64,000 bases of DNA from Erysipelotrichia bacterium. Lineage in GTDB: Bacteria; Bacillota_I; Bacilli_A; RFN20; CAG-826. The position numbers and the translations under genes were made by a program. Location: positions 22,408-86,407 of the forward strand of contig JAAYJX010000107.1 in assembly GCA_012522695.1 (NCBI GenBank), read 5' to 3'. The notes below the pieces were generated by a model. The model was given only the letters and a program-made list of their open reading frames with translations. It did not search any database and was not told where the DNA came from. Positions 1 through 64,000 of the stretch are shown one piece after another. Positions within the stretch are counted from its first letter, which is position 1. Each line of letters starts with the position of its first letter.

Positions 1-685
1 GTTTTAAAAATAATCCGCCGGCTTCTAAAACAATAATTTGACTAGCGGCCGTATCCCATTCTTTAGTCCCATCACTTAAACGGTAAGTAATTTCAGCTAA
101 GCCTTGCGCGATTCTGCAAGCTTTTAAAGACGAACCAAAAGTTTGTCTTTTTTTAATTAATTTATGATGCTTTTGAATTAAATCGAGTTCTTTTTCATTA
201 ACATGAAAGCGTGATGTTAAAACAATTAAATTTTTCGTTTTATCATTAACTCTAATTTTTTTAATCCGATTCTTTTTTTGATAAAAAGCTCCGCCATCTT
301 TTGTTGCAAAATATAATTCGCCAGTCGCCGGAACTAAAACAACACCAACGACAATTTCGTGTTTATAACTTAAAGCAATACAAGTTGTAAATTCGTCATT
401 TTTAGCAATGAAATCTTTGGTTCCATCAATTGGATCAACAATCCAAACATAGTCATTTGTTAATCTTTTTTTATCATCAATTGTTTCTTCAGTTAAAAAA
501 GCATGTGTCGGAAAAGCACTACCTAAAACATCGCGAATTGTTAAATCAGCAACTTTATCAGCAAGCGTCACTGGCGAATCATCTTCTTTAATTTCAACTT
601 CAATAGGTTGAGAATAAATCTCCAGAATTTTTTCTTTAGCGGCTAAAGCTGCGCGAATCGCGACTTGTAGTTCATTTTTCCACAT
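1..685 (-). CDS. Inositol monophosphatase / 3'(2'),5'-bisphosphate nucleotidase (CysQ-like). Partial: the C-terminus runs off the window start.
   Basis: My own reverse-complement translation from the ATG (rc of 683-685) gives MWKNELQVAIRAALAAKEKILEIYSQP...WIVDPIDGTKDF... The IMPase signature W-I-V-D-P-I-D-G-T is present. An AAGGAG RBS sits 8 nt upstream. The ORF is open to position 1, so it is absent from the ORF track. Confidence 0.7.
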   Translation of the reverse strand, partial: MWKNELQVAIRAALAAKEKILEIYSQPIEVEIKEDDSPVTLADKVADLTIRDVLGSAFPTHAFLTEETIDDKKRLTNDYVWIVDPIDGTKDFIAKNDEFTTCIALSYKHEIVVGVVLVPATGELYFATKDGGAFYQKKNRIKKIRVNDKTKNLIVLTSRFHVNEKELDLIQKHHKLIKKRQTFGSSLKACRIAQGLAEITYRLSDGTKEWDTAASQIIVLEAGGLFLK

Positions 686-689
686 TTTT

Positions 690-1646
690 TTACTCCTTAA
701 GTAATTGATCTAAATCTTGCACAATTTTATTAATTTCTTGTTCAGAGCCCTTTAACATTCTAACACCGGCTGCTAAGGCGTGACCACCGCCTCCATATTT
801 AAGAGCGACTTCACGGATTGGCACCGTATTAGAACGTAGTTCAACTCGCATACCACCTTCAAGATTTTCAGTAAATAAAGCAAAAATTGGATAACCTTTT
901 ATATTGCTATAAGTATTTACTTGACTTGAAGCATAAGCATAACTTAAACCAAGATTTAAATAAACTTCCTTTTTGACATAACAATAAATAACACCATGAG
1001 GGCTTTTTTGATAATTAGAAAGTAAATAACCACGATATTTTAAATAATTTTCTTCGACTTCATAAATAACATTAAAAAGCTCTTTTGGCTCAATTTGATA
1101 ATCATATAAATTAGCCGTTGTTAAAAACGTGCTTTTATTCGTTGGCTCATATAAAAAACGTCCAGAATCAGTTGCAATACCTAAATATAAAGCTTCAGCA
1201 ATTGTTTTATTCATTTTAAGTTTATAAGTTGCAATAAATTCAGCAATTATTTCAGCGGTTGCTATTTTATTCGTCTTCATAACTTTAGCGTAAGGAAAAG
1301 GTTTGCTTTCATAATGATGATCAATTTTTAAATATTCTTTTGCTAAATTAATACGCTGATCTTCTACTAAAGCAAAATCACTAACATCAACTAAAATTGC
1401 TAAAGATTCTTTAATAATTTGATCTTCAACAACATCCATTGCGCCAAGGCGAAAAAATAAAGAAGGTAGACCGCTACCGACCGCATAAACTTTTTTATTT
1501 GGAAAATTTATTCTTAAGGTATCACGAAGACCAATTTGGCTTCCATAACAATCGCCATCTGGTAATGTATGACCAAAAATTACAATTGTGTCATGCTTTA
1601 AAATTAATTTATGAGCAATTTTAAAATCTTCATTTTTTATAAACAT
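690..1646 (-). CDS. nrnA: DHH/DHHA1 phosphoesterase: bifunctional oligoribonuclease / pAp phosphatase NrnA
   Basis: 318 aa. N-terminal DHH motif context (IVIFGHTLPDGDCYGSQ) and C-terminal GGGHALAAG (DHHA1). Confidence 0.75.
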   Translation of the reverse strand: MFIKNEDFKIAHKLILKHDTIVIFGHTLPDGDCYGSQIGLRDTLRINFPNKKVYAVGSGLPSLFFRLGAMDVVEDQIIKESLAILVDVSDFALVEDQRINLAKEYLKIDHHYESKPFPYAKVMKTNKIATAEIIAEFIATYKLKMNKTIAEALYLGIATDSGRFLYEPTNKSTFLTTANLYDYQIEPKELFNVIYEVEENYLKYRGYLLSNYQKSPHGVIYCYVKKEVYLNLGLSYAYASSQVNTYSNIKGYPIFALFTENLEGGMRVELRSNTVPIREVALKYGGGGHALAAGVRMLKGSEQEINKIVQDLDQLLKE

Positions 1647-1647
1647 T

Positions 1648-2505
1648 TTAGCCTTTGTTTATACAGCCAAAAACTTCACATTTATTTTTGACGACTTCTT
1701 GGATTCCTTTTAATCCTGGACCAATGATTTTCCGAGGATCATAAACTTTTTCATTATTTTTAATTACATCGCGGACAATTTTTGTCCAAGCTTGTTGACA
1801 TTCAGTATTAACATTAATTTTACAAGTGCCGCGTTCGATTGCCATTTTGATTTGATAATCAGGTATCCCTGAGCCGCCATGTAAAACTAAGGGTATATTT
1901 TTTAATAAATTACGAATAACTAACATTTCATCAAATCCTAGTTTAGGTTCACCTTTGTATGGACCATGAACAGATCCCAAAGCAGGCGTTAAACAATCGA
2001 CATTAGTTTCTTTAACTAATTGTTCACATTCGTGAGGAAGAGCATACATCGATTCAGCTACGACATCATCCTCTTCACCACCAACACGTCCTAATTCAGC
2101 TTCAACAGAAACACCACGAGGATGAGCATAGTCAACGACTTTTTTTGTCATTGCAATATTTTCTTCAAGTGGATATTTTGAGGCGTCAATCATAACAGAA
2201 GTAAAACCTGCGTCAATCGCATTTTTGCAACTTTCAAAAGAACTTCCGTGGTCTAAATGTAAAGCAATTGGAATAGAAATATCTTTATCTTTTAAATATC
2301 CTTTTACAAAGCCAACGACTGTATGAAAACCACCCATATATTTCGCTGCGCCTTCACTAACGCCTAAAATTACCGGAGTGTTTAAACGAACGGCTTCATC
2401 AATAATAGCAGTCGTCCATTCTAAATTATTAATATTAAATTGGCCAATCGCGTATTTTTCATCTAATGCTTTTAAGAGCATTTCTTTCATACTAACTAAA
2501 CCCAT
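1648..2505 (-). CDS. fba: Class II fructose-1,6-bisphosphate aldolase
   Basis: 285 aa. HLDHGSS metal-binding motif, LHGGSG, typical Firmicute Fba length. Confidence 0.9.
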
Positions 2506-2530
2506 ACTTATTCTCCTTTGATTCGTTTAA

Positions 2531-2920
2531 TTAATCTTCTTTTTCTTCATCATCATCTTCAGAATCTTCATCGCCATCACTAAACTTTTCAGCCCGTTCA
2601 GGTTTTAAATATTCAAGTTCTTCTTCATCGATTTCGTCTGATTCTTCCACCTCACTATAAACTTCATTCATATCAATATGAACTTTGTCAAAAGTATGAT
2701 GAATACGTAAATCCCAAAAGTTATCAATTAGCGTCACAAAACGCCCATCGAGTGATAAATCCGTGTAAAAACGGCCTATTTTGCCACGAATTTGCTCAAT
2801 TTCAAAATTTGCTCTTTTCGTAACTTCTTCCCACAAATCGTGAAAACTAATTGGTAAGTTTTCTTGTCCTGTTTCTAAAATTACATCGTACGCTAAGTCT
2901 AATAAAGATTTGCCTTTCAT
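2531..2920 (-). CDS. rpoE: DNA-directed RNA polymerase delta subunit
   Basis: 129 aa. N-terminal HARE-HTH-like region plus a strongly acidic C-terminal tail (DEIDEEELE...DEDSEDDDEEKED), typical of RpoE/delta. Confidence 0.75.
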   Translation of the reverse strand: MKGKSLLDLAYDVILETGQENLPISFHDLWEEVTKRANFEIEQIRGKIGRFYTDLSLDGRFVTLIDNFWDLRIHHTFDKVHIDMNEVYSEVEESDEIDEEELEYLKPERAEKFSDGDEDSEDDDEEKED

Positions 2921-2935
2921 ATATATTTTCTCCTT

Positions 2936-4558
2936 CTACATTTTTTTTGGAGCGCTTACTCCTAAAATATTTAAAGCATTAGCTAAAACAATTTTACTCG
3001 CTTTACAAAGCGCTAAACGCGCCCCACTTAATAATTTATTTTCTTCATCAAGAACCCGACATTCAGTATAAAAAAGATGGATAAGATTTGCGAGTTTTTG
3101 AATATAGTTTGCAATTTTATATGGCTCACGATGTTTAGCCGAAAGTTCAATAAATAGTGGGAAATCATGTAAGTGTTTAAGTAAGTTTATTTCCGCTTTT
3201 GCGTTTAATAAAGAACCACTTAAATCAAGATTATAATGTTTCCCATCTTCTAAAAGTCGGCTTAAGCGAGCGTGAGCATATTGTGCATAAAAAACTGGGT
3301 TAGAACTATTTTGTTCAAGTGCTAAATTATAATCAAAATCTAAATGACTTGAAGCTGCACGAGCAGCAAAAAAGTAGCGGGCCGCATCAACACCAACTTC
3401 ACCTACAAGTTCATTTAAAGTAATTGCCGTTCCACCGCGTTTTGACATTTTAACTTCTTCATCGCCTTTCATTAAGCGAACAATTTGAACGAGCTCAAAA
3501 TCAATAATATTTTCTGGGTAACCTTGCATTAAAAGAGAGCTTTTTATTCGTTTTGTATATCCATGATGATCAGCGCCAAAAACATCGATAAGTAAATCAT
3601 AGCCACGGCTTGCTTTTTCTAAATGATAAGCAATATCAGGTAACAAATATGTATAGGCGCCATCACTTTTAATAATAGGCCGATCTTTGTCATCACCATG
3701 CATTGTTGTTTTTAAATAAGTTGCGCCTTCTTCTACATAAATAAAAGGGCGATATTTTTCAATTGTCCGTTCAATTAGGTTATCCTGACGAATAACAGAT
3801 TCATAACTATATAAATCAAAAGTCACACGGAATAATTTTAAATCTTCAATAATTTTATCAAGTAACAAACGTACTCCTTCATTAATAAAAATGTTTTTAT
3901 TTTCTAAGTTATCTTCAATAAGTTTTGTACCATATAAACGTTTTAAGGTTTTTGCCACCTTAATAATATCGTAAGCATGGTAACCGTCTTCAGGCATTTT
4001 TAATGTTCGGCCGAACTCATTTAAATATCGTACTCTTAAAGACTCGCCCATCTTTTCAATTTGTGCACCAGCATCGTTAACGTAGTATTCACGCACCACA
4101 TCATAACCAGCAAATTCATAAAGACGACAAATTGCATCACCAATCGCAGCACAACGTGCGTGTCCTAAATGTAAATCACCAGTTGGATTAGCACTTACAA
4201 ACTCAACGTTAATTTTAAAATTTTTTTCTAGGCCGCGGCCATAGTTTTGATTCAGTTTAATAATTTTGCTAATTAATTTTTGAAAAAGAGGCGGTTTTAA
4301 AAAGAAATTTAAAAAGCCAGGACCAGCAATTTCAATTTTTTCTAAATCGTCCATATTTATAACTTGGACAATTTTTTCTGCTAATTCTTTTGGCTTTAGT
4401 TGGGCTTTCTTAGAAAATTGAAGAGCAATATTAGATGCATAATCACCATGATTATCGTCTTTGGCTCGCTCAATAATAATTTCATCAAGTAAAACATCAA
4501 GTTTTAAACTTACTAAGGCATTAAATATTTTATTTTTTAAAAATAAGTCAATTGTCAT
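2936..4558 (-). CDS. argS: Arginine--tRNA ligase
   Basis: 540 aa. Class I HIGH-type motif (ANPTGDLHLGHAR), KMSKR-like 'MSKRGG', C-terminal anticodon-binding region. Confidence 0.92.
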   Translation of the reverse strand: MTIDLFLKNKIFNALVSLKLDVLLDEIIIERAKDDNHGDYASNIALQFSKKAQLKPKELAEKIVQVINMDDLEKIEIAGPGFLNFFLKPPLFQKLISKIIKLNQNYGRGLEKNFKINVEFVSANPTGDLHLGHARCAAIGDAICRLYEFAGYDVVREYYVNDAGAQIEKMGESLRVRYLNEFGRTLKMPEDGYHAYDIIKVAKTLKRLYGTKLIEDNLENKNIFINEGVRLLLDKIIEDLKLFRVTFDLYSYESVIRQDNLIERTIEKYRPFIYVEEGATYLKTTMHGDDKDRPIIKSDGAYTYLLPDIAYHLEKASRGYDLLIDVFGADHHGYTKRIKSSLLMQGYPENIIDFELVQIVRLMKGDEEVKMSKRGGTAITLNELVGEVGVDAARYFFAARAASSHLDFDYNLALEQNSSNPVFYAQYAHARLSRLLEDGKHYNLDLSGSLLNAKAEINLLKHLHDFPLFIELSAKHREPYKIANYIQKLANLIHLFYTECRVLDEENKLLSGARLALCKASKIVLANALNILGVSAPKKM

Positions 4559-4671
4559 TGTTTTTCAAACTTATATTATACTAAATGAATAGTATAATTC
4601 AATCTTTATATAACTAAATGCAGTCATACATTTACTCGCTTTCATATTTTTATTTAAGTTTTGCAAAAGTT

Positions 4672-5148
4672 TTACTTTTGTTTAAGCAAAATAACAGCCG
4701 TCGCCTTACACGCTTCAAGGCGCCCTAAACTATCAAGTTTTTCATTCGTTGTAGCTTTAATCGAAATGTTTGAAATTGAAGTGTTTAACGTTTTAGCAAC
4801 TTTTTCTTTCATTAAAGGGATATAAGGACTTAAAAGAGGTTTTTCTAAAATAATTGTGATATCGGCATTAACTAAAAGGTAACCTTTATTAATTACGAGT
4901 TGATAAACTTTTTCTAGTAATAATAAGCTTGAAATATTTTTATATTTAGCATCTGTATTAGGAAAATGTTGACCAATATCACCTAAAGATAAGGCACCAA
5001 GAAGAGCGTCGATTAAAGCGTGCAAAACAACATCTGCGTCACTATGACCAACTAATCCATATTCAGAAGGGATTAAAACCCCTCCTAAAAAGAGTTGATA
5101 GTTTTTTTTAAGTTTGTGGATGTCTTCACCAATACCAATGCGATACAT
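4672..5148 (-). CDS. ispF: 2-C-methyl-D-erythritol 2,4-cyclodiphosphate synthase (MEP pathway)
   Basis: 158 aa. GIGEDIHKL and GHSDADVVLHALIDALLGA motifs diagnostic of IspF. Confidence 0.85.
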   Translation of the reverse strand: MYRIGIGEDIHKLKKNYQLFLGGVLIPSEYGLVGHSDADVVLHALIDALLGALSLGDIGQHFPNTDAKYKNISSLLLLEKVYQLVINKGYLLVNADITIILEKPLLSPYIPLMKEKVAKTLNTSISNISIKATTNEKLDSLGRLEACKATAVILLKQK

Positions 5149-5158
5149 AAATTTCCTT

Positions 5159-6262
5159 TTATCGAAAGCGATAATAAATTACGTCACCATCTTTGATAAG
5201 ATAGTTTCGCCCTTCAATTTTTAGCTTGCCTGCTTCCTTAATTGCTAATTCACTTTTATAAGTGACAATATCATTATACGTGTATACTTCTGCTTTAATA
5301 AAGCCTTTTTGAATATCACTATGAATTAAGCCTGCTCCATCATAAGCGGTTTTTTGCTTATTAATCGTCCAAGCCCTGCACTCTTCTTCACCAACAGTAA
5401 AAAATGTTAATAGGTTTAATAAGCGAAACGAGCTTTGAATAATTTTACTTAAACTTAACTCTTTAATTTGCCATTCATTCATAAAATCTTCTTTTTCAAC
5501 ATCATTAAGTAAAGAAAGTTGTGCTTCTAATTCTAAAGCCAAAGGAATTACTTCGCTTTTTTCTAATAAGGCTATATCTAAAACGTGTTGGTAAAGCGTG
5601 TTTTGTTCTAAATTAAATAAATCATCGATACTAATATTAGCAATATATAAAAGAGGCTTAATTGTTAATAAAAACAAAGTGCGTCTAGCAAAAAACTTTT
5701 GTTCATCGTTTAAATCTAATTGTCTAAGAGTTTTTCCTAAAAGAAGGTTTTCTTTAAAAAAATGTAATGCTCTAACTTCTTCTAGAAGTTTTTTATCTTT
5801 CGCAAGTTGCGCTTTTGTTTCAATTTTTTGAAGTCTTTTTTCAACCGTTTCTAAATCACGATATATTAATTCTAAATTAATAATTTCGATATCATTTTTA
5901 GGATTAATTTCATTTTCGACATGAATTATTTGCTCGTTTTTAAAAACACGGACGACGTGTAATAAGACGTCACATTCACGAATATGCGATAAAAATTCAT
6001 TACCTAAGCCTTCTCCTTTTGATGCACCTTTAACTAAACCAGCAATATCAAAAAAAGTTAATGAAGCATATGTTGTTTTTTTAGGTTTAAAAAGAGAAGA
6101 CAAAAAAGTTAGACGCGAATCATTAATTAATGCATAACCAATGTTTGGTTGAATTGTTGTAAATGGGTAATTGTGCACTTCAATCGTTTGTGAAGTTAAT
6201 GCATTAAAAAGTGTTGACTTGCCAACATTAGGTAAACCTATAATTCCAACTTTAGTCGACAT
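5159..6262 (-). CDS. ychF: Ribosome-binding ATPase YchF (Obg-family GTPase)
   Basis: 367 aa. G1 motif GLPNVGKST, TGS-like C-terminus, canonical length. Confidence 0.9.
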   Translation of the reverse strand: MSTKVGIIGLPNVGKSTLFNALTSQTIEVHNYPFTTIQPNIGYALINDSRLTFLSSLFKPKKTTYASLTFFDIAGLVKGASKGEGLGNEFLSHIRECDVLLHVVRVFKNEQIIHVENEINPKNDIEIINLELIYRDLETVEKRLQKIETKAQLAKDKKLLEEVRALHFFKENLLLGKTLRQLDLNDEQKFFARRTLFLLTIKPLLYIANISIDDLFNLEQNTLYQHVLDIALLEKSEVIPLALELEAQLSLLNDVEKEDFMNEWQIKELSLSKIIQSSFRLLNLLTFFTVGEEECRAWTINKQKTAYDGAGLIHSDIQKGFIKAEVYTYNDIVTYKSELAIKEAGKLKIEGRNYLIKDGDVIYYRFR

Positions 6263-6270
6263 TTATTTAA

Positions 6271-6468
6271 TTAAATAAGGCGAATGTTTCGTGCTCTAAA
6301 ACCACGTGAAGATTCTTCAAGTTCGAATTCAACTTTTTGACCCGGACTTAATTCGGCGAAATCTTCATTCAAAATACTAGAAAAATGAAAAAAGATATCA
6401 TTATCGTCGTCGGTATGGATAAATCCATAACCTTTTTTATTATTATACATTTTTATTTTGCCAATCAT
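6271..6468 (-). CDS. csp: Cold-shock protein (CspA family)
   Basis: 65 aa. RNP-1-like KGYGFI motif and RNP-2-like FFHFS motif. Confidence 0.88.
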   Translation of the reverse strand: MIGKIKMYNNKKGYGFIHTDDDNDIFFHFSSILNEDFAELSPGQKVEFELEESSRGFRARNIRLI

Positions 6469-6577
6469 AATTAATAACGCCTCACTTTTTTATATTTATG
6501 TCTAGTTTTAGACACCAAATAGTATCATACCACTAATTAGTTTTTAATACTATTAAAAGATGCAAGGGATGTTAGTG

Positions 6578-9379
6578 TTAAGAGAAGACTTTTTGATTTT
6601 TCTTAAGGTGATAATAAAAGGCTAAACGCGTAGCAAAATAAGCAATTATAAAAGATAAAGTAAAAATAAGGGCTAATGGACGAAGATCTATTCGAAAAGA
6701 AATGTTAGACATAAAGTAGTTACTTAAATAATGATTTAATAAAAAATCGGCAAATATCGTTTCAATGCTTGCAATTACAAAAGCTAAACTACTTAATAAA
6801 AAACTACTTACTAAAAAAGAGCGACGAATTTCTTTTTGATTAATTCCTAAATAAAAATAAAGGTTTATATCTTTAGAATTTTCTTCAATAGTAACGTAAA
6901 TAACGATAAAGAAAAGGAAAAAAGAAGTTAGAAGAGCTAAACATGCAAAAACTAATAAAGATACTTTTAACAAAGACATCGTTTCATCTAAACTTTTATT
7001 TATTTTATCAATTGGATTAGAGAAGCTAAATTGTGGATAATTAATTTTTAAACGCTCAATTATTTCATTTGTATTATTTAAATCCTTTGTTTGAAAAATA
7101 ACGTGCTTTGGCACTAGTGAAAATGGATCAATATTCGCTTTTGTTTGAAAAAATATTAACGGCCAAGATGAACGATGATGAAGTGATATTTCATTACCTT
7201 TGCTAACGCCAACAATTTTTAATTGTTGTGTTGAATAAAGTTTTTCAATCTTATCTTTTGTGTAATAAATATTGTCATAATTAGTAGCCAAATATAATGT
7301 TTGTGAAATTATTTCTTTATCCATAAATAATTGTTTCATTAAGCCTTCTGAAACTACTATTTCATCAAATGAAGAAGGTGCTGTTCCATACATAATTGTG
7401 TCTAAGTTTGATGAAAACAAAAGACCCCCGCTTAAACTTGTTTGTAAATTTCCTAATATAATCCCTTTTGGTAAATTATCAATTAATTCAAAAGTTTCAT
7501 CGATAAATGTATCTAAATCAATAACTTCGTCAATTAAGTCATTACTTAAAGAAACAAAAACATTTTGGGCAAAACCCATTAAAAAAGAATTAGGGTGATA
7601 ATAATAGCCTTTGTCAGAAGTATAGTAGAAATTTTTTAAATTTTTTTCATTTTTCACGATGTTAGGTAATAGACTAACGTTTAGATGTTTGTAGTCTAAA
7701 TGATAAACTAATAATCGATTTAATAATTTCGTCGGGTTATTTAAAGTATGTGTCGGAAAGTGTTTTTGCGAAGCACATTCAAAAAGAAAAGCACTTATTA
7801 ATTCATCATTAATTGTTTTTTCTAAAAAATAAGAAGGGTCTAAATAGCATTTTAAATAATAAGTTTTGCTAATCTCCCATGGTAAAGATGGTTGAAAATG
7901 ATCAATGCTTGGTAAACGCATTTTTTCTTCAAAAACATATTCGCTCCAAAGCGGATTAGTATGAAACAAACAAATCTCATTAGTTTCCATCACACCACTA
8001 AGATGAAAAACTTGTTCATCTTCATATTGCCACTCATCATTAGCGACACTAAAAGTAACTAGTGGGGATTCGGCTTTAATATATTGTCCTAATGAAAAAA
8101 ATGATCGTTCAATTTTTAAAGCAAAGCATAAGGCAAACATGTCATTGTATGGTAGACCAATAACTAATTCATCATTATTATAATCAGCTTTATAATTTGG
8201 TAATAATTCACTTTCATCTTCTTTTTCCCCTAAAACAAAAAAATCGTGAATTTGCCGACTACTAAAACGCGGCAACATTGTTTTATAAGTCGTTGACGAA
8301 ATAAAAAATTCATCGCAAGAATGAAAAAAAGTTTCAAATGGAGTTTGATATGTAACGCCTATATATTCAACGAAAGTAGCATATCGTTGTTGGATAAATG
8401 CTACGTTTTTAAAATTAGCACTATATTTACGGCTCAAAGAAGGCAGGTCTTCTTTTGAAGACATCACAATCATATTCGGCTTCATTACTTGCATAAAACT
8501 TTCTTGGATTTTTTCATTCATTGATGTTGTTAAAAGAACGGCTAATCCAGCGCCAAATAAGCCCATCGACATAATTAAATTGTTTAAGATTAGACGCGTT
8601 TTCCGTATTTTAAAAATTGAAAAAGCCCGTTTAATTTTCGTAAATAAAGGTATGACAAAATCTTCCCTTTTCTTATTTAATAAAGGAAAAGCAAAGGTAA
8701 CATGTTCATTTTTATAATTATTCAACTCTTGCTTTTTTAGTGTGCCGTTTTTAAGAAATAATTTTGTTTGACAATATTCATTAACTAAATCTTCATCATG
8801 ACTTGCGAAAATTATTAAATAATGTTTGGATAATTTTTGTAATATTAACATTATTTCTTTTGCTGTTTTTTGGTCTAACGCTCCGGTGGCTTCATCACAT
8901 AAAATAATTTGGGGTCGATTAATAAGGGCCCTAACTAAGGCGACACGTTGTTTTTCTCCGCCTGAAAGATGCCTTACTTCTTTATTTAAAAAGGATGATA
9001 AACCAACTAAGTTTAATAAATATTTGATTAGTTTTATTTTTTCTTCATTCGTTTCGTTTGTCGCTACTTCTAAAGGTAAGACAATATTATTAAAAACTGT
9101 TTCATTTTCAAAAAGTCGAAAATCTTGAAATAAATAACCAATATTTAATAAACGGAAAGAAGTTAAGTAATCCTTCTTTCGCCCGAGGTCCTTTTTTTGA
9201 AAATAATAAGTGCCTTGATAAGACGTTTCTAAACCTGCAAGAATATTTAAAAGGGTTGTTTTACCTGACCCGCTTTTGCCAACAAGTGCGTAAAATCCCA
9301 TCTTTGGTAAATCCAGATTAATATTATTTAAAACAGCCCTTTTTCCATAACTTATCGAAATGTTTTTTAGTGAAATCAT
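6578..9379 (-). CDS. Fused ABC transporter: ATP-binding domain, very large extracytoplasmic domain and FtsX-like permease (MacB-like)
   Basis: 933 aa. N-terminal Walker A GKSGSGKTT, signature LSGGEKQRV, Walker B ILCDEATGALD. A TM follows at about residue 265, then a long soluble region, then C-terminal multi-TM FtsX-type helices. Confidence 0.75.
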   Translation of the reverse strand: MISLKNISISYGKRAVLNNINLDLPKMGFYALVGKSGSGKTTLLNILAGLETSYQGTYYFQKKDLGRKKDYLTSFRLLNIGYLFQDFRLFENETVFNNIVLPLEVATNETNEEKIKLIKYLLNLVGLSSFLNKEVRHLSGGEKQRVALVRALINRPQIILCDEATGALDQKTAKEIMLILQKLSKHYLIIFASHDEDLVNEYCQTKLFLKNGTLKKQELNNYKNEHVTFAFPLLNKKREDFVIPLFTKIKRAFSIFKIRKTRLILNNLIMSMGLFGAGLAVLLTTSMNEKIQESFMQVMKPNMIVMSSKEDLPSLSRKYSANFKNVAFIQQRYATFVEYIGVTYQTPFETFFHSCDEFFISSTTYKTMLPRFSSRQIHDFFVLGEKEDESELLPNYKADYNNDELVIGLPYNDMFALCFALKIERSFFSLGQYIKAESPLVTFSVANDEWQYEDEQVFHLSGVMETNEICLFHTNPLWSEYVFEEKMRLPSIDHFQPSLPWEISKTYYLKCYLDPSYFLEKTINDELISAFLFECASQKHFPTHTLNNPTKLLNRLLVYHLDYKHLNVSLLPNIVKNEKNLKNFYYTSDKGYYYHPNSFLMGFAQNVFVSLSNDLIDEVIDLDTFIDETFELIDNLPKGIILGNLQTSLSGGLLFSSNLDTIMYGTAPSSFDEIVVSEGLMKQLFMDKEIISQTLYLATNYDNIYYTKDKIEKLYSTQQLKIVGVSKGNEISLHHRSSWPLIFFQTKANIDPFSLVPKHVIFQTKDLNNTNEIIERLKINYPQFSFSNPIDKINKSLDETMSLLKVSLLVFACLALLTSFFLFFIVIYVTIEENSKDINLYFYLGINQKEIRRSFLVSSFLLSSLAFVIASIETIFADFLLNHYLSNYFMSNISFRIDLRPLALIFTLSFIIAYFATRLAFYYHLKKNQKVFS

Positions 9380-10770
9380 TATTCTTCTTTTAGCTCATCG
9401 ATAAGTGGTTTTTTCTTAAATCTTTGCATTGGTAAAAACGTAAAAACATAACTTAAAAAAAATGCTAAAAAAAAGCATATAAAAACTAAAAAATAAGGAA
9501 TATTAAGAAAGGTTTTAAGCGGCAAAATAATTAGATCTTGAAAATAAAATTGCTTTTCAAAAAAGATATTCCCAACTTTCATAAAAACAAAACTTAAAAC
9601 AAAAGAAAAGAAAACACTACTTAACGTTAGGAATAGAGATTCTAAATAAAAAATCCTTAATAAATCTTTTTTTGCTAAGCCTAAGATTGTTAATAATGCC
9701 GCTTCTTTTTTTCTTAAAATAAAGTTTGTATAGGCATTAATCATAATTAAAAAAACACTGCCTAAAAAGGCAATCGCAATAAAAATAATCATCGAATAAA
9801 AAGAAGCGCGCGTCAGTTCATAATATGCATTTTTTATCATTTCGCTAGTTGAAGTGATTTCAATATGAGAGTCAGAATTATTTAACATTTTTATTAAAGA
9901 AGAAAGTGTTTGATAATCTTTTGAAGAAAAAATAAAAAGTTTCAGCTCATAGTTATGCAAATATGAATCATCATCTAGTAAGCTAAATAAGTCGTAAATT
10001 GAAGTCTTAATGCTGCGAAAGTCTGATAAATTGCTCAAAACTATTCCTTTTAAATAAGTTTCTAAAGCCGAATATGAATAAAAAATCTTACCTTCATTTA
10101 AAAAAGTTAACTCTTTGAAAATGCCGCAAATCTTAAATTTAGTTTGTAAGAAAAAAGTATCGTAATTTAATTCAACAGGAAGATTAAATTCATAAATAAT
10201 TTTATTCTCACCATTAAAAAATAATTCACTATTTATAAGTTTTTCTAAATCACTATTTAATGTGTTCGCAAGCGTTTCATTAATATAAATATCAAATAAA
10301 TTGTTATCGTTTTGAATCATTCCGTAAGTTAATAAATCTTCCTTCTTTTTAAGTTCACTAAGAGCATAAAAAGGAGCAAAAAAACATTCATCAACTTGCT
10401 CGTTTTCATAACTTAAAGCATATTGACCCGGGAATATTTTTGCGTAATCGTTACTTAAAACATACTCATCTAAATAGTTATCCAAAAATAATAAATCGCT
10501 TTTTTGTGGCCGTTTTGTTTTAACTAATTTTAATGGGGATGATTCAAAAGAGTACATTTCTTTTTTAGTAATCGAATAATGGTTAATATCAACAATTTTT
10601 TCTTGCGTTTTTAATAAAAATAAATTTGTCCCTTCATAAAATCCAACAGCAATAATTAGTGACGAAAAACTAATTAGTAAAGAGAGAAAAACAAAAATGT
10701 TTTTTAATAAATTGTTTTTTAAATAAACAATAGAAAATCGCCATAAAAAAGTTTTTGATTTAATTTTCAT
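9379..10770 (-). CDS. ABC transporter permease, FtsX family
   Basis: 463 aa. N-terminal TM, large loop and C-terminal 3-TM FtsX-like block. Start/stop coupled (1-nt overlap) to the neighbouring ABC genes. Confidence 0.65.
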   Translation of the reverse strand: MKIKSKTFLWRFSIVYLKNNLLKNIFVFLSLLISFSSLIIAVGFYEGTNLFLLKTQEKIVDINHYSITKKEMYSFESSPLKLVKTKRPQKSDLLFLDNYLDEYVLSNDYAKIFPGQYALSYENEQVDECFFAPFYALSELKKKEDLLTYGMIQNDNNLFDIYINETLANTLNSDLEKLINSELFFNGENKIIYEFNLPVELNYDTFFLQTKFKICGIFKELTFLNEGKIFYSYSALETYLKGIVLSNLSDFRSIKTSIYDLFSLLDDDSYLHNYELKLFIFSSKDYQTLSSLIKMLNNSDSHIEITSTSEMIKNAYYELTRASFYSMIIFIAIAFLGSVFLIMINAYTNFILRKKEAALLTILGLAKKDLLRIFYLESLFLTLSSVFFSFVLSFVFMKVGNIFFEKQFYFQDLIILPLKTFLNIPYFLVFICFFLAFFLSYVFTFLPMQRFKKKPLIDELKEE

Positions 10771-11453
10771 ACATCATTTTGAATAAGTAGTTTGCCGTTA
10801 TTAATACTTAAATGTTTTGTTGCAAATTGTTTTAATAAATCTAAATCATGTGAAACGATAACGACTAATCGTTTTTTCGAAATATCTTTTAAAAAATGCA
10901 AAATCTCATATGCATTTTCTTCATCTAAAGCTCCTGTTGGTTCATCAGCAAAAACAACGTCAGGATTATTAATAAGGGCTCTTAAAATAGCGACTCTTTG
11001 TTTTTCTCCACCAGAAAGAAACTTGGCCTTTTGATAAGCAAGGTATTCTAATTTATAATTTCTAAGTAAAACTAAAGCTTGTTCATAAGAGTAATTAATT
11101 CCATAACTATTAATTAAAAGGGGTAATGCTAAATTAAATAAGACATTGTGTTCTAAAAATAAATTATAATTTTGAAAAACAAAGCCTAATTGAGTATTGC
11201 GATAACGTCTTAATTTTTTCTCGTTCATTAAAAAGAGATTTTCATTTTTAAAATATATTTCTCCTTCATCGGCTTTTAAAAAACTAGCTAGTAAATTTAA
11301 AAGTGTTGATTTTCCGCTTCCAGAATGACCAGAAATTAAAACAAGGCCTTCTTTTTCTAAACTAAAACTCACATTTTTCAAAACTTCGATTTTTATTTGT
11401 TCATGAAAAAAGGATTTAGAAAGATTTACAATTTTAAATAAAATGTTGTCCAC
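10767..11453 (-). CDS. ABC transporter ATP-binding protein
   Basis: 228 aa. Walker A GHSGSGKST, signature LSGGEKQRV, Walker B VFADEPTGALD. 4-nt overlap with the permease gene. Confidence 0.88.
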   Translation of the reverse strand: MDNILFKIVNLSKSFFHEQIKIEVLKNVSFSLEKEGLVLISGHSGSGKSTLLNLLASFLKADEGEIYFKNENLFLMNEKKLRRYRNTQLGFVFQNYNLFLEHNVLFNLALPLLINSYGINYSYEQALVLLRNYKLEYLAYQKAKFLSGGEKQRVAILRALINNPDVVFADEPTGALDEENAYEILHFLKDISKKRLVVIVSHDLDLLKQFATKHLSINNGKLLIQNDV

Positions 11454-11494
11454 TACTTAAATATAAGTAGGCAAAGAAAGATTATATTAAAAAA

Positions 11495-11716
11495 TTATTT
11501 AATTTCGATTTTATTTTCTTCGTGCGATAAAACTTTTTTAAATCGTCTATTAAAATCAACACGATTCATCATAATTTGGTGTCCACATCCTAAACACATA
11601 ATTTTTATGTCAGCACCAACACGAATAATTTGAAACTTTTTACTTCTTGTTAAACATGGGTGTTCCCTTTTCATTTCCACCACATCATAAAGTTCATAAG
11701 TAAGTTTTTTTGTCAT
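11495..11716 (-). CDS. Small conserved Firmicute protein, DUF951-like (zinc-ribbon-like)
   Basis: 73 aa. Cys pair HPC...CLGCGH. Family assignment is from memory only. Confidence 0.45.
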   Translation of the reverse strand: MTKKLTYELYDVVEMKREHPCLTRSKKFQIIRVGADIKIMCLGCGHQIMMNRVDFNRRFKKVLSHEENKIEIK

Positions 11717-11724
11717 AGTAGTTA

Positions 11725-12417
11725 TTATAATTCATTTATAAAATAATTTAGGCAAAAAGCTGATAAAGCTAAACCAGCGCTAGAAGGAACGTTCATCATT
11801 GAGGCCAAATAATTTTCTTTTAAAAGAGGTGATTCACTAGAATAGACAACGGGAATATTATTTGTCGCAACGTTTTCTTTTTTTAAATATTGCTTTAGCT
11901 TTTTAGCCAAAGGGTCACCACTTACCTCATTTAACAAACCTATTTTAACTTCTGTTGGATCAAGGCGATTAGCCATTCCTAAACTGGAAATAAAAGGAAT
12001 ATTGTATTTTTGAGCAAATTTTATTAAAAGGGCTTTTGCACTACTTTGATCGATTGCATCAATTATAAAATCGATTTTATAATGCTTTAATGTTTCAAAA
12101 AATTTCTTATTTACCCTCTTATTGAAAACTTCAATTTTAATATTTTTATCGATTTTTAAAAGATATTTTTTCGCTGCTTCAACTTTTAAAAACCCAATAT
12201 CTTCTTCATTATATAAAATTTGGCGGTTTAAATTTGAGTGTTCGACAAAATCTCCATCAACTAAAATAAAATTCATAATACCTGAACGAGCAAGACTTTC
12301 TAAAGCCGTTCCCCCAACACCACCCAAGCCACAAACTAAAACGGTTTTATTTTTCAAAACTATGAGTTTTTCTTCACCTATTAAAAGCCTTGTCCGACTA
12401 AAACGATTATTTTCCAT
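11725..12417 (-). CDS. tcdA: tRNA threonylcarbamoyladenosine dehydratase (ThiF/MoeB E1-like)
   Basis: 230 aa. Rossmann motif VLVCGLGGVGG and E1-like fold features. Confidence 0.7.
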   Translation of the reverse strand: MENNRFSRTRLLIGEEKLIVLKNKTVLVCGLGGVGGTALESLARSGIMNFILVDGDFVEHSNLNRQILYNEEDIGFLKVEAAKKYLLKIDKNIKIEVFNKRVNKKFFETLKHYKIDFIIDAIDQSSAKALLIKFAQKYNIPFISSLGMANRLDPTEVKIGLLNEVSGDPLAKKLKQYLKKENVATNNIPVVYSSESPLLKENYLASMMNVPSSAGLALSAFCLNYFINEL

Positions 12418-13279
12418 AGGTAATTTCTAAGATTTCTTTAACATTACTAACCCAATGCATAGGTAGTTGATTATTACAAAAAGTCATTTGCCGCTTAACG
12501 TAGCGTCTTGTATTTTTTTTAATTTCTTTAATAGCTTCTTCAACTGAAATTTCCCCTTTCAAAGAAGTGATTAATTCTTTGTAACCGATTGCTTCAAGAG
12601 CTTGAATGTTATCACCATATTTTTCATATAAATACTTTACTTCCTTAAGTAAACCTTTTTCGATCATTAAATCAACGCGTTTATCAATCCCATCATAAAT
12701 TGTTTGTCGATTATGTTTTAGACCAAAAAATTTTGCTTCATATAAAAGCTCGTCTTTTCTTGTTAGAAGGTTGTCCGATTTTTTAATTCCTTGCGCTAAA
12801 TAAATTTCAATTGCCCTTAAAACGCGTCGTCGATTATGGGGATGAATTTTTTCGCTTGCTAGAGGATCGATTTTAACTAATGTTTTAAAAAGTTCTTCAT
12901 TATTCATTTTTTGATAAAGCGACATATCAACTTTTTTTTGCTCTAAAAAGTGATAATTGAATAAGGCGGCTTTAATATAAAGACCACTACCTCCAAGCAA
13001 AATAATCGGAATATTTTTTTTAATTAAATCATCAATAATTAAACGAGCATCTTTTTGATAAGTAGCGATAGAGTAAGGTTCATCAACATTAACATAAGAA
13101 AATAAATGATGCTTAATATTTTGAAATTGTTCATTTTGTGGCTTATTTGTGCCGATTTCTAATTGTTTATAAATATGAAAAGCATCGGCGTTAATAATTT
13201 CACCCTTAATTTTTTTAGCAAGAGCGACTGCTAATTGATCTTTACCAGTATGAGTCGGGCCTGTAATTACGATGATCAT
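12407..13279 (-). CDS. miaA: tRNA dimethylallyltransferase
   Basis: 290 aa. P-loop ITGPTHTGKDQLAV at the N-terminus, typical MiaA length. Confidence 0.88.
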   Translation of the reverse strand: MIIVITGPTHTGKDQLAVALAKKIKGEIINADAFHIYKQLEIGTNKPQNEQFQNIKHHLFSYVNVDEPYSIATYQKDARLIIDDLIKKNIPIILLGGSGLYIKAALFNYHFLEQKKVDMSLYQKMNNEELFKTLVKIDPLASEKIHPHNRRRVLRAIEIYLAQGIKKSDNLLTRKDELLYEAKFFGLKHNRQTIYDGIDKRVDLMIEKGLLKEVKYLYEKYGDNIQALEAIGYKELITSLKGEISVEEAIKEIKKNTRRYVKRQMTFCNNQLPMHWVSNVKEILEITYGK

Positions 13280-13296
13280 AAGTTAATTATACAAAA

Positions 13297-13617
13297 TTAT
13301 TTTAAAATTTCTTCGATTGCCTTTAAAAGATTATTTACTTCATTAAAAACAAAATTATAATTAACAATTAACGGGTGTTCATCATAAAGTTTTTGTAAGC
13401 GGAGAAGTTCTTCTTTTTTCTTTTGGTGAACTTTTTTAGAACTACCAAAATGAAGAGATAAATCGACTTGCGCTTTTTTGATTTTCTCTTTTAAATCATG
13501 AAGCTCATTATTTTTTTTAATTTGTTCTAATAATAAAAAATATTGTTTAACAACTGGTTCATTGAGTAGTTCTTCTTTAATTTCTAAAAGAAGACTATTT
13601 ATTAACTCCATCGACAA
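13297..13617 (-). CDS. ymcA: YmcA/YlbF-family protein (UPF0342; RicA-like)
   Basis: 106 aa helical protein immediately upstream of miaB, overlapping it by 23 nt. This matches the B. subtilis ymcA-ymcB(miaB) arrangement. Confidence 0.6.
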   Translation of the reverse strand: MSMELINSLLLEIKEELLNEPVVKQYFLLLEQIKKNNELHDLKEKIKKAQVDLSLHFGSSKKVHQKKKEELLRLQKLYDEHPLIVNYNFVFNEVNNLLKAIEEILK

Positions 13618-15046
13618 TTTTTCCTCTTAAAGAATGTAAATGCGATTTCAAAATTTCAACATAAACAATTTGACCAATCAAAGATTCATCACCAGGAAAA
13701 TGAACTAACTTATTCGTTTCAGTATAACCTGATAAGATTTCCTTTTTCTTTTTACTAATTCCATCAACTAAAACAGGATAGGTCTTTCCAACCATTTGAT
13801 CAGCAGCTTTTTTAATTGATACTTCAAGTGTGTCGACTAATCTTTGAAAACGCTCACCCTTAACTTCACGACTAACATTATCTATTAACTTAGCTGCCGG
13901 TGTTCCAACACGTGAAGAATAAATAAATGTAAAGGCACTTTCATAGGCAGCTTCTTTTACAACTTCTAATGTTTCTAAAAATTGTTCTTCACCTTCGCCT
14001 GGAAAACCAACAATTAAATCAGTTGAAATATGAACACCAGGTAAGTTTTTTCTTAAATCTTTAATAATTTGTAAATATTGTTTTGATGTATATTTTCGCC
14101 CCATAAGTTTTAAAATTTCATCACTACCACTTTGTACAGGTAAGTGAACATATTTCATAATGTTAGGATAGGTCTTCATTACTTCAATAATATCACTAGA
14201 AAAATCAAAGGGATGTGAAGTCAAAAAGCGGAGGCGAGGAATTTTTAACTTTGCTACTTCTTCAAGTAACATGCTAAAAGTTGCATTATTTTTTAAATCT
14301 TTACCATAAGAATTAACGTTTTGTCCTAAAAGCGTTATTTCTTGATAACCATTATTTATAAGTTCTTGGCATTCACTTAAAATTTCTTCTTTGGGACGAC
14401 TTCGTTCTTGACCACGTGTATATGGAACGATGCAATATGTACAAAATTTATCACAACCATAAGAAATATTAACAAAAGCCTTATGTTTTAAATTACGTAG
14501 TGAAGGAAGTTTTTCAATAATTTCAATTGGGCGAGATTTAACATCAACTACACGGCTATTATCTCTTAATGAAATATCAATTAATTCAATAAGATTGTCT
14601 AAATTATGTGTTCCAAATATTAAATCAACATGTCGATATTTTTTAACAATTAAATCAATCATATGTTCTTGTTGGACCATACATCCACATACCGCAAGCA
14701 AAACATCTTCATTATTTAAGCGATAGTTTTTTAATGAACCGATTTCACCGATTACTTTATTTTCAGCGTTTTCGCGAACACAACATGTATTTAAAATAAT
14801 TAGATTAGCCGTTAAAATATCATCTGTTTTTTTAAAACCGACATTTTCTAAAAGGCCAGCCATAATTTCTTCATCGCGCATATTCGCCTGACAACCATAT
14901 GTACGAATATGATATGTTTTATTTTGCGCAAAAGATAAAACTAAAGGCGAAGAAAAACAAGTAAAGTCTTTAACTTCCATTTTTAAAAGACGTTTACGAA
15001 GTTCATTAGTTTGTGGTTTAGAAATAATATTAACGGCTTTTTTCAT
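13595..15046 (-). CDS. miaB: tRNA-2-methylthio-N6-dimethylallyladenosine synthase (radical SAM)
   Basis: 483 aa. UPF0004 N-terminal domain (YGCQANMRDEE), radical-SAM CxxxCxxC (CDKFCTYC), TRAM C-terminus. Confidence 0.9.
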   Translation of the reverse strand: MKKAVNIISKPQTNELRKRLLKMEVKDFTCFSSPLVLSFAQNKTYHIRTYGCQANMRDEEIMAGLLENVGFKKTDDILTANLIILNTCCVRENAENKVIGEIGSLKNYRLNNEDVLLAVCGCMVQQEHMIDLIVKKYRHVDLIFGTHNLDNLIELIDISLRDNSRVVDVKSRPIEIIEKLPSLRNLKHKAFVNISYGCDKFCTYCIVPYTRGQERSRPKEEILSECQELINNGYQEITLLGQNVNSYGKDLKNNATFSMLLEEVAKLKIPRLRFLTSHPFDFSSDIIEVMKTYPNIMKYVHLPVQSGSDEILKLMGRKYTSKQYLQIIKDLRKNLPGVHISTDLIVGFPGEGEEQFLETLEVVKEAAYESAFTFIYSSRVGTPAAKLIDNVSREVKGERFQRLVDTLEVSIKKAADQMVGKTYPVLVDGISKKKKEILSGYTETNKLVHFPGDESLIGQIVYVEILKSHLHSLRGKIVDGVNK

Positions 15047-15052
15047 TTAAAA

Positions 15053-16615
15053 TTATTTGGCTGTTTCGGTTGCGCGATATTCACGAATAACCGAGACTTT
15101 AATTTGACCTGGATAAGTTAATTCATTTTCAATTTTTTCACGAATATCCCGTGCTAATTTAAAAGCGGCTAAATCATCAATTTTTTCAGGAACGACGATA
15201 ACTCTTACTTCACGTCCTGATTGCATTGCAAATGATTGTGAGACACCTTCATAAGATTTAGCGAGTGCTTCAAGTTTTTCAATTCGCTTAATATAATTTT
15301 CAACCGTTTCACGTCGAGCGCCTGGTCGAGCTGCACTTAAAGTATCGGCCGCGGCTACTAGATGAGAAATAATGTATTTTGCCGGAACATCATCGTGATG
15401 CGATTCAATTGAATTAATAACAACATCTGGTTCGCCATATTTTTTAGCAAGACGAACACCAATCTCAACGTGTGAACCATCCATTTCAAAATCAACAGCT
15501 TTACCAATATCAAGTAAAAGTCCAGCGCGCTTAGCTAAGTTTTGATCAAGACCAAGCTCAACAGCCATGATTCCACTTAAATAAGCAACTTCTAAAGCGT
15601 GATCATAAGCGTTTTGGCCATAACTTGTTCGATATTTTAAACGGCCTACATAATTTAATAATTCTTTGTGGATTTTAGGAAGACCTAATTTAAAAGCTGC
15701 CTCTTCACCGGCTTTACGAATAACTTCATCAATTTCTTCTTTAACTTTTGCGGCAACTTCTTCAATTCTTCCTGGTTGAATACGACCATCGCGAATTAAT
15801 CTTTCTAACGTTAATTTAGCAATTTCACGACGAATCGGGTCAAAACTCGAAACAGTAATAACTTCTGGCGTATCATCAATAATTAAATCAACACCTAAAA
15901 GTTGTTCAAGTGTTCGAATATTACGACCTTCACGACCAATAATTCTCCCCTTCATTTCATCATTTGGTAAAGTTACAGCTGAGACCGTTCTTTCCGTTGT
16001 GACATCTTGAGCATATTTATTAATTGCTAAAGCAATTAATTCTTTAGCAGTTTCATGAGCTTTTTCTTTTGCTTCATCTTCTTTATTTTTAATAAAAGCA
16101 GCAATTTCCTTAGCAAGTTTACTTTCAACACGACGAAAAATTTCATCACGTGCTTCGTTTGTTGAAAGTTGAGCAACTTTTTCAAGTTCTTTTAAAATCG
16201 AATCAATTTTATCTTGTAAAATATCATTACGACGTTGTGTTTCTTTTAAACGTTCATTAAGCGTTTGTGTTTTTTCTTCTAAAGCAACTTCTTTGTTAAT
16301 TAATTGAGCATCACGACGATCAATATTATTTTCACGTTGCATGAGTTTATTTTCAATCACATGAAACTCAGATTTTCTTTCTTTAATTTCTTTTTCAACT
16401 AATAGACGAGCTTCATGAGCAGCTTGTTTAGCGTCAATTTGGGCCGACTTCGTAATGTGTTCAGCTTTAATTTCAGCATCGCGAACGATTTTTTCAGCTT
16501 TTTTAGTTGCAAGAACTTTTTTAAGTTGAGGAATTAAAAAGACAATTAAAATGCCAATTCCAATTCCTAAGAAAAAGGCAATAATAATTAAAATAATTGC
16601 TAGTGTTGAGTCCAT
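15053..16615 (-). CDS. rny: Ribonuclease Y
   Basis: 520 aa. N-terminal TM, coiled coil, KH domain ([12 protein letters not shown]), HD domain (HSxEV...GLLHDIGK-like). Confidence 0.92.
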
Positions 16616-16833
16616 TATATTTTCTCCTTTATTATATTATCGTAATAAATTATTTTCTAAAGAAAATAAGTCACGTAATTTATTACCAAAAACGTGCATA
16701 AAGTAGTACCGGCTTTTATTTGTACGGATTACTCCGATAAAAAAGACTACGACGAATCTATGGTAATAAGTATCTTGCGATACATATTTATCTTAACAAA
16801 CAAAAGCTGAAAATAAAATAATAATGTTTAAAA

Positions 16834-16890
16834 ATGAAGAAAATCTTCATCCTAATTAAATAAAAAGGACTGTAAGTCATTACAAGTCCT
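16834..16890 (-). terminator. Tandem rho-independent terminators downstream of recA
   Basis: Inverted repeats AGGACTGTAAGTCATTACAAGTCCT (16866-16890) and ATGAAGAAAATCTTCAT (16834-16850). Each is followed by a T-run on the minus strand. Confidence 0.6.
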
Positions 16891-16911
16891 AATTAAAAAA
16901 TATATTAGTTA

Positions 16912-17907
16912 CTAAACTAAGCCAGTTTTAATCTTATTTACTAGTGTTTCAAAAATATCAGGATTTTTCTTGAGAAAAACTTTTGCTGTTTCGCGTCCTT
17001 GACCCATTCGTTCATTATTATATTCATACCAGGAGCCAGATTTTTTAACTAATCCAAGATCAACAGCTAAATCTAACACTTCACCTTCTTTAGAAATACC
17101 TTGGCCATAAATAATATCAACTTTACAAGATTTAAAAGGTGGAGCGACTTTATTTTTAACAACGCGAATTGTAACGGCATTACCAATTAAATCATTACCT
17201 TGTTTAAGTGCTTCGCCGCGTCTTATATCAACGCGAACTGATGAATAAAACTTTAAAGCTCTTCCACCACTTGTTGTTTCTGGATTTCCATAAACAATCC
17301 CAACTTTTTCACGAAGTTGATTAATAAAAACAATACTACAAGAAGACCTATTTAAAACAGCGACTAATTTACGCATAGCCTTAGACATTAGACGCGCTTG
17401 TAATCCTACTTGATTATCTGCCATCAAGCCATCAAGTTCAACTTGTGGTACTAAAGCAGCAACACTATCAACAACAATAATATCAATCGCACTACTAGAA
17501 GCTAACATTTCAACAATTTCTAAAGCTTGTTCACCGCTATCAGGTTGCGACAAAATTAGTTCATCAATATCAACACCTAAGTTTTGTGCATAAAGCGGGT
17601 CAATCGCATGTTCAGCATCAACAAAGGCAGCCCGCCCACCTAACTTTTGTGCTTCAGCAATAGCATGCAATGCTAAAGTCGTTTTACCGCTACTTTCAGG
17701 CCCAAATATTTCAATAATCCGGCCTTTAGGATAACCACCTACTCCTAGGGCAAAATCTAATAATAGTGACCCTGAGGGAATGACATCAACATCAACATTT
17801 GGTCTTTCACCGAGTCGCATAACTGCGCCTTTACCATATGTTTTCTCGATTGTTTTTAAAGCATCTTCGAGTGCTTTCATTTTTTCTTTTGAAACTTCTT
17901 TGGCCAT
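16912..17907 (-). CDS. recA: Recombinase A
   Basis: 331 aa. Walker [10 protein letters not shown], RecA L1/L2 regions, canonical length. Confidence 0.97.
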
Positions 17908-17958
17908 AATTTACTCCTTTAATAAATATATAAGTTAACAAATTAAGTTTATAACAAT

Positions 17959-18450
17959 TTAACTTAAAATGCTTATGATAGACTCAATCATTTTTTTAAC
18001 TGTCTTTTCGCGAATTTTATTTCTTTGACCAACTAATTTAAGTTCATAAGAATAAAATTTTTCTAAATACGAAATAGCATAATAAACTTCACCAATTTCT
18101 TTTTGATCTTTTTCAACACTAGGTCCAGCATTACCCGTTATAGCGATACACAAATGAACATTTAAATATTTTTGTCCGGCCTTTGCTAGAGCAACTGCAA
18201 CTTCTTTTGAAACAACACCATATTTATTTATTAAGTCTTTATTAATTTTAAGAATGTTAGTTTTTGTTTCTTCTTGGTAAGCAATAAGAGCACCTTTAAA
18301 AAAAGAAGAAATACCAGGAAGGTCAGTTATTGTTTTTGAAAAAAGACCGCCTGTCATCGATTCAATCGCGCCAAAGGTAATCTTTTTTTCTTGAAGAAGT
18401 TTATATAATATTTTATTTTTCATCTTTTTTAAAAACATGGCGATTTTCAA
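17959..18450 (-). CDS. cinA: CinA C-terminal domain protein (nicotinamide-nucleotide amidohydrolase PncC-like)
   Basis: 163 aa. ESMTGGLFS motif of the CinA C-terminal domain. Sits between pgsA and recA as in the Bacillus pgsA-cinA-recA operon. Confidence 0.8.
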   Translation of the reverse strand: MKIAMFLKKMKNKILYKLLQEKKITFGAIESMTGGLFSKTITDLPGISSFFKGALIAYQEETKTNILKINKDLINKYGVVSKEVAVALAKAGQKYLNVHLCIAITGNAGPSVEKDQKEIGEVYYAISYLEKFYSYELKLVGQRNKIREKTVKKMIESIISILS

Positions 18451-19039
18451 TTAAATAAATAATCCCGGAAATTAAAGAAACAAGTGTCGCTAAATAAATA
18501 ATAAGATTGGTTATTTTTAATCCAACCGGAAAGCTTTGATCAAAATATGAAAAAGGCCAATTGTTTAACAAAACAAAACTAATTGCCACCATTTGTAAGA
18601 CCGTTTTAATTTTGCCAAAAATATTCGCGGCAATAACTTTGTTATTTGAAATCGCAATTAAGCGGAGGGCGTCGACGATTAAGTCGCGCATGATTAATAA
18701 AATCACACACCATAAAGAAAATGAAATATTTCCTGCTGCGTAACTTGGTGTCACAATTAAAAAGATAATTAAGCTATTGACTAATAATTTATCGGCAATT
18801 GGATCTAAAAAACGACCAAGATCAGTAATTAAATTATATTTTCTTGCAAGATGGCCATCTAAATAATCAGTAAAAGCCGCCATGAAAAAAACAACAAAAA
18901 CAATAAAATAAATTAAATTAATTTTTGAGTTACCTAAATAAATTGGATCAAGATTAAAAAACGACAAAACAAAAAGTCCCAAAAGCATTATTGTAACAAT
19001 AACGATACGTGATAAAGATAATTTGTTTGGTAAATTCAT
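18413..19039 (-). CDS. pgsA: CDP-diacylglycerol--glycerol-3-phosphate 3-phosphatidyltransferase
   Basis: 208 aa. CDP-alcohol phosphatidyltransferase motif DYLDGHLAR...G...DPIADK, multi-TM. Confidence 0.88.
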   Translation of the reverse strand: MNLPNKLSLSRIVIVTIMLLGLFVLSFFNLDPIYLGNSKINLIYFIVFVVFFMAAFTDYLDGHLARKYNLITDLGRFLDPIADKLLVNSLIIFLIVTPSYAAGNISFSLWCVILLIMRDLIVDALRLIAISNNKVIAANIFGKIKTVLQMVAISFVLLNNWPFSYFDQSFPVGLKITNLIIYLATLVSLISGIIYLIENRHVFKKDEK

Positions 19040-19053
19040 AAATTTCTTAAAAG

Positions 19054-19402
19054 TGAGTATCGACCCTATAAGCCATGTTCTGTCAAAGGGTAACTATTTA
19101 TCTATGCACGTAAGTGCATGCGTGCCGCCATTCATTTCTTTTAGCACACTTCCCCTACCGAATTTGGGTTTCTCGCTTGTGGGGTTTACCAACGTTCCAC
19201 TTTAATGTTTCCACTAAACTACGTCACTGTGGCACTTTCAGAGTCTTAACCATAGCCTAAGCCTTAGGTTTTGACTCGCCGTTATGCGCTCCCGCATACC
19301 TAGTGTTATTTTTTCCACTAGCACAATCACTACGAGCATCTCAGCTCGTGCGAGCATGGACTTTCCTCTAAACTAAATTAGCAGTTACCGAGGTCGATAT
19401 TA
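19054..19402 (-). ncRNA. rnpB: RNase P RNA (bacterial type B-like)
   Basis: The minus-strand sequence contains the universal P4 region GAGGAAAGTCCATGCTCGCAC...GAGATGC and the later ...AAGGCTTAGG...GTGGAACGTTGGTAAACCCCAC... elements. A P1 helix pairs 5' TATCGACC with 3' GGTCGATA. No long ORF on the gene strand. Position next to gpsB matches Bacillus. Confidence 0.9.
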
Positions 19403-19762
19403 TTTTAACTTTCGAGGATCAACGCCAAGAGCATATAACTTTTCTTCAAGGATGTTAATGCGCTTAATATATTCGACGTTTTGCAAGGATACTTTTTGAT
19501 CACTTTTGATATTGCCAAATCTTTCTTCATAACGTGCTTTGATAAGTTCTAACTCACGTTGAGTTTTACGAAGATCGTTAATCGTTGTCTCAAGTTTTGT
19601 GATGTACTCATTCCGTTCTTCAATTTTTTTAGAAAAATCTTTGTAATCATTAATGATCAAGTCAAGAAAGTCATCTACTTCATGACAATCATAACCTTTA
19701 ACATTCGCTTTAAACTTCTTGTTAAGAATATTTTGGGCATTTAAATTTGCTTTCGATTTCAT
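19400..19762 (-). CDS. gpsB: DivIVA-domain protein (GpsB-like cell-cycle protein)
   Basis: 120 aa. N-terminal DivIVA motif (KKFKANVKGYDCHEVDDFLD) plus coiled coil. Lies beside rnpB and recU as gpsB does in B. subtilis. Confidence 0.75.
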   Translation of the reverse strand: MKSKANLNAQNILNKKFKANVKGYDCHEVDDFLDLIINDYKDFSKKIEERNEYITKLETTINDLRKTQRELELIKARYEERFGNIKSDQKVSLQNVEYIKRINILEEKLYALGVDPRKLK

Positions 19763-19886
19763 GACTTCATCCTCGACAATTAATTATATTAAAGTTTTAA
19801 AATCAATACAAATATAATTTCCTTATAAGAGGGCTTTTCAACTTTCGCTTTTTTATCTTTCAATGATATACTTATTATTGCTATTT

Positions 19887-20612
19887 ATGAAAATACTTAA
19901 CAAAGTTTTAAAAAGGCGACTTCACTTAGTTTTTCTTGATTTTGAAGGAACACAATTTTCTCATGAAATGATTGCTTATGGTGCTGTTATTGCAAGTTTA
20001 AAAAAAGACGGGTCAATCAGACGAATACATAAAGGTATTAAAGGGTATGTTAAACCTACGAATAAAATTGGAAAATTTGTAACTGATTTAACAAACATTA
20101 CTGAAGAAACCCTAAATAAAAAAGGCGTTTCTTTTGAAGAAGCAATTGATCATATTCATAGTTATTGTGGACGTAATTTTGAAAAAGTTTTATTTGTCAC
20201 TTTTGGCGATCATGACATTCGCATTCTTAATCAATCAGCAATGCATAGTAAAAAATATAATAAAGATTATTTAAAGCAAATTAAAAAATATCATTTTGAC
20301 TTATCTGGTTTTATTAATAACTATATTAAAGATGAAAAAAATAATTCTTATTCATTAGAAAATTATTTGAAAGTTTTTAATATCGAATTTAGTGGCGAGA
20401 AGCATGACCCACTTGCTGATGCAATTAATTTAGCACATTTATATAATGCTTTTGTTCGTAATAAAAAGATCGTTTCTGAACAATATAAAAAGGTCCTTTT
20501 AAACTTTAAAAAGATTCCCGCTCCCTTAGTCGAGTTATTAAAAAAATTAAAAGAAGAAGAAAAAGTTTCAATTAATGATTTAGAAGAAATTATTAATAAA
20601 CATTTAAGTTAA
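19887..20612 (+). CDS. DEDDh-family 3'-5' exonuclease (DnaQ-like, KapD/ERI-1-like)
   Basis: Exo I motif LVFLDFEGT, Exo III H-x4-D (HDPLADA). Start trimmed to the ATG at 19887 (MKILNK...) from the longer track ORF. Confidence 0.65.
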   Translation: MKILNKVLKRRLHLVFLDFEGTQFSHEMIAYGAVIASLKKDGSIRRIHKGIKGYVKPTNKIGKFVTDLTNITEETLNKKGVSFEEAIDHIHSYCGRNFEKVLFVTFGDHDIRILNQSAMHSKKYNKDYLKQIKKYHFDLSGFINNYIKDEKNNSYSLENYLKVFNIEFSGEKHDPLADAINLAHLYNAFVRNKKIVSEQYKKVLLNFKKIPAPLVELLKKLKEEEKVSINDLEEIINKHLS

Positions 20613-20613
20613 T

Positions 20614-21189
20614 ATGATTAAATATCCATCTGGTAAAACTTATCAAAAAAAATCCGAGAAAACAAAAATTCGCTCGAGTAGTTTAGCTAATCGTGGCATG
20701 GCACTTGAAGATGATATAAATAAGTCTAACGAATATTATCGCGATAAAAACATTGCCCTAATAACAAAAAGACCAACACCAATTAATGTTGTTAAAGTAG
20801 ATTATTCTCGTGGCGCAAAAATCATTGATGCTTATTTTGAAAAACAATCAACTACTGATTATAATGGTGTTTTTCAAGGAAAATACCTTGATTTTGAGGC
20901 AAAAAGCACGATTTCAAAAACTTCTTTACCGCTTGCTAATATTACCAAGCATCAAATCGAGCATATTAAAAAGGTCCAAGAACACGGCGGTATTGCTTTT
21001 TTTATTATTCGCTTTTCTTCATTAAACGAAACATATTTAATTGATGCAAGTTTTGTCATTAATCAATTTAAAGAACAAAAAAGAAAATCACTTGCTTATT
21101 TACAGTTAAAAAAAGTTGCCTATTTAATTGAGGAAGGTTTTCAACCACGTTTAGATTATTTAAGTGTCGTTAAAAAAGTTTATTTTTGA
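20614..21189 (+). CDS. recU: Holliday junction resolvase RecU
   Basis: 191 aa. RecU signature regions (GMALEDDIN, KRPTPINVVKVDY, DFEAKST). Confidence 0.85.
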   Translation: MIKYPSGKTYQKKSEKTKIRSSSLANRGMALEDDINKSNEYYRDKNIALITKRPTPINVVKVDYSRGAKIIDAYFEKQSTTDYNGVFQGKYLDFEAKSTISKTSLPLANITKHQIEHIKKVQEHGGIAFFIIRFSSLNETYLIDASFVINQFKEQKRKSLAYLQLKKVAYLIEEGFQPRLDYLSVVKKVYF

Positions 21190-21866
21190 TTTTTTAAAAA
21201 ATACAAACAATCATTTTTCATCTTACATATTTGACATTTTGGCGAACGCGCTAAACAAATATTCCGGCCAAACATAATCATTTGATGATTTACTTTATTA
21301 TAAAATTGAGGTTTCATTAAACCTTTTAAAATCATTTCAATTTGATCGGGTTGATTTTTTTCTTTAGCAAAACCTAGTCTTTTACTAATGCGCATTACAT
21401 GTGTATCAACGGCAAAAGAAGGAATATTAAAAAGTTCGGCTTGAATGACGTTACGCGTCTTATTACCAACACCTGGTAGACGCATTAATAATTCACTTTC
21501 AGAAGGGACGACCCCATTAAATTCTTCATCAATTATTGTTGCGATATTTTTAATATGACGAGCTTTATTACGATATAAACCAATTGTTTTAATTGCCTCT
21601 TCAATATCTTTAATAGGCGCTTCTTTTAGAGCTTTTAAAGTTGGAAAGCGACCGAATAAAGTAGGCGTTACTAAGTTGACGGATTTATCCGTTGTTTGTG
21701 CGCTTAACATCACGACAATTACTAACTCATAATCGTGAGTATAATCTAATTGAAAATGCGCAACAGGAAAAAGCTCCTCTAAGTACGTTCGAAAAGAAGT
21801 CATTTTCTTTTTATTTATCGTCGTCATCGATCCATTTTGTTTGGGCGATTTTAATTGTTTCTTCAA
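21180..21866 (-). CDS. nth: Endonuclease III
   Basis: 228 aa. HhH-GPD (LPGVGNKT), catalytic K/D context, C-terminal 4Fe-4S cluster C-x6-C-x2-C-x5-C. Confidence 0.9.
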   Translation of the reverse strand: MKKQLKSPKQNGSMTTINKKKMTSFRTYLEELFPVAHFQLDYTHDYELVIVVMLSAQTTDKSVNLVTPTLFGRFPTLKALKEAPIKDIEEAIKTIGLYRNKARHIKNIATIIDEEFNGVVPSESELLMRLPGVGNKTRNVIQAELFNIPSFAVDTHVMRISKRLGFAKEKNQPDQIEMILKGLMKPQFYNKVNHQMIMFGRNICLARSPKCQICKMKNDCLYFLKNQK

Positions 21867-22470
21867 TGTTTTCCTTCCATTTGTCAGTAATGGCAGTAAA
21901 ACCTTCTTTTTCTAAATCATCACGAGCTTGCCAACTTAATAAAATTTTATCAATTGAACGAAATGATTTTTTATTTTTAGCAAGCGCTTCTTTTAAACCG
22001 TTAATAATCATTTCTTCGCTATAGCCATAATTAAGCCATTCATTAATCATTGAAAATTCTAGTGGCGATAACGTCCGACTTAATTCTTTTTCAAAAATTG
22101 CATAAATATTTTTTAAAATAGCATTTCGGTGTTCTGAATTATTTATTTCTTGTTCTTTAGCTAATGTTTTTTGAAATTCTTCATATAACTTTTTACGAAG
22201 CGGCTCTAAAGACGTTTTAATACTTTTGCTCGTTGTTATGTATTCTAAAAAATTACGATTAATTAACTTAACGAGGATTTTATCGATTTCGCTCGTTGAA
22301 ATGGACATTTTTAAACTGAGTAAGTCGGCTGTGATAAACTTATTTTTTTGTTCAAGTAAATGATCAATAACTAAAATTGTCATCACTTCTTTTTCGTTTA
22401 AACCTATTTTTTTATAATGTTCTAATAATAAGTAGCGGAAGTCTAAGGCTTCCATTGAAATCACACTCAT
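21811..22470 (-). CDS. dnaD: DnaD-domain replication initiation / membrane attachment protein
   Basis: 219 aa. Immediately upstream of nth, as dnaD-nth in B. subtilis. DnaD C-terminal domain-like features (YxxxIxxxW-like INEWLNY). Confidence 0.65.
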   Translation of the reverse strand: MSVISMEALDFRYLLLEHYKKIGLNEKEVMTILVIDHLLEQKNKFITADLLSLKMSISTSEIDKILVKLINRNFLEYITTSKSIKTSLEPLRKKLYEEFQKTLAKEQEINNSEHRNAILKNIYAIFEKELSRTLSPLEFSMINEWLNYGYSEEMIINGLKEALAKNKKSFRSIDKILLSWQARDDLEKEGFTAITDKWKENIEETIKIAQTKWIDDDDK

Positions 22471-22514
22471 CCAATACCTCGTTTATTTATCTTACCATGA
22501 CTCATAAAATTACG

Positions 22515-23123
22515 TCATGCTTTTTCTTTACTTTTTTCTAATTCAATTTTGTGAGGATTAATTTTTTCAAGTAAATAATAATATTTTTTAATTGCCTTAT
22601 TAGTTTTTGCTTCAATTTGAAAATTAAGTTTTTTAGCAAATCTTTCCGCGCGAACAATACGCAATGGATCTTCTTTAATTCTTTTTTTGGGGCATCCAAT
22701 AAAGCGAATAAGGCCTTGTTTTAAATCGCTAATCCCACTTGTAAAATCATAAACATTTAAATTCATATCAATATATAAGGCATTAATCGTAAAATCACGA
22801 CGTTTATAATCTTCTTTTAAAGTTTTAACAAAAGCTATTTTTTGCGGATGCCGATAATCACCATAACCACTTTCTTTACGGAGCGTTACTAAATCAATTT
22901 TTTGTTTTTTAAATATATAAGTAACAGTGCCATAACGCTCAAAAGTATAATTAGCATCAACTAAAAAACTTTTCATTTGCTTAGGTGTCGCATCGGTAAC
23001 AAAATCATAATCTTTAACTTCTAAACCAAGTAAATAATCGCGAGCCGTTCCCCCAACGATATATAAAGAAAAACCATGTTGATCAAAAATAGCCGCTAGT
23101 TCTAAAAATATTTTTTTAAGCAT
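22515..23123 (-). CDS. cca: Polynucleotide adenylyltransferase head-domain protein (truncated CCA-adding-enzyme homologue)
   Basis: 202 aa. GGTARDYLLG...DYDF nucleotidyltransferase head motif and RRDFTINA motif B. Only about half the length of Bacillus Cca (~397 aa), so the body/tail is missing. Confidence 0.7.
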   Translation of the reverse strand: MLKKIFLELAAIFDQHGFSLYIVGGTARDYLLGLEVKDYDFVTDATPKQMKSFLVDANYTFERYGTVTYIFKKQKIDLVTLRKESGYGDYRHPQKIAFVKTLKEDYKRRDFTINALYIDMNLNVYDFTSGISDLKQGLIRFIGCPKKRIKEDPLRIVRAERFAKKLNFQIEAKTNKAIKKYYYLLEKINPHKIELEKSKEKA

Positions 23124-23185
23124 ACGTTTATTTTAGCAAATAAAAAAAGCCCGGCCAACGCCAAGCTTTAATATTTTTCTAAGAA

Positions 23186-23458
23186 TTAGTTAAGTTTGTC
23201 TTTTAAGTTTTTCGAAAGTTTAAAAGTTACTGTATTAGACGCTGGAATTTGGATTTTTTCACCAGTCGCCGGATTCGTTCCTAGACGAGCTTCGCGTTTT
23301 TTATGTTCAAATACACCAAAGCCAGAAATTTTTACAGAAACCCCATTTGCTAAAGAGTTTTCGATTATTTGTAAAAAAGCATCGACAAAATCAGTCGCTT
23401 CTTTTTTAGTCATGCCGGTATCTTCCATAAGAGCTAAAATTAAATCCGCTTTATTCAT
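23186..23458 (-). CDS. hup: DNA-binding protein HU
   Basis: 90 aa. HU signature GFGxFE...R.GRNP.TGE.I.I. Confidence 0.93.
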   Translation of the reverse strand: MNKADLILALMEDTGMTKKEATDFVDAFLQIIENSLANGVSVKISGFGVFEHKKREARLGTNPATGEKIQIPASNTVTFKLSKNLKDKLN

Positions 23459-23524
23459 AAAGTTCTCCTTCTTACTTTCTAAAAATTAACATATTGAACA
23501 TTATTTTTCAATAAATATATTTAA

Positions 23525-24523
23525 TTACTTTTCCTCTTTCAAACTTCTTTTCATTAATAAATTTATAACTTCGTTAGGTTTAGCATTTTCAAAAAGAACA
23601 CGATAGAGTGCACTTATAATTGGTAAATCAATATTTTGTTGTTTGCTTATTTCGTAAATAACTTTTGTTGTTCGAATACCTTCAATCGTTATATTTTTTA
23701 CTTTTAAAACATTTATAGCACTATTTTCAAGGCCTATTTGATAACCAGCTTGGTAGTTTCGTGAATGCTTTGAACCACAAGTTACGACTAAATCACCAAT
23801 CCCTGTTAAACCTAAATACGTTTTTTCTTTCGCATGAAAATGTGCTCCAAACTTAACCATTTCGTTTAATCCACGCGTAATAAGAGCAGCTTTTGCATTA
23901 TCGCCCAAACCTAGTCCATCAATTATTCCAGCACCTAAAGCAATAGCGTTTTTCATTGCTGTTGCATATTCTGCTCCAACTTCATCTTGAAGTAAATAAA
24001 CACGAAAATAATCATTACTAAAAAGATTTTGAACTAACTTAGCTGCTTTTTTCTTTTTTGAAACAGACGCAATTAATGTTAAGCGTCGTTTAATAACTTC
24101 TTCAGCATGAGATGGTCCTAGTAAAGAAACGACGGCTGTAATTTTTTCTTTTGGTATAACTTTACGAATAATTTGCGACATTCTTAAATTTGTTTCTGGA
24201 TCAAAGCCTTTAGCTGCGTTAACAAAAACAAGAGGCCGGTTTAAAAATTTATTAATGTCATCTAAAACAATTTTAACAGCATGAGTCGGAACAACGAGTA
24301 ATAAAAGTTCAGCAAAATCAATAACTTCTTTAATAGTATTTGTCGCCTTAATTTTTTCATCTAAAACAACGTCTTTAAAATAAGTCGTATTTGCGTGTTT
24401 TAAATTAATTTCATCAATTTGATTTTGACAATTACCATATAAAAAAACATCATGCTTATTATCAACAAGAACTTGTGCTAATGCACTAGCCCAAGAGCCA
24501 GTCCCAAAAATACCAATTTTCAT
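23525..24523 (-). CDS. gpsA: Glycerol-3-phosphate dehydrogenase [NAD(P)+]
   Basis: 332 aa. N-terminal Rossmann motif GIFGTGSWASAL and GpsA family length. Confidence 0.88.
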   Translation of the reverse strand: MKIGIFGTGSWASALAQVLVDNKHDVFLYGNCQNQIDEINLKHANTTYFKDVVLDEKIKATNTIKEVIDFAELLLLVVPTHAVKIVLDDINKFLNRPLVFVNAAKGFDPETNLRMSQIIRKVIPKEKITAVVSLLGPSHAEEVIKRRLTLIASVSKKKKAAKLVQNLFSNDYFRVYLLQDEVGAEYATAMKNAIALGAGIIDGLGLGDNAKAALITRGLNEMVKFGAHFHAKEKTYLGLTGIGDLVVTCGSKHSRNYQAGYQIGLENSAINVLKVKNITIEGIRTTKVIYEISKQQNIDLPIISALYRVLFENAKPNEVINLLMKRSLKEEK

Positions 24524-24527
24524 TTTT

Positions 24528-25838
24528 TTATGTTCTTTCTCTAAAAATAAATTTTAAAGGCGTCCCTTCAAAGTTATAAGAAAGACGTAGGCGATTTTCA
24601 ATATAACGAACGTAAGAAAAATGCGCATGCCGTTTATGATTAACGAAAAATACAAATGAAGGCGGTCTTATATCAACTTGATTAACAAAATATATTTTTA
24701 GTCTTCGTCCTTGATGTAAAGGCGGAGGATTCATTAATTGAGCGTCATGAATAATTTCATTTAAAATACTCGTTTGAATCCGTGTTTGATAAGCATTAAA
24801 AACTACATCAATTAAAGGCAAAATTTGATCAACTTGAAAGCCTGTTAAAGCTGAAACAAAAATAATTGGCGCGAAATCTAAAAATTTAAATTCTTTTTTT
24901 ATTTGTAAACGAAATTCATCCATACTCATAAATTTTTGGTCAATTAAATCCCATTTATTTACAACCAAAATAATCGCTTTATGAAGTTCAATAGCTCGAT
25001 TTAAAATATGTTTATCTTGTTCAATAATTCCTTCTTTAGCATCAATAATTAATAAAACAATTTCACTTCTTTCAACTGCATCTAAAGCGCGCAAAGCACT
25101 ATACTTATCAAGAGCTTCATAAATTTTTCCACGACGTTTTAAACCGGCCGTATCAATGGCAACATAAGTCTTATCTTCAACACTAAAAGAAGTATCAATT
25201 GCATCACGAGTTGTCCCAGGAATATTACTAACAATAACGCGTTTTTGCCCTAATATAGCGTTAAATAGTGAAGATTTACCAACATTTGGTCGTCCAATCA
25301 AAGAAAAGATAATTTCATCTTCGCTATATTTTTCTTCTTTACTTTCAGGCAATATACTAACGATATAATCAAGTAAATCACCAATGCCAATTCCGTGTTC
25401 ACCACTAACAATAAAAGGCTCGCCAAAACCTAAAGATGCAAAACTATACGCATCGCCAATTTTTGTAATATCATCAATTTTATTAACGACTAATACTACT
25501 TTTTTATTAGCGGTTTTTAACAAACGTGAAATTTGTAAATCGTCGTTTGTTAAACCGATTTGTCCATCAACAACAAAAACTATAATTTCGGCTTCCATAA
25601 TAGCAATTTCGGCTTGAATTCTTATTTGTTCTTGAAAAGGTGCTTTTGATATTTCAATCCCGCCTGTATCAATAAGACGAAATTTTTTATTAAGCCAACT
25701 AGTCGTCTCGTATAAGCGATCGCGAGTCACGCCTGGCTCATCATCTATGATTGCTCTTCTTTCTCCTAAAAAGCGATTAAAAAGTGTTGACTTTCCAACG
25801 TTTGGACTGCCGATAATTGCGACAATATCAAGCGCCAT
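24528..25838 (-). CDS. der: Ribosome biogenesis GTPase Der (EngA)
   Basis: 436 aa. Two tandem GTPase domains (GSPNVGKST and GRPNVGKSS) plus a KH-like C-terminus. Confidence 0.93.
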   Translation of the reverse strand: MALDIVAIIGSPNVGKSTLFNRFLGERRAIIDDEPGVTRDRLYETTSWLNKKFRLIDTGGIEISKAPFQEQIRIQAEIAIMEAEIIVFVVDGQIGLTNDDLQISRLLKTANKKVVLVVNKIDDITKIGDAYSFASLGFGEPFIVSGEHGIGIGDLLDYIVSILPESKEEKYSEDEIIFSLIGRPNVGKSSLFNAILGQKRVIVSNIPGTTRDAIDTSFSVEDKTYVAIDTAGLKRRGKIYEALDKYSALRALDAVERSEIVLLIIDAKEGIIEQDKHILNRAIELHKAIILVVNKWDLIDQKFMSMDEFRLQIKKEFKFLDFAPIIFVSALTGFQVDQILPLIDVVFNAYQTRIQTSILNEIIHDAQLMNPPPLHQGRRLKIYFVNQVDIRPPSFVFFVNHKRHAHFSYVRYIENRLRLSYNFEGTPLKFIFRERT

Positions 25839-26506
25839 TAATTTTCTCCAAGTTTACGGCGAACAATATTTAAAACAGCTTCAACAGCTTCGTCAATACT
25901 TAAAAAAGAAGTATCAAGTAAAATTGAATCAACCGCTGGCTTTAATGGAGCAAAGTCTCGATGAGAATCTATATAATCTCTTTTTCTTAAATCGTCTTCA
26001 ACTTCACCTAAAGTCGTAATAATATTTTTCTCAAGGTTTTCTTCATAGCGACGCACAGCGCGTGTTCGCACATCAGCAATTTGAAAAATTTTAATATTAG
26101 CATTAGGTAAAACATACGTGCCAATATCTCGTCCATCCATAACAACAGAATCATTTTTAGCCATTTTTCTTTGCAAATCAACAAGAGCAAGACGTATTTT
26201 TTTATAACTTGCAATATAACTTACATTTTGAGAAATATATGTTTCGCGAATAATTTGCGTGACATCTTCATCATTACAAATAACCCTACCGTCATTTATT
26301 AATTTAATATCTACTTCTGGAATTAGTGAATTGGATGCTTCTTCATCTTTGGGATCTAAACCTTTTTTAATAACGTAATAAGTAAAAGCGCGATACATTG
26401 CACCAGTATCGATATATGTGTAGCCAAGAACTTGTGCAACTTTTTTGGCAACTGTTGATTTGCCAGCCGCGGCTGGTCCATCAATTGCAATCGTAATGTA
26501 TTTCAT
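25838..26506 (-). CDS. cmk: Cytidylate kinase
   Basis: 222 aa. P-loop IAIDGPAAAGKST and Cmk family features. Confidence 0.9.
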   Translation of the reverse strand: MKYITIAIDGPAAAGKSTVAKKVAQVLGYTYIDTGAMYRAFTYYVIKKGLDPKDEEASNSLIPEVDIKLINDGRVICNDEDVTQIIRETYISQNVSYIASYKKIRLALVDLQRKMAKNDSVVMDGRDIGTYVLPNANIKIFQIADVRTRAVRRYEENLEKNIITTLGEVEDDLRKRDYIDSHRDFAPLKPAVDSILLDTSFLSIDEAVEAVLNIVRRKLGEN

Positions 26507-26519
26507 TTTGTTTTTCTCC

Positions 26520-26849
26520 TTAGCTAAATGCTTTAATCCCTGTTATAATTGCCAAAACTATTAAAATAATTAATAAAACAAAAAAAATGACACTTCGAAT
26601 AATATCTTTTTTATTTCTTTGCGTAAGTTTCTTTTTTTTCGCTTCTTCATCTTCTAGTTCTTTCGTTCCTTTTAAAATATCATCCACTGATAGAAGTAAA
26701 GTCTTTTTAAGACCCTTTATATCTTCCTCTTCTTCAATTTGTGGAAGCGTTGGCTCATTTGCTTCTTTTGGAAAAGATGAACGTTCAATTTTTAATCGAT
26801 AATCTTTATATTTTTCTTTTCTTGTTTTTTCCATCTCTTTTTTTAACAT
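26520..26849 (-). CDS. Hypothetical single-pass membrane protein (Lys/Glu-rich N-terminus, C-terminal TM)
   Basis: The track ORF runs to 26969, but the first ~40 codons overlap the fer promoter and RBS. A likely start is MLKKEMEK near 26849. C-terminal TM IFFVLLIILIVLAIITGI. Confidence 0.4.
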   Translation of the reverse strand: MLKKEMEKTRKEKYKDYRLKIERSSFPKEANEPTLPQIEEEEDIKGLKKTLLLSVDDILKGTKELEDEEAKKKKLTQRNKKDIIRSVIFFVLLIILIVLAIITGIKAFS

Positions 26850-26962
26850 TACCTGCTTACTGCTATATTCTATTATAAAATAGAACTTATTTGTAGATAA
26901 AAGTAAAAACTTGCATATTGTTTCATAAAAGTTTATAATTTTTTCGCTTGGAGGAAAGTTTA

Positions 26963-27154
26963 ATGGCAAAAAAAGTAAGAATTGAACGCGACCTTTGTAT
27001 TGGTTGTGGATTATGTGCGGCAGTTATGCCTGAAGTATTCGAAATGGATGATGAAGGTAAAGCTGTTGTTCATACTCAACCTGAAGAAGGCGTTGAAGTT
27101 GATGTCGCTAACGATTGCCCAACTGGTGCAATTATTGTTGAAGACGAAGACTAA
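26963..27154 (+). CDS. fer: 4Fe-4S ferredoxin
   Basis: About 63 aa. GGAGG RBS then ATG at 26963. CIGCGLCAAV...DCPTGAI cluster motif. Upstream TTGCAT...TATAAT-like promoter. Confidence 0.85.
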   Translation: MAKKVRIERDLCIGCGLCAAVMPEVFEMDDEGKAVVHTQPEEGVEVDVANDCPTGAIIVEDED

Positions 27155-27175
27155 TTTTTGTTATTTTTATATTAA

Positions 27176-27205
27176 GAAACTACCCTTGACATGTCGGGTA
27201 GTTTT
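27176..27205. terminator. Bidirectional terminator hairpin between convergent fer and ribU
   Basis: AAACTACCC-TTGACATGTC-GGGTAGTTT perfect 9-bp stem flanked by T-runs on both strands. It overlaps the last codons of the minus-strand ORF. Confidence 0.6.
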
Positions 27206-27893
27206 TTTCTTCAAAACGAATCATTAAATTATGACTGCTTTTATAAACTAATAATGTTATAGCAATAATTATACTATTCTTAATTACATTAAAAGGAACA
27301 ATTGCATATAAACCAAGCGACCATTCAACGTTAGTAATTTTAGGATTGGCGAGTTGCGCCATTGCTAATAAGGCTTCTTTTGGAAAACCCATTACAAACA
27401 TATAAAACGGAACCATTAAATATATATTAAAAAATAAACTTACAATAATTTGGACAATAAAGCCTAAACCTAATCCATAAAAAACACCTTTAAGGTTTCT
27501 TCTTTTTTGATAAATAAGAGAAGCCGGCACAATAAAAGCAATTGAATATATTAAGTCAGCCCATTCTCCAACAGTTAAAGTCGAAGTGAAAGGTAGTTTA
27601 ATTATTGTTTTAACTACTGTTGCTAAAATCGCCGCAAGTGGTCCATAAGCAAAGCCGGCAATAAAAAGCGGGACTTCATCAAAATGGATTTCTAAAAATT
27701 GTGGAAAAATTGGTAAAGGAAATTTTAAAAAGGGTGTGATATATAAAATGGCACTAAGTGCACCAAAAATACTCACCCGACTTAATAAACGAACTAAATT
27801 AATCTTTTTAATTTTTCTTGGCTTACATGTTCTAGCAACTAAATAAAAACAAAATAACCATACGATTAAGAACCCGATAAAAATTGAATACAT
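27180..27893 (-). CDS. ribU: ECF-transporter substrate-specific (S) component, riboflavin transporter RibU/FmnP-like
   Basis: 237 aa polytopic membrane protein with an ECF S-component-like hydrophobicity pattern. Directly downstream of an FMN riboswitch. Confidence 0.65.
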   Translation of the reverse strand: MYSIFIGFLIVWLFCFYLVARTCKPRKIKKINLVRLLSRVSIFGALSAILYITPFLKFPLPIFPQFLEIHFDEVPLFIAGFAYGPLAAILATVVKTIIKLPFTSTLTVGEWADLIYSIAFIVPASLIYQKRRNLKGVFYGLGLGFIVQIIVSLFFNIYLMVPFYMFVMGFPKEALLAMAQLANPKITNVEWSLGLYAIVPFNVIKNSIIIAITLLVYKSSHNLMIRFEEKNYPTCQG

Positions 27894-27896
27894 AAT

Positions 27897-28037
27897 AAAA
27901 AGCCCCTTTTTCAGGACTTAGTAAAAAGAAATTTGCTTCTTTCCTCTTGACTTTACAATCGCCTCTAGAATTTCACTAGATCTGCCGCAGCTCGTGGGGT
28001 TTACCACCGGTCATGAATTTCACACGGTCCTGAAGTA
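27897..28037 (-). promoter_or_regulatory. FMN riboswitch (RFN element)
   Basis: Minus-strand RNA CTTCAGGACCGTGTGAAATTCATGACCGGTGGTAAACCCCACGAGC...GCAGATCTAGTGAAATTCTAGAGGCGA. It matches the conserved RFN core ...GGGCAGGGTGAAATTCCCGACCGGCGGTAGTAAAGC...GAGC... and the 3' ...CAGTGAAAGTCTGGATGG... segment. P1 partner GTCCTGAA lies downstream. It precedes the ribU-like gene. Confidence 0.8.
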
Positions 28038-28042
28038 CTTAT

Positions 28043-28070
28043 ATTATACAAAAAAAAGACTTAGCGACAA
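28043..28070 (-). promoter_or_regulatory. Sigma-A-type promoter for the riboswitch-ribU transcript
   Basis: Minus strand: TTGTCG (-35), 16 nt spacer, TATAAT (-10). Sits about 7 nt upstream of the predicted riboswitch 5' end. Confidence 0.55.
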
Positions 28071-28092
28071 ATAATATAGTAAAGAAATAAGC

Positions 28093-28740
28093 TTATTTAG
28101 TTTGCGAGGCGCGTATTTTTTTAATAATCATTTCTTTTGATTTCATCACGCGGATTGTCGCCGCCATTTCTTGGTCGGCTAGTTTTGTGCGAATATCTTT
28201 AATTAAAGCAATTTGTTCAGGAATCATAATATGTTCAATCGCATTAACACGACGACGTGTTTTCTCGATTTCTTGAGCATAAAGTTCACTCTTTTTTTCT
28301 GCTTCAACTAAAGCAAAAATAAGCGGAATAAGTTTTTGGCTAAGAAGTAATGTTTCATCAAATTCAATCGGCATATTTGATAAAGAATGTGGCAAAATAA
28401 TTTCAGGGTCAAAATCTAAATCAAATTTTAGTGACTCAACGGTCATTGATTTTTCTTTATGTGTTGTTAAATCCAAATGAAAAAATGGAACAGAAGTTAA
28501 TTCAATTAATTGTTTTGTTTGTAATTTTAAACGTCCTTTTTTAAATTGTTGGAGCGTCGTTTTTAATAACTCTTCAACATCGTTGCGAAGTTTCTTTGTT
28601 TCAAAAACTAAATCCATAAATTGACGAATTAATTCATCTTGTTTATCTTTTAAAAGACGATGACCTCGTTGCGTTACCGCGAGTTGGTTTTTTAATTTAG
28701 TTAATTCCATCCGTGTCGGATTAACTATTGTTAGCGCCAC
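28093..28740 (-). CDS. ntpD: V-type ATP synthase subunit D
   Basis: 215 aa. N-terminus NPTRMELTKLKNQLAVTQRGHRLLKDKQDEL is typical of V/A-ATPase subunit D. Confidence 0.88.
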   Translation of the reverse strand: MALTIVNPTRMELTKLKNQLAVTQRGHRLLKDKQDELIRQFMDLVFETKKLRNDVEELLKTTLQQFKKGRLKLQTKQLIELTSVPFFHLDLTTHKEKSMTVESLKFDLDFDPEIILPHSLSNMPIEFDETLLLSQKLIPLIFALVEAEKKSELYAQEIEKTRRRVNAIEHIMIPEQIALIKDIRTKLADQEMAATIRVMKSKEMIIKKIRASQTK

Positions 28741-30131
28741 TATAAATCCTCGACTTTAATTACCTTATAATATTCAGCGATATGTTCATCACTAATCCGT
28801 TTTAATTCACTTGTTGGGAAAATACGTAAGAGCTCCCAGCCTAATTCTAATGTTTCAATAACTGTGCGATTAGCATTAAAACCTTGCGAAATGTATTTAT
28901 TTTCAAATTCTTCAGCAAATTTTGCATATAGTCTATCTGTTTCAGAAAGAGCACTATCACCTAAAACAGTTGCTAATTCTTTTGCTTCCTTACCACGAGC
29001 ATAAGATGAAAAAAGTTGGTTCATTGTGTCACTATGATCACTTCTTGTTTTGCCTCTACCAATCCCTTTATCTTTAAGACGAGACAAGGAAGGCAAAACA
29101 TCAATTGGTGGTAAAATACCTTTCATAAATAAAGGTCTTGATAAAATAATTTGACCTTCTGTAATATAACCTGTTAAGTCAGGAATTGGATGTGTCTTAT
29201 CATCTTCTGGCATTGTTAAAATTGGTAGTTGAGTAATTGAACCTTTCTTTCCAACAATCCGCCCAGCACGTTCAAATAAAGTTGCTAAGTCAGTATACAT
29301 ATAACCAGGATAACCACGACGACCAGGGACTTCTTTACGTGCACTAGAAATTTCTCTCAATGCTTCAGCATAGTTTGTAATATCTGTAAGGATAACAAGC
29401 ACATGCATATTTAATTCATAAGCTAAATATTCGGCTGCTGTAATCGCCATTCTTGGTGTAGCAATTCTTTCAATAGCAGGGTCGTTTGCTAAATTAACAA
29501 ACATGACTGTTCGTTCAATCGCGCCTGATTTACGGAAGTCTTCAATAAAATAATCGGCTTCTTCAAACGTAATACCAATTGCTGCAAAAACGACTGCAAA
29601 CTTTTCATCAGTTCCTAAGACTTTTGCTTGTCGAGCAATTTGTGCGGCTAATTTAGCATGAGGTAAGCCCGAGCCTGAAAAGATTGGTAATTTTTGTCCA
29701 CGCACTAAAGTATTAAGTCCATCAATCGCGGAAATTCCCGTTTGAATAAATTCACTAGGATAGTCTCGGGCAACCGGGTTTAAGGCTTGACCATTAATAT
29801 CTAAATGCATATCAGCAATCACAGGACCTTTATTATCAATCGGGCGACCTAAACCATCAAAGACACGACCTAAAATATTTGGCGCGACACTTAATTCAAT
29901 TCCGTGACCTAAAAAGACAGCCTTTGCATCATCAATTTTCATTCCTTGTGATGATTCAAAAAGTTGAACAAGAGCCTTATCTTCGTTAATTTCTAAAACT
30001 TTGCCAAGACGAACTTCACCATTAGCGAGTTTAACTTCAACGAGCTCATCGTATTTAACATCGCTAACTTTTTCAACAAGCATTAAAGGACCGACAACTT
30101 CTTTAATTGTTTTATATTGTTTAATTGCCAT
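28740..30131 (-). CDS. ntpB: V-type ATP synthase subunit B
   Basis: 463 aa. Non-catalytic B subunit with P-loop-like SGSGLPH. Confidence 0.92.
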
Positions 30132-30134
30132 TTT

Positions 30135-31898
30135 TTATTCCTCCTTTAAAGCTTGGAATTCACTTTCCATCAAAAGCATAATATTTTTAACTTCGTTTTG
30201 AGCTTCTTTTTCTTTGACGTATTTTAATCGACCGATACGTTCATTTACTTTCATCATTTCAATCGCCCGTAAATCTTTATTTTGTCTAATCGCAACATTA
30301 GCTAAGTCATACCATTTTAAAATAACTTGAATCATCAAATATTGTTTATCAATTGAAGTATAAGTATCAATTTCGTGATAAGCATTTTGGTGTAAAAAGT
30401 CTTCACGAATCATTTGCGCAGAAAGTAATTTAATTCGATCTTCTTTTGAAAGAGAATCAACCCCAACAAGACGAACGATTTCTAAAAGGGTTGCCTCTTC
30501 TTGAAGAAGAATTTGTAAACGCCTAATTAAAACATTCCAATCTTGATGATAATTAGTTGTAATATCTTCATGAATAACATCTTCATATAAACTATAACTT
30601 TTAAGCCAATCAATCGCCGGGAAGTGACGTCGATAAGCAAGTGTCGCACTTAAGCCCCAAAAAACTTTAACGATGCGTAAGGTAGCTTGTGAAACTGGTT
30701 CAGACGTATCGCCACCTGGAGGAGAAACAGCACCAATCGCCGTAACTGCACCTAAACGTTTTTCATCACCTAAACAACTAACATATCCAGCTCGTTCATA
30801 AAATTCAGCTAAGCGAGACGAAAGATAAGCTGGATAACCTTCTTCACCTGGCATTTCTTCTAAACGTGAAGACATTTCGCGAAGTGCTTCTGCCCAACGT
30901 GAAGTTGAATCCGCCATAATCGCAACTTTATATCCCATATCACGGTAATATTCAGCAATTGTAATCCCGGTATAAATTGAAGCCTCGCGAGCGGCAACAG
31001 GCATATTTGAAGTATTCGCAATTAAAACTGTTCTTTGCATTAAAGATTCGCCCGTCCGTGGATCTTTTAGGTGAGGAAACTCCATTAAAACGTCAGTCAT
31101 TTCATTACCACGTTCTCCACAACCAACATAAACAATAATATCAGCATCGGCCCATTTAGCTAATTGATGTTGAACAACAGTTTTACCAGAGCCAAACGGT
31201 CCAGGAATTGCAGCAATTCCGCCAATTGAAAGGGGAAATAAAGAATCAATAACACGTTGGCCAGTTACCATAATTTTATCTGGCGCTAACTTTGATATAT
31301 AAGGACGTTTTTTTCTAACCGGCCAATATTGAATCATATTAATTTCTTTTATTTCTCCGCGATTAGTTTTAATTTTTGCAATCGTCTCACTAACCGTTGC
31401 TTCGCCCTTATGGAGCCAAATTAAAGTACCTTTAACTTTCGGCGGAACTAAAATATAATGTTTAACAACTTTAGTTTCATTAACAAATCCTAAAATCATT
31501 CCACTACTAACTTCACTATCAACTTTCGCACTAGGTTCAAATAACCATTTCTTTTTTCGGTCTAATTTAGCAATATCTATACCAAGAGGAATGTGCGCAC
31601 CGTATGCATCATAAATACTCGTTAGAGGACGTTGAATTCCATCAAAAATTGATGAAATTAAACCAGGTCCAAGTTCAGCCGATAAAGGTTCATTAGTAAA
31701 ATAAACAGGTTCGCCTGGTCCGATCCCGGCTGTTTCTTCATAAACTTGAATTGAAGCTAAATCACCGCGTAGTTCGATAACTTCGCCAATAAGTTTTTTA
31801 TGTGAAACACGAACGACATCATATACTTGGACGTTTTCCATCCCACTTGCAACAACAAGTGGTCCGGCAACTTTTGTAATTGTTCCTCTTTTTTCCAT
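30135..31898 (-). CDS. ntpA: V-type ATP synthase catalytic subunit A
   Basis: 587 aa. Walker A GPFGSGKT and the non-homologous insert region typical of A subunits. Confidence 0.93.
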   Translation of the reverse strand: MEKRGTITKVAGPLVVASGMENVQVYDVVRVSHKKLIGEVIELRGDLASIQVYEETAGIGPGEPVYFTNEPLSAELGPGLISSIFDGIQRPLTSIYDAYGAHIPLGIDIAKLDRKKKWLFEPSAKVDSEVSSGMILGFVNETKVVKHYILVPPKVKGTLIWLHKGEATVSETIAKIKTNRGEIKEINMIQYWPVRKKRPYISKLAPDKIMVTGQRVIDSLFPLSIGGIAAIPGPFGSGKTVVQHQLAKWADADIIVYVGCGERGNEMTDVLMEFPHLKDPRTGESLMQRTVLIANTSNMPVAAREASIYTGITIAEYYRDMGYKVAIMADSTSRWAEALREMSSRLEEMPGEEGYPAYLSSRLAEFYERAGYVSCLGDEKRLGAVTAIGAVSPPGGDTSEPVSQATLRIVKVFWGLSATLAYRRHFPAIDWLKSYSLYEDVIHEDITTNYHQDWNVLIRRLQILLQEEATLLEIVRLVGVDSLSKEDRIKLLSAQMIREDFLHQNAYHEIDTYTSIDKQYLMIQVILKWYDLANVAIRQNKDLRAIEMMKVNERIGRLKYVKEKEAQNEVKNIMLLMESEFQALKEE

Positions 31899-31913
31899 CT
31901 TTTTACTTCCTTT

Positions 31914-32222
31914 CTAAAAGAGCTTTAAACCAATCGCTCTTTCCACATCCTTTCGTAATTTTTCTAAACCTTCACCACTTGGATCTTGATCAATTGCCAA
32001 AGCAATAATAATCGGAAAAGATTTATCACTAAGCCTTTTTCTTACATCCTCAAAATGATGTTGTAAACGTTCATCGATAATAATAATTTGTTTTGTTTTT
32101 ATAAACTCATTCATATGCTTTAACAAAATGTCTTCATCTACAACTAAAAAGACATCAAAACCAAAACTTTTAAATAAATAAACATTTTCGGTTTTAGAAA
32201 TTACTAAGACTTTATTTTCCAT
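31914..32222 (-). CDS. ntpG: V-type ATP synthase subunit F (Enterococcus NtpG)
   Basis: 102 aa. Position between the C and A subunit genes and a V-ATPase F fold-like sequence. Confidence 0.7.
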   Translation of the reverse strand: MENKVLVISKTENVYLFKSFGFDVFLVVDEDILLKHMNEFIKTKQIIIIDERLQHHFEDVRKRLSDKSFPIIIALAIDQDPSGEGLEKLRKDVERAIGLKLF

Positions 32223-33164
32223 TTACTTTATTTCACTCATTAATAAAACATCACGATTTGCATAAAGACGTCTTAAATCAATTACTTCAATTTGTTTTAA
32301 AATAACATATTTAATAATCGCAGCCGAACTTTCTAAATTAATTTCAAGTGGTTTTAATTCCTCAATTAATAAAAGTAATAGTCGTTGCTCAAGTAAAGCA
32401 TGGTCATGTGTTTTTAATGCTTCTTCTAAGGGTTTAGCAAATTGGCCCATATAAAGATTAGCGAATTTATTAAAAAGTTCATCATCACTTGCCCCTGCTA
32501 TTTTTTTAATATCACCAACTTCTAAAGTTCCATGCGTTAATAGATGTAGACTTAATTCATCCATCTTTAATTTCATTTTACGAAAGCGTAGCATCGTTAA
32601 TAAATTACTAATATCAGTCGACATTTGAAAATAAATTAATAAGGATTGATCTTTACTTTTTATAATTTTTTCATATAAAAGATCTTGAAAAGTAAGCTGC
32701 AAATAAGTTGCAAGTTCATTTACATTATTAAAACTTTTTTCATTTGTCTTTAAAAGAAGCGTTTTATAAGGCTCGATTAAATTTGTATAATCATCAAAAA
32801 CAAAAGCATCTCTTAATACTTTTTCCTTAATAAAACCCGCTTCGATAAAAACTTCATCTTTAATTTGAAAAAGCTTCTTTTTGTAAAAAGACCTTATATT
32901 AACTAAATCGTAGTTTGTAAAAAAGATCATAACTAGTTGATCATTTTGCACGACTTCTAAAAGTTCTTTTTTTAAATGAAGAATTTCACCATCCACAAGT
33001 TTATGTAGCGAACTATTTTGATGACCTAAACCATAGCCAAAAGAGTGCAACTTTAAAACAAAGTTCTCATCACTAACTTTTCTTAACTCTAAAAAGTGTT
33101 CTTTGCTAAGTAAAGAACTTTGTTTAGTTCCTAAATATGCACTTGCGAATGTATAATCAACCAT
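32223..33164 (-). CDS. ntpC: V-type ATP synthase subunit C (eukaryotic d homologue)
   Basis: 313 aa. Position between the E and F/G subunit genes; helical. Confidence 0.7.
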   Translation of the reverse strand: MVDYTFASAYLGTKQSSLLSKEHFLELRKVSDENFVLKLHSFGYGLGHQNSSLHKLVDGEILHLKKELLEVVQNDQLVMIFFTNYDLVNIRSFYKKKLFQIKDEVFIEAGFIKEKVLRDAFVFDDYTNLIEPYKTLLLKTNEKSFNNVNELATYLQLTFQDLLYEKIIKSKDQSLLIYFQMSTDISNLLTMLRFRKMKLKMDELSLHLLTHGTLEVGDIKKIAGASDDELFNKFANLYMGQFAKPLEEALKTHDHALLEQRLLLLLIEELKPLEINLESSAAIIKYVILKQIEVIDLRRLYANRDVLLMSEIK

Positions 33165-33821
33165 TTATTTTTTGTTGTCCTTAAAAAGAAGTTCAAATAA
33201 TTGTTTTTCTTTTTCTTTGCGAATTTTTGCTAAAATTGGCACAACACTAAAATTTAAATCAAAAGTTTGACCAATTAAAATGAAGCCTTCGTCTTCGTTT
33301 GAGGGAATATTTTCTAAAGAAAGGGTATATTTTTTGCCTAAAGATTTATTTAATAAATCAAGGTCTACGAGTTTGCCTTTTGGTTTAGTTGATAACGCTT
33401 TTAAATATTTGTCGTATTCGTTTTTAGATACTCTTAAAACTTCATCACCTTGAATGTTTTCTTCTTTAATTAAACTTACAACAAAGTCTAATAAATCTTT
33501 TTCCTTAAGGTTTTTAAAGTGTTCTAAAACATCATTAAACAAATCATCAATTGCTTTATTTTTAAGCGCAGCAATCGTTTGCCGAAATTCTAAATCTAAA
33601 ATCGCGTCTTGTTGAGCAATTTCACTCGCGCTTTTGACTTTAGCTTTTTCAACAATTAAAGCAGCTTTTTTCTCAGCCTCATTAATAATTTGGTGTCTTA
33701 AAAATTCAGCGTCTTTTTCAGCCTTTTGTTTAATGAGATTACTTTCTTCTTCGCCTTTTTTAGCGATTTTTTTATAAATTGACATTTTTAATCTCACTTT
33801 TAAACAGCAATTGTTGACCAA
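33165..33821 (-). CDS. ntpE: V-type ATP synthase subunit E
   Basis: 218 aa. Charged coiled-coil N-terminus (KIAKKGEEESNLIKQKAEKDAEF...) plus globular C-terminus. Confidence 0.75.
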   Translation of the reverse strand: MVNNCCLKVRLKMSIYKKIAKKGEEESNLIKQKAEKDAEFLRHQIINEAEKKAALIVEKAKVKSASEIAQQDAILDLEFRQTIAALKNKAIDDLFNDVLEHFKNLKEKDLLDFVVSLIKEENIQGDEVLRVSKNEYDKYLKALSTKPKGKLVDLDLLNKSLGKKYTLSLENIPSNEDEGFILIGQTFDLNFSVVPILAKIRKEKEKQLFELLFKDNKK

Positions 33822-34273
33822 AGTAAAATACTAACGAGTAAAGCTAAAATTGCGTAAGTTTCGACAATTGCTGTCATCGTCATACCACGCGTCATTAGTT
33901 CAGGCCTTTTTCCTGTCATTAAAATAGATGTTGCGGCAATCTTACCTTGAGCAATAGCAGAAACTAATCCGACAATTGCAATTGGAATTGAAGCACCTAA
34001 AAGTGCCCAACCTTGCCAATCACTTAGTTCAACGACTCCACCACCTATGAGGCCGATTTTTTGCATAATTAAAACGCCAAGCAAAAAGCCGTAAATTCCT
34101 TGTGTGCCTGGTAGAGCTTGTAAAACTAAGACACGTCCAAACAGTTCTGGTTTTTCACTAAGAACACCATTTCCTGCTCGTCCGGCAATTGAAACGCCAA
34201 TTGCAGAACCAATACCTGCTAATCCGGCAGCAAGTGCTGCACCAATAATTGATAGAACTAATCCGTAACTCAT
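33800..34273 (-). CDS. ntpK: V-type ATP synthase proteolipid subunit K (duplicated 16-kDa c-type)
   Basis: 157 aa, 4 TM. LQALPGTQGIYGF, SAIAQGK and IVETYAIL match the Na+-coordinating T/Q, Q and E positions of Enterococcus hirae NtpK. Confidence 0.88.
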   Translation of the reverse strand: MSYGLVLSIIGAALAAGLAGIGSAIGVSIAGRAGNGVLSEKPELFGRVLVLQALPGTQGIYGFLLGVLIMQKIGLIGGGVVELSDWQGWALLGASIPIAIVGLVSAIAQGKIAATSILMTGKRPELMTRGMTMTAIVETYAILALLVSILLWSTIAV

Positions 34274-36231
34274 TTTCTATCTCCTTTCTTCTTTCTTTTA
34301 TTTATTTTCGGCACGAATTCAATTTCATGCACTTGTTTTAGACGAATGGCAAAAGGTTCAAAAAGGTAGCCGTCACCTTCAAAGAACTTATTAAAAAATT
34401 CAATGTATTGCAAACGACCATCATGAACATAAGCCGATAGTAAGCCCATTGCAAAATTAAAAATATGACCAATTAAATACACTAATAACGATAAAATAAA
34501 ACCAAACCACGATCCTTGAATCATCTTAGCAAGTAAGTTCATCGTTGAAGCAATAACAGCAGAAGATAAACTTAAAGCTAAAATTCGTGAATAAGATAAA
34601 ATATCACTTAAATAACTCGTTGATGAATATATCGCGCCTAAACCTCCAGTAATTTTACCAAAAATATTTTTGCTTTTGCGTCCAGCTAAAAATAATAAAA
34701 TAAGCGCGCCTAAACCAGCAAAGCCTAAACCGATGTACATCAACACTTTAACATCGCCCCAAATAACCATTTGTGCAGCAACAAAAAGTAAACCAACTAA
34801 AACTAAAATCCAACTTAAACCATCGGCAATCGCCCCTAAAATATCTTTTCGTTTAATTAATAAAGCCATCTTTAAACCAAGGCCATTAATAATATGCAAA
34901 ACACCAAAGACAAGCGAAAATCCAAGCATAATAATTGGGTCATTAACAGGATTTAAAATAACACTCGTCCAATTTTGTTGGCCAAAAATCTTGCCAACTA
35001 AATGTCCTAAGTCAAAATCTGCACCAAAAAAGCTCCCAAATAATATCCCGGCAAGTACAGAAGTAATACCTGAATAAAAGAAAACATATAAAAGTTGTTT
35101 AAAGCCACCTTTTGGTTTTAACAACCAAAGACCAAGACCAAATAAAATAAGCATTAAAAGACCATAGCCAACATCACCCATCATAATCCCAAAAATAATC
35201 CAATACCAAAACGCCATCATTGGGTTAGGATCGATTTCTTTATGGTTTGGAACTGAAAACATATTCGTAATTGTTTCAAATTGCGAAACAAATTTATTAT
35301 TTTTTAATGCCGTTGGCGGAACTTCATTTTCTTTTGGATCGCTAATATCCATTTCGAAATCGGTTGTTACTTTAGAAATTTCTTCTTTTAATAAATCAAC
35401 TTGATCACTTCTAACCCAACCATCTAAATAAGTTGTGTGCTCAGTTTTAGCAAAAACAACTTTTTTCCGGTCAATTTCTGCTTGGAGGCGATCATGAAAA
35501 ATTTCAAGTTCGCTTTTATTTAAAGCGAGTGTTTTTATTTCATCATTTAAAGTTAAAATTCGTGTTTTTGTTTTTTCTAAATTAACTTCTAATTCTTCAA
35601 CATATTGTTTTAATGTTAAATCGCTTTTTGGAAAGTCGACTTCAACGAACGATTGAGAAATTAAATCTTCATTAATACTTGCGTCTTCTTCATAGTATGA
35701 AGCATAAAATAAAGCCGGCCCGTAATTAGTTAATTGTAAAGTTTGATAAGGCAATTCTTTTTCATCTAAGTACTTAGTCGCTTCTTCGATACGATCCTTT
35801 TTAATTAAACCGATATGATAACGAGCATATAAAGCAGAAGTTAATTCGTTTAAAGGAAAATCAATTTCTCTAAAGGGAGTAAATTTGTCGGCTAAAAGAG
35901 ATAGTTTTTCTTCTTCTTTTTTTACTTCTTCTAAATGTAAAAGTTTTTCTTCGATTTGCAAAAGAAGATCAAGTTGTTGTTTATCATCAAGCATAAATTT
36001 TTCATAACTAACTTGATGAAAGCGGAAGAGAGGTTTTTTCTTTGAAAAAGTTGGTAATTCACTAAGAACTTTACTAATCCTTTGTAAAAGAGCTGTTTCT
36101 TCTGTTACGTCTTTACTACTACTTGCTGAAGGAATAATCATAAAAAGCGCAGATTTTTGTAAAGCTTTTAAAACTAAATCTTGTTCGCTTTCAAAAGTAA
36201 ATAAACGTGCTTTTTGAACTTTAACGATCAC
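34270..36231 (-). CDS. ntpI: V-type ATP synthase subunit I (a-subunit homologue)
   Basis: 653 aa. N-terminal soluble coiled-coil half plus C-terminal multi-TM half with a conserved Arg-containing helix. Confidence 0.9.
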   Translation of the reverse strand: MIVKVQKARLFTFESEQDLVLKALQKSALFMIIPSASSSKDVTEETALLQRISKVLSELPTFSKKKPLFRFHQVSYEKFMLDDKQQLDLLLQIEEKLLHLEEVKKEEEKLSLLADKFTPFREIDFPLNELTSALYARYHIGLIKKDRIEEATKYLDEKELPYQTLQLTNYGPALFYASYYEEDASINEDLISQSFVEVDFPKSDLTLKQYVEELEVNLEKTKTRILTLNDEIKTLALNKSELEIFHDRLQAEIDRKKVVFAKTEHTTYLDGWVRSDQVDLLKEEISKVTTDFEMDISDPKENEVPPTALKNNKFVSQFETITNMFSVPNHKEIDPNPMMAFWYWIIFGIMMGDVGYGLLMLILFGLGLWLLKPKGGFKQLLYVFFYSGITSVLAGILFGSFFGADFDLGHLVGKIFGQQNWTSVILNPVNDPIIMLGFSLVFGVLHIINGLGLKMALLIKRKDILGAIADGLSWILVLVGLLFVAAQMVIWGDVKVLMYIGLGFAGLGALILLFLAGRKSKNIFGKITGGLGAIYSSTSYLSDILSYSRILALSLSSAVIASTMNLLAKMIQGSWFGFILSLLVYLIGHIFNFAMGLLSAYVHDGRLQYIEFFNKFFEGDGYLFEPFAIRLKQVHEIEFVPKINKRKKKGDRK

Positions 36232-36535
36232 GGTGATAAACCTCTTTTGTTACTATGTTAGCGAGTTCAACTTTTTTCTTTGTAATACTTTGGAGTAATT
36301 TAGTTTGTTCTTTATTTAAGTTTGCTTGAAAGGCTTCTTTTTTTTCTTCGATTATTTTTTTTGTTTTGGCTTCAATTTCTTCTTTTTCTTTTTTGGCTAA
36401 AGAAAGAAGTTCGTTAGCTTTTTCAGTACTCTTTTGTTTTGTTTTTTCTAACAAGTTTTCTTGATAGATTTTAGCATCCTCAATTAAGGCATTTGCCTGA
36501 CGTTCTGCTAAGATAATTTTCTCCATTGGTTTCAT
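36221..36535 (-). CDS. ntpF: V-type ATP synthase subunit G/H (Enterococcus NtpF; peripheral stalk)
   Basis: 104 aa charged helical protein. It is the first gene of the operon, as in E. hirae ntpFIKECGABD. Confidence 0.7.
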   Translation of the reverse strand: MKPMEKIILAERQANALIEDAKIYQENLLEKTKQKSTEKANELLSLAKKEKEEIEAKTKKIIEEKKEAFQANLNKEQTKLLQSITKKKVELANIVTKEVYHRDR

Positions 36536-36645
36536 ATTCTAGACCTCGCTTTTTTGACTAAATCACAAAGAGTAATTTTAACATAAAATTATTTCTTTTT
36601 CTATAAAAGACTCCTATATTTGCTAAATATTGTGCTTTTTTTCAT

Positions 36646-37254
36646 CTATTGTTGCCCTTCAATAAACACCGATAATTTCCTAATCAAACTATAATATTGA
36701 GCATTATAATAATCACGAATATCTAATTTTGTTAATTCGATAAATTGATTAATGCGATATAAAAAAGTATTCCGATGAATATAAAGTTTTTTTGCCGCGT
36801 TAATCCCGTTTAGCCCACTACTAATAAAAGCATCGGCTGTCATTAATAAATACATGGGGATTTCTGCAAATTTACGTTGTGCTAATTTGATTAGTGAGTA
36901 ATCATTTTCTAAAGCTAATTTAAAAAATAAATCAGATAAATGAATAAGGTTTAAAATTCTTTTTTCTTTTGCTTTTTTAAAGGCTAATTTAGTTAAATCA
37001 CTATAATCGTGACTTACTAAAAAAAGAAAAAAATGGCCAGTATCACTTGTTATAACTGGCAATAATGTTTCAAGGTGATCGACTAAAGAAACATCTGCGA
37101 CTAAGTAGCCACTTTTCTCATTTAGAAAAACAATTTCTTCAATTTTTGTTCCTAGGCTATTTAAAGCGTCTAAAAAACGCTTCTTTTCAATTTCAAGAGG
37201 TGAATTAAAAAGATAGTACTTAATCATACTTATATTATTGTGCAGGCTGCACAA
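36646..37254 (-). CDS. PucR/CdaR-family transcriptional regulator
   Basis: 202 aa. C-terminal PucR-type HTH (AAKKLYIHRNTFLYRINQFIELTKLDI). Lies directly upstream of the ntp operon. Confidence 0.65.
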   Translation of the reverse strand: MCSLHNNISMIKYYLFNSPLEIEKKRFLDALNSLGTKIEEIVFLNEKSGYLVADVSLVDHLETLLPVITSDTGHFFLFLVSHDYSDLTKLAFKKAKEKRILNLIHLSDLFFKLALENDYSLIKLAQRKFAEIPMYLLMTADAFISSGLNGINAAKKLYIHRNTFLYRINQFIELTKLDIRDYYNAQYYSLIRKLSVFIEGQQ

Positions 37255-37264
37255 ATAGTAAAGA

Positions 37265-38038
37265 CTAATTACTTTCTTCTTTATCGATTACTTCACGGGC
37301 AAGCGAAAAATAAGCTAAGCTTCCCGATGCACTAGGTCGAAAAATCGTTACAGGGACACCGCGAAAACTAGCTTCGGGAATCGAAATATTACGAGGAATA
37401 GTCGTTAAAAAAGTATTTTCTTTGAAAAGGCCCCTTATTTCTTGCGATATTTCAATACCTAAACGCGTCCTAGCGTCATACATCGTTAATAAAAAACCTT
37501 CGATTTCTAAATGGGGATTCGAAGATTTTTGTGTATTTGATATAGCAACAAGCGTTGGGCTTACAGCTTCAAGAGCAAAATATTCACATTGAACAGGAAT
37601 TAAAACACTGTTCGCAGCAACTAAAGAATTATAATTTAGTGTCCCTAAAGATGGAGGACAATCAATAATGATATAATCATAATCTTTTTTTAATGTTAGT
37701 AATGTTTCTTTTAATAAACTTAATTTATCAACAACTTTTTCTTCAATAGCTGAATCTATCGAGGCCAGTTTTAAATTAGAAGGAACGAGTTCTAAATGTT
37801 TAACGACAGTCTTTTTTATTACACGATTAAGATCGTAATTTTTAACTAAAACATCATAAATTGTTTTTGGTTGCAAAGCCGGGTCAAAGCCAAGACCACG
37901 TGTTGCATCACTTTGCGGATCTAAATCAATTAATAAGACTTTACGACGAAAATGAGCTAAGGCGCTCGATAAATTAATTGCCGTCGTCGTCTTACCAACC
38001 CCGCCCTTTTGATTTACAATGCCAATAATTTTCGCCAT
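37265..38038 (-). CDS. parA: Chromosome partitioning ATPase ParA/Soj
   Basis: Deviant Walker A KGGVGKTT. Start trimmed to MAKIIGIV (ATG rc at 38036-38038). The longer track ORF would overlap rsmG by 20 nt. Confidence 0.85.
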   Translation of the reverse strand: MAKIIGIVNQKGGVGKTTTAINLSSALAHFRRKVLLIDLDPQSDATRGLGFDPALQPKTIYDVLVKNYDLNRVIKKTVVKHLELVPSNLKLASIDSAIEEKVVDKLSLLKETLLTLKKDYDYIIIDCPPSLGTLNYNSLVAANSVLIPVQCEYFALEAVSPTLVAISNTQKSSNPHLEIEGFLLTMYDARTRLGIEISQEIRGLFKENTFLTTIPRNISIPEASFRGVPVTIFRPSASGSLAYFSLAREVIDKEESN

Positions 38039-38078
38039 GATTAAATAGTTTATACTACTTAAGATATTTCTTAAATAG

Positions 38079-38783
38079 TTAAAGTGGTTTTGTTGCAATC
38101 AAACTATAACTACGAGGATAACGAATTGGTGTGATATCGTTTTTAACGATAAAAAGGGTAAAACGCGTTTCTTTTAAATTAGGTAATTCATCTTCATATT
38201 TATTTATAAGTTTACATTTTAAAGTTAAAAAAGCTTTGCGTGCTTGCGTAATTTCACTATGTGCTTTTTTGCCTTTCATCGCAATCAAACTACCTTTTAC
38301 TTTTAAAAGAGGGATCGCTAGTTCTAATAAAATATTAAGTTGTTTAACCGCCCGGGCAATAACAAAATCAAAACTTTCTCTTAGTTTATTTTGTGATTCA
38401 GCGCGCCCAACAATAACCGTAACATTTTTTAAGGATAGTTTTTCAACCATCGTTTGTAAAAAATGAGCTTTTTTTTGATTAGGTTCTAATAAAGTAACAT
38501 CAGCCGATTCGTTAAAAAGGGCAATAACTAAGCCTGGAAAGCCTGCACCACTACCAAGATCGATAATTGATTTATCTTTTAAATCGACATATTGAAGAGG
38601 AATAAGTGAATCATAAAAATGTTTTTCATAAATTTCCTCTTTTTTTTCTAAAGCCGTTAAATTAAAAAGTTTATTCCAATTTTGTAATTCATCGGCATAA
38701 AGCTTTAATTTTTTTAAAAGAGCATCATTAACGTTTAAACCTAAATGTTGTGTAATGGCAGCTTTTAAGTTTTCTAAAGTCAT
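38079..38783 (-). CDS. rsmG: 16S rRNA (guanine527-N7)-methyltransferase
   Basis: 234 aa. SAM-binding motif IDLGSGAGFPGL. Sits in the mnmG-rsmG-parA order. Confidence 0.88.
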   Translation of the reverse strand: MTLENLKAAITQHLGLNVNDALLKKLKLYADELQNWNKLFNLTALEKKEEIYEKHFYDSLIPLQYVDLKDKSIIDLGSGAGFPGLVIALFNESADVTLLEPNQKKAHFLQTMVEKLSLKNVTVIVGRAESQNKLRESFDFVIARAVKQLNILLELAIPLLKVKGSLIAMKGKKAHSEITQARKAFLTLKCKLINKYEDELPNLKETRFTLFIVKNDITPIRYPRSYSLIATKPL

Positions 38784-40663
38784 AAAACACCTTCTTTTTT
38801 CAAAACTAAAATCAAAACCGCAATATCACTAGGGTTAACACCTTGAACTCGACTTGCTTGACCAATTGTTTGCGGTCTTATTTTTTGTAGTTGTTGACGC
38901 GCTTCTAAGGCGAGTCCATCAATATTTAAATAATTAATATTCGTAGGTAAATTAATCATTTCAAATTTCATAAATGCTGTTGCTTCTTTTTCTTGTTTGG
39001 AAATATAACCTTCATATTTAATACTAATTTCTAATTGTAAGATAGCTAACTCGCAAAGATTTAATTGTTTTAGACTAGGAATTAAATCACTTAAGTGTTT
39101 GTAATTTAAATTTGGTCTTTTTAATAAATCATAAGCAAGGTGTCCGCCTGTAAGAGGCTTTATATTATTTTTAAGTAAATATTTATTAATTTCTGCTTTT
39201 GCACCTAAATAAGTTGTTTTTAAAATATGTGTTGCCTTAGCAATTAATTCATTCTTCTTTTGAAACTCTGCATAACGCAATTCATCAACTAAACCTAATT
39301 GGTAAGCATAAGGTAAAAGACGCAAGTCAGCATTATCATGTCGAAGTAAAAGTCGATATTCGGCTCGACTTGAAAGAAGGCGATAAGGTTCACTTGCTCC
39401 TTTTGTTACTAAATCATCAATCATCACAGCTAAGTACGACTCATTCCGTTTTAAGATAAAAGGCTCTTTATTTTGAATTGACAAAGTCGCATTAATACCT
39501 GCGATCAAACCTAAACCTGCCGCCTCTTCATAACCTGATGTGCCACAAATTTGGCCCGCTCCATAAAGGCCCTCATATTTTTTTACTTTTAAAGTTAAAT
39601 CAAATTGAGTAGGAACGAGAGCATCATATTCAATCGCGTAACCATATTTTAAAATTTTAGCGTTTTCTAAACCTGGTAAAGAATGAACCATTTTTTCTTG
39701 AACGTCTTTTGGCATCGATGTTGCAAAACCTTGAATATAAACTGCATGACCATCTCTTGTTTCTGGTTCAAGAAAAAGCTGATGGGTTGGTTTATCAATA
39801 AACGTATGAATTTTTCCTTCAATTGACGGACAATAACGCGGACCAACACCTTGCATAACGCCGCTAAATTGAGCTGAACGATGTAAATTATTTAAAATGA
39901 TTTGATGTGTTTCATTAGATGTATAAATTAAATGACAAGGTAGTTGTTCTTCAAAAGGAACATACGTCGTTGTTAAATAAGAAAAAGCTAAATTATCTTT
40001 TGCCCCATATTGAATTTTTGCTTTTGAAAAATCAATTGTCCGTTTATCAATTCGAGGTGGGGTACCAGTTTTAAGGCGATAAATTTCTAAACCCATTTTT
40101 TGGAGTGAAGAAGATAATCCTAAAGAAGCTTTGTGCCCATCAGGTCCGCTTTTAAATTTTTCTTCACCACGTAAAATTTCGGCCTCCATAAACGTACCTG
40201 TTGTTAAAATAACAGCCTTACTTTTTACTTGACTTCCATCTTCTAAAACAACTCCATAAACTTTATTTTCATCATAAAGAAGGTCGACAATCATACCTTC
40301 TAAAACGTCTAAATTATCAGCTTCTTTTAATATTTTTTTAACAGCTTCCGGATAAGTTTTTCGATCACTTTGCGAACGAAGACATTGCACGCCTGGACCC
40401 TTTGAAGTGTTAAGCATTTTAAGTTGTAAATATCGATCATCAGCAGCTCGCGACATGACACCACCAAAAGCATCAATTTCCCTAACAACATTACCCTTAG
40501 CAGAACCACCAATTGAAGGGTTACAAGATAGTAATGCAATCGCATCAAAACTTATTGTATATAAAGCAACTTTCATCCCCATTTTCGAGGCGGCATAAGC
40601 AGCTTCAACTCCAGCGTGACCCGCACCAACAACAATAATATCGTAATCCACTTTAACCAACAC
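38780..40663 (-). CDS. mnmG: tRNA uridine 5-carboxymethylaminomethyl modification enzyme
   Basis: 627 aa. FAD-binding [12 protein letters not shown] and GidA family features. Confidence 0.95.
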
Positions 40664-42053
40664 TGCCTTCCATATCCATCTTAATAAGTTGGTTTAATTC
40701 AACAGCATATTCCATTGGTAATTCACGAGCAAATGGTTCAATAAAACCCATAATAATCATTTGTGTAGCCTCATCTTTTTCAATACCTCGCGACATTAGA
40801 TAAAATAATTGGTCTTCACTAATTTTACTAACGCTAGCTTCATGTTCAATAAATGATTCATTATTTTTTACTTCATTAGTTGGGATTGTGTCACTTTTAG
40901 AAATATCATCTAAAATGAGCGTATCGCATTCAACATGGCTACGAGCATTAAGGGCACCTTTTTCATGACGGACCGTTCCGCGATAATTAGCAACTCCACC
41001 ATTTTTAACAATTGATTTTGAAATAATAGTTGAACTTGTGTTTTCACCTAGATGTATCATTCTTGCCCCGGCATCTTGGTATTGATTTTCACCAGCTACC
41101 GCAATCGAAATACAAGTTCCTTTTGAATAATTTCCTTTTAAAATAACAGCAGGATATTTCATATTTACAAGACTACCAATATTGCCGTCAATCCACTCCA
41201 TTTCAGCATTTTCCATGCAAATAGCCCGTTTTGTGACGAGATTTAGAATATTCTTTGACCAATTTTGAACGGTTGAATAACGACACTTTGCATCTTTTAA
41301 AACAACAATTTCAACAACCGCCGCATGAAGAGAATCTTTTGAATATATCGGCGCGGTACAACCTTCAACATAATGAACTTCAGCACCTTCATCGACAATA
41401 ATTAACGTCCTTTCAAATTGTCCGCTTCGTTCATTATTAATCCGAAAATAAGATTGAAGAGGTTTATCTAATTTGACTCCTTTAGGAACGTAAATGAAAG
41501 ATCCTCCCGACCATACTGCGCCATTTAAAGCACTAAATTTATTATCAGTATAAGGGACAACACTATTAAAGTATTTTTGAAAAAGTTCAGGATAAAGTTT
41601 TAAAGCTTGATCAGTTGAAAGAAAGATAATTCCTTTTTCTTCAACTTCTTTTAACATGTTATGATAAACAACTTCTGATTCATATTGAGTTGTTACACCG
41701 GCAAGAAATTTTTGTTCAGCTTCAGGAATTCCAAGTTTTATAAAAGTGTTTTTAATTGTTTCGGGAACATCATCCCAACTCGTTTCTTCTTTTCTTGTCG
41801 CGCGATTAAAATATGTGTAATCATCAAAGTTAATAAAAGTTAAATCTGGACCAAAATTTGGGAGCTTCATTTTTTCAAATGCTTGCAGAGATTTTAAACG
41901 AAAATTAAGCATCCATTCTGGTTCGTTTTTAAGACGCGAAATAGTCCGTACAACTTCGATATTTAAACCTTTGCCAGTCGTTAAAAATTCAACGTTTTCG
42001 TCTTTAAAACCATAGGCATATTTTTCTTCAAATAACTTATCTTTTTTCTTCAT
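40653..42053 (-). CDS. sufB: Fe-S cluster assembly protein SufB
   Basis: 466 aa. The SufB/D C-terminal beta-helix region is conserved. Confidence 0.9.
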
Positions 42054-42480
42054 TTTCTAGTAAAATTTCTTCTAAACCTTCCCAACCTAAAATTGCACAT
42101 TTTATCCGAGCAGGTTGCTTATACGTATTCATAAAAACGATTGCCTCATCAAGAACGCTTTCATCAAATGGTAATTCGTAAATCATTTGCTCATATTGCT
42201 TAATAATATAAAGGGCTTCATCTTTTGTTTTATTAATAACTAAATCACACATAATATCAGTTGAGGCTGTCGAAATTGTACAAGCGACACCATCAAATAA
42301 ACAATCAGTAATAATATTTTTTTCGACAAATAAGTAAATATTAATATCATCAATACAATTAACTGAATTTAAATGTCTAGTTAAATAACCATCTTTTTTT
42401 GGTTTAGATTTATGCCGAGGATTTTGATAATGATCAAGAATAATCGCCCGCATTAAATTAGTATTAAGTGAAATAGGCAT
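42037..42480 (-). CDS. sufU: Fe-S cluster scaffold SufU (IscU/NifU-like)
   Basis: 147 aa. [10 protein letters not shown]-terminus and conserved Cys/Asp ligands ([22 protein letters not shown]). Confidence 0.85.
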
Positions 42481-43702
42481 CGAGAAAATCTCCTCCTTTT
42501 AATAAGGTATTAACAAGAACATCAATATCTTCAAAAGTGTTATATAAATAAAAAGAAACACGGACGGTCGCAAATTCACCTAAATAATCAAGCAATACTT
42601 TAGCACAATGTTGTCCCGAGCGAACAGCAATACCTTGAGAATTTAAATAAGTCGCCAAGTCTTGGGCAAAAATACCTTTATAATTAAAAGTAATAATTCC
42701 AGAATCAGCAAATTCGTTATAAATAATAATATTTGGATTTTCTTTAAGTTTTTTAATCGCGTATTTTCTTAATTCTTGTTCATGTTGATGAATATTTTCC
42801 ATCCCAATCATCTTTAAATAATCAATCGCTGCTTTTAAACCTAAAATACCACTAATATTTTGTGTCCCAGCTTCAAACTTTACGGGCGGAAGTAAATAAG
42901 TAATATCACCACACATATCAAACTTTGCATTCATCCCACCACCCATCATAAATGGCGACATTTTTTCTAATAAATGATATTTAGCATATAAAACACCAAC
43001 ACCTGTTGGTCCACACATTTTATGGCCAGAAAAAGATAAAAAATCAACATCTAAATCTTTAACGTCCGTATGCACATGCGGAACTGATTGAGCTCCATCA
43101 CAAACTAAAAGGGCGCCGACTGAATGTGTAATTTTAGCTAACTCTTTTAAATCAAGAACATAACCTAAAACATTCGAAACATGAGCAACAGCAACAATTT
43201 TTGTTTTTTTTGAAATAACTTTTTTTAAGCTTTCTGGTTCAAGTTTTCCATTCTTATCAAGAGGTATATAATTAACTTTGCAACCAGTTAATTCACTTAC
43301 CTTAAACCATGGTAAAACATTACTTGCGTGTTCAGCTTGCGTAATTAAAATTTCATCATCTTTTGTTAAATATTTCACACCATAGCCATAGGCTATTAAG
43401 TTAATTGACATCGATGTTCCACTCGTAAAAACAATTTCATTTTTTTGTGCATTAATAAAATTAGCAACACTAAGACGTGCTTCATCAATTTTAAGATCAA
43501 TGTTGTAGCATAAATCATAATCACCACGATGAGAATTAGCTGTTTCGTATAAATAATAATTGCTAATTGCCTCGATAACTTGAAATGGTTTAAAAGTCGT
43601 TGCGGCATTATCTAAAAAAACTAATGGTCGATTTTGCATCTTTACTTCATTTTTAAACATCGGGAAATCTTTTCTTACAAAGTGTGGATTAATTTTTTTC
43701 AT
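42464..43702 (-). CDS. sufS: Cysteine desulfurase SufS
   Basis: 412 aa. PLP lysine context SFSGHKMCGPTG and catalytic Cys (RSGQHCA). Confidence 0.92.
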   Translation of the reverse strand: MKKINPHFVRKDFPMFKNEVKMQNRPLVFLDNAATTFKPFQVIEAISNYYLYETANSHRGDYDLCYNIDLKIDEARLSVANFINAQKNEIVFTSGTSMSINLIAYGYGVKYLTKDDEILITQAEHASNVLPWFKVSELTGCKVNYIPLDKNGKLEPESLKKVISKKTKIVAVAHVSNVLGYVLDLKELAKITHSVGALLVCDGAQSVPHVHTDVKDLDVDFLSFSGHKMCGPTGVGVLYAKYHLLEKMSPFMMGGGMNAKFDMCGDITYLLPPVKFEAGTQNISGILGLKAAIDYLKMIGMENIHQHEQELRKYAIKKLKENPNIIIYNEFADSGIITFNYKGIFAQDLATYLNSQGIAVRSGQHCAKVLLDYLGEFATVRVSFYLYNTFEDIDVLVNTLLKGGDFLDAYFT

Positions 43703-44418
43703 AGCTGTTCCTCAATTGAAAGCGTAATCTTTGCTTTCAAATCAACGTCTTTAAAATATTGGGCAATTGGCATTAAATAGCCATAAGTAATTAGTTTTTT
43801 AGCTTCTTCGATGTTTAGACCTCGCGACATTAAATAAAAAAGATGGTCTTCACTTAATTTACCAACAACAGCTGCATGAGACGCCATGACATCATTTTCA
43901 TAAATATTTAAATAAGGGTTTGCTTTACCACTTGCTAAAGGATCAAAAACGATAATTTTGGCCTTTTGACTCGTTTTTGATTTAATCGCGCCGTTAATTA
44001 TTTCGTTTGCCCCACTAAAAATTAGTTTTGATTCATGACGTGCAACACCATAATTATCCATTTCTGCATAAGTCTTAGGAGCCAAATGATTAAAAAAGAT
44101 ATTAAACTTTTTTTCATCTTTGTGACGACTTAAAGTCGCAAGTTTTAAACTAGCTCGTGCGCCTTTTTCTTTTAAATTAATCTTAAGTTCTAAACTAGTT
44201 GAGCCAAGGGAAAAATCAGCTAAAGCAAGTTCTAATTCACTACTTTCTAAAACATCTATTTCAATTTTGTTTTTTTGACCTTTTTGAAAGTTTAAAAGAC
44301 CTAAATTTAAATAAGAATTTTTATTTAATAAGATATGTAAAGAACTAGTTTCTTCTTCTAAGTTTAGAAGAAGTTGGTCGCTTCGACATTCATTAATAGT
44401 AATTTGTTTATTTATCAT
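43699..44418 (-). CDS. sufD: Fe-S cluster assembly protein SufD (short form)
   Basis: 239 aa. C-terminus [16 protein letters not shown] is paralogous to the SufB C-terminus. Shorter than Bacillus SufD. Confidence 0.7.
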   Translation of the reverse strand: MINKQITINECRSDQLLLNLEEETSSLHILLNKNSYLNLGLLNFQKGQKNKIEIDVLESSELELALADFSLGSTSLELKINLKEKGARASLKLATLSRHKDEKKFNIFFNHLAPKTYAEMDNYGVARHESKLIFSGANEIINGAIKSKTSQKAKIIVFDPLASGKANPYLNIYENDVMASHAAVVGKLSEDHLFYLMSRGLNIEEAKKLITYGYLMPIAQYFKDVDLKAKITLSIEEQL

Positions 44419-45235
44419 CTCTTGCTATATCTTTCGCTGCACAAAAACCAAGAGAGATTTCATTCATTGATGTATCTTCTTTTTCAATCTCAATACCTAA
44501 TTCAGTCTTAATCCATTCATAACCTGTTTCATCAATTTTTTTAATAATTTCTTGTCCGCCTTCAACGACGACTTTTCCATTTACCATAACAATCGCTTTA
44601 TTTAAATGAATCATATTATAAAGACGTGCATAATGAGAAACAATTAAAAATCCTCGACCTTTTGCTTGTTCTTCTTTAATAACTTCTGCGACAATATTCA
44701 TTGCATCAATATCAAGACCAGAATCGATTTCATCAAGCATGACAAACTTTGGATTAAGTAACGTCATTTGTAAAATTTCATTGCGCTTTTTTTCGCCACC
44801 TGAAAAACCTTCGTTTAAAAAACGATTAGCAAGTTCAAACGGCATTTTCATTTTTTGATAGCTTTGGTTCAAAAGGGTATAAAATTCAAATAAAGATAAA
44901 GGTTTTTCGCGTCGAACATTTAAGGCCGCTCTTAAAAAATCAGCATTAACGACACCACTAACTTCACTTGGATATTGCATTCCTAAAAATAAACCTGCTT
45001 TCGCTCTTTGATCAACACTCATCGCGAGTAAATTTTCTTCGTTTAAATAAACTTCTCCTTTAGTAATTTGATAACGAGGATTACCCATTAGAGCTTGTAA
45101 AAGAGTTGATTTGCCATGGCCATTTGGACCTAAAAAAGCAACAGTTTCGTTACTTTTAAGTGTTAAAGTAACGTTCTTAAGAATTTCTTTATTTTCAACA
45201 CTGACGTGTAAATTACTAATTTTTAAGATATCCAT
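44408..45235 (-). CDS. sufC: Fe-S cluster assembly ATPase SufC
   Basis: 275 aa. Walker A GPNGHGKST, signature FSGGEKKR, Walker B VMLDEIDSGLD. Confidence 0.92.
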   Translation of the reverse strand: MDILKISNLHVSVENKEILKNVTLTLKSNETVAFLGPNGHGKSTLLQALMGNPRYQITKGEVYLNEENLLAMSVDQRAKAGLFLGMQYPSEVSGVVNADFLRAALNVRREKPLSLFEFYTLLNQSYQKMKMPFELANRFLNEGFSGGEKKRNEILQMTLLNPKFVMLDEIDSGLDIDAMNIVAEVIKEEQAKGRGFLIVSHYARLYNMIHLNKAIVMVNGKVVVEGGQEIIKKIDETGYEWIKTELGIEIEKEDTSMNEISLGFCAAKDIARDDK

Positions 45236-45465
45236 TTATTCTTTCCCCTAAGCGAGTAATATTCTATATTAACATCCTTGTTTTTACAAACAATACGATA
45301 AGAAAATTATTTAAATGTGCCTCTATATTTTTATCTACTCAATTAGGTAAATTAGTGATAACAAACATTTTTTTGTAAATTTCGTAATTTTCTTTGTTGT
45401 AATAATTACATTAATGTAATAAAATAATGCGTGCTATGTTTAGGCTATGGAGGAAATGACTACTT

Positions 45466-47361
45466 ATGAGAAAAAGTAAAAAAACACTTACATTAGTAGC
45501 TGGATTAATTGCAACCTTTGCCTTATCAGCTTGTGATGGCCCAAGTTTTTCTAACGAAGGCCATATTTTAACTTACACAGGTGCAAGCGGAGTTGAGTAC
45601 CATTACTCAAGTGGAGAATTATTTGCAAACTACTTAAATAGTTCAAATAATATTTCAACACTTTTTGATTCCGTTTATAAAGTCGTTGTTCGCAACTACT
45701 TTGAAGAAGATGATAAAGGTAAAGAAAGTTATCCAGACATTAAAAAAGGTGCTGATAATGACGTGGCTGGCGTCAAATCAAAAGCAGAATCAGCGGCAGA
45801 AGACAATGGAACAAAATACAAAGATGAGTTTGAAAAGCAACTTAAAACGTATAACGTTGAAGATGAAGACCAACTTTGGGAACATTTTGTTTATCAAAGA
45901 ATGACGAGCGAATTTGAAGATCAATTTTATGATGATAATATCGAATTCATCCGTGATGCAAAAAAAGAAGATGTAGATAACACATTAAAGTATTCTGGTT
46001 ATCTTGAAAAAATGTCTCCCTACCATGTTCGTCATATTTTAGTAAAAGTTGGCGCACAAGATAGTGCTTTATACGACGGCAAAATTACCGAGGCTGAAGC
46101 AAAAAAACTCGCTAACGTTGGACAAAACTTAGCCCTTGGTGATGAAACCTTTGGGGCACTCGCTCAACTTTATAGTGAAGATACAGGCTCAGCAGAAAAA
46201 TTTGGTGATCTTGGTATTATGTCAGTCGGTACATCATTTATTAACGAATTTAAATTAGGCGTTTATGCTTATGAAGGTATTTATAATACAGTGCTTAGTG
46301 TTGAAGCAAAAGACGGCTTAGAAATAAGTGATGAGATGAAAGACGATTATCTAAACGCTCTTGATCATAATGAAATTGCAACTATTCCTTACGAAGCATT
46401 TCTTAAATTACAAGATTATAGTGAAGTTACAAAAGATGAAGATTCATTTTTAGTTAACGAAGGTAATGAATTTTTCTATCCTCGTAATGTTATTTTTAAT
46501 AAATACTTTAATCGTCACGATGTTTCAGTCGTTACACCAAATAAATTAGTTGACTCAACTGTCGTAGGTGGCGCAGTCACTAATGAAGATTTTGCTGGTG
46601 AATATGATGCAAATTATGCAGCTTTACCTGGTTTTCAACACGTTGATGGTTTAAACCTTGATGTTAATGGTGATGGCCAAGTTGATCTTAATGATAAAGT
46701 TTTAACGACTAAAAGCGGAAAAGTTATTTTAGCTGTTCGCGGTGGAAGTAGCGGCGATAGCGGCTATCAAGGCTTCCACTTTATTAGTGTCGAAAGAAGT
46801 GCTTTTGAAGAAACCGTTAATGGTGTTTCATTAAGCGAATATTATACGACTTATTATCCTGGCCAAAACAAATATCCGGTTTATACAAGTGAAGATCCGC
46901 AATACGTTGCTGGTCTAAAAAACTATAAACCTACTTATGTGAATTTCCTTGATCAACAAGTTAAAGATTATAAAGCGCGAGCAGAATCTGTTGAAGGTGA
47001 AATTAAAGGATTTGACAACAATTTAAAATATTATATTTATGAAAAATTAGTTGCCGATCAAAAAATCAAATTTAATGAAGAATTAACTTACGTTAATAAT
47101 AGCGGCGATGAAGTTAGTATTGACTTAAATACGACGCTTGCTAATTGGATTAGTGTCAATCGCCAAAAAGCTGATTACGATACGCGTAAAGCATGGGAAG
47201 AAAATTGGCATGACTATGTTGAGTTTCTTGAACAACAAAAAGCCTTACGTGTTCCTGGCAAATTACTAAGCGAAGTTTGTGCAAAAGAATATGAATTACC
47301 AGAAGGCGCGAAAACAGATGCCTTATGGATTAAAGGAGGTGCTTGTTACAATGACAAATAA
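45466..47361 (+). CDS. Large lipoprotein with parvulin-type PPIase (PrsA-like foldase) domain
   Basis: 631 aa. Lipobox LVAGLIATFALSAC. Internal segment SPYHVRHILVKVG...FGALAQLYSEDTGSAEKFGDLGIM matches the PrsA/parvulin core (FxxLAxxYSxDxxSxxxGGDLG). Confidence 0.7.
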   Translation: MRKSKKTLTLVAGLIATFALSACDGPSFSNEGHILTYTGASGVEYHYSSGELFANYLNSSNNISTLFDSVYKVVVRNYFEEDDKGKESYPDIKKGADNDVAGVKSKAESAAEDNGTKYKDEFEKQLKTYNVEDEDQLWEHFVYQRMTSEFEDQFYDDNIEFIRDAKKEDVDNTLKYSGYLEKMSPYHVRHILVKVGAQDSALYDGKITEAEAKKLANVGQNLALGDETFGALAQLYSEDTGSAEKFGDLGIMSVGTSFINEFKLGVYAYEGIYNTVLSVEAKDGLEISDEMKDDYLNALDHNEIATIPYEAFLKLQDYSEVTKDEDSFLVNEGNEFFYPRNVIFNKYFNRHDVSVVTPNKLVDSTVVGGAVTNEDFAGEYDANYAALPGFQHVDGLNLDVNGDGQVDLNDKVLTTKSGKVILAVRGGSSGDSGYQGFHFISVERSAFEETVNGVSLSEYYTTYYPGQNKYPVYTSEDPQYVAGLKNYKPTYVNFLDQQVKDYKARAESVEGEIKGFDNNLKYYIYEKLVADQKIKFNEELTYVNNSGDEVSIDLNTTLANWISVNRQKADYDTRKAWEENWHDYVEFLEQQKALRVPGKLLSEVCAKEYELPEGAKTDALWIKGGACYNDK

Positions 47362-49030
47362 GAAAAAAGGATTACTTTTTACACTTGCTTTAGCATCATC
47401 ATTTGTTTTAGCTTCGTGTAATGAAATTTCAGCTCTTCCCTTATTTTATGAAGGACCATTAGTCGTTAATCAAGATGGTGAAAAAACTGATGTTTATCAA
47501 AACTTAGTTGGTCTTTTATACGATTCATTAATTGATTCAAGCGATACTGCTAAAAAAGTTTTAAATGAAATGATGTATGTTATTGCAGTTGATCAATTTG
47601 GTGATTATCACGAAGTTAAAGAACTTCTTGAAACATCAGACGCAAATAGTGAAAAAGTTAGAGAGTTTATTGATGCTCACGCAAATGTTTATCAACGTGA
47701 TAGCGATGAAGAAAGTGACAAAAAAGCTAACGAATTTGCTCGTTTAGTCCACTTTGGTGAGGTTATGGATTATCGGATTAAAGAAGTTTTCTATAACGCT
47801 GCAACTGGTGGATCATATTCATATCGTTCACGATTTGATGAAGAAAAATACGCCGTTAGTTTAGCAAAAGATTTATACGATATCGAAGGTGTTTTCGAAC
47901 CAGGTGTTAATTGGCACGAAGATGTTTTAATCGATCCAAGTGTTAAAGTCGAAAATATTGGTAACTACGTTCATTTAGATCGTTATGATGATTATATTGA
48001 TCGCGGTGTTTTACCAAACCTTTATCGTGAACGTTTAGTCGAACAGTTTTTACTTGATAACAACTATTCAACTTTAGGTCGTACATATGCCCGTAAAGTT
48101 GAGTACATTAAAATTAGCAAAAATGATAATTACCCAAGTGCGGCTAAATCTTTAATTAATGCTTTTGTTGATAAATATATTTTAGATCCAAACGCAACTG
48201 GTGATGTTGATTTAGAAATTTTATCAAACGCCTGGCGCGGAATCGATTTAGACGTCGAAGCCGTTGCCTTACTTGATGAAGCATTTAGCAAAAAGGATGT
48301 TACTGATGCTGATGTTTTAAGTTATTTAGGTGATGCGACCGAATATTATCCGGAAACACAATTTGGCGCTATCGTCAAAGACTATTTAAAAATTACTGAT
48401 GATCGCTTTACGAATGATAAGAGTGTTGAAAGTGACTTTACTTCTAGTAACTCTTATAGCAAACAAGTTGGTTTAAAAATTAAAGCCGACACCCTTCGTT
48501 TAGAAGATTATACAAACGATGGTTGGTTCGTTAAAAGCGGCGGATTAAGCGAACTTCCCGAAGCAATTCGTTCACGTTTATTTAATATTAACGTTGCTAA
48601 CCAAGTCGATTTTCTTGTTGAAGAAGATCAAACTACACACGAATATGAATCTGGTAATTATGTTCGTAATATCCAAGGTAACTATTATTTAACACCAACG
48701 ATTTCCGAACAAGGAACAGACGTTCGCAAAGATAACTTTGTTATTTATGATATTTCAAGTTCAACATATTACATTATTAAAGTTCTTGAAGCTGTCTCAA
48801 CGAGTAAACTTTCTTATCTTAGTGATAATAACTATCAACACCTTCGCACAGATGAAAGTAAAACTTTTATCGAAGAAGTTGCCAAAGAAGTTACTCACGT
48901 TTTAAGTGCAAAAGACTCTTATATTAATAATGCTAACGAACATTATATTGGCCTTTATAACTTCAAATATCACGATACGACAATTTATGATTACTTTGTC
49001 GAAAACTTCCCAGATTTATTTGAAGAGTAA
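47351..49030 (+). CDS. Lipoprotein (hypothetical, acidic, surface-exposed)
   Basis: The start was re-assigned to MTNKKKGLLFTLALASSFVLASC (lipobox), an ATG at 47351 preceded by AAAGGAGG. It overlaps the upstream stop by 11 nt. Confidence 0.6.
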   Translation: MTNKKKGLLFTLALASSFVLASCNEISALPLFYEGPLVVNQDGEKTDVYQNLVGLLYDSLIDSSDTAKKVLNEMMYVIAVDQFGDYHEVKELLETSDANSEKVREFIDAHANVYQRDSDEESDKKANEFARLVHFGEVMDYRIKEVFYNAATGGSYSYRSRFDEEKYAVSLAKDLYDIEGVFEPGVNWHEDVLIDPSVKVENIGNYVHLDRYDDYIDRGVLPNLYRERLVEQFLLDNNYSTLGRTYARKVEYIKISKNDNYPSAAKSLINAFVDKYILDPNATGDVDLEILSNAWRGIDLDVEAVALLDEAFSKKDVTDADVLSYLGDATEYYPETQFGAIVKDYLKITDDRFTNDKSVESDFTSSNSYSKQVGLKIKADTLRLEDYTNDGWFVKSGGLSELPEAIRSRLFNINVANQVDFLVEEDQTTHEYESGNYVRNIQGNYYLTPTISEQGTDVRKDNFVIYDISSSTYYIIKVLEAVSTSKLSYLSDNNYQHLRTDESKTFIEEVAKEVTHVLSAKDSYINNANEHYIGLYNFKYHDTTIYDYFVENFPDLFEE

Positions 49031-49065
49031 TATTTGCTCGAAAGTTAAATAATTATTATAATTAA

Positions 49066-49091
49066 AGGAGGATGATGTGTCCTCCTTTCTT
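49066..49091 (+). terminator. Rho-independent terminator after the lipoprotein pair
   Basis: AAAGGAGGA-TGATGTG-TCCTCCTTT perfect stem followed by a T-run. Confidence 0.65.
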
Positions 49092-49110
49092 TTAATGTGA
49101 GGTGAAGAAA

Positions 49111-49533
49111 ATGAAAAATAATGATTGTGTTTTTTGTCAAATTGTTAAAGGTTTAATGCCGGCGACAAAAATTTATGAAGACGATGACGTTTTAGCGTTT
49201 TTAGATATTTCGCAAGTTACACCTGGACATGCTTTAGTTATCCCAAAAAAACATTATGATAATTTTGTTTCAACGCCAAAAGATATTTTAAGTAAAGTCA
49301 TGTCCGTAACCCAAAGAATTAGCCAAGCGAGTTTAACGATGTTAGGTGCAAAGGGAATTAATGTTCTAACTAATGTTAATCGTGAAGCAGGACAATCGGT
49401 AATGCACTTCCACGTCCATATTATTCCTCGATATATAAGTGATCGAGGCTTTCAAATTACAATGCTTAAAAACGAACGTTTAAGTGAACTCAACTTACCT
49501 GTTTTAGCTAGTGAAATAAAAAAAGGTTTATAA
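49111..49533 (+). CDS. HIT-family (histidine triad) nucleotide hydrolase
   Basis: HxHxHxx motif HFHVHIIP. The ATG at 49111 with a GAGGTG RBS is preferred over the GTG at 49102. Confidence 0.85.
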   Translation: MKNNDCVFCQIVKGLMPATKIYEDDDVLAFLDISQVTPGHALVIPKKHYDNFVSTPKDILSKVMSVTQRISQASLTMLGAKGINVLTNVNREAGQSVMHFHVHIIPRYISDRGFQITMLKNERLSELNLPVLASEIKKGL

Positions 49534-49567
49534 AACCTCAAATAATATATTTAATTTGCATTAAAAT

Positions 49568-52063
49568 TTATTTTTTCTGATAATTATTTTTTAAAAATTC
49601 TAACGCGTCACTTTCATTTAAAGGACGTGATAAATAATAACCTTGAGCATAATCACAATTGTATGTTTTTAAATATTCTAAATGTGTTTCGTTTTCAACG
49701 CCTTCACCAACAACAAGAAAACCAAGTTTTTGACCAAGCGAGATAATGTCTTCAGTAATCGCTTTATTAATTTCAATTAATTCAATACCTTGTAAAAAAG
49801 CTTTATCAATTTTTAAAGCGTTGATTTCTAAAGAAATGAGACGATGAAGTGAAGAAAAGCCCGTGCCAAAGTCGTCAATTGCCACACGAATACCTTTTGA
49901 CGTTAATTTTTTTAATAATTGGTTAATACCAAAATAAGACGTTGTAAATGAAACTTCAGTTAATTCAAGCCAAATAGAACGTGGATTAACACCAATTGAT
50001 TCAATAAGAGCTAAAAATTTATTAACAAATTGGCGATCAAGTAATTGTTGAAAAGAAACATTAATCGACATCGACATATGATCATAGCCTAAATCATGGA
50101 CTGATTTTAAGAAAGTCAAAGCTAAACGGTTAATTTTATCACCGTAAATAATCATTAACTTATTCCTTTCTAATAGGGGAATAAATTCTAAAGGAGGGAT
50201 AAGACCTAACTTTTCGCTTTTAAAGCGGGCTAGGGCTTCAAAACCACTTATTTCGCCACGTTTAACATTAAAGATTGGTTGATATTGTAAATATAGTTGT
50301 TCATTATCAATTTGTACTGAAGCATCAACTAATTCTTTTAAAATTTGTTTTTCGCGTTCAATTTTTAAAGCAAGACGATCATCAAAATAACTAATCTCAA
50401 TTAATTTATCATCACTAGCTCTTTCTTGCTCAGTCGTTAAAAGAACGTTTTTAAGAATCGTTTCAAGTTGATTTGGCTTAGTATTTGGAGGAATATGTAA
50501 AACACCAACCCGGCACGTCACGCGTTCACTCCATAACAATGGTTCTAAAACTTTAACGACCTTTAAATAAAACTGATGGATTTCTTCTTCACTATCATAA
50601 TTTTTAATATAAAAACTTAAACGTGTTTCATGAGTAAGATATAGTTTACAATTATCATTTTCTAAAACTTTAAGTTTATTACTAATTTTCTTCATTAAAT
50701 CTCTTATATAGTGATAACCATGACTACTCGTTAATTGTTGAATTGAATTTAAGTTTAATAAGAAAAATGTTTTTTTCGATTTTTTATCATAAGTTAAATC
50801 ATACGTCATAAGTGTTTCTAAATAACGACGATTATGTAAACCCGTCCATTCATCAAATTCACTTCTATGTTTAATTTCTGCCTCATATTTTTTAATTTCG
50901 TTAATATCAATAATGATACCTTCTATGGCAATTGTTTCTTTATCACTATTAATGATCGGTTCACCAATTTCTAAGACCCATTTTTTCTCCTTATTTTTTG
51001 TAATAATCGGATATTGAAAACGGTATGTTGTTTGGTTTTTAACAGCTTTAAGTTGTAAATGGTAAATTTCACTTAAATATTCAGGGGCGATTAAATCGAT
51101 AAATTTTAAATCACGATTATCAATAAAAGCTTCAGGTTCATAACCAGTTAATTCTCTTGAACCTTTGGAAACAAACACTTTCGTAAAATCTTTATCAATG
51201 CGACTACGATAAGCTAAACCTGGTAGATGCGATAACAAAACGTCTTTGCTTCTTTCGCTTTCAAGAAAAGAAAGTTCAAATGATTTACGAATGCTCGTAT
51301 CACGAATAATCGCAAAATAAGTAAAAATTTCATCATCGGGAATATCGACTTTAATAACGAATAAATGCGTATAAACAACATCACCATTAGGACGGATAAA
51401 ACGTTTATCTAGATCATATCGATCAATTTTGCCTTTGATAAAATCGTTAAAGTATTTTAAATCTTTTTCTAAATCTTCTGGATGAGTATATTTTCGCCAG
51501 TCAATTTCGGTATGAAGGTCTTCTTCGATTGGCACGCCTAAAATATCGCGAAAAGCTTTATTAGCTCGAAATGATTGTAAGCGACCACCGCCTCTACGGA
51601 AAAACCTTGTAATGGAAATACCAAAAGGCGCGTGATTAAAAAGAGCAACAAAAATTTCACGCATATCCGATGATCTTTTTGAAGCGATAACATATTCTTG
51701 ATCTTTTTCAATTGAGCGAACGGCAAAATTTAAAGCATCACCATTAATTGGTGTCGTTAAATATTCAAATGTTTGTAGTTCTTGTGATTCTAAATTGTTT
51801 TTAATTGTTTCTTCTTTGCCAAGTAGAATAACACGAATATCTTTTATTTTTTTATCAAATTTTAAATGAGCTAAAAGTTGGTAACCTAATAAATCAGGAG
51901 CGTCTAAATCTAAAAATAAAAGGGGCGAACTTTCAATTTTAGCAAAATAAGCTAGTGCTTTTTGAATATTCGAACTATAAAAAATTTTATAATTGTTTAA
52001 AGCTAGGCTAATCGTTTTGTAATGTTCGTCTTCTTTTGAGAAAACAATCGCATGTTTTGTCAT
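49568..52063 (-). CDS. Multidomain c-di-GMP signalling protein: REC-like, PAS, degenerate GGDEF and EAL phosphodiesterase
   Basis: 831 aa. N-terminal receiver-like fold. The GGDEF-domain start TGLHNRRYL is present but no GG(D/E)EF signature, so the cyclase looks degenerate. The EAL domain carries EALARF, DDFGTGFSSL and EGVE motifs and looks catalytically competent. Confidence 0.8.
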   Translation of the reverse strand: MTKHAIVFSKEDEHYKTISLALNNYKIFYSSNIQKALAYFAKIESSPLLFLDLDAPDLLGYQLLAHLKFDKKIKDIRVILLGKEETIKNNLESQELQTFEYLTTPINGDALNFAVRSIEKDQEYVIASKRSSDMREIFVALFNHAPFGISITRFFRRGGGRLQSFRANKAFRDILGVPIEEDLHTEIDWRKYTHPEDLEKDLKYFNDFIKGKIDRYDLDKRFIRPNGDVVYTHLFVIKVDIPDDEIFTYFAIIRDTSIRKSFELSFLESERSKDVLLSHLPGLAYRSRIDKDFTKVFVSKGSRELTGYEPEAFIDNRDLKFIDLIAPEYLSEIYHLQLKAVKNQTTYRFQYPIITKNKEKKWVLEIGEPIINSDKETIAIEGIIIDINEIKKYEAEIKHRSEFDEWTGLHNRRYLETLMTYDLTYDKKSKKTFFLLNLNSIQQLTSSHGYHYIRDLMKKISNKLKVLENDNCKLYLTHETRLSFYIKNYDSEEEIHQFYLKVVKVLEPLLWSERVTCRVGVLHIPPNTKPNQLETILKNVLLTTEQERASDDKLIEISYFDDRLALKIEREKQILKELVDASVQIDNEQLYLQYQPIFNVKRGEISGFEALARFKSEKLGLIPPLEFIPLLERNKLMIIYGDKINRLALTFLKSVHDLGYDHMSMSINVSFQQLLDRQFVNKFLALIESIGVNPRSIWLELTEVSFTTSYFGINQLLKKLTSKGIRVAIDDFGTGFSSLHRLISLEINALKIDKAFLQGIELIEINKAITEDIISLGQKLGFLVVGEGVENETHLEYLKTYNCDYAQGYYLSRPLNESDALEFLKNNYQKK

Positions 52064-52194
52064 CGTGCTTTAGTAAACAAAGTAAACAACTCTGTTTTGT
52101 AATCTTATTATAATAAAGATAAGTTAAAAAATATATAAATATGTCAAAAATATTTTAATTTTTAAAAAATAAACATCTAAAAAGTTATTTTATT

Positions 52195-52920
52195 TTAATC
52201 AAAAGAGTGAACTAATTCTTCTAAAAGCGTCTCAATTAAGCTACCAATATGAGGCTGAGCTTCTAAACCAATACGTAGGGCAGATATTAGCTGATTATCT
52301 TTGCCAACTTCGTAAGTAACGGCTTTAAGTAAAAGCCAAGGAACGTCATGAACATAACATGCCGTAATAACGCCACCAGATTCTGTATCAAGGGCGATTT
52401 TATTTTCAATGTGCGAAAAGTTTTTCTTAATTAATTCATTCGCAACTTTTAAATTCGTATGAAAAGTATTCGTTGAAACAAGTGGTCCACGACCAATATT
52501 TAAGTTTTCTGTCCGTGAGTTAAGTGTTTGAATTAAACGAATGTAATCATCTTCACTTGAATAAAAAACAGGTAAGTCTTTAATTTGTCCATATTTAGTA
52601 TTACCTAAAGCTTCTAAGTTCATATCACCTAAATGAACACGTTCAGCAATAAATAAATCACCTTGATGAAGGTTAGGACTAATTGAAGTAACCGCACCAA
52701 CAGAAATAACAATATAAGGTTTATACTTACTAATCATAAAACTTGTCACAATTGCGGAAGTAATATTTGAATAACCTGTATGGGCCAAACAAACATCTTT
52801 ACCAGCAAAAGAACCAACATAATAAGGATGTTTCATCGCGATTTTGTTTTCTTCGCTAATTTTTAGACGAGATTTAAAATATAAAATATCGTCTTCGGTT
52901 GTGCCAATAATTAAAATCAT
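52195..52920 (-). CDS. PNP_UDP_1-family nucleosidase (MTA/SAH nucleosidase-like)
   Basis: 241 aa. The N-terminal MILIIGTTEDD and the internal GSL / ESGG patterns resemble Pfs/MtnN-like phosphorylase-fold proteins. The assignment is moderate. Confidence 0.5.
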   Translation of the reverse strand: MILIIGTTEDDILYFKSRLKISEENKIAMKHPYYVGSFAGKDVCLAHTGYSNITSAIVTSFMISKYKPYIVISVGAVTSISPNLHQGDLFIAERVHLGDMNLEALGNTKYGQIKDLPVFYSSEDDYIRLIQTLNSRTENLNIGRGPLVSTNTFHTNLKVANELIKKNFSHIENKIALDTESGGVITACYVHDVPWLLLKAVTYEVGKDNQLISALRIGLEAQPHIGSLIETLLEELVHSFD

Positions 52921-54485
52921 TAATTACCACCTCTTCCTTTTTCAAAACGATTATTTTCTAAAAAGTTCATATAATTTTCTGGTCTAAGTGGTTCACTATA
53001 ATAAAACCCTTGAATACAATTTGCTCCCATTGATTGAAGAAGACGGATTTGTTCATATTCTTGAACACCTTCAATTACGACATATGCTTCTAAAATATGG
53101 GCAATTTTAATAATTTCACGGACTAAACCGCGTGATTTTTCATCAATTTCTAAATCACTTAAGAAAGCACGATCAATTTTAATAATGTCAAAAGGAATAC
53201 GTTTAATATAACTAAGTGAAGAGAAGCCTGTGCCAAAGTCGTCAATTGCTACTTTAATATTTAAAGCTTTAATTTTTTTGACAACCGCTAACAAATATAA
53301 AACGTCATATGGTGAAGGCGATTCAACGATTTCTACTTCTAATAACATCGGATTAATTTTATATTTTTTAATTGTTTCTTCAATATAAGGAACAACATCA
53401 CTACTAAAAATCATCCGTTTGGATAAGTTAACTGAAATAGGTAAAAGTCTTTTGCCGTGATCTCGCCAATGAGCTAAACGCTGACAAACAAGATCAAAAA
53501 CGTATTTATCAATTTCAATAATTAAATCAGATTGTTCGGCTAAAGAAATAAAAGCCGCTGGTGAAATTACACCACGCTCAGGATGAATCCAACGAAGTAG
53601 GGCTTCACTTGAAACAAAACGTTTAAGTTTTAAGTCGTATTTTGGTTGAAAGAAAACTTCAAATTCTTTTTTCTTTAAACCTTCTTCAATATCACGAGCT
53701 AAACCAACGTTACGTTCGCTTTTTTTAAACATTGAATCATTAAAAATAAAAATACCGCCGCGATCTGTATTAAGACGACCAAAATCACTTGCAATTAAAG
53801 CTGTTTGAAATAAACTTTCAGCCGAAGAGGTTTCTTTATTACGAATTGATAAACCATAGTGAGGATTAAAATCAATATTAACTTTTTCTTCACTTAAAAG
53901 ATGGTTAATATGTTCACTAAGTTTTTCTAAAGATTGTTGCATTTTCTTTTCGTTATATTTTGGAATAAAAAGTAAGAAGTTATCTGAATAATCATATCCA
54001 TAAAGTAATTTGGGATATTGTTTTTTTAATTCATCAATTGCTAAAAAAACCATACTAATAACTTTTGATTCTTTTTCATAACCATAACGTAAGAAAACTT
54101 CTTTTTTAAATTTAAACGTTGAAAAAGCAATTGCGACTGCTTCTTCATATTCTTTCCGACGGAAAAATTTATTAATTTGTAAAATTAAATCTCTTTCATC
54201 TAAAATATTTTCCGCTAATGGAAATAAGTTAGTATTTAAAACACGTTTAACAGATACTTGTTGCGAACGAGAGTAATTAATTAAGGCAAAAACTAAAAAG
54301 GCAATGCTTGTCAAAGTTAAAATAACAATTGCAAGTATTTTGTAGGCTAAATTACCATCAATGACTATAAAAGAGTCAAATAGCCCAGCGCTAACAATAA
54401 TATTTACAATAAAAAAGATAATAAAGCCTAAAAAATATAAGCTATATCGTAATGGATAATTAGGATTCTTATTTTTCATCTTCAT
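52920..54485 (-). CDS. Membrane-anchored degenerate-GGDEF / EAL c-di-GMP phosphodiesterase
   Basis: N-terminal 2 TM and a periplasmic-like loop. EAL domain with EALLRW and DDFGTGFSSL. No GGDEF signature. The start was probably trimmed to MKMKNKNP, and the track ORF extends to 54533. Confidence 0.75.
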   Translation of the reverse strand: MKMKNKNPNYPLRYSLYFLGFIIFFIVNIIVSAGLFDSFIVIDGNLAYKILAIVILTLTSIAFLVFALINYSRSQQVSVKRVLNTNLFPLAENILDERDLILQINKFFRRKEYEEAVAIAFSTFKFKKEVFLRYGYEKESKVISMVFLAIDELKKQYPKLLYGYDYSDNFLLFIPKYNEKKMQQSLEKLSEHINHLLSEEKVNIDFNPHYGLSIRNKETSSAESLFQTALIASDFGRLNTDRGGIFIFNDSMFKKSERNVGLARDIEEGLKKKEFEVFFQPKYDLKLKRFVSSEALLRWIHPERGVISPAAFISLAEQSDLIIEIDKYVFDLVCQRLAHWRDHGKRLLPISVNLSKRMIFSSDVVPYIEETIKKYKINPMLLEVEIVESPSPYDVLYLLAVVKKIKALNIKVAIDDFGTGFSSLSYIKRIPFDIIKIDRAFLSDLEIDEKSRGLVREIIKIAHILEAYVVIEGVQEYEQIRLLQSMGANCIQGFYYSEPLRPENYMNFLENNRFEKGRGGN

Positions 54486-55251
54486 CTCTCCTTTCTTCGC
54501 TTGAAGACCGCAGTTTTTCTTTTTCTTTTTCAATTAAAAGTTTGAGTTTTTCTTGCTGCTTAATTTTTTCAAATTCATCTAAGCCTTCAAAATCAACTGA
54601 AACTTTTTCTGTTTCTTCTTTGCGCTCTTTAACATTTTTAGAAATATCAAAAAGCGAGCTAATAAAAACGTATAAAAGAGGAACAAGACCAACGATAATA
54701 ATCGTAAAAGGATTGCGCGTAAATTTAACGAAAAGTCCTAAAGCTTTAGAGTTTTTAATCCAAACTCCTAAGACGTCTTCTTCTTTAATCGTGTCAATTC
54801 CTTTACCCGTGCTTTGATCGCACACACCATTAGGAAATTGAGAACAAGTTTCGGCATTTTTATTATCACCAAATGTTTTAAAAGTAAATTTACCATCATT
54901 TTCAATTTTTTCAATAACACGGTGAGTAATAATTAAGCCGTCACTTCGACGGAAATAAGTAATAATATCGCCATCCATTGCATCCTCACTACTAGGTCCT
55001 TTAATTTGATTAGCGGGGACGCGTTTAATAATAATACCAACATCAATCGGTAAAACTGGCTCCATCGAATCAGTTAAAACTGTCAGCATTTGATAATTAC
55101 CAAATCGTTGCACACCATGGTTACTTCTCGCCGTAATTAAACCAAAGACTTGAAAAAAGAGTAAAAGACCAGCAAGCGAACCTAAAACAATCGTTGTAAT
55201 TCTATTTACAAGTTTCTTTTTTGGTAACTTAACTTTTTCTTTCTTATTCAT
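54469..55251 (-). CDS. sipW: Signal peptidase I of ER/archaeal (SipW) type, with extended charged C-terminal tail
   Basis: 260 aa. N-terminal TM, SMEP catalytic-Ser motif (LTDSMEPVL) characteristic of SEC11/SipW-type SPases, a second C-terminal TM, then a K/E-rich tail. Confidence 0.75.
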   Translation of the reverse strand: MNKKEKVKLPKKKLVNRITTIVLGSLAGLLLFFQVFGLITARSNHGVQRFGNYQMLTVLTDSMEPVLPIDVGIIIKRVPANQIKGPSSEDAMDGDIITYFRRSDGLIITHRVIEKIENDGKFTFKTFGDNKNAETCSQFPNGVCDQSTGKGIDTIKEEDVLGVWIKNSKALGLFVKFTRNPFTIIIVGLVPLLYVFISSLFDISKNVKERKEETEKVSVDFEGLDEFEKIKQQEKLKLLIEKEKEKLRSSSEERRDEDEK

Positions 55252-56647
55252 CTTCTTTCCTTCTCATTTTAGCAACATTAATAACTTGTTCGCGCGCTTT
55301 TGCTAAAAGGGCTTCTTCTTCTAATCGTAGTTTTTCTAATCTTTCTTTTTCTTTTTTTGCTAAAATAGCGTCTTGTTTACGTTTAGCAAGAAGTAATTTA
55401 CGTTGACGTTCTTTTTCTTTCTTTTCAAGAGCTTTAAGTGCGGCAAGTTTTTTTGCCTCTTCGCGTTTTTCTAAAGCAAGTTGACGTTCTTTAGCTCTTT
55501 CTTCAAGACGAAGTTGTCGACGTTTTTCAGCCGCTTCAGCCCGTTTAATTTTTGCTTCAATTTGGGCAAGTGTTTCTTTTTTAACATCAACGCCGAAGGT
55601 TACGCTTTTACCAATAATTTTATCGTCAGTTAAATCAACATCAAGACGAACTTTTTTAAAGCGAGGTTTATAAAAGTATTGTTTCTTTTTATCACTTGGC
55701 ATCGTATGGTCACTTCTAAGTGTTAAATAAGAACTTAACATTAATAAATGTAAATCATCTAAATAATCTTCTTTAAATTCAATATCGTTTTGGCTAAAGC
55801 GATATTCAATACCTAAGACGTCATAACGTGTAATAAAAAGCCAGAGACGATACGCTGCTTGATATTCATAATTAAGACGCATTATATTTGTTTGTTGGAC
55901 CGGATCACTAACTGGTGCGACTTTACGCATTTCAAGCATAAAGCGCGAAGTTGTTAAGTATGTAATCCGTTTACGAATATGAAGAAGACGGTCGAGTAAA
56001 TCAGCATTAGCGTGTCTTTTCCCATCATCATCACTAGGAACAACAATCCGCATCTTAGTTTCAAATTCATATGATACTTCGTCGATTTTCATTTCTGAAG
56101 TTAATTTAACAATATCACTATGCCGTGTATCACTATGTTCAGATATATATTTATATCTAAGTTCAATAAAAGCTTGAAGACGACGAACAAGCGTCATAAT
56201 AAAACGGTTTTCATATATTTTTAATTCATCATCCATAAACATATTTAAAACTCGTTTAGGTTCGATTGTTCCATCACTACCAACTGAGCGGATATTTTGT
56301 GTATTTTGTGACATATGTTCAATTGAACGTTGGGTAATCTTTTTCGCCTTTTCAACACCGACAACTTCGGCTGTTTCTTTAATAAAACGATGTGGATCAT
56401 TAACAATTGCTTCTAAAGAAGGAAGCGCTCTTTCAATTTCTAAAATAAAATCAGGTGCATAAGTTTTAACTTCACGACGCGACACACCGCCATAAGTATT
56501 TTTAGAAGCAGCAAAAATATTTAAAAGTTCATGATATTCTTCATCACTACTTGCTAAACGTTTTAAGCGTGAAAAATGTTTTTGTTTTAAATCTTTAATA
56601 ATTTCGCTAGGAGTTAATACGGGAGCGTCTTTTTTGGTTTTTGCCAT
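55244..56647 (-). CDS. Hypothetical protein with a long C-terminal K/E/R-rich coiled coil. Partner of the AAA_5 ATPase; McrC-like role possible.
   Basis: 467 aa. No recognisable catalytic motifs beyond weak D...E.K-like stretches. Its start overlaps the sipW stop (8 nt) and it is 16 nt downstream of the ATPase gene. The last ~120 aa are a heptad-rich charged tail. Confidence 0.45.
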   Translation of the reverse strand: MAKTKKDAPVLTPSEIIKDLKQKHFSRLKRLASSDEEYHELLNIFAASKNTYGGVSRREVKTYAPDFILEIERALPSLEAIVNDPHRFIKETAEVVGVEKAKKITQRSIEHMSQNTQNIRSVGSDGTIEPKRVLNMFMDDELKIYENRFIMTLVRRLQAFIELRYKYISEHSDTRHSDIVKLTSEMKIDEVSYEFETKMRIVVPSDDDGKRHANADLLDRLLHIRKRITYLTTSRFMLEMRKVAPVSDPVQQTNIMRLNYEYQAAYRLWLFITRYDVLGIEYRFSQNDIEFKEDYLDDLHLLMLSSYLTLRSDHTMPSDKKKQYFYKPRFKKVRLDVDLTDDKIIGKSVTFGVDVKKETLAQIEAKIKRAEAAEKRRQLRLEERAKERQLALEKREEAKKLAALKALEKKEKERQRKLLLAKRKQDAILAKKEKERLEKLRLEEEALLAKAREQVINVAKMRRKEDE

Positions 56648-56662
56648 GACTATCCTCCTTTA

Positions 56663-58183
56663 TTAACCTATTTTTAAATAATCTGAAATAATTCTTTGTG
56701 ATTGCCAAAAAACACCTTTACCAAATAATTTATCAAGTTCACTCGAAAGTTCTTTTAATTCATCGTGCATAAACGCTAAGTTAAGCGAAGTAAATTTCTT
56801 TAAAACTTTAGAAGCAAAAATAAAATCAAGTGCTTCGTTTTCTGTACCCCCGCAAGCAATATAGTTCGAAGTAAAAAGACGAAGTTGTCTTAAAATTCGA
56901 TTACCAAAAGCAATCCGAAAACGATCAGCAACAAGTTTATCTAAACGATCAAATTTTGTTAATGCTTCTTTACTAATTGGGTAATTTGTTTGAGCGTTAG
57001 CAAAAAGTTTTAAAAAATCAGCTGAAGAAATTGAAACACCTTCCGTATATTCAACTGAACATGCTTCAATTTTTTCATTTAAAGTAATACTAATTGCTCG
57101 ATCATAAACTTTATCAGTAATTGTAAAAGTTGAGTCATCATTATTTGCTGTACCGACAAACCAAAGGTTTTGGGAAATAAGTAATTTACCATTTTCTAAT
57201 TGTTTAGGATTAATATTATCGGCTGTTCTTGTAATTTGAACTTTCCATTCATCAACCGAAGGCATTTCCATAATTGAAAGAAAGTCAGCAAAATAATATT
57301 CAATACGCGCGAGGTTCATTTCATCAAGAATAATCATATTCGGTTCTTGACGGTAACTTGCTTCATAAATAGCTTGTAAAAATTCGGTTTCATTAAACTT
57401 TTTCGTAAATTCATTAAAATAACCGAGCATTTCTGTTCTTTCTCGCCAAGATGGTTGAACAGAACATATTACCGCGTCATGTTTAAAAAACTTACCAATT
57501 GCATATGGTAAAGAAGTTTTACCAGTTCCCGAAATACCTTCTAAAATAATAAACTTCGATGTTCCTAACGCCGCAAACATCGTCCGAACTGTGCTCATAT
57601 CATAATATAAACAAAGCTGAGAGGCGGCAAAACGGAAAAAACGATCAACAATTTGTTCTAAAGAAATACCAATATCACTAGGTGGAACTTCGACAGTTGT
57701 ATCTAAATCAGCATATTTAATATCTATTGCTCCCAATTTTGGAAAGGCTTCTAAAACACGACGGTCACTACCTTCACCATCTTCACCTTCTGGTTGAAGA
57801 CCAAAAGAATCAGCTTTAAGTTTTAAAATTTCATTTTTTTCTTGAATTGCTAAAAATAATTCTTTATTTAATTTTTGCACTTCATCAAGAAGTTTTTCTT
57901 TTGAAACACGGCGATTATTAAAAACAATAAGTTTACGAACTAAAAAATACATAACGTAACCAAGTGAACCAATAAGGGCAAAGACTAAAATAATAAAAAC
58001 GACGAAGAGAATCCAGCCTCCTGCGCCGAATTGATGATTGTATGTTTGAAAAATTAATTTGTATTGACCAAAGTCACTACCAACTCCATACCAAGGTTCA
58101 GCAAAAATCGTTGCTAAAAAATGGCCTAAGTTTTTAAATAAAGCTTCAAACAACTCTCGAATGTAATTAAAAAATGCACTCAT
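56663..58183 (-). CDS. Membrane-anchored AAA_5 (McrB-like) ATPase/GTPase
   Basis: 506 aa. One strongly hydrophobic TM (WILFVVFIILVFALIGSLGYVMYFLV), a coiled coil, Walker A EGISGTGKTS, McrB-like Walker B/sensor ILDEMNLARIEYYF and FVGTANNDD. Confidence 0.65.
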   Translation of the reverse strand: MSAFFNYIRELFEALFKNLGHFLATIFAEPWYGVGSDFGQYKLIFQTYNHQFGAGGWILFVVFIILVFALIGSLGYVMYFLVRKLIVFNNRRVSKEKLLDEVQKLNKELFLAIQEKNEILKLKADSFGLQPEGEDGEGSDRRVLEAFPKLGAIDIKYADLDTTVEVPPSDIGISLEQIVDRFFRFAASQLCLYYDMSTVRTMFAALGTSKFIILEGISGTGKTSLPYAIGKFFKHDAVICSVQPSWRERTEMLGYFNEFTKKFNETEFLQAIYEASYRQEPNMIILDEMNLARIEYYFADFLSIMEMPSVDEWKVQITRTADNINPKQLENGKLLISQNLWFVGTANNDDSTFTITDKVYDRAISITLNEKIEACSVEYTEGVSISSADFLKLFANAQTNYPISKEALTKFDRLDKLVADRFRIAFGNRILRQLRLFTSNYIACGGTENEALDFIFASKVLKKFTSLNLAFMHDELKELSSELDKLFGKGVFWQSQRIISDYLKIG

Positions 58184-58239
58184 CTATTAACTCCAATAAT
58201 ATATGATAACTTTAGTTAAAGAAAAAATCACCCTTATTT

Positions 58240-59436
58240 TTAAATATCTTCTTCACTAGCAGCACTAAAGCGTAAGTTTGCACCGAACGATTTAGATCTA
58301 AGCTTGTTGCTAGAAAAGGCGTCCCAGCCTTCATACCAAATTTGAATTTTAATTTCGGCCACGCCTTTTGTGTCAGTTTTAGCAATTGGCTGACCATCAA
58401 TAAATTCGGCGCTATAAGTCGAAAAAATTGTATGTTCTTGAAGGGCTGGTTTGTAGTTAGGGTGATCAATTAATAAAGGGCGTACGCCTTGTAATGTCCC
58501 TGCTTGATGAAGCGAGGGGGTTATACTAGTTTCCAAAGGAATACTTTCAGTAGTAATATCCCCCCAATTACTTTCATCTAAAGGTTCTAAGAAATCGCCA
58601 TAAGCAATTTCATAACGTGAGCCAACTTCTGATTCATCATTTGGATTAATTTTAGATCCCTCAGGTGTGGCATCAAAAAATCCATCTTCATCTAAATCAA
58701 GGCGGCCCCCGACCGTTGTGTAATCATTTGTATCGCGACCCGGACTAATAATATCGCTCGTTAATTGGCTTTCAAAACCAAAACGCAAAACTTTCAGCAA
58801 TTCTTCGCTGCCATAAAATTCATTGTCCGCGCCGATGAAGATGCCATAATTAGCAACTCCACTTGATGATGTCTCACCATTAGTTGCTTTCGCTACCCGA
58901 AATAATATTGTAAAAGAAATAAATGTTTCTTTATCAGCGGGTATTATTTGTTTTGCTTGTGGACGAGAACTACCGGCAATTGGTTCTTGATATAAGTTAA
59001 TTGCATCACCTTTACTAAAACGTCGAGAAGTAATAGGCATAACTGCATTAGTAACCGAGAAACCATTGTGATAGATAATTTGTCGCAACGTTTGATTATT
59101 AACGACGTTGCTCGTCCAATAAACATAGCCGTCACCTTCAATTCCGTATTCATCTGGAACTAAAGAATATTTTTCTTGTTCATTAATCGAAATTGGTGTG
59201 GCGACACGAAAGCCTACTTCTCTTATGCCGACTTCTTCTTTATTTAAAAAGTCAAAGCCGATTGTCGTTGTGTTAGCTAAATATTCACCAATCGTATAGC
59301 CAAGATAAGAAATTAAGACAAACGCTGCTAAAACACTACTTGAAATCGAGGTTAAAATGATCGAACGTTTTTTACGCTTCTTATGATCATTAACTTCTTT
59401 TTCTATATTAATTTGACGCAAACGCAAGTCCTCCAC
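58240..59436 (-). CDS. Membrane-anchored extracellular protein, distant paralogue of the TasA-like family (TapA-like anchor/accessory candidate)
   Basis: 398 aa. N-terminal basic stretch plus one TM. C-terminal AEIKIQIWYEGWDAF...GANLRF resembles VDVTFRFWIEGEDEH...IGGVFKIDLKMY of the three downstream paralogues. The annotated start is GTG. A TTG 5 codons in has better GGAGGA spacing. Confidence 0.5.
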   Translation of the reverse strand: MEDLRLRQINIEKEVNDHKKRKKRSIILTSISSSVLAAFVLISYLGYTIGEYLANTTTIGFDFLNKEEVGIREVGFRVATPISINEQEKYSLVPDEYGIEGDGYVYWTSNVVNNQTLRQIIYHNGFSVTNAVMPITSRRFSKGDAINLYQEPIAGSSRPQAKQIIPADKETFISFTILFRVAKATNGETSSSGVANYGIFIGADNEFYGSEELLKVLRFGFESQLTSDIISPGRDTNDYTTVGGRLDLDEDGFFDATPEGSKINPNDESEVGSRYEIAYGDFLEPLDESNWGDITTESIPLETSITPSLHQAGTLQGVRPLLIDHPNYKPALQEHTIFSTYSAEFIDGQPIAKTDTKGVAEIKIQIWYEGWDAFSSNKLRSKSFGANLRFSAASEEDI

Positions 59437-59907
59437 TTTCTTAATAGAAATAGTCTAAAGAGACATCTTTGTTCGGTAAATTCACCATGTTTTGATTCTA
59501 ACCCCATTACTTGTTAGAGATCACTTGTGAAAAGATGCCTTTCTCACTAACTTGTTTAGACTTGTTAGGAGTCCCTCTAAAGAATAAAACGATGCTAACC
59601 GAGAATTGCCCAGAATCAATTAGTTATCTTATTCTTTCGGCAACTGGCTACCATCGTTTTGAAGGCCCTATAGTTTTGCGTCGCTAAATTTCTTTAGTTT
59701 TGCCTTTTTCGGTATTGATTATATAACAACTCAATAATCTTGTAAAGCCTTTTAATCAAAATTAGTCATATTTCACTAAATTATTACATTTTACTATGTA
59801 AAGAATGCAAAAAGACATATACTTTATCCAGTTATAACAACCTTAAACATAAAGAAAAAACCACCTAGAGATGGCTTTTCTTCATCTATTAATAATATCT
59901 AAATTAA

Positions 59908-60267
59908 TTATTTTTCTTTTTTAGCCGCTAATTCTTTTTCAAGTTCTTCACGTGCTTGACGACGCGCTTCTTCTAAAAGTTCTTCGTGCGATAAAGCCGC
60001 TACAGCGCCTTCTTTTTCCGTCATTAATGATTTAACAAGTAAGAAGACATTAAACAAGAATAGAATGATTAAAGGCAATACAATTAAAACAAAGAACCAA
60101 ACAGGATTCATTTGTAACCATTTAATAAACATATTAGATGATTCCCCTAACGTAGTTAAGGCAACAATTGAAATAGTAACGAGAACAACGGTAAGTACGA
60201 TCTGTGCGATAACTAAAACCAAATTCAGCCAGCTAGGCAATTTAATTTTTGTTTTTTCTTTATTCAT
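59908..60267 (-). CDS. Small membrane protein (2 TM, charged C-terminal helix)
   Basis: 119 aa. Two hydrophobic helices, then EELLEEARRQAREELEKELAAKKEK. Confidence 0.5.
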   Translation of the reverse strand: MNKEKTKIKLPSWLNLVLVIAQIVLTVVLVTISIVALTTLGESSNMFIKWLQMNPVWFFVLIVLPLIILFLFNVFLLVKSLMTEKEGAVAALSHEELLEEARRQAREELEKELAAKKEK

Positions 60268-60330
60268 ATATGAGCTCCATGCATATTAAAAAAATATATT
60301 CTTTACGATAAAACTATCTTAATAGAAAAA

Positions 60331-60371
60331 AACTAGGGTGTCAAATTAAATTTATTCGACAAGCCCTAGTT
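60331..60371 (-). terminator. Terminator hairpin after TasA-like gene 1 (copy A of a repeated element)
   Basis: AACTAGGG...GCCCTAGTT inverted repeat followed by a T-run on the minus strand. Confidence 0.6.
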
Positions 60372-60406
60372 ATTTTAGAAAACTACGTTATAAACTTTGT
60401 AAGAAA

Positions 60407-61300
60407 TTAAGCAATAACTGGTAATGCGTACATCTTAAGATCGATTTTAAAGACACCACCGATAGCAGCGTTAACTGCGTGTTCGTCTTCGCCTTCAATC
60501 CAAAAACGGAAAGTGACATCAACAGTTGGAGCAGCGGATGTAAGTGTAAGGAAGGGTTCATAATTGTCAGCAGCAGCTTCTGCTACAGTTGGGTAGTAAT
60601 CAAATGCAGCGCCTTCCACAACGTCAGTTAAAACTTCAGTGTCAAGATATTCTTTAACACCCCAAGCTTCATCTTGGTCATCACCAGTTTTGGTTAAATA
60701 ATTGTAAGTTGTTTCTGCTTCAGGTGAATAATGATAAAATGCAGCTCCACCTTTAATCGCGGCCATACGAACGGCTTTAACAGCAGCAACGTCTGCGGCA
60801 TCAGCGCTTGCAGCGGTAACTGCAGTGCCTGCGTCAAAATAAACGTTTAAATCATTTGTTGATTGTGCGCCTGAGCCACGAGCGATTGTTAATGTAAAGT
60901 CAATTAAATAACCATCGGCATCACCAGCAGCGGCTAATGTAATATCATCAATACGATCGGCAACTTGGCCTCCGCCATAGGTGTTGGCCTTCCAGACTGG
61001 TTTGTAAAAATCAATACCGTCGCCGGAAATGTCAGTAACCTTGTTACCGCCTGAAAGAACAACATTATTAACAGTTTTACCATCATTAACATAATCATTA
61101 GTTGTGGCAGTCATAGTGTTTAGGGATGAAACATAGTGAACACTTAAGTCATTATCTTGTGTTTCAACGGTTGCGCTACTATATGAGATAGATGCGCTAC
61201 GGACGGTTGTAAACCAAGCAAATGTTGAGCTGGTTGCAGCAATACCACTTAAAACAACGAGTCCCATAATTGTAAGTAATACTTTATTTTTCTTATTCAT
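60407..61300 (-). CDS. Secreted TasA/camelysin-like protein with SipW-cognate signal peptide (paralogue 1)
   Basis: 297 aa. MNKKNKVLLTIMGLVVLSGIAATSSTFAWFTTV matches the SipW-dependent signal class (compare B. cereus CalY ...GGGTFAFFSD). The mature part is Ala/Thr/Gly-rich. The conserved C-terminus FRFWIEGEDEHAVNAAIGGVFKIDLKMYALPV is present. Confidence 0.7.
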   Translation of the reverse strand: MNKKNKVLLTIMGLVVLSGIAATSSTFAWFTTVRSASISYSSATVETQDNDLSVHYVSSLNTMTATTNDYVNDGKTVNNVVLSGGNKVTDISGDGIDFYKPVWKANTYGGGQVADRIDDITLAAAGDADGYLIDFTLTIARGSGAQSTNDLNVYFDAGTAVTAASADAADVAAVKAVRMAAIKGGAAFYHYSPEAETTYNYLTKTGDDQDEAWGVKEYLDTEVLTDVVEGAAFDYYPTVAEAAADNYEPFLTLTSAAPTVDVTFRFWIEGEDEHAVNAAIGGVFKIDLKMYALPVIA

Positions 61301-61336
61301 AATTTTAAATTCTCCTTTTGTAATGAATATTCTTTA

Positions 61337-62227
61337 TTATAAGTTTACGGGTAATCCGTAAAGTTGTAATTCGATGTCGAATAATCCGCCAATGGCGTCA
61401 TTATCACAATGAACATCTTCACCTTCGAGCCATGCACGGAAGGTAACATCAACTGAAGCTCCTTTTGCCACACTAGCAATTGCAGTTGTAGCACCATCAG
61501 CAGTAGTCACATCAGTGTATTCAACAAACGCATTGTAATAAGGTCCGGCGTGGACAGCGGTTGTATACCCGTCTACACTATAAAGGTCTTCACCAGCGTC
61601 TTCGACAATGTGCTTATGTCCACCAGCTTCTGCTTCAGGTGAATAAATTAAGACGACAGCATCAGCTGCGCTAATAACAGCTAAGCGTGCAGCTTTAACA
61701 GCGGCAGCATTTTTAGCTTCTTGAGCTAATTCTTCTGGTGTTGCAGTACCCCCAGCGTATTCAACTTCTTTAGCAATAATTTTTGTGTCTGGACCAAGAT
61801 ATACTTTCATATCATCATCACCAATATCGTCAAGACTAATCGTGATCGTAAAGTCAACGTAATAACCATCAGCGCTTGTTGCACCCACGGTTGGAATTTC
61901 ATTAGCGACACGAGCAGATGGTTTGTCAAGTAGTGAATTCCAAACAGGTTTGTAAAAAACAAGACCATCACTTGAGACGTCTGTAATATCATTAATGCCA
62001 TCTAAAATGATTTCGTTGGCACTGCCAGTATCAGTCATACCAGAGTTTAATGAAGATTTAAAAGCAATATCTAAATTACCTTCTTTAGTAACGACTTTCG
62101 CGCTGGAATAATGTAGGGAAGCTGTTCGCGCAGTATAAAACCAAGCAAACGTTGAACTAATAGCAGCAATTCCGCTTAAAAAAGCTAAGCCAATTGTTGC
62201 TAATAAAATTTTGTTTTTCTTATTCAT
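61337..62227 (-). CDS. Secreted TasA/camelysin-like protein with SipW-cognate signal peptide (paralogue 2)
   Basis: 296 aa. MNKKNKILLATIGLAFLSGIAAISSTFAWFYTART. C-terminus FRAWLEGEDVHCDNDAIGGLFDIELQLYGLPV. Confidence 0.7.
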   Translation of the reverse strand: MNKKNKILLATIGLAFLSGIAAISSTFAWFYTARTASLHYSSAKVVTKEGNLDIAFKSSLNSGMTDTGSANEIILDGINDITDVSSDGLVFYKPVWNSLLDKPSARVANEIPTVGATSADGYYVDFTITISLDDIGDDDMKVYLGPDTKIIAKEVEYAGGTATPEELAQEAKNAAAVKAARLAVISAADAVVLIYSPEAEAGGHKHIVEDAGEDLYSVDGYTTAVHAGPYYNAFVEYTDVTTADGATTAIASVAKGASVDVTFRAWLEGEDVHCDNDAIGGLFDIELQLYGLPVNL

Positions 62228-62368
62228 GTAGAAAATCCTCCAATAGATTTCTCCTTTGTTGTTAAGGAGTTGTGAGGTCCAAATTGTTAATGGGACAATG
62301 GCCTCAAAGCGGGCAATTCGCTTCTAGTATCCATCAACGAGGGAGGTCAAATAAATACTAGCACCATT

Positions 62369-62398
62369 ATTATAGTATGTTTTGTAACTAAAATGCAA
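62369..62398 (-). promoter_or_regulatory. Promoter for the paralogue-2/1 transcript
   Basis: Minus strand TTGCAT, 18 nt spacer, TATAAT. It predicts a ~135-nt 5' leader. Confidence 0.5.
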
Positions 62399-62692
62399 GT
62401 ATTATGTTGTTACGAAGTAACAAGAAATTAAATTTTTAACATTTTTAAAAGTTTTTTGAAAAAAATTCGCTTTATTTTTATAAATTTAGATTTTTTAAGT
62501 GAATAAGTGACTTTGAAAAATGTGTGATTTTTTTAGTTTTTGTTTCTTTTTAAAAAACCATTATTTTTGTCGTAAAAAATATTTTTTTGCCTTGTGATGT
62601 TTTTTATAATAAAAATTGAGTTTTTTTGAGACTATTTTAGCCTTTTTGAAAAAACTAAATTTTAAAAATTATAAAAGCTGTTTTGGATAAAA

Positions 62693-62733
62693 AAACTAGG
62701 GCTTTTTATAAGTAAATTGTTTGCCCTAGTTAT
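62693..62733 (-). terminator. Terminator hairpin after TasA-like gene 3 (copy B of the repeated element)
   Basis: AACTAGGGC-(loop)-GCCCTAGTT with the same stem sequence as at 60331-60371. A T-run follows on the minus strand. Confidence 0.6.
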
Positions 62734-62755
62734 TTTGTTAGTTTATAAGAATTAA

Positions 62756-63829
62756 TTAAATGACTGACAATGCATACATTCTTAGGTCAATACTAAAGAC
62801 ACCACCAATTGCGGCGTTAACTGCATCATCGTCTTCGCCTTCAACCCAAAAGCGGAAAGTAATATGAGCAGTTGGATCAGCTTCAGTAAGTGTAAGAAGG
62901 GGTTTATAATTTGCGTCTTCAGCTTCGACAACAGTTGAAAAATATTTAAACTCAGAACCTTTTTCATTTATTGTCGGTGTTGAAGGGTCATCTTGAATAC
63001 CTTCAACAGCATTAATCACATCTTCAGGATCAGCGGCATCACCTAAAATTGATGTATTAGAATAACCTAAAATAGTATAAGTAGTTCCACCACTGTCTTC
63101 ACTTAAATAATTATAAAGAGGCTCCGCGTGTGGCGCGTAATAGAAAATAGGCTTTAAGGGGCTTATATCGTCTATTACGGGATTATCAGGGTCAGTAATG
63201 TCATAAGTAACATCTGTTTCAATTACGGCCATTCTTACGGCTTCAACGACTTTATTATTTCGATCTTGTTGTTCAATTTGAGCATTACTTGGATTTTGAT
63301 TTTCGCCTATAACATCAATTGGCGAAATAAGTGTCCCACGATCAAAATAAATATTTAAATCATTTGGCGAATAAAGGTTAACACCACGAGCTATTTCTAA
63401 AGTAAAATCAATTAAATATCCATCAGCAGATTTAGTAAGATTGCCTTTATTATCTTTGTAAGATAAATCTATTTCATTAATATAGTCAGCTATACTTGCA
63501 TCGCCTGGATCATAAGCACTCCAAACAGGTTTGTAAAAATTAATGCCATCGCCTGAAATATCAGTAACTTTGTTAAGACCAGAAAGGACAACATTATTAG
63601 AACTTTTTCCTTCATTAACAGAAAGATTTGTTGTTGCGGTCACTGAATTAAGTGATGATATATATTTAACACTTAGGTCGTTATTTTTTGTTTCAACAGT
63701 TGCGCTTGTAAAAGAAATTATCGCACTACGAACGGTAGTAAACCAAGCAAAGGTTGAACCAGTCGCCGCCGCACCACTTAAAACAACAAGGCCAATTGTT
63801 GTTAGTAATAATTTATTTTTCTTATTCAT
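62756..63829 (-). CDS. Secreted TasA/camelysin-like protein with SipW-cognate signal peptide (paralogue 3, with ~60-aa insertion)
   Basis: 357 aa. MNKKNKLLLTTIGLVVLSGAAATGSTFAWFTTV. N-terminal 110 aa nearly identical to paralogue 1. C-terminus FRFWVEGEDDDAVNAAIGGVFSIDLRMYALSV. Confidence 0.7.
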   Translation of the reverse strand: MNKKNKLLLTTIGLVVLSGAAATGSTFAWFTTVRSAIISFTSATVETKNNDLSVKYISSLNSVTATTNLSVNEGKSSNNVVLSGLNKVTDISGDGINFYKPVWSAYDPGDASIADYINEIDLSYKDNKGNLTKSADGYLIDFTLEIARGVNLYSPNDLNIYFDRGTLISPIDVIGENQNPSNAQIEQQDRNNKVVEAVRMAVIETDVTYDITDPDNPVIDDISPLKPIFYYAPHAEPLYNYLSEDSGGTTYTILGYSNTSILGDAADPEDVINAVEGIQDDPSTPTINEKGSEFKYFSTVVEAEDANYKPLLTLTEADPTAHITFRFWVEGEDDDAVNAAIGGVFSIDLRMYALSVI

Positions 63830-63856
63830 TTTTTTATTTCTCCATAAGCTTTTTAT

Positions 63857-64000
63857 TGATCGTAATGTTTACGAATTTCGATTGTTTCAATTGTAAAAGT
63901 CAGACCTTGATAAACATTAGAGTTACCTAATGTTGATTTTTCATAAAAAACATCACCATTATCTTTTGAGGCAAATTTATAAAAAGTTGAGGGGTCGCCA
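63857..64000 (-). CDS. 3' end of an upstream gene (partial, unknown function), probably co-transcribed with paralogue 3
   Basis: My translation of the minus frame gives ...GDPSTFYKFASKDNGDVFYEKSTLGNSNVYQGLTFTIETIEIRKHYDQ*, stopping at 63857-63859. Only 27 nt separate it from the GGAGAAAT RBS and the paralogue-3 start. Confidence 0.4.

Follow-up and report, generated by a model that had tools for sequence, protein, structure and literature searches.

It is likely that two EAL-domain genes, EAL1 and EAL2, encode competent c-di-GMP phosphodiesterases (PDEs) with relic GGDEF domains and are the last genes of a ~21-kb c-di-GMP-controlled cassette. The DNA analyzed, here called the window, is a stretch of 64,000 nucleotides; all features below lie on its minus strand unless stated otherwise. 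Pfam recovers both of the EAL-domain ORFs claimed in an earlier note on this DNA, at 49568-52063 (EAL1, 831 aa; EAL, 3.2e-60) and 52920-54533 (EAL2; EAL, 3.5e-66). The whole cassette groups a cyclase, two riboswitches and two phosphodiesterases around a secreted-protein locus. Synteny extends over all of it in about 10 relatives (MAGs or metagenomes), which keep its gene order and the positions of the riboswitches at 40-75% amino acid identity. All parts of the cassette are of known kinds; the new elements are the wiring and the fibre family.

Domains and active sites of the EAL proteins

EAL1 (49568..52063) combines a pseudo-receiver, two PAS domains, a degenerate GGDEF domain and an EAL domain, based on Pfam and an alignment of 117 homologues. 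The receiver-like region (51704..52063) scores below the Response_reg cut-off (21.2 vs. 30.2 bits), with SK at the acidic pair DD, G at the conserved T and T at the conserved K; the wider EAL1 family retains the receiver DD, D, T and K. Two PAS folds (aa about 138-396, 50876..51652; PAS_3 5.5e-22, PAS_9 1.6e-13, PAS_8 8.7e-4) are followed by the degenerate GGDEF domain (aa 403-537, 50453..50857; Pfam 22.0 bits, below the 23.8 cut-off) and the EAL domain (aa 582-814, 49622..50320; Pfam 203.9 bits), and PDB matches are to the EAL domains of MorA, DosP and RocR. No hydrophobic or TM segment was found in EAL1 (maximum KD19 hydropathy 1.28), in agreement with its earlier description as a cytoplasmic protein with REC-like and PAS modules.

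The ORF list extends EAL2 to a TTG at 54533, and translation probably begins further in, with the ATG at 54479, giving a 519-aa protein (P0121; 52920..54479) that is identical (100%) in NCBI. A Shine-Dalgarno sequence, AAAGGAGAG, lies upstream of this ATG, and the start overlaps the sipW stop (54469-54471) by 11 nt. With two TM helices at aa 8-31 and 45-80 (54240..54458; AF2 secondary structure, KD19 peaks of 2.6-2.85), EAL2 is, as had been proposed, TM-anchored and located directly after sipW with overlapping start and stop. Its EAL domain occupies aa 273-515 (52935..53663; Pfam EAL 223.4 bits, family alignment). The region between helices and EAL domain (aa about 95-245, 53745..54197) has no Pfam match in the window protein; a structure match reveals a cryptic GGDEF fold with the motif Y[NS][ED]NF. 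The NCBIfam PRK10060 alignment covers aa 120-529, and the AF2 model (pLDDT 89.6) aligns in Foldseek over 426-436 columns to the GGDEF-EAL tandem structures 5m3c and 4rnh.

Intactness of the EAL sites was judged by the RocR criteria of seven catalytic and four substrate residues (PMC2952852), which in RocR are Q161, E175, R179, N233, E265, E268, D295, D296, K316, D318 and E352. All 11 are found with exact spacing in EAL1 (Q595, E609, R613, N668, E700, E703, D730, D731, K751, D753 and E787, spaced as in RocR) and in EAL2 (Q278, E292, R296, N351, E383, E386, D413, D414, K434, D436 and E470), and they are conserved in both families. Loop 6 reads DDFGTGFSS in both, and the motifs quoted previously (EALARF/EALLRW, DDFGTGFSSL, EGVE/EGVQ) are all present. 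Mutated active sites had been named as grounds for rejecting a catalytic role; in the alignment to the RocR criteria, both sites are intact. EGVQ replaces EGVE throughout the EAL2 family, and the second Glu of EGVE is not among the 11 residues. Among PDB structures, the nearest relatives are active PDEs (MorA, BifA, MucR, PdeA, DosP and RocR), and judged by their sequences EAL1 and EAL2 look like working c-di-GMP phosphodiesterases.

The GG(D/E)EF signature is absent from both proteins, as the earlier note had stated. In its place EAL1 carries THETR, which takes the form T[HY]E[NT]R throughout the alignment of 117 homologues, and EAL2 carries YSDNF. As the degeneracy spans each whole family, the loss is old rather than the product of random decay, and the GGDEF domains are probably ancient, non-catalytic relics. 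Degenerate GGDEF domains are shared with LapD and FimX, both of which are among the structural and sequence matches, and EAL2 is membrane-anchored, presumably translationally coupled to SipW and carries EGVQ rather than EGVE. These features would suit proteins that, like LapD, FimX or YkuI, serve as c-di-GMP receptors or scaffolds without catalysis and would couple c-di-GMP levels to secretion or assembly instead of degrading it. We regard such a role as very unlikely, given the conservation of all 11 residues and the loop-6 motif in both families and the much stronger matches to active PDEs (E about 1e-40 to 1e-48, vs. 1e-9 to 1e-19 for FimX/LapD). Active phosphodiesterases with relic GGDEF domains are the reading adopted below.

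Gene order and link to the secreted-protein locus

Both EAL genes lie 3' of the fibre locus on the same strand, rather than flanking it as previously described, and only a Pfs/MtnN gene (MTA/SAH nucleosidase, 52195..52920; TIGR01704 85.6 bits, above the 73.8 cut-off) separates them, an arrangement found in all relatives. The Pfs/MtnN start overlaps the EAL2 stop (TAATG). Upstream of EAL2 is a divergent SipW-type signal peptidase I of 260 aa (54469..55251) with SMEP, THRV and GDN motifs, a C-terminal TM and a charged tail; its matches to NF046067 SipW (E 3.8e-18, 65.7 bits) and TIGR02228 (46.9 vs. 51.85 bits) are below cut-off. It is preceded by cc467 (55244..56647), which has a C-terminal Lys/Glu-rich coiled coil, is conserved and syntenic in relatives, and matches no known family in Pfam, NCBIfam or PADLOC, and by AAA506 (56663..58183), a membrane-anchored McrB-like AAA+ protein (PADLOC PDC-M26A, 3.8e-41; PDB McrB, E 6e-4; Pfam AAA_22, weak). 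The first gene after riboswitch RS1 is p398 (58240..59436; public gene calls begin at a 393-aa start), a signal-anchored protein that is distantly paralogous to the three fibre proteins and has the motif W-x-EG-x-D...N...F...L at the C-terminus in common with them.

From p398 to pfs, neighboring genes overlap or are separated by no more than 56 nt, and no intergenic terminator was seen from the p398 operon to the convergent HIT gene. The layout suggests an RS1-headed operon of p398, AAA+, coiled-coil, sipW, EAL2 and pfs genes that would be co-transcribed. EAL1 is probably also under RS1; the 131-nt gap ahead of it is AT-rich and contains promoter-like matches, so the gene may instead have a transcript of its own.

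That gap, together with the very wide distribution of the EAL1 family (~830 aa; Clostridia, Thermotogota, Bacilli), would be expected if the EAL genes served general c-di-GMP housekeeping from their own promoters and merely adjoined the locus, with no dedicated functional link. This is unlikely: EAL2 overlaps its neighbors at both ends, every relative that spans the region has SipW, EAL2, Pfs and EAL1 in this order (39-65% identity), and the EAL2 family is found only in this clade of Bacilli MAGs. Membership of both EAL genes in the c-di-GMP-controlled cassette agrees better with these observations.

The secreted proteins are encoded upstream of RS1 in a separate unit, closed by a terminator (59855..59880; an 11-bp stem, then a T run). 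Its last gene, tm119 (59908..60267), encodes a small membrane protein and is syntenic in relatives. Three secreted “fibre” paralogues of 297 aa (60407..61300), 296 aa (61337..62227) and 357 aa (62756..63829) precede it; the first has a SipW-type N-terminus (...SSTFAWFTT) and no Pfam, NCBIfam or PDB relative. The family comprises 231 clusters. Another secreted protein with a YAWF motif, p260, has its 3' end at 63853..64000 and continues past the window. Beyond the signal peptide, the secreted proteins have no detectable similarity to TasA (hhalign probability 3%) and no Peptidase_M73 match; the linkage to SipW and the N-terminal motif suggest their “fibre” nature.

Riboswitches and cyclase

RS1 (59636..59714) is a full-length c-di-GMP-I (GEMM-I) riboswitch aptamer (Rfam RF01051, 66.5 bits vs. 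a gathering score of 35; E 8e-11). Across 14 instances, 99.2% of aptamer cells are paired, with compensatory changes at 4 pairs; in three relatives, the RS1 position equivalent to G20 is an A, with a possible effect on ligand preference. RS1 sits after the terminator of the upstream unit and just after a sigma-70-like promoter (59718..59746; TTTACA, 17 nt, TATAAT) that is the best match in a 15-kb scan (11/12 positions) and whose TTTACA box is invariant in relatives. An intrinsic terminator hairpin (59586..59660; -28.4 kcal/mol for the hairpin alone in MFE folds), conserved in 6 RS1 instances, uses the 3' half of the aptamer as its 5' arm and has a U-rich tail to about 59575; an invariant AGAGGGACUCC box lies 3' of it. 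Terminator and aptamer overlap in 14/14 instances, with a compensatory change in two of them (L019 and L020).

The region past the window was read from NCBI contig JANHAN010026275.1, which is identical in sequence at the window join. In window-equivalent coordinates, it carries p777 (64685-67018), p279 (67021-67860), riboswitch RS2 (67897-67977; 65.5 bits) and, divergent from the RS2 operon on the plus strand, a membrane GGDEF cyclase (68161-69330; Pfam GGDEF 7e-36). The search for an active diguanylate cyclase that had been recommended finds an intact motif (RFGGDEF) in this protein, which is encoded on the same contig about 4.3 kb past the end of the window. The case in which the genome holds no diguanylate cyclase is refuted by this gene.

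Because the aptamer 3' half doubles as the terminator 5' arm, ligand binding should block termination, and thermodynamic folds point to RS1 and RS2 as ON switches. Both polarities are known among class-I c-di-GMP riboswitches (C. difficile Cd1 is an OFF switch; PMC6366702), the polarity assigned here comes from predicted folds only, and the invariant box could belong to a more complex platform. Were the switches OFF or translational, the fibre locus and PDEs would be made at low c-di-GMP, leading to positive feedback and bistability rather than homeostasis. This is quite unlikely, since in 14/14 instances the sole strong hairpin with a U run has the ON architecture, no separate anti-terminator was seen in these 14, and ON polarity fits the general tendency of high c-di-GMP to promote adhesive structures (PMC6366702). 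We retain ON polarity for both switches.

Taxonomic setting

The organism is uncultured and low-GC, comes from anaerobic digesters and is labeled “Bacilli bacterium” at NCBI. Its genetic code is standard (TGA is the stop in 6/59 ORFs). The low GC (about 31%), the lack of peptidoglycan genes in the roughly 84 kb examined and the absence of ponA from the recU/nth junction, where we presume it should lie from B. subtilis gene order, could indicate a Mollicute with an exceptional and perhaps orphan c-di-GMP system, its EAL domains repurposed as no cyclase exists. Such a scenario is extremely improbable: the intact cyclase is on the same contig, two c-di-GMP riboswitches serve as receptors and the taxonomy label is no finer than “Bacilli bacterium”. 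The premise that Mollicutes generally lack c-di-GMP circuitry is itself outdated, as Acholeplasma laidlawii already encodes 14 GGDEF/EAL proteins (PMC2408644).

Proposed c-di-GMP circuit

In the circuit that we propose, the divergent membrane cyclase is the predicted source of c-di-GMP. RS2 would gate p279, p777, p260, the three fibre paralogues and tm119, and RS1 would gate p398, the McrB-like AAA+ protein, the coiled-coil protein, SipW, EAL2, Pfs and probably EAL1. High c-di-GMP would turn on the secreted proteins that depend on SipW, along with the machinery that processes them, and, by the same signal, the two phosphodiesterases, which would lower c-di-GMP and create negative feedback or a pulse. 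The induction of phosphodiesterases by a riboswitch suggests such feedback. EAL2 would act as a membrane enzyme translationally coupled to SipW, and EAL1 as a PAS-sensed cytoplasmic input whose receiver has lost its phospho-acceptor pocket.

Comparison with known systems

The B. subtilis tapA-sipW-tasA operon is regulated by protein repressors, and no control of it by c-di-GMP is known. The earlier note heard an echo of c-di-GMP matrix control in Firmicutes; control of the secreted-protein locus by c-di-GMP is well supported by RS1, RS2, the cyclase and synteny, whereas the Firmicutes parallel is loose. As in tapA-sipW-tasA, a dedicated SipW-type peptidase is encoded with several secreted proteins (PMC9674648, PMC10151520), among them major paralogues and a larger accessory one, and, as in TasA/CalY, the N-terminal hydrophobic segment leads into a cleavage region rich in aromatic residues (TFAWF in the present proteins, TWAAF or TFAYF in TasA/CalY). 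The present locus differs in adding the McrB-like AAA+, the coiled-coil and the 777-aa proteins.

The best structural and sequence matches to EAL1 and EAL2, namely PA0575, MorA and BifA of P. aeruginosa, DosP and PdeR of E. coli and PdeA of C. crescentus, share the tandem fold with an intact EAL and a non-catalytic regulatory GGDEF domain. Compared with those enzymes, EAL1 and EAL2 have much more heavily degraded GGDEF motifs (THETR, YSDNF); in addition, the GGDEF domain of EAL2 escapes Pfam and EAL1 joins the tandem to a pseudo-receiver. Acholeplasma laidlawii provides a precedent for c-di-GMP enzymes in low-GC, standard-code, Mollicute-grade Bacilli (PMC2408644), a comparison that implies no kinship to the present organism; no SipW-locus or riboswitch link is described for it in that paper.

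Closer analogues would be the riboswitch-controlled pili and adhesins of C. difficile and B. thuringiensis. In B. thuringiensis, the class-I riboswitch Bc2 controls the collagen adhesion protein Cap/CbpA (PMC4933901, PMC7423583); as predicted here, a class-I c-di-GMP riboswitch of a low-GC Bacillota keeps a surface-protein gene repressed until c-di-GMP rises. Bc2, in contrast, serves a single adhesin gene, in a locus lacking SipW, PDE/DGC genes and tandem operons. In C. difficile, Cdi-2-4 precedes pilA1 (type IV pili), and the adhesins CD2831 and CD3246 are also riboswitch-controlled (PMC6366702, PMC6200980). Those switches are class II and those of the cassette are class I; here the cargo is SipW-dependent secreted proteins instead of type IV pilins, two switches divide the subunit and processing operons, the operon holds two PDE genes and a cyclase heads the locus. 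The logic would nevertheless be that of Cdi-2-4, a Gram-positive transcriptional ON riboswitch with termination when c-di-GMP is absent and read-through into surface filament or adhesin genes when it is present (PMC6366702, PMC6200980).

Organization of the EAL locus

Three minus-strand genes make up the region 49568-54533: EAL1 (49568-52063, 831 aa), a Pfs/MtnN nucleosidase gene (52195-52920, 241 aa; TIGR01704, 85.6 bits, cut-off 73.8) and EAL2. The ORF list places EAL2 at 52920-54533 with a TTG start; public gene calls (P0121, identical to the window sequence) start at an ATG at 54479, giving 519 aa, and a ribosome-binding site (AAAGGAGAG) lies 5' of this ATG. In its direction of transcription (minus strand), the locus encodes three paralogous secreted (‘fibre’) proteins (62756-63829, 61337-62227 and 60407-61300) whose N-termini end in ...SSTFAWFTT, the small membrane protein tm119 (59908-60267) with a terminator directly 3', the signal-anchored protein p398 (58240-59436), which is a distant paralogue of the fibre proteins, a McrB-like AAA+ protein, a coiled-coil protein, SipW, EAL2, Pfs and EAL1; facing the 3' end of EAL1 from the opposite strand is a HIT gene. 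Given this gene order, both EAL genes sit at the 3' end of the secreted-protein locus, rather than flanking it as the earlier note had proposed. The c-di-GMP enzymes do bracket the locus once a cyclase upstream (see below) is counted in.

Gene junctions from p398 to pfs either overlap or have gaps of ≤56 nt. EAL2 follows sipW immediately, as already recognized from the sequence, with an 11-nt overlap between its start and the sipW stop codon, while its own stop overlaps the pfs start (TAATG). No intergenic terminator was found before the convergent junction after EAL1. The EAL genes could be merely adjacent to the secreted-protein locus, and the 131-nt AT-rich gap preceding EAL1, which may contain an extra promoter, leaves some room for this reading; the overlapping junctions and the gene order in relatives favor a common transcript. 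On six MAG contigs encoding EAL2 relatives (58-64% identity), the order is tm119, riboswitch, p398, AAA+, coiled-coil, SipW, EAL2, Pfs, EAL1, HIT. Co-transcription of both EAL genes with p398 and SipW is thus the arrangement that we consider probable. The pfs gene is translationally coupled to EAL2, and every relative whose contig spans this position has it between EAL2 and EAL1.

The AAA+ (56663-58183) and coiled-coil (55244-56647) genes are located between p398 and sipW in every relative, within the riboswitch-controlled operon. The AAA+ protein is membrane-anchored and McrB-like (PADLOC PDC-M26A, 3.8e-41; PDB McrB, E 6e-4), and its coiled-coil partner has no family match; together they may serve as a motor for assembly or represent a McrBC-like pair that has been domesticated. 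The cassette was not assigned as a defence system because a PADLOC analysis of seven locus proteins yielded a sole match, to a candidate family, for the AAA+ protein. Converging on the end of the EAL operon are genes for two large membrane-anchored proteins (45466-49030, plus strand; 631 and 583 aa), the first with a PrsA/SurA-like PPIase domain, and these could be secretion chaperones for the locus.

Active sites of the EAL domains

Both proteins match PF00563 over its full length (EAL1, 203.9 bits; EAL2, 223.4 bits; cut-off 31.3). Criteria for an intact EAL domain, based on RocR, comprise the metal/catalytic residues E175, N233, E265, E268, D295, K316 and E352 and the substrate-recognition residues Q161, R179, D296 and D318 (PMC2952852). 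All seven metal/catalytic residues are present in EAL1 (E609, N668, E700, E703, D730, K751, E787) and EAL2 (E292, N351, E383, E386, D413, K434, E470), as are the four for substrate recognition (Q595, R613, D731 and D753; Q278, R296, D414 and D436, respectively). The retention of catalytic motifs claimed in the earlier note is therefore borne out at 11 of 11 positions in each protein, with no site residue mutated. Residue spacing equals that of RocR in every interval except E175-N233 (59 in both proteins, 58 in RocR), and the site residues are invariant or nearly so among 117 EAL1 homologues and 50-60 EAL2 homologues. Loop 6 reads DDFGTGFSS in both proteins, in agreement with the motif DFG(T/A)GYSS, reportedly used as a criterion by Rao et al. 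in 2009.

The EAL domains might instead act as c-di-GMP receptors. EAL2 has EGVQ in place of EGVE, a second Glu to Gln change fixed across its family, which could be read in this way, but this Glu is not among the criteria residues (PMC2952852). The closest solved structures for both proteins are active phosphodiesterases (e.g., MorA, BifA, MucR, PdeA, DosP, RocR), and the receptors FimX and LapD score far below them. Since the criteria residues are conserved and the EGVQ position lies outside the criteria, EAL1 and EAL2 look catalytically competent, and they are predicted to hydrolyze c-di-GMP to pGpG. The pGpG that EAL phosphodiesterases release could in turn be degraded by an NrnA-like DHH/DHHA1 protein, a candidate encoded at 690-1646 (NF053633, E 1e-74, 251 bits vs. 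a cut-off of 350).

Degenerate GGDEF, receiver and membrane domains

The GG(D/E)EF active-site motif is absent from EAL1 and EAL2, as had been observed at first reading, and is degenerate across both families. In EAL1 the GGDEF domain falls just below the Pfam threshold (22.0 vs. 23.8 bits) and has THETR at the motif position; the family of ~830-aa EAL1 proteins, found in Clostridia, Thermotogota and Bacilli, has T[HY]E[NT]R throughout, so the domain is old and non-catalytic. EAL2 has no Pfam GGDEF match and shows YSDNF at the motif position (Y[NS][ED]NF in its family). An AF2 model of EAL2 (pLDDT 89.6) contains two TM helices, consistent with the membrane anchor proposed for it, followed by an alpha/beta domain (aa 95-245) and, after a linker helix, the EAL barrel. 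In Foldseek, the GGDEF-EAL tandems in PA0575 and MorA aligned with this model over 426-436 columns.

EAL1 was described beforehand as cytoplasmic with REC-like and PAS modules, which agrees with two clear PAS folds (Pfam) and no TM segment. The REC-like part is sub-threshold (Response_reg, 21.2 vs. 30.2 bits), and its pocket has SK for the DD pair, G for T and T for K, residues that the wider family keeps; with the acidic pair, Thr and Lys lost, it is a pseudo-receiver. A six-frame motif scan of the window found no in-gene GGDEF. The sole match, a GGEEF at 14230 (plus strand), is spurious, because it is antisense to a radical-SAM gene (13595-15046, minus strand) that encodes Radical_SAM, UPF0004 and TRAM domains (Pfam) and no GGDEF.

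c-di-GMP-I riboswitches

A full-length c-di-GMP-I (GEMM-I) riboswitch, RS1, is present at 59636-59714 on the minus strand (RF01051, 66.5 bits, gathering score 35). It lies 200 nt ahead of p398 and immediately 3' of the region's best match to a sigma-70-like promoter. Apart from RS1, a permissive Rfam scan of 49-64 kb revealed no riboswitch ahead of EAL1 or the fibre genes in the window. A long hairpin (-28.4 kcal/mol) with a U run after it is predicted to take the 3' half of the RS1 aptamer as its 5' arm, so aptamer and terminator would be mutually exclusive. A second riboswitch outside the window, RS2 (RF01051, 65.5 bits), shows the same aptamer-terminator overlap, with a U6 run, and 12 further RF01051 instances occur in relatives (61-71 bits). 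Across the 14 instances, pairing is preserved in 99.2% of cells (15-37% in slid controls), with compensatory double changes in four pairs, and changes in the aptamer are matched in the terminator arm (GGUAGC/GCUAC to GGCAGCC/GGCUGC). An OFF polarity, in which ligand binding would silence the operon, is less probable; the overlap of the two elements is the basis on which we predict that RS1 is an ON switch.

The ligand-contacting position is G (GGCAAA) in RS1 of the window and in all RS2 instances. RS1 of three relatives (L004:4689-4766, L005:781-859 and L006:2175-2253) has A for the first G (AGCAAA), which we take to be the equivalent of Vc2 G20. In other GEMM-I RNAs, an A at this position is associated with cGAMP or relaxed specificity. 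An invariant box, AGAGGGACUCC, occurs 3' of the terminator U run at all six of six RS1 loci (~59563-59573, minus strand, in the window) and pairs with the aptamer GGGCC in the MFE fold.

A putative diguanylate cyclase beyond the window

The window sequence is part of NCBI contig JANHAN010026275.1 (110.6 kb, here L013) and is also found in several anaerobic-digester assemblies. Upstream of the fibre genes this contig encodes p260, p777 and p279, which share the N-terminal motif of the fibre proteins, and RS2 heads these genes. Divergent from RS2 is a gene for a multi-TM GGDEF protein of 389 aa (L013:4500-5669, minus strand), just outside the window. It retains RFGGDEF and DINNFKSINDRYGHGFGD, matches PF00990 over profile positions 1-158 of 161 (123.9 bits, 7e-36) and TIGR00254 (114.9 bits, cut-off 37.4), and aligns to PleD, WspR and DgcR. 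Because of this RFGGDEF protein, the possibility raised in the earlier note, that the EAL domains are orphans in a genome with no cyclase, does not hold. The note had also envisaged a cyclase with both an intact GGDEF motif and an I-site; the first is present, while there is no RxxD I-site in the protein, which has SRGN instead. Relatives of the cyclase (39-52% identity) are accompanied by a divergent riboswitch on seven of nine contigs, and one contig (L022) carries both riboswitches, 7.1 kb apart, with gene order unchanged.

A putative SipW peptidase and the secreted proteins

The gene upstream of EAL2 encodes, judging by sub-threshold profile matches, a probable, divergent SipW-type peptidase (NF046067, E 3.8e-18, 65.7 bits, below 190; TIGR02228, 46.9 bits, below 51.85; no Pfam match), and its sequence shows Ser and His motifs (SMEP, THRV). 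A hydrophobic N-terminus followed by [ST][FY]A[WS][FLY] occurs in all secreted proteins of the locus except p398, i.e., in p279, p777, p260 and the three fibre paralogues (L013:5970-9977 and, in the window, 58240-63829). This shared motif suggests one dedicated class of SipW substrates, putatively major and minor subunits.

The secreted-protein family comprises 231 clusters among 1.84 billion representatives. Secreted proteins of the window have no Pfam or NCBIfam match, a Pfam scan of 97 family members gave no Peptidase_M73 match, and profile searches of the PDB found nothing. No sequence likeness of the mature domain to TasA was seen: hhalign aligned the signal peptide only (3% probability). 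An AF2 model built with the four window paralogues had low confidence (pLDDT 38). The secreted proteins may work in a TasA-like way despite having no sequence similarity in the mature domain. Through this locus, c-di-GMP is linked to a family of SipW-dependent secreted proteins that has no Pfam model, which suggests that an uncultured lineage from anaerobic digesters has a matrix or filament system.

Lineage and the question of a cell wall

Relatives carry the public labels ‘Bacilli bacterium’, ‘Bacillota bacterium’ and ‘uncultured Staphylococcaceae’, and an MnmG search matched ‘Bacilli bacterium’ MAGs only. The genetic code is standard. Mollicutes lack a cell wall and have reduced genomes, with UGA read as Trp in some orders only. 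No peptidoglycan genes were seen in ~84 kb. The interval 19064-22470 contains a gpsB-like gene, rnpB (RNase P class B), an RNase T-like exonuclease gene and recU, then convergent nth and dnaD. ORFs at 28-36 kb, considered as a dcw/PBP cluster that would have ruled out a wall-less lineage, proved to be a complete V/A-type ATPase operon (28093-36535; subunits I, K/c, F, A, B, D). Immediately 3' of this operon, an FMN riboswitch (27930-28041) precedes an ECF S-component gene. The recU and nth genes overlap by 10 nt, so PBP1 (ponA) is absent from this conserved junction, which in B. subtilis holds ponA (PBP1) and ypoC; the absence is a weak hint of a wall-less lineage. That c-di-GMP circuitry would be surprising in a Mollicute-like genome, as the earlier note argued, fails even for such a lineage because the Mollicute Acholeplasma laidlawii has 14 GGDEF/EAL proteins (PMC2408644). 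This locus overturns no view about Mollicutes.

A putative feedback circuit and its closest counterparts

In the circuit that we propose, the cyclase would raise c-di-GMP and so promote read-through at RS1 and RS2; secreted subunits, SipW and accessory proteins would then be made alongside the two phosphodiesterases, which would bring c-di-GMP down again. We raise tentatively, and with more doubt than confidence, the further idea that such a self-contained circuit drives a previously undescribed SipW-dependent filament system in uncultured, possibly wall-less, low-GC Bacilli of anaerobic digesters. Negative feedback would be built into this circuit by a single membrane cyclase, two ON riboswitches in tandem and the two phosphodiesterases induced through them, and the filament would be built from a new family of ~300-aa subunits and minor subunits with the cleavage motif [ST][FY]AW[FL], together with a 777-aa component and a McrB-like AAA+ motor in the membrane. 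Such a c-di-GMP-pulsed surface appendage would, if real, be of a new kind rather than a copy of TasA.

Because all components are of known kinds, the locus is no new category. A riboswitch-gated operon ending in two apparently active phosphodiesterases, with a cyclase at the locus head, would be a compact natural example of second-messenger feedback via RNA; the arrangement is conserved across a clade and should be easy to reconstruct in a reporter host. Riboswitch control of c-di-GMP metabolic genes is rare according to a review (PMC6366702), and a literature search yielded no paper that connects c-di-GMP riboswitches with TasA, sipW or camelysin. The nearest counterparts are the riboswitches of pilA1 and adhesin genes in C. 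difficile (PMC6366702, PMC6200980) and B. thuringiensis Bc2-cap (PMC4933901). The locus described here differs in that its switches are of class I and serve tandem operons, its SipW-dependent cargo belongs to an unannotated family, and genes of c-di-GMP metabolism lie within the regulated unit itself.

Follow-up and report, generated by a model that had tools for sequence, protein, structure and literature searches.

A conserved operon in uncultured Bacillota that may build a TasA-like surface fibre with a SipW-type signal peptidase and a McrBC-like GTPase

The window is a stretch of 64,000 nts from an Erysipelotrichia bacterium (contig JAAYJX010000107.1), and it ends in a string of minus-strand genes that we name A to J. 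The string continues past the window end with U3, U2 and U1, for which we give positions in L005, a locus from the same contig. A c-di-GMP-I riboswitch and a divergent GGDEF gene also lie past the window end, alongside U1 and U2. The genes are as follows.

L005 5970-6809, past the window end: U1, 279 aa
L005 6812-9145, past the window end: U2, 777 aa
L005 9150-9977: U3, full gene, 275 aa
63853..64000, minus strand: 3' end of U3, last 48 codons and stop, the gene being cut at the window edge
62756..63829, minus strand: A, paralogue and predicted fibre subunit, 357 aa, with the SipW-type signal GSTFAWFTT
61337..62227, minus strand: B, paralogue, 296 aa
60407..61300, minus strand: C, paralogue, 297 aa
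59908..60267, minus strand: D, membrane protein, 119 aa
58240..59436, minus strand: E, predicted membrane anchor or nucleator, 398 or 393 aa
56663..58183, minus strand: F, McrB-like AAA+ GTPase, 506 aa
55244..56647, minus strand: G, McrC-like, 467 aa
54469..55251, minus strand: H, ER/archaeal-type (SipW-like) signal peptidase I, 260 aa
52920..54479, minus strand: I, membrane-anchored EAL c-di-GMP phosphodiesterase, 519 aa in the deposited call, 537 aa from the first TTG
52195..52920, minus strand: J, MTA/SAH nucleosidase, 241 aa (TIGR01704, 85.6 bits, cut-off 73.8)

An ORF check reproduces the coordinates and the minus strand that a previous sequence-only reading of this DNA had given for A, B, C, E and H. 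The U3 protein carries the same type of signal as A, B and C (YITYAWFYF). A gene remnant was also sought in the 528-bp gap between A and B, and the idea was rejected.

The locus is a genuine conserved operon in uncultured Bacillota. The order U1-U2-U3-pilins-D-E-F-G-H-I-J recurs in about 20 loci from Bacilli MAGs, in which I keeps its operon position. J is syntenic in the Bacilli loci and missing from Clostridia-type loci, and it is therefore probably not a core part. The same core is present in Clostridia and Eubacteriales MAGs, which contradicts the earlier framing of this set as a feature of a wall-less lineage. In each of the five distant loci found by way of G, F and G are accompanied by one or two S26 peptidases and by several xxAW[FY] proteins. 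Of the latter, those matching the A/B/C or E profiles number 4-5 in four of the loci and 9 in locus L029.

The paralogues A and B are 61% and 42% identical to C. In an alignment of 65 family members, T26, A28, W29 and F30 never vary and the K-rich start hardly does, so that the K-rich hydrophobic N-terminus with TFAWF(T/Y)T, already noticed in the three paralogues, stands far above chance. The family is large (more than 2,000 representatives when counted at 50% identity; 2,335 at E<=0.001) and unannotated; for one relative, JGI annotates a SipW-like signal. The AlphaFold monomer of C is all-beta (pLDDT 81.5, pTM 0.80), with residues 11-37 at low confidence. Its N-terminal helix has pLDDT <50, and residues 29-38, past the predicted cut, are unstructured with low pLDDT. 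By the family alignment and the monomer model, the 10-15 N-terminal residues beyond the predicted cut are conserved yet unstructured. The subunit model is a beta-sandwich or jelly-roll that can be superposed on the TasA fibre subunit. The TasA fibre is the closest likeness to this beta-sandwich among PDB folds, and the two best structural neighbours of the model are both strand-donation filaments. A Foldseek search of the PDB gives no match for the subunit model, and the family profile finds only chance matches among PDB sequences.

The relation to TasA proposed in the sequence-only reading stands for the cleavage motif and falls for the family. For the motif, hhalign pairs STFA/WFTT with the TasA cleavage site GTWA/AFND (the slash marks the cut, in STFA/WFTT a predicted one). 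For the family, A, B, C and E have no match to PF12389 (Peptidase_M73) at E<=0.1, a domain found in all true TasA homologues, and no Pfam or NCBIfam match to TasA or camelysin appears in A, B, C, E, U1-U3 or 56 distant relatives. Comparing A1, A4 and the locus-derived families with a 42-sequence TasA alignment, hhalign gives probabilities of 4-42%, mostly over the signal peptide and first strand; with single sequences the match to TasA is confined to the signal region. The SipW-cognate signal model TIGR04088 scores the N-terminus of A at 12.4 bits (E 0.14), below its 19-bit cut-off, and matches 2 of 56 relatives at E<=0.01. Given the negative searches, A, B and C fall outside the TasA family as judged from sequence, and have at most a TasA-like fold. 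No paper that we found combines SipW with Acholeplasma.

For E, single-sequence hhalign is too weak, and the comparison of E, like that of U1-U3, uses family profiles built from related loci. The A/B/C and E family profiles align with a probability of 98% (E 2e-13), so the shared C-terminal block (IQIWYEGWD in one, FRFWIEGED in the other), first picked out by eye, reflects real homology. In E, an R/K-rich region and a TM segment are present, and ISYLGYTxGxYLANxTT is conserved where A, B and C have TFAWF. The suggestion of a TapA-like anchor or nucleator is compatible with such a homologue bearing a different conserved N-terminal motif: E is a distant A/B/C homologue and a predicted membrane anchor or nucleator; with a conserved TM anchor of its own, different from the N-terminus of A, B and C, it would tether the fibre to the membrane or nucleate it there. 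The small protein D, conserved in 15 loci, has two TM segments by eye, which a hydropathy scan resolves as three overlapping segments between residues 8 and 84, and a charged C-terminal helix.

The best NCBIfam matches of the peptidase H are SipW (NF046067, 65.7 bits, E 3.8e-18, under the curated cut-off of 190) and archaeal-type signal peptidase I (TIGR02228, 46.9 bits, E 2.5e-12, under the curated cut-off of 51.85). The HMM comparison proposed earlier thus returns the two expected models as top matches, both below their cut-offs. The residues S62 (in SMEP), H110 (in T-H-R) and D129 (in GDN) are kept in 13 homologues, and H110 occupies the place of the Lys in P-type LepB. We take these three to be the catalytic set, following published SipW work. 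H has TM segments at 14-33 and 179-204 and a charged cytoplasmic tail. The SMEP box, the catalytic set and the top HMMs support the earlier assignment of H to the ER/archaeal (SipW-like) type rather than the LepB type.

F, the best conserved of the proteins, is predicted to place about 50 residues outside. After these come a TM segment (49-83), a predicted coiled coil (at about 90-125, where K, E and L form a heptad-like stretch) and an AAA+ GTPase domain like that of McrB. This domain has Walker A GTGKT, Walker B LDEMN and the invariant N347-N348-D349-D350, which can be read as NxD plus a second Asp, following a published description (PMC11090510). HMMER aligns the four residues gap-free to McrB N-T-A-D, so that an NxxD reading is also possible. 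The F profile matches the AAA+ domain of E. coli McrB (E 5.5e-5), and the AAA+ core matches the PADLOC phage-defence candidate PDC-M26A (E 3.8e-41). No Pfam match points to FtsB homology of the F N-terminus. G combines a McrC-like N-terminal domain (DUF2357, also present in its relatives) with a single K/E-rich helix some 105 residues long, and lacks a nuclease domain. The best superposition of its model is on McrC from two species, and the G profile finds only coiled-coil noise among PDB sequences. Unlike McrBC type IV restriction systems, F is membrane-anchored and has no DNA-binding domain, G has no PD-(D/E)xK nuclease, and the context is surface-protein export.

The sequence-only reading took the set for an undescribed machinery. 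That claim does not survive, as its extra components, F/G with the peptidase, match the CoCoPALM of Bell et al. 2024: a McrB-like GTPase and a McrC-like protein with a signal peptidase (PMC11090510). As described there, the GTPase has an N-terminal TM segment and a coiled coil (FtsB-like) and is an NxD variant, and the McrC homologue (DUF2357) has a coiled coil and usually no nuclease (PMC11090510). Our locus likewise has a McrB-like GTPase with a TM segment and a predicted coiled coil, a DUF2357/McrC partner that bears a coiled coil but no nuclease, and, within the operon, a gene of the signal-peptidase family; here and in every related locus that spans the region, H is the next gene downstream of G. 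CoCoPALM is covered in one paragraph, with analysis deferred and substrates absent from the main text, and the supplementary files of the paper mention none of CoCoPALM, TasA or SipW (PMC11090510). It is a kind of system that was named in 2024 and that nobody has studied. What the locus adds to that paper is the predicted substrates, a large family that combines a SipW-type signal with a TasA/thread-like fold. It also adds the anchored homologue, control by c-di-GMP-I riboswitches and a leader RNA that is conserved.

The regulatory elements are the following.

62689..62731, minus strand: terminator-like hairpin and T-run 3' of A, from sequence reading
62369..62399, minus strand: promoter-like site of B (CTTGCA, 17 nt, TATAAT), kept in related loci
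62228..62362, minus strand: conserved structured 5' leader of B
62324-62362: leader hairpin P1, loop CCUCCCUC, anti-SD
62307-62323: leader P2, loop AAUUGCC
62274-62305: leader P3, loop CCCAUUAA
62251-62269: leader P4
62225-62241: SD and start codon of B
59855..59880, minus strand: terminator-like hairpin 3' of D
59718..59746, minus strand: promoter-like site upstream of the riboswitch (TTTACA, 17 nt, TATAAT; 11/12 matches, the best in the region)
59636..59714, minus strand: c-di-GMP-I aptamer (RF01051, 66.5 bits, gathering 35, E 1.9e-11)
59579..59660, minus strand: terminator hairpin and U-tract, the expression platform of the E riboswitch, with a 5' arm that is the 3' half of the aptamer
L005 5853-5933: second c-di-GMP-I aptamer (RF01051, 65.5 bits)

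Aptamers occur at two conserved positions in the related loci, with 57-70 bits against the gathering threshold of 35. One heads E-F-G-H-I-J and the other U1-U2-U3-A, and B-C-D lies behind the promoter of B, which with its own promoter and leader is probably the major subunit. In both units the terminator overlaps the 3' end of the aptamer, so that bound c-di-GMP would be expected to allow read-through; from the predicted folds, both riboswitches are putative ON switches. Pilus or adhesin genes under c-di-GMP riboswitches exist in Clostridia, as in the case of C. difficile pilA1. Genes of that type similarly have a c-di-GMP aptamer and a competing terminator upstream, with a predicted ON logic; the locus differs from pilA1 in its type of fibre, which is not a type IV pilus, in having two riboswitches, and in the phosphodiesterase gene that is transcribed along with it. 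GGDEF and EAL genes flank the locus; in L029 the flanks carry HD-GYP and PilZ genes.

With the B. subtilis tapA-sipW-tasA operon, the locus shares a dedicated ER-type signal peptidase inside the operon, K-rich signals with a T-aromatic-A-x-F cleavage motif on the substrates, and an accessory protein that may anchor or nucleate the fibre. Here there are at least six substrates as opposed to two, together with the added McrBC-like GTPase pair and small membrane protein. The c-di-GMP riboswitch regulation is another difference, as to our knowledge such riboswitches are not known for tasA. We also compared archaeal strand-donation filaments, the Sulfolobus thread (7pnb) and the Pyrobaculum bundling pili AbpA, for which we know of no NTPase. 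As far as we know, TasA fibres, archaeal threads and chaperone-usher pili all assemble without an NTPase and are thought to need no energy source at the membrane, so that a role of F/G in assembly would be unprecedented. The archaeal filaments use a general signal peptidase, without a dedicated SipW gene (PMC9245690). The putative anchor here is a subunit paralogue, unlike TapA, for whose crystallised central domain a macroglobulin-like beta-sandwich fold has been reported (PMC9245690).

On balance we lean towards the reading that the operon builds a TasA-like surface fibre or matrix, switched on by c-di-GMP, with a SipW-type peptidase and a membrane-anchored GTPase derived from McrBC. Six preproteins (U1, U2, U3, A, B and C) would enter the membrane by their K-rich signal peptides, and H would cut them past the conserved Ala, at STFA/WFTT. 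The freed N-terminal strand would then slot into the beta-sandwich of the following subunit, in the manner of TasA fibres and archaeal threads. B and C would be the major subunits. The N-terminal domain of U2 is IgA1-protease-like, so U2, and with it U1 and U3, are likely minor or tip subunits. The part given to F and G is proposed from conserved linkage and topology: the GTPase and G, its putative nuclease-less activator, may form a ring-plus-plug complex on the cytoplasmic face. Peptidase and GTPase may be held together by charged helical tails, which D, F, G and H all have, and GTP hydrolysis would power or control the step in which subunits leave the membrane and join the fibre. I, the EAL protein encoded in the same transcript, would bring c-di-GMP back down. 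Tentatively, and as a possibility that we would not call probable, F and G would be the motor or gate of a kind of pilus biogenesis not characterised before, found in monoderm Bacillota. In it, a membrane-anchored, GTP-hydrolysing AAA+ ring, coupled by coiled-coil tails to the SipW-type peptidase, would drive the release and strand-exchange polymerisation of TasA-fold subunits under a c-di-GMP switch.

Other readings of the same genes are less convincing. The xxAWF proteins could be monomeric surface or secreted proteins (adhesins, coat) on a GTPase-regulated, dedicated SipW-type export or processing route, with no fibre. We hold this unlikely, since tandem small beta-sandwich paralogues with an anchored homologue and large putative tip proteins are the usual layout of a pilus operon, both top structural neighbours are strand-donation filaments, and conserved residues past the predicted cut are left unstructured in the monomer model. 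The locus could also be a passive fibre operon of the TapA-SipW-TasA type in which F/G is an unrelated McrBC-like defence module. The PADLOC match of the F core speaks for this, as do the McrBC relatives, which are mostly restriction systems (PMC11090510), and TasA-type fibres have no need of an NTPase; we still give it little credence.

A membrane-anchored NTPase with small membrane partners, and a hydrophobic N-terminus on every subunit, would suit a convergent machine like that of type IV pili, in which the N-terminal hydrophobic helix is kept as the fibre core and the GTPase extracts subunits as PilB does. This we consider very improbable: the peptidase is an S26 Ser/His enzyme and not an aspartic prepilin peptidase, the conserved motif follows the hydrophobic stretch instead of preceding it, the subunits have no G-1/E+5 signature, and the N-terminal helix is modelled at the low pLDDT given above. 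The least credible reading is a surface-coupled defence or sensing system, in which the McrBC-derived GTPase signals from surface proteins acting as phage-receptor decoys or sensors. It draws on the PADLOC match and on the NxD branch (F being also readable as NxxD), which includes the predicted defence systems CoCoNuTs (PMC11090510). Pfam and NCBIfam scans of the locus find no nuclease or other effector, the c-di-GMP control, like the neighbouring GGDEF, EAL and PilZ genes, speaks for adhesion or biofilm, and the chromosomal context is fixed, with syntenic flanks, and is not a defence island.

If the fibre reading with F/G in assembly is true, this strictly conserved, membrane-anchored GTPase would be the first NTPase tied to the TasA-fold/strand-donation class of filaments, and a clear case of the engine of a restriction system re-used in cell-surface biogenesis. 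The main limit is that the carriers found are all uncultured MAGs, and that the type of system had already been flagged in 2024. As the subunit family is large and unannotated, giving it a name would help to annotate many Bacillota of guts and digesters.

Both riboswitches and the new leader RNA of B lend themselves directly to experiment. The leader has no Rfam match at E<=1, and its structure comes from per-sequence folds and a comparison of hairpins; RNAalifold on a MAFFT alignment of the leaders is uninformative because the helices are out of register. The leader pattern matches at least 119 stretches of metagenomes. Among the matches listed, 12 lie directly upstream of a gene for an AW[FY] protein, and the remaining ones look like chance.

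The minus strand from 52195 to 64000 is a single dense gene string, in which the operon genes all have TAA as stop codon and no TGA in frame. In public copies of the contig (GCA_025563055.1 and others), the operon proteins are all annotated as 'hypothetical'. We list the features here, together with those beyond window position 64000, which are numbered on the longer copy of the same contig (L005).

62756-63829, minus strand: A, predicted fibre subunit ("pilin"), 61% identical to C
62228-62399, minus strand: conserved promoter and leader of B, the leader being about 135 nt (62228-62362)
61337-62227, minus strand: B, pilin paralogue, 42% identical to C
60407-61300, minus strand: C, pilin paralogue, the reference for the identities of A and B
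59908-60267, minus strand: D, small membrane protein
59880-59855, minus strand: terminator-like hairpin after D
59746-59718, minus strand: promoter-like site, the best of the region, just upstream of the aptamer between D and E
59636-59714, minus strand: c-di-GMP-I aptamer between D and E (Rfam, 66.5 bits, gathering 35)
58240-59436, minus strand: E, anchored homologue, with an R/K-rich N-terminus, one TM segment (24-46) and the C-terminal block common to A, B and C
56663-58183, minus strand: F, McrB-like GTPase: some 50 residues on the outside, then a TM segment (49-83), a stretch that is heptad-like, and an AAA+ domain
55244-56647, minus strand: G, McrC-like partner (DUF2357)
54469-55251, minus strand: H, SipW-like signal peptidase, with a SMEP box
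52195-52920, minus strand: J, MTA/SAH nucleosidase, above the TIGR01704 cut-off
49568-52063, minus strand: 831-aa PAS-GGDEF-EAL protein, immediately downstream of the operon
L005 4500-9977: U1 (279 aa), U2 (777 aa) and U3 (275 aa), with a GGDEF gene
L005 5853-5933: second c-di-GMP-I aptamer, upstream of U1 (65.5 bits)

The N-termini of A, B and C consist of MNKKNK, a hydrophobic stretch and then STFAWF(T/Y)T. This confirms the three tandem paralogues with a K-rich, hydrophobic, TFAWF(T/Y)T start that had been read from the sequence, and in an alignment of 65 relatives T26, A28, W29 and F30 are invariant. The operon runs on beyond the window, which ends within U3 (its 3' end is 63853-64000); upstream of U3 are U2, U1, a riboswitch and a divergent GGDEF gene (a 7-TM cyclase). 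The N-termini of U1 (SFTFAWLS), U2 (SFSYASYVY) and U3 (YITYAWFYF) are of the same kind. The U1 and U3 profiles match the A/B/C profile with 95% and 79% probability over the first ~55 residues only, and U2 has an N-terminal region that matches the structure of a putative IgA1 protease (3n6z, E 1.3e-6).

The proposed likeness of the paralogues to TasA, the B. subtilis fibre subunit, stands for the cleavage motif and the predicted fold, but not for the sequence as a whole. A, B and C have no match in Pfam or NCBIfam, TasA/camelysin models included, nor does any of 56 distant relatives in the same scan, and the family profile finds nothing among PDB sequences. Compared by hhalign with a 42-member alignment of verified TasA homologues, the family matches over the signal peptide and first strand only, with a probability of 4-42%. 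A/B/C are thus not TasA-like as judged from sequence. That alignment sets STFAWFTT against TasA's GTWAAFND, so cleavage is predicted to follow A28 and to leave Phe at P2', where TasA also has it. AlphaFold models C confidently as an all-beta protein (pLDDT 81.5, pTM 0.80), with only residues 11-37 poorly defined. A Foldseek search with this model found nothing; the list of structural neighbours of C includes, lower down, the cannulae CanX, chaperone-usher pilins and the Tafi pilin. With modest structural scores, we give a qualified yes to a TasA-like predicted structure. The family is unannotated and large, with 2,335 representatives at E<=0.001 and 484 at E<=1e-10.

The sequence-only reading described correctly both the SMEP box of H and the C-terminal block of E. 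Using profiles built from related loci, we find that the block reflects real homology between the A/B/C and E families (hhalign 98%, E 2e-13), with a confident core of the last 59 columns in a Viterbi path of 281 columns. In the window clade, E lacks TFAWF and has instead a conserved ISYLG(Y/F)x(V/I)Gx(Y/H)LAN(A/T)TT after the TM segment. In genomes further removed, the E-like proteins have GTFAWFE, and the ISYLG-type anchor is on a separate protein of 282-284 aa. An anchor that is a subunit paralogue and is left uncleaved, or is processed in another way, would fit a putative role as base or nucleator. H matches best SipW (NF046067, E 3.8e-18, 65.7 bits) and archaeal-type SPase I (TIGR02228, 46.9 bits), both below the curated cut-offs; S62, H110 (T-H-R) and D129 (GDN) are kept in 13 homologues, and H has a TM segment at each end and a charged cytoplasmic tail. 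Because of these matches, residues and layout, we assign H to the ER/archaeal type, as had been proposed, and not to the LepB type.

The F profile matches E. coli McrB (6hz4, E 5.5e-5), and the invariant N347-N-D-D of F fits the 'NxD followed by D/E' signature of Bell et al. but can also be read as NxxD. In two stretches, the AAA+ core of F also matches PDC-M26A, a candidate for phage defence in PADLOC (E 3.8e-41), which points to a close relationship with candidate defence GTPases. Bell et al. (eLife 2024, PMC11090510) describe a McrB-like GTPase clade fused to an FtsB-like TM segment and a coiled coil, and name CoCoPALM a system in which the McrB and McrC homologues both have coiled coils and are associated with a signal-peptidase-family gene, deferring its analysis to a later paper. 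The combination of F, G and peptidase here is exactly the one described there, which overturns the claim of an undescribed machinery; in the literature searched, we find no use of the term outside that paper. D, F, G and H all have long K/E-rich helical segments that are predicted to be cytoplasmic, and these suggest topology-based, coiled-coil contacts joining the peptidase and the GTPase pair with the small membrane protein. The system is divergent from TapA-SipW-TasA, with added parts, and is a member of the kind named CoCoPALM but not analysed. It is real, coherent and mechanistically intriguing, partly foreseen in the literature, and so far found in uncultured organisms only. The present analysis adds the substrates, with their identity and fold, as well as the anchored paralogue, both riboswitches and the leader RNA.

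Scanning one genome per species, we find 21 loci, every one of them from a Bacilli or Bacillota MAG, Ca. Enteromonas included. Wherever contigs extend far enough, the order is GGDEF (divergent), U1, U2, U3, one to three pilin paralogues, D, E, F, G, H, I (EAL protein) and J; in Enteromonas the pilin genes are transcribed divergently. Homologues of G lead to five more distant loci: L029 (Eubacteriales), L030 (Clostridia), L150, L151 and L152. All five have F (E 1e-174 to 1e-209), G, one or two S26 peptidases, and xxAW[FY] proteins matching the A/B/C or E profiles (nine in L029, four or five in each of the others). The system thus reaches beyond Mollicute-like lineages, and F and G belong to its core and are no mere passengers. 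Three of the five (L150, L151, L152) have an R/K-rich TM 'anchor' protein, and four have EAL or HD-GYP genes, with PilZ also in L029. LRR proteins of 1,679-1,743 aa with the same xxAW(F/Y) signal type are found at L030 7407-12446, L151 16072-21303 and L152 16404-21539; these proteins of the Clostridia-type loci are likely large adhesins using the same export and processing route.

Two c-di-GMP-I aptamers head the two operon halves, and both positions are filled in most Bacilli loci. These riboswitches were absent from the earlier description. For the aptamer between D and E plus 70 nt (59579-59746 region), the minimum-energy fold is a long hairpin followed by a U-tract, and the 5' arm of the hairpin is the 3' half of the aptamer. 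In 12 instances upstream of pilin genes, the terminator begins 5-19 nt inside the aptamer. Since terminator and aptamer overlap, ligand binding and termination would be mutually exclusive, and we predict this direction of regulation, an ON switch, for both riboswitches. Co-transcription of the EAL protein I suggests feedback. At L018 2148-2224, L009 3060-3138 and L028 5691-5765, the same-position riboswitch is best described as the c-di-GMP-I-GGC variant RF03167 (60-61.5 bits, gathering 59), scoring above the standard model.

The leader of B looks like a candidate undescribed cis-regulatory RNA, with no match in Rfam 15. It consists of four hairpins, P1-P4, plus a short hairpin sequestering the SD, and each of 10 homologous leaders has the same hairpin series. 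The P1 loop shows CCUCCCUC, the complement of the GGAGG Shine-Dalgarno (an anti-SD). The P2 loop (AAUUGCC) and the P3 loop (CCCAUUAA) are invariant, and the P3 stem covaries, with six or more sequence versions. At least 10 related loci have a homologous leader before one pilin gene; among the matches listed are 12 further metagenome leaders, all directly before pilin genes, as the filter required.

In the mechanism that we propose, c-di-GMP would switch on both transcription units, and H would cut the signal peptides from U1-U3 and A-C after the conserved Ala. Polymerisation, which we infer, would proceed subunit by subunit, the freed N-terminal strand of one completing the sandwich of the next; E would hold the fibre base, with U2, U1 and U3 as minor or tip parts. 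On the inner side of the membrane, F and G would assemble into a ring and plug like those of McrBC, and D, F, G and H would be linked together by their charged helical tails. The analysis itself shows the gene content and how it is conserved, the similarity in fold, the catalytic residues and both aptamers. The least certain step is the role of the GTPase, which may be release of subunits from the membrane, gating of the peptidase or remodelling of the base.

J is at the operon end in all Bacilli loci, Ca. Enteromonas and L150 included, and is absent in L029, L030, L151 and L152. It weakly matches the N-terminal domain of the Spiroplasma fibril protein Fib (E 1.9e-6), which probably reflects a common fold only. 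The 831-aa PAS-GGDEF-EAL protein has an N-terminal receiver domain, read from the sequence and not a Pfam match, and may be part of the same c-di-GMP circuit; L150 has a second large EAL protein at the equivalent place.

What the first reader, a model, noticed from the sequence alone, without database searches (positions are those of the whole stretch)
55244..58183. Membrane-anchored McrB-like AAA_5 ATPase with a coiled-coil partner inside the fibre locus
The 506-aa protein combines a single very hydrophobic TM, a coiled coil and a McrB-type AAA_5 module (GISGTGKTS; ILDEMNLARIEYYF; FVGTANNDD). It is followed 16 nt later by a 467-aa protein with a ~120-aa K/E/R-rich coiled-coil tail. The order mirrors mcrB then mcrC. 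Known McrB proteins are soluble with an N-terminal DNA reader, not TM-anchored. Two readings are possible. One is a divergent McrBC-like or other anti-phage module inserted into this accessory region. The other is a mechano-ATPase for assembly or export of the TasA-like fibres. Either would be new.
Basis: partly seen in the sequence, partly recalled or inferred. Interest (0 to 1): 0.65.

Follow-up and report, generated by a model that had tools for sequence, protein, structure and literature searches.

The report
McrBC-like GTPase pair beside SipW
A membrane-anchored relative of the McrB restriction GTPase and a nuclease-less McrC-like partner form a conserved, chromosomal operon with a SipW-type signal peptidase and its secreted substrates, so they most likely serve surface-structure biogenesis rather than phage defence; the class was named CoCoPALM in 2024 but has never been studied.

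Summary
Both ORFs are real: 56663-58183 (506 aa) and 55244-56647 (467 aa), minus strand, 15 nt apart, with a strong RBS between them. The first is a McrB-type GTPase. Walker A, Walker B and an invariant N347-x-D349 signature are intact, and hhalign against E. coli McrB gives 97% probability. It sits behind one TM helix and a short coiled coil. The partner belongs to the McrC N-domain family: close homologues pass Pfam DUF2357. It has no PD-(D/E)xK nuclease and ends in a 107-residue helix. Its stop overlaps the start of a SipW-like peptidase. This architecture matches 'CoCoPALM', named in three sentences by Bell et al. (eLife 2024) and not followed up since. Across 86 related loci (Acholeplasmatales, Izemoplasmatales, Clostridia), the partner follows the GTPase in 73 of 78. 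A SipW-like gene follows the partner in 55 of 66. Secreted proteins with a T-x-A-W-F/Y signal motif are nearly always present, and EAL genes in 35 of 45. Two Ruminococcus loci fuse partner and SipW into one protein. No full-length copy occurs on plasmids or viral contigs, whereas soluble relatives sit in defence-like islands. The fibre-biogenesis reading is favoured over defence. 'TasA-like' is supported only for the signal peptide. Verdict: new member of a known, uncharacterised kind.

The parts
56663..58183 (-). McrB-like NxD-clade GTPase (506 aa) with N-terminal membrane anchor and short coiled coil ('B')
   Evidence: ORF. PDB phmmer best hit is E. coli McrB. hhalign of family alignment A2 against E. 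coli McrB gives 96.9% probability. AAA_5 hits 29 of 32 family members. PADLOC PDC-M26A scores 3.8e-41, over the GTPase part only.
57938..58018 (-). Single TM helix of B (about residues 56-82), followed by a basic stretch, which places the GTPase in the cytoplasm
   Evidence: Hydropathy peak 2.82. RKLIVFNNRRVSKEK lies directly after the helix. More distant homologues have 2 or more TM helices at the same position.
57515..57538 (-). Walker A, G216-ISGTGK222-T223
   Evidence: G216, G219, G221, K222 and T223 are invariant in alignment A2.
57320..57325 (-). Walker B, D287-E288 (ILDEMN)
   Evidence: D287 is invariant and E288 is at least 90% conserved.
57137..57145 (-). McrB signature N347-N-D349 (NxD variant)
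   Evidence: N347 and D349 are invariant, whereas D350 varies (D/E/Q). The motif aligns with NTAD of E. coli McrB.
55244..56647 (-). McrC-like partner without nuclease (467 aa, 'C')
   Evidence: ORF. 18 of 41 family members hit Pfam DUF2357. P0129, 58% identical to the window protein, scores 25.6 bits against a gathering cut-off of 23.3 over residues 74-174. No PD-(D/E)xK family hit appears in 41+5 members.
55658..56470 (-). Conserved alpha/beta core of C (about residues 60-330), including the invariant Y145-E-N-R-F149
   Evidence: Alignment A1 invariant columns. AF2 model pLDDT is 80-95 over this region.
55250..55570 (-). C-terminal K/E/R-rich single long helix or coiled coil of C (residues 360-466)
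   Evidence: AF2 helix H360-466. PDB profile hits in this region are only to low-complexity coiled coils.
54469..55251 (-). SipW-type (ER/archaeal-type) signal peptidase I (260 aa) with a C-terminal TM and K/E-rich tail. Its start overlaps the stop of C by 8 nt.
   Evidence: NCBIfam SipW 3.8e-18 and sigpep_I_arch 2.5e-12, both below the curated cut-offs. S62 (SMEP), H110 (THRV) and D129 (GDN) are present, with TMs at 14-32 and 182-200. Overlap shown.
58240..59436 (-). 398-aa membrane-anchored divergent paralogue of the secreted proteins ('t'), directly upstream of B
   Evidence: jackhmmer hits for the 398-aa query overlap those of the T proteins in 171 of 175 cases. TM at 25-43. It lacks the T-x-A-W-F motif.
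59908..60267 (-). 119-aa small membrane protein with a charged helical tail ('m'), conserved in this layout
   Evidence: A terminator-like hairpin lies just downstream at 59880-59855, but the scan as a whole is not above chance.
60407..61300 (-). Secreted beta-rich protein T1 with a SipW-type signal (TSSTFAWFT)
   Evidence: AF2 pLDDT 82, pTM 0.80, mostly beta. T26, A28, W29 and F30 are invariant. The signal region aligns to the TasA signal peptide.
61337..62227 (-). Paralogue T2
   Evidence: 44% identical to T1.
62756..63829 (-). Paralogue T3
   Evidence: 61% identical to T1.
52920..54533 (-). 2-TM EAL-domain protein (c-di-GMP phosphodiesterase family) immediately after SipW; conserved neighbour
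   Evidence: Pfam EAL 3.5e-66. TMs. EAL genes occur in 35 of 45 loci.
52195..52920 (-). PNP_UDP_1-type nucleosidase-like gene, conserved after the EAL gene in this layout
   Evidence: Precomputed Pfam PF01048 on the syntenic genes. Layout.
49568..52063 (-). 831-aa EAL-containing signalling protein at the distal end of the conserved block
   Evidence: A syntenic EAL protein of about 1015-1030 aa occurs in L002, L004, L010, L011 and others.

Best explanation
The pair is a CoCoPALM-type McrBC derivative. It is a vertically inherited, chromosomal, non-nuclease module that is one component of a SipW-dependent cell-surface protein system. It is not a restriction or defence system.

Shown:
- B is a membrane-anchored McrB-family NTPase with every catalytic motif intact.
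- C retains the McrC N-terminal (DUF2357) domain, which in McrBC plugs the McrB hexamer and stimulates GTP hydrolysis. C has lost the nuclease and carries a long helix instead.
- B, C and SipW are translationally coupled and co-inherited with proteins that carry SipW-type signal peptides, and with EAL genes.
- In some genomes C and SipW are a single polypeptide.

Inferred mechanism:
- B forms a hexamer held at the inner face of the membrane by its TM and coiled-coil stalk.
- The N-domain of C docks into the hexamer and switches on GTP hydrolysis.
- The coiled coil of C pairs with the cytoplasmic K/E-rich tails of SipW and of the small membrane protein. In the fusions it continues directly into SipW's first TM. 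This physically couples the GTPase cycle to the peptidase.
- GTP hydrolysis therefore gates or drives SipW cleavage of the T proteins, their release from the membrane, and their hand-over into a surface polymer. The 398-aa membrane-anchored paralogue may act as base or anchor.
- The flanking EAL proteins place the process under c-di-GMP control.
For: Identity:
- Walker A, Walker B, N347-x-D349 and R362 are invariant.
- hhalign to E. coli McrB gives 96.9% probability, and phmmer to McrB structures is the best PDB hit.
- DUF2357 is hit by 18 of 41 partner homologues, several above the gathering cut-off.
- The architecture matches the CoCoPALM description in Bell et al. 2024 (PMC11090510).

Not a nuclease:
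- No PD-(D/E)xK Pfam hit occurs in 46 partners.
- No conserved D...(D/E)xK lies after the N-domain.
- In the AF2 model, residues 310-359 are disordered and 360-466 form one helix.

Linkage:
- The partner lies directly downstream in 73 of 78 loci (median gap 19 nt).
- A SipW-like gene lies within 300 nt after the partner in 55 of 66 loci (median overlap 4 nt).
- Of 45 loci with at least 4 kb on both sides, 45 have a SipW-like gene, 42 have T proteins and 35 have EAL genes.
- Gene order is the same in loci whose GTPase is only 50-58% identical to the window's.
- Two locus layouts track GTPase sequence similarity.
- Partner-SipW fusions in L051 and L063 run N-domain, coiled coil, TM, peptidase (GSMEP/THRI/GDAN), TM, charged tail.

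Substrates:
- The T-x-A-W-F/Y motif is widespread.
- It aligns to the TasA signal/cleavage region.
- TIGR04088 is hit weakly.

Not mobile:
- There are 0 full-length hits on 72,556 plasmids and only 3 partial hits in 2.9 million viral contigs.
- No defence genes lie among the window's neighbours.
- GC content is unremarkable.

Contrast: the soluble 725-aa relative P0304 sits with an AAA_11/AAA_12 helicase near KilA-N, which is a defence-like context.
Against: - No experiment exists for any member.
- GTP versus ATP use, hexamer formation, and B-C and C-SipW contacts are all inferred by analogy with McrBC.
- The window partner itself does not reach any Pfam threshold. Its profile does not match E. 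coli McrC directly, and Foldseek of its model found nothing.
- The T proteins are not demonstrably TasA-fold or fibre-forming.
- Known TasA and ABP fibres assemble by donor-strand exchange without any NTPase (PMC9245690), so the need for a motor is unexplained.
- Five Acholeplasmataceae-type loci have B but no recognisable C.
- The clade's closest soluble relatives are defence-associated, and PADLOC's candidate PDC-M26A matches the GTPase domain.
Confidence: 0.6

Rival explanations
1. Defence or conflict system. On this reading the pair is a divergent Type IV restriction or CoCoNuT-like immune module. It is anchored at the membrane and acts on invading nucleic acid, or triggers abortive infection, perhaps when phages attach to the surface structure.
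For: The GTPase belongs to the NxD clade, whose other members (CoCoNuTs) are predicted immune systems (PMC11090510). PADLOC candidate PDC-M26A matches at 3.8e-41. The soluble relative P0304 lies in a helicase/KilA-N island. GTPase-domain relatives are common on plasmids.
Against: There is no nuclease or other effector domain in the partner. The partner does not match any PADLOC model. Synteny with SipW, secreted proteins and EAL is strict across orders. GTPase conservation is unusually high, 42-60% identity between Acholeplasmatales-type and Clostridia loci. No full-length copy occurs on plasmids or viral contigs. The partner is fused to SipW in two loci.
Confidence: 0.1
2. Regulatory switch rather than motor. 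Here B-C is a nucleotide-state sensor or checkpoint, comparable to a MoxR-type or STAND-type switch. It turns SipW activity or locus expression on and off in response to c-di-GMP or the energy state, without doing mechanical work on substrates.
For: EAL genes are conserved in the locus. McrB hexamers are plugged by McrC rather than threading polypeptides (established knowledge of McrBC structures 6HZ4 and 6UT6). TasA-type fibres need no energy source (PMC9245690).
Against: No c-di-GMP-binding domain was detected in B or C. Long coiled coils and membrane anchoring are more typical of force-transmitting or scaffolding assemblies. This rival overlaps with the best explanation and cannot be separated from it computationally.
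Confidence: 0.2
3. Membrane-remodelling or cell-division factor. On this view the FtsB-like TM and coiled coil plus the GTPase act in division or membrane organisation of wall-less Bacilli, and the SipW neighbourhood is incidental.
For: Bell et al. describe the N-terminal fusion as FtsB-like. One JGI record names a homologue 'FtsL'. One of 32 members hits DivIC at E=0.012. The gene is highly conserved in Acholeplasmatales-like lineages.
Against: The family is equally present in walled Clostridia. The FtsB/DivIC similarity is barely detectable. Linkage to SipW and secreted proteins is near-universal and includes a gene fusion. No division genes lie in the conserved block.
Confidence: 0.05

Closest known systems
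[quoted passage not shown]
   Same: The window locus has an NxD-type McrB GTPase with a TM and coiled coil fused to its N-terminus. It has an adjacent McrC (DUF2357) homologue carrying a coiled coil, and an associated signal-peptidase-family gene. All four features were found here.
   Different: Nothing contradicts membership. The published description is three sentences with no component list or function. This analysis adds six things: the SipW-cognate substrates; the EAL and nucleosidase neighbours; the two locus layouts; loss of the nuclease; the partner-SipW fusions; and the absence from plasmids and viruses. FtsB homology itself was barely detectable here.
E. coli McrBC Type IV restriction enzyme (PDB 6HZ4, 6UT6, 7VSR)
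   Same: The GTPase core is homologous, with Walker A, Walker B, the Nx(x)D signature and the basic residue after it. The gene order is B then C, and C has an N-terminal activator-type domain.
   Different: There is no N-terminal DNA-reader domain; a TM and coiled coil stand in its place. The signature is NxD, not NxxD. The partner has no PD-(D/E)xK nuclease, and its profile does not match E. coli McrC directly. The genomic context is secretory, not restriction-modification.
CoCoNuT systems and PADLOC candidate PDC-M26
   Same: They share the NxD GTPase clade and coiled coils on the McrC homologue. PDC-M26A matches the GTPase domain. The nearest soluble relatives lie with UPF1-like helicases, as in CoCoNuT types II and III.
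   Different: Those proteins are soluble, 700-870 aa, have RNA/DNA-binding or nuclease partners, and occur in defence islands and on plasmids. The window pair is membrane-anchored and effector-less, and its partner matches no PADLOC model.
tapA-sipW-tasA operon of Bacillus subtilis (and archaeal AbpA/AbpB)
   Same: Both have a dedicated ER-type signal peptidase encoded next to several secreted proteins whose signal peptides end in T-x-A followed by an aromatic-F/Y. Both include a larger paralogue that could play a TapA-like anchoring role (inference).
   Different: No NTPase is part of the Bacillus or Pyrobaculum systems (PMC9245690). The mature domains of the window's T proteins show no sequence or Foldseek similarity to TasA.
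Type IV pilus / type II secretion assembly ATPases (PilB/GspE with the PilC platform and prepilin peptidase PilD)
   Same: This is a functional analogy only. In both, a cytoplasmic hexameric NTPase is coupled through membrane components to a dedicated signal peptidase and to subunits with N-terminal hydrophobic signals.
   Different: The NTPase is unrelated (an AAA+ McrB clade versus the PilT/VirB11 class). The peptidase is unrelated (a Ser/His SipW type versus the aspartyl PilD). There is no homology between the subunits.

Membership tests
McrB-family GTPase (AAA+, AAA_5) | Walker A GxxGxGK[TS] and Walker B hhhhDE | tested here: met
   G216-K222-T223 and D287 are invariant, and E288 is at least 90% conserved, in 32 diverse homologues.
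McrB-family GTPase (AAA+, AAA_5) | Nx(x)D signature motif after the fourth strand | tested here: met
   N347 and D349 are invariant (NxD variant). The motif aligns with NTAD of E. coli McrB.
McrB-family GTPase (AAA+, AAA_5) | Significant sequence or profile similarity to a characterised McrB GTPase domain | tested here: met
   phmmer to 6hz4 gives E=6e-4. hhalign of A2 against E. coli McrB gives probability 96.9%, E=1.3e-10. AAA_5 is hit in 29 of 32 members.
McrB-family GTPase (AAA+, AAA_5) | N-terminal DNA-recognition domain | tested here: not met
   The N-terminal 190 residues hold a TM helix and a short coiled coil, with no DNA-binding family hit.
McrB-family GTPase (AAA+, AAA_5) | GTP-specific hydrolysis stimulated by McrC; hexamer formation | not testable with these tools
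   This needs biochemistry or a multimer structure.
McrC | N-terminal McrB-activating domain (Pfam DUF2357 type) | tested here: met
   The window protein itself gives no hit. However, 18 of 41 homologues do. These include P0129, 58% identical to the window protein, at 25.6 bits against a cut-off of 23.3 over residues 74-174, the same conserved core. A direct profile comparison with E. coli McrC was not significant.
McrC | C-terminal PD-(D/E)xK endonuclease with catalytic D...(D/E)xK | tested here: not met
   No nuclease family hit occurs in 46 partners. No conserved acidic/lysine motif lies after residue 250. The AF2 model shows only a helix, a strand and a helix, then disorder, then a 107-residue helix.
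CoCoPALM (Bell et al. 2024) | McrB GTPase of the NxD clade | tested here: met
CoCoPALM (Bell et al. 2024) | GTPase fused to an FtsB-like TM plus coiled-coil segment | tested here: inconclusive
   The TM and the conserved helical stretch are present. Homology to FtsB/DivIC is seen in only 1 of 32 members, at E=0.012.
CoCoPALM (Bell et al. 2024) | Adjacent McrC homologue carrying a coiled coil | tested here: met
   The partner is adjacent in 73 of 78 related loci.
CoCoPALM (Bell et al. 2024) | Association with a signal-peptidase-family gene | tested here: met
   A SipW-like gene overlaps the partner's stop. This holds in 55 of 66 related loci. The two genes are fused in L051 and L063.
PADLOC candidate defence system PDC-M26 | All component genes present | tested here: not met
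   Only PDC-M26A matches, and only its GTPase part (positions 315-431 of 724). The partner, SipW and the 398-aa protein match no PADLOC model.
SipW / ER-type signal peptidase I | Family HMM above the curated cut-off | tested here: not met
   NF046067 scores 65.7 bits against a cut-off of 190. TIGR02228 scores 46.9 against 51.85. The protein is a divergent relative, not an equivalog.
SipW / ER-type signal peptidase I | Catalytic Ser (SMEP box), His (HR[VI] box) and Asp (GDN box) | tested here: met
   S62, H110 and D129 are present in the window protein and in many homologues. The assignment of these boxes as catalytic rests on published SipW/Sec11 work recalled from memory.
TasA / camelysin (Peptidase_M73) fibre subunits | SipW-cognate signal peptide | tested here: met
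   T26, A28, W29 and F30 are invariant. TIGR04088 is hit by 3 of 40 members, best E=0.01. JGI names the homologue P0404 as having a SipW-like signal peptide. Support is modest.
TasA / camelysin (Peptidase_M73) fibre subunits | Homologous jelly-roll mature domain | tested here: inconclusive

The most novel reading that the evidence does not exclude
The most novel reading is that CoCoPALM is a previously unrecognised, NTP-powered pathway for building a surface filament or adhesin layer in Firmicutes, including wall-less Acholeplasmatales. On this reading a restriction-enzyme motor (the McrB hexamer plus the McrC activator) has been exapted. It has lost its nuclease and is mechanically coupled by coiled coils to a SipW-type signal peptidase. 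The coupling would extract, cleave and polymerise subunits under c-di-GMP control. That would make it a functional analogue of the type IV pilus machinery built from entirely different parts.
Probability: 0.35. Interest if true: 0.85.

Novelty: new member of a known kind. Interest (0 to 1): 0.55.

Why it matters
McrBC is the textbook GTP-dependent restriction enzyme. Here the same two-protein engine has lost its nuclease and its DNA reader and sits in the membrane. These range from Acholeplasma to gut Ruminococcus and Lachnospiraceae. If it energises or gates the assembly of a surface polymer, three things follow:
- It would be a clear case of an immune motor exapted for cell-surface biogenesis.
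- It would define a new NTP-dependent secretion or assembly route in Gram-positive and wall-less bacteria.
- It would explain a block of conserved 'hypothetical' genes abundant in rumen and gut metagenomes.

A cultivable carrier, Acholeplasma granularum ATCC 19168, makes this testable. The natural partner-SipW fusions give a ready-made hypothesis for who touches whom.

Tried and rejected
1. Foldseek of the partner model against the PDB found no hit with E<0.02, and all TM-scores were about 0.1. The extended 107-residue helix probably spoils the search, so the result is uninformative.
3. A profile of the partner family against PDB sequences returned only low-complexity coiled-coil matches.
4. 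hhalign of the partner family against E. coli McrC was not significant. E. coli McrC belongs to a different Pfam family from DUF2357, so this does not contradict the DUF2357 hits.
5. The T-protein family gave nothing against PDB sequences and essentially nothing against Pfam. Foldseek of the T1 model against the PDB gave nothing. The label 'TasA-like' was therefore downgraded to 'SipW-type signal only'.
6. The promoter and terminator scan was not above the shuffled expectation. It was used only as a weak hint of an operon start near 59.7 kb.
7. Literature searches for DUF2357+TasA, McrB+SipW, PDC-M26, Acholeplasma+SipW/TasA, and McrB/McrC + signal peptidase/pilus/biofilm found nothing beyond Bell et al.. 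The one McrB+SipW co-occurrence was an E. coli strain genotype.
8. The supplements of Bell et al. that are held as text do not mention CoCoPALM.
9. I considered and rejected the idea that the pair is an insertion into an accessory region. GC content is unremarkable, and the whole block is syntenic across orders.
10. The SipW jackhmmer profile also pulled in the small 'm' proteins through TM and charged-tail similarity. Those hits were not counted as peptidases.

Full report
**1. The observation**

The two ORFs exist exactly where stated, on the minus strand: 56663-58183 (506 aa) and 55244-56647 (467 aa). The quoted motifs are all present. The 506-aa protein has one strongly hydrophobic segment, residues 57-82. 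A basic stretch follows it, then a conserved helical heptad-like stretch. The partner has no TM. Its C-terminal K/E/R-rich third is modelled as a single helix, residues 360-466.

The intergenic gap is 15 nt, with AAGGAGG 7 nt before the partner's ATG. The partner's stop overlaps the ATG of the next gene by 8 nt. The pair is far from a chance ORF pair. More than 8000 full-length homologues at 50-87% identity were scored. An exhaustive HMMER scan found 8436 50%-identity clusters at E<=1e-3 and 710 at E<=1e-30. An identical partner protein is on record from a MAG labelled 'Bacilli bacterium' (P0121).

**2. What the two proteins are**

*The GTPase (B).* The window protein scores only weakly against Pfam AAA families (AAA_5 E=0.031). 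AAA_5 is nevertheless hit by 29 of 32 diverse family members. The best solved-structure sequence match is E. coli McrB (6hz4, E=6e-4), aligned from Walker A through the signature motif. The family profile matches E. coli McrB with hhalign probability 96.9%, E=1.3e-10.

In an alignment reaching down to 29% identity, the following are invariant:
- Walker A (G216, G219, G221, K222, T223)
- D287 of Walker B
- N290, R293 and E295
- N347 and D349
- R362

D350 varies. The signature is therefore N-x-D rather than the N-x-x-D of E. coli McrB. All catalytic motifs look intact.

*The partner (C).* The window protein hits no Pfam family. However, 18 of 41 homologues hit DUF2357, the McrC N-terminal domain. 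These include P0129, which is 58% identical to the window protein. P0129 scores 25.6 bits against a gathering cut-off of 23.3 over residues 74-174. That is the same conserved core that holds the invariant Y145-E-N-R-F149.

None of 46 partners examined, including ones of 880-2250 aa, hits a PD-(D/E)xK family. No conserved acidic/lysine motif follows the N-domain. The AlphaFold2 model (pLDDT 82.6) shows an alpha/beta domain to about residue 310, a disordered linker, and a 107-residue helix. The partner is thus a McrC N-domain protein that has lost the nuclease.

**3. The surroundings**

The gene overlapping the partner's stop (54469-55251) is a divergent ER/archaeal-type signal peptidase. It scores NCBIfam SipW 3.8e-18 and sigpep_I_arch 2.5e-12, both below the curated cut-offs. 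It has S62 (SMEP), H110 (THRV) and D129 (GDN), two TM helices and a K/E-rich tail.

Downstream follow:
- a 2-TM EAL protein (Pfam EAL 3.5e-66)
- a PNP_UDP_1-type gene
- a large EAL protein

Upstream lie:
- a 398-aa membrane-anchored protein
- a 119-aa membrane protein
- three paralogous 296-357-aa proteins ('T')

The T proteins are beta-rich (AF2 pLDDT 82, pTM 0.80). They carry an invariant T26-x-A28-W29-F30 at the end of their signal peptide. A few members hit TIGR04088, 'SipW-dependent-type signal peptide'.

Beyond the signal peptide I could not show any relationship to TasA:
- no PDB sequence hit
- one of 40 members hitting Peptidase_M73, at E=0.0099
- no Foldseek hit

'TasA-like fibre locus' should therefore read 'SipW plus SipW-cognate secreted proteins'.

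**4. Related loci**

Looking up three GTPase homologues of 50-58% identity returned the same gene order as in the window. That order is: ~300-aa T, ~130-aa membrane protein, ~360-380-aa t, GTPase, partner (491-727 aa, with DUF2357 on record), SipW-sized gene, EAL, PNP_UDP_1, large EAL.

The best 80 come from:
- Acholeplasma (including the cultured A. granularum ATCC 19168), Paracholeplasma, Mariniplasma and Anaeroplasma
- Izemoplasmatales
- unclassified Bacilli
- Clostridia (Ruminococcus, Lachnospiraceae, Oscillospiraceae, Catabacter)

I labelled all ORFs of these loci with jackhmmer profiles seeded from the window's proteins. The results were:

| Measure | Result |
|---|---|
| Loci with at least 4 kb on both sides that carry the partner | 41 of 45 |
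| Same loci with a SipW-like gene | 45 of 45 |
| Same loci with T-type proteins | 42 of 45 |
| Same loci with an EAL gene | 35 of 45 |
| Partner directly downstream of the GTPase (median gap 19 nt) | 73 of 78 |
| SipW-like gene within 300 nt after the partner (median overlap 4 nt) | 55 of 66 |
| Loci with a second SipW-like gene directly upstream of the GTPase | 43 |

Two layouts exist:
- T-m-t-t-B-C-W-E-P-E, as in the window, where GTPase identity to the window is 46-60%
- E-E-T-T-T-W-B-C-W, where identity is 42-47%

Layout therefore tracks sequence similarity.

In two Ruminococcus loci the partner and the peptidase are one polypeptide. It runs N-domain, ~450 aa of K/E/R-rich helix, TM, peptidase with GSMEP/THRI/GDAN, TM, charged tail. 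This fusion is strong comparative evidence that the two act together. It also fixes the topology: the partner and its coiled coil are cytoplasmic and the peptidase domain is outside.

**5. Mobile or defence context?**

No full-length copy was found in 72,556 plasmids. All 287 matching records cover only the GTPase domain, at less than 41% identity. Only three partial matches turned up in 2.9 million viral contigs. None of the window's neighbours matches a PADLOC model except for the GTPase-domain match to candidate PDC-M26A. GC content is unremarkable.

More distant relatives behave differently:
- A 2-TM form (P0263) occurs as two tandem B-C pairs next to an ORF of more than 3176 aa.
- A multi-TM form (P0266) lies beside a Wzz/ParA-like/glycosyltransferase cluster.
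- A soluble 725-aa form (P0304) lies with an AAA_11/AAA_12 helicase near KilA-N and thymidine kinase genes, a defence- or phage-like island.

None of these has SipW or T neighbours. SipW linkage is thus a property of the ~500-aa single-TM clade to which the window protein belongs.

**6. Comparison with what is known**

[quoted passage not shown] In that clade the NxD GTPase is fused to an FtsB-like TM and coiled-coil domain. [quoted passage not shown] They name these CoCoPALM and defer analysis to a forthcoming paper.

I found no follow-up and no further detail in the preprint or in the supplements held. The window locus meets every stated feature. The one exception is homology of the N-terminal segment to FtsB/DivIC, which was barely detectable here (1 of 32 members, E=0.012).

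It is not a McrBC restriction enzyme: it has no DNA reader and no nuclease. It is not a complete PDC-M26 system. It differs from the tapA-sipW-tasA and archaeal ABP systems, which contain no NTPase.

**7. How it most likely works**

Shown:
- an intact McrB-type NTPase at the cytoplasmic face of the membrane
- a nuclease-less McrC N-domain partner with a long helix
- translational coupling to a SipW-type peptidase
- co-inheritance with SipW-cognate secreted proteins and EAL genes
- natural partner-SipW fusions

Inferred by analogy with the McrBC structures (established knowledge: a McrB hexamer is plugged and activated by the McrC N-domain):
- B hexamerises under the membrane.
- C docks into it and triggers GTP hydrolysis.
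- C's coiled coil pairs with the cytoplasmic tails of SipW and the small membrane protein, or is fused to SipW. The nucleotide cycle then gates or drives cleavage and release of the T subunits and their assembly on the surface. The membrane-anchored 398-aa paralogue may act as base.
- The EAL proteins tie the process to c-di-GMP.

I give the statement 'dedicated surface-biogenesis module, not defence' about 0.6. The specifically mechanical (motor) version gets about 0.35. A purely regulatory switch is the main rival (0.2), defence gets 0.1, and a division or membrane role gets 0.05.

The main weaknesses are:
- no experimental data for any member
- unproven fibre formation by the T proteins
- no known energy requirement for TasA-type assembly
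- a handful of Acholeplasmataceae loci that have B but no recognisable C

**8. Verdict**

The claim of novelty is only partly right, because the class already has a name. It is a new member of a known but uncharacterised kind.

Interest is moderate to high (0.55). A specialist would find an exapted, nuclease-less McrBC engine wired to a signal peptidase intriguing. The fusions and a cultivable host make it testable. The idea itself, however, has already been flagged in print.

Noticed in passing
L051:7353-10307 and L063:9828-12824 (Ruminococcus sp. MAGs): The McrC-like partner and the SipW-like peptidase are fused into one 984/998-aa protein. It runs DUF2357-like N-domain, ~450 aa of K/E/R-rich helix, TM, peptidase (GSMEP, THRI, GDAN), TM, charged tail.
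   Followed up: yes
L032:9017-15760 (bin labelled Faecalibacillus sp.): The partner homologue is 2247 aa. Its McrC-like N-domain (residues 200-502) and a coiled coil are followed by 15 Big_2 Ig-like repeats. No TM helix was detected, so the repeats would be cytoplasmic unless this is an assembly or frameshift artefact.
   Followed up: partly
L033:9980-20628; also L044, L053, L073, L085 (Acholeplasmataceae / Mariniplasma / 'Tenericutes' MAGs): The GTPase has no recognisable McrC-like partner. It is followed instead by three small proteins with T-x-A-W-F-type signals and, in L033, a 2329-aa putative surface protein.
   Followed up: partly
L088:4475-17554: A 2-TM relative of the GTPase occurs as two tandem GTPase-partner pairs (492+668 aa and 517+669 aa). 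They are followed by an ORF of more than 3176 aa. No SipW-like or T-like genes are nearby.
   Followed up: partly
L089:6123-11513: A multi-TM (658-aa) relative and its 501-aa partner lie head-to-head with a Wzz / ParA-like / glycosyltransferase exopolysaccharide cluster. This suggests other membrane-anchored branches of this GTPase clade are tied to other envelope polymers.
   Followed up: no
L091:3357-11969: The nearest soluble relative (725 aa) sits in a four-gene block with an AAA_11/AAA_12 helicase, a 483-aa protein and a DUF2357 partner, next to KilA-N and thymidine kinase genes. This is a defence- or phage-like context that resembles published CoCoNuT layouts.
   Followed up: partly
window 49568-54533 and related loci: Two EAL-domain proteins (one with 2 TM helices, one of 831 aa) and a PNP_UDP_1-type nucleosidase-like gene are conserved parts of the block. 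In the other layout, an EAL pair of about 470-480 aa and 730-880 aa sits at the upstream end. c-di-GMP genes in Acholeplasmatales-like genomes appear concentrated around this locus.
   Followed up: partly
window 54469-55251, 59908-60267, 55250-55570, about 57800-57910: Four different proteins of the locus each carry a K/E-rich helical segment on the predicted cytoplasmic side: SipW (tail), the 119-aa protein (tail), the partner (tail) and the GTPase (stalk). The SipW jackhmmer profile even recruits the small protein through this similarity.
   Followed up: partly
window 45466-47361 and 47279-49030 (+ strand): There are two large adjacent lipoprotein-like ORFs of 631 and 583 aa. The first has a LTLVAGLIATFALSAC lipobox-like N-terminus. 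They overlap by about 80 nt if the listed GTG start is used. They were not analysed.
   Followed up: no
window 58240-59436 and L001:8777-9928: The paralogue directly upstream of the GTPase lacks the T-x-A-W-F motif. It has instead a conserved ISY-x-G-x-T-x-x-x-YLAN-x-TT after its TM. It may be an uncleaved, membrane-anchored member of the T family.
   Followed up: partly
(source annotations): Public records give these two families inconsistent names. For the GTPase: FtsL, MoxR-like ATPase, and ABC-type multidrug transport. For the partner: TolA, exonuclease SbcC, and DUF2357 domain-containing protein. No stable annotation exists.
   Followed up: no
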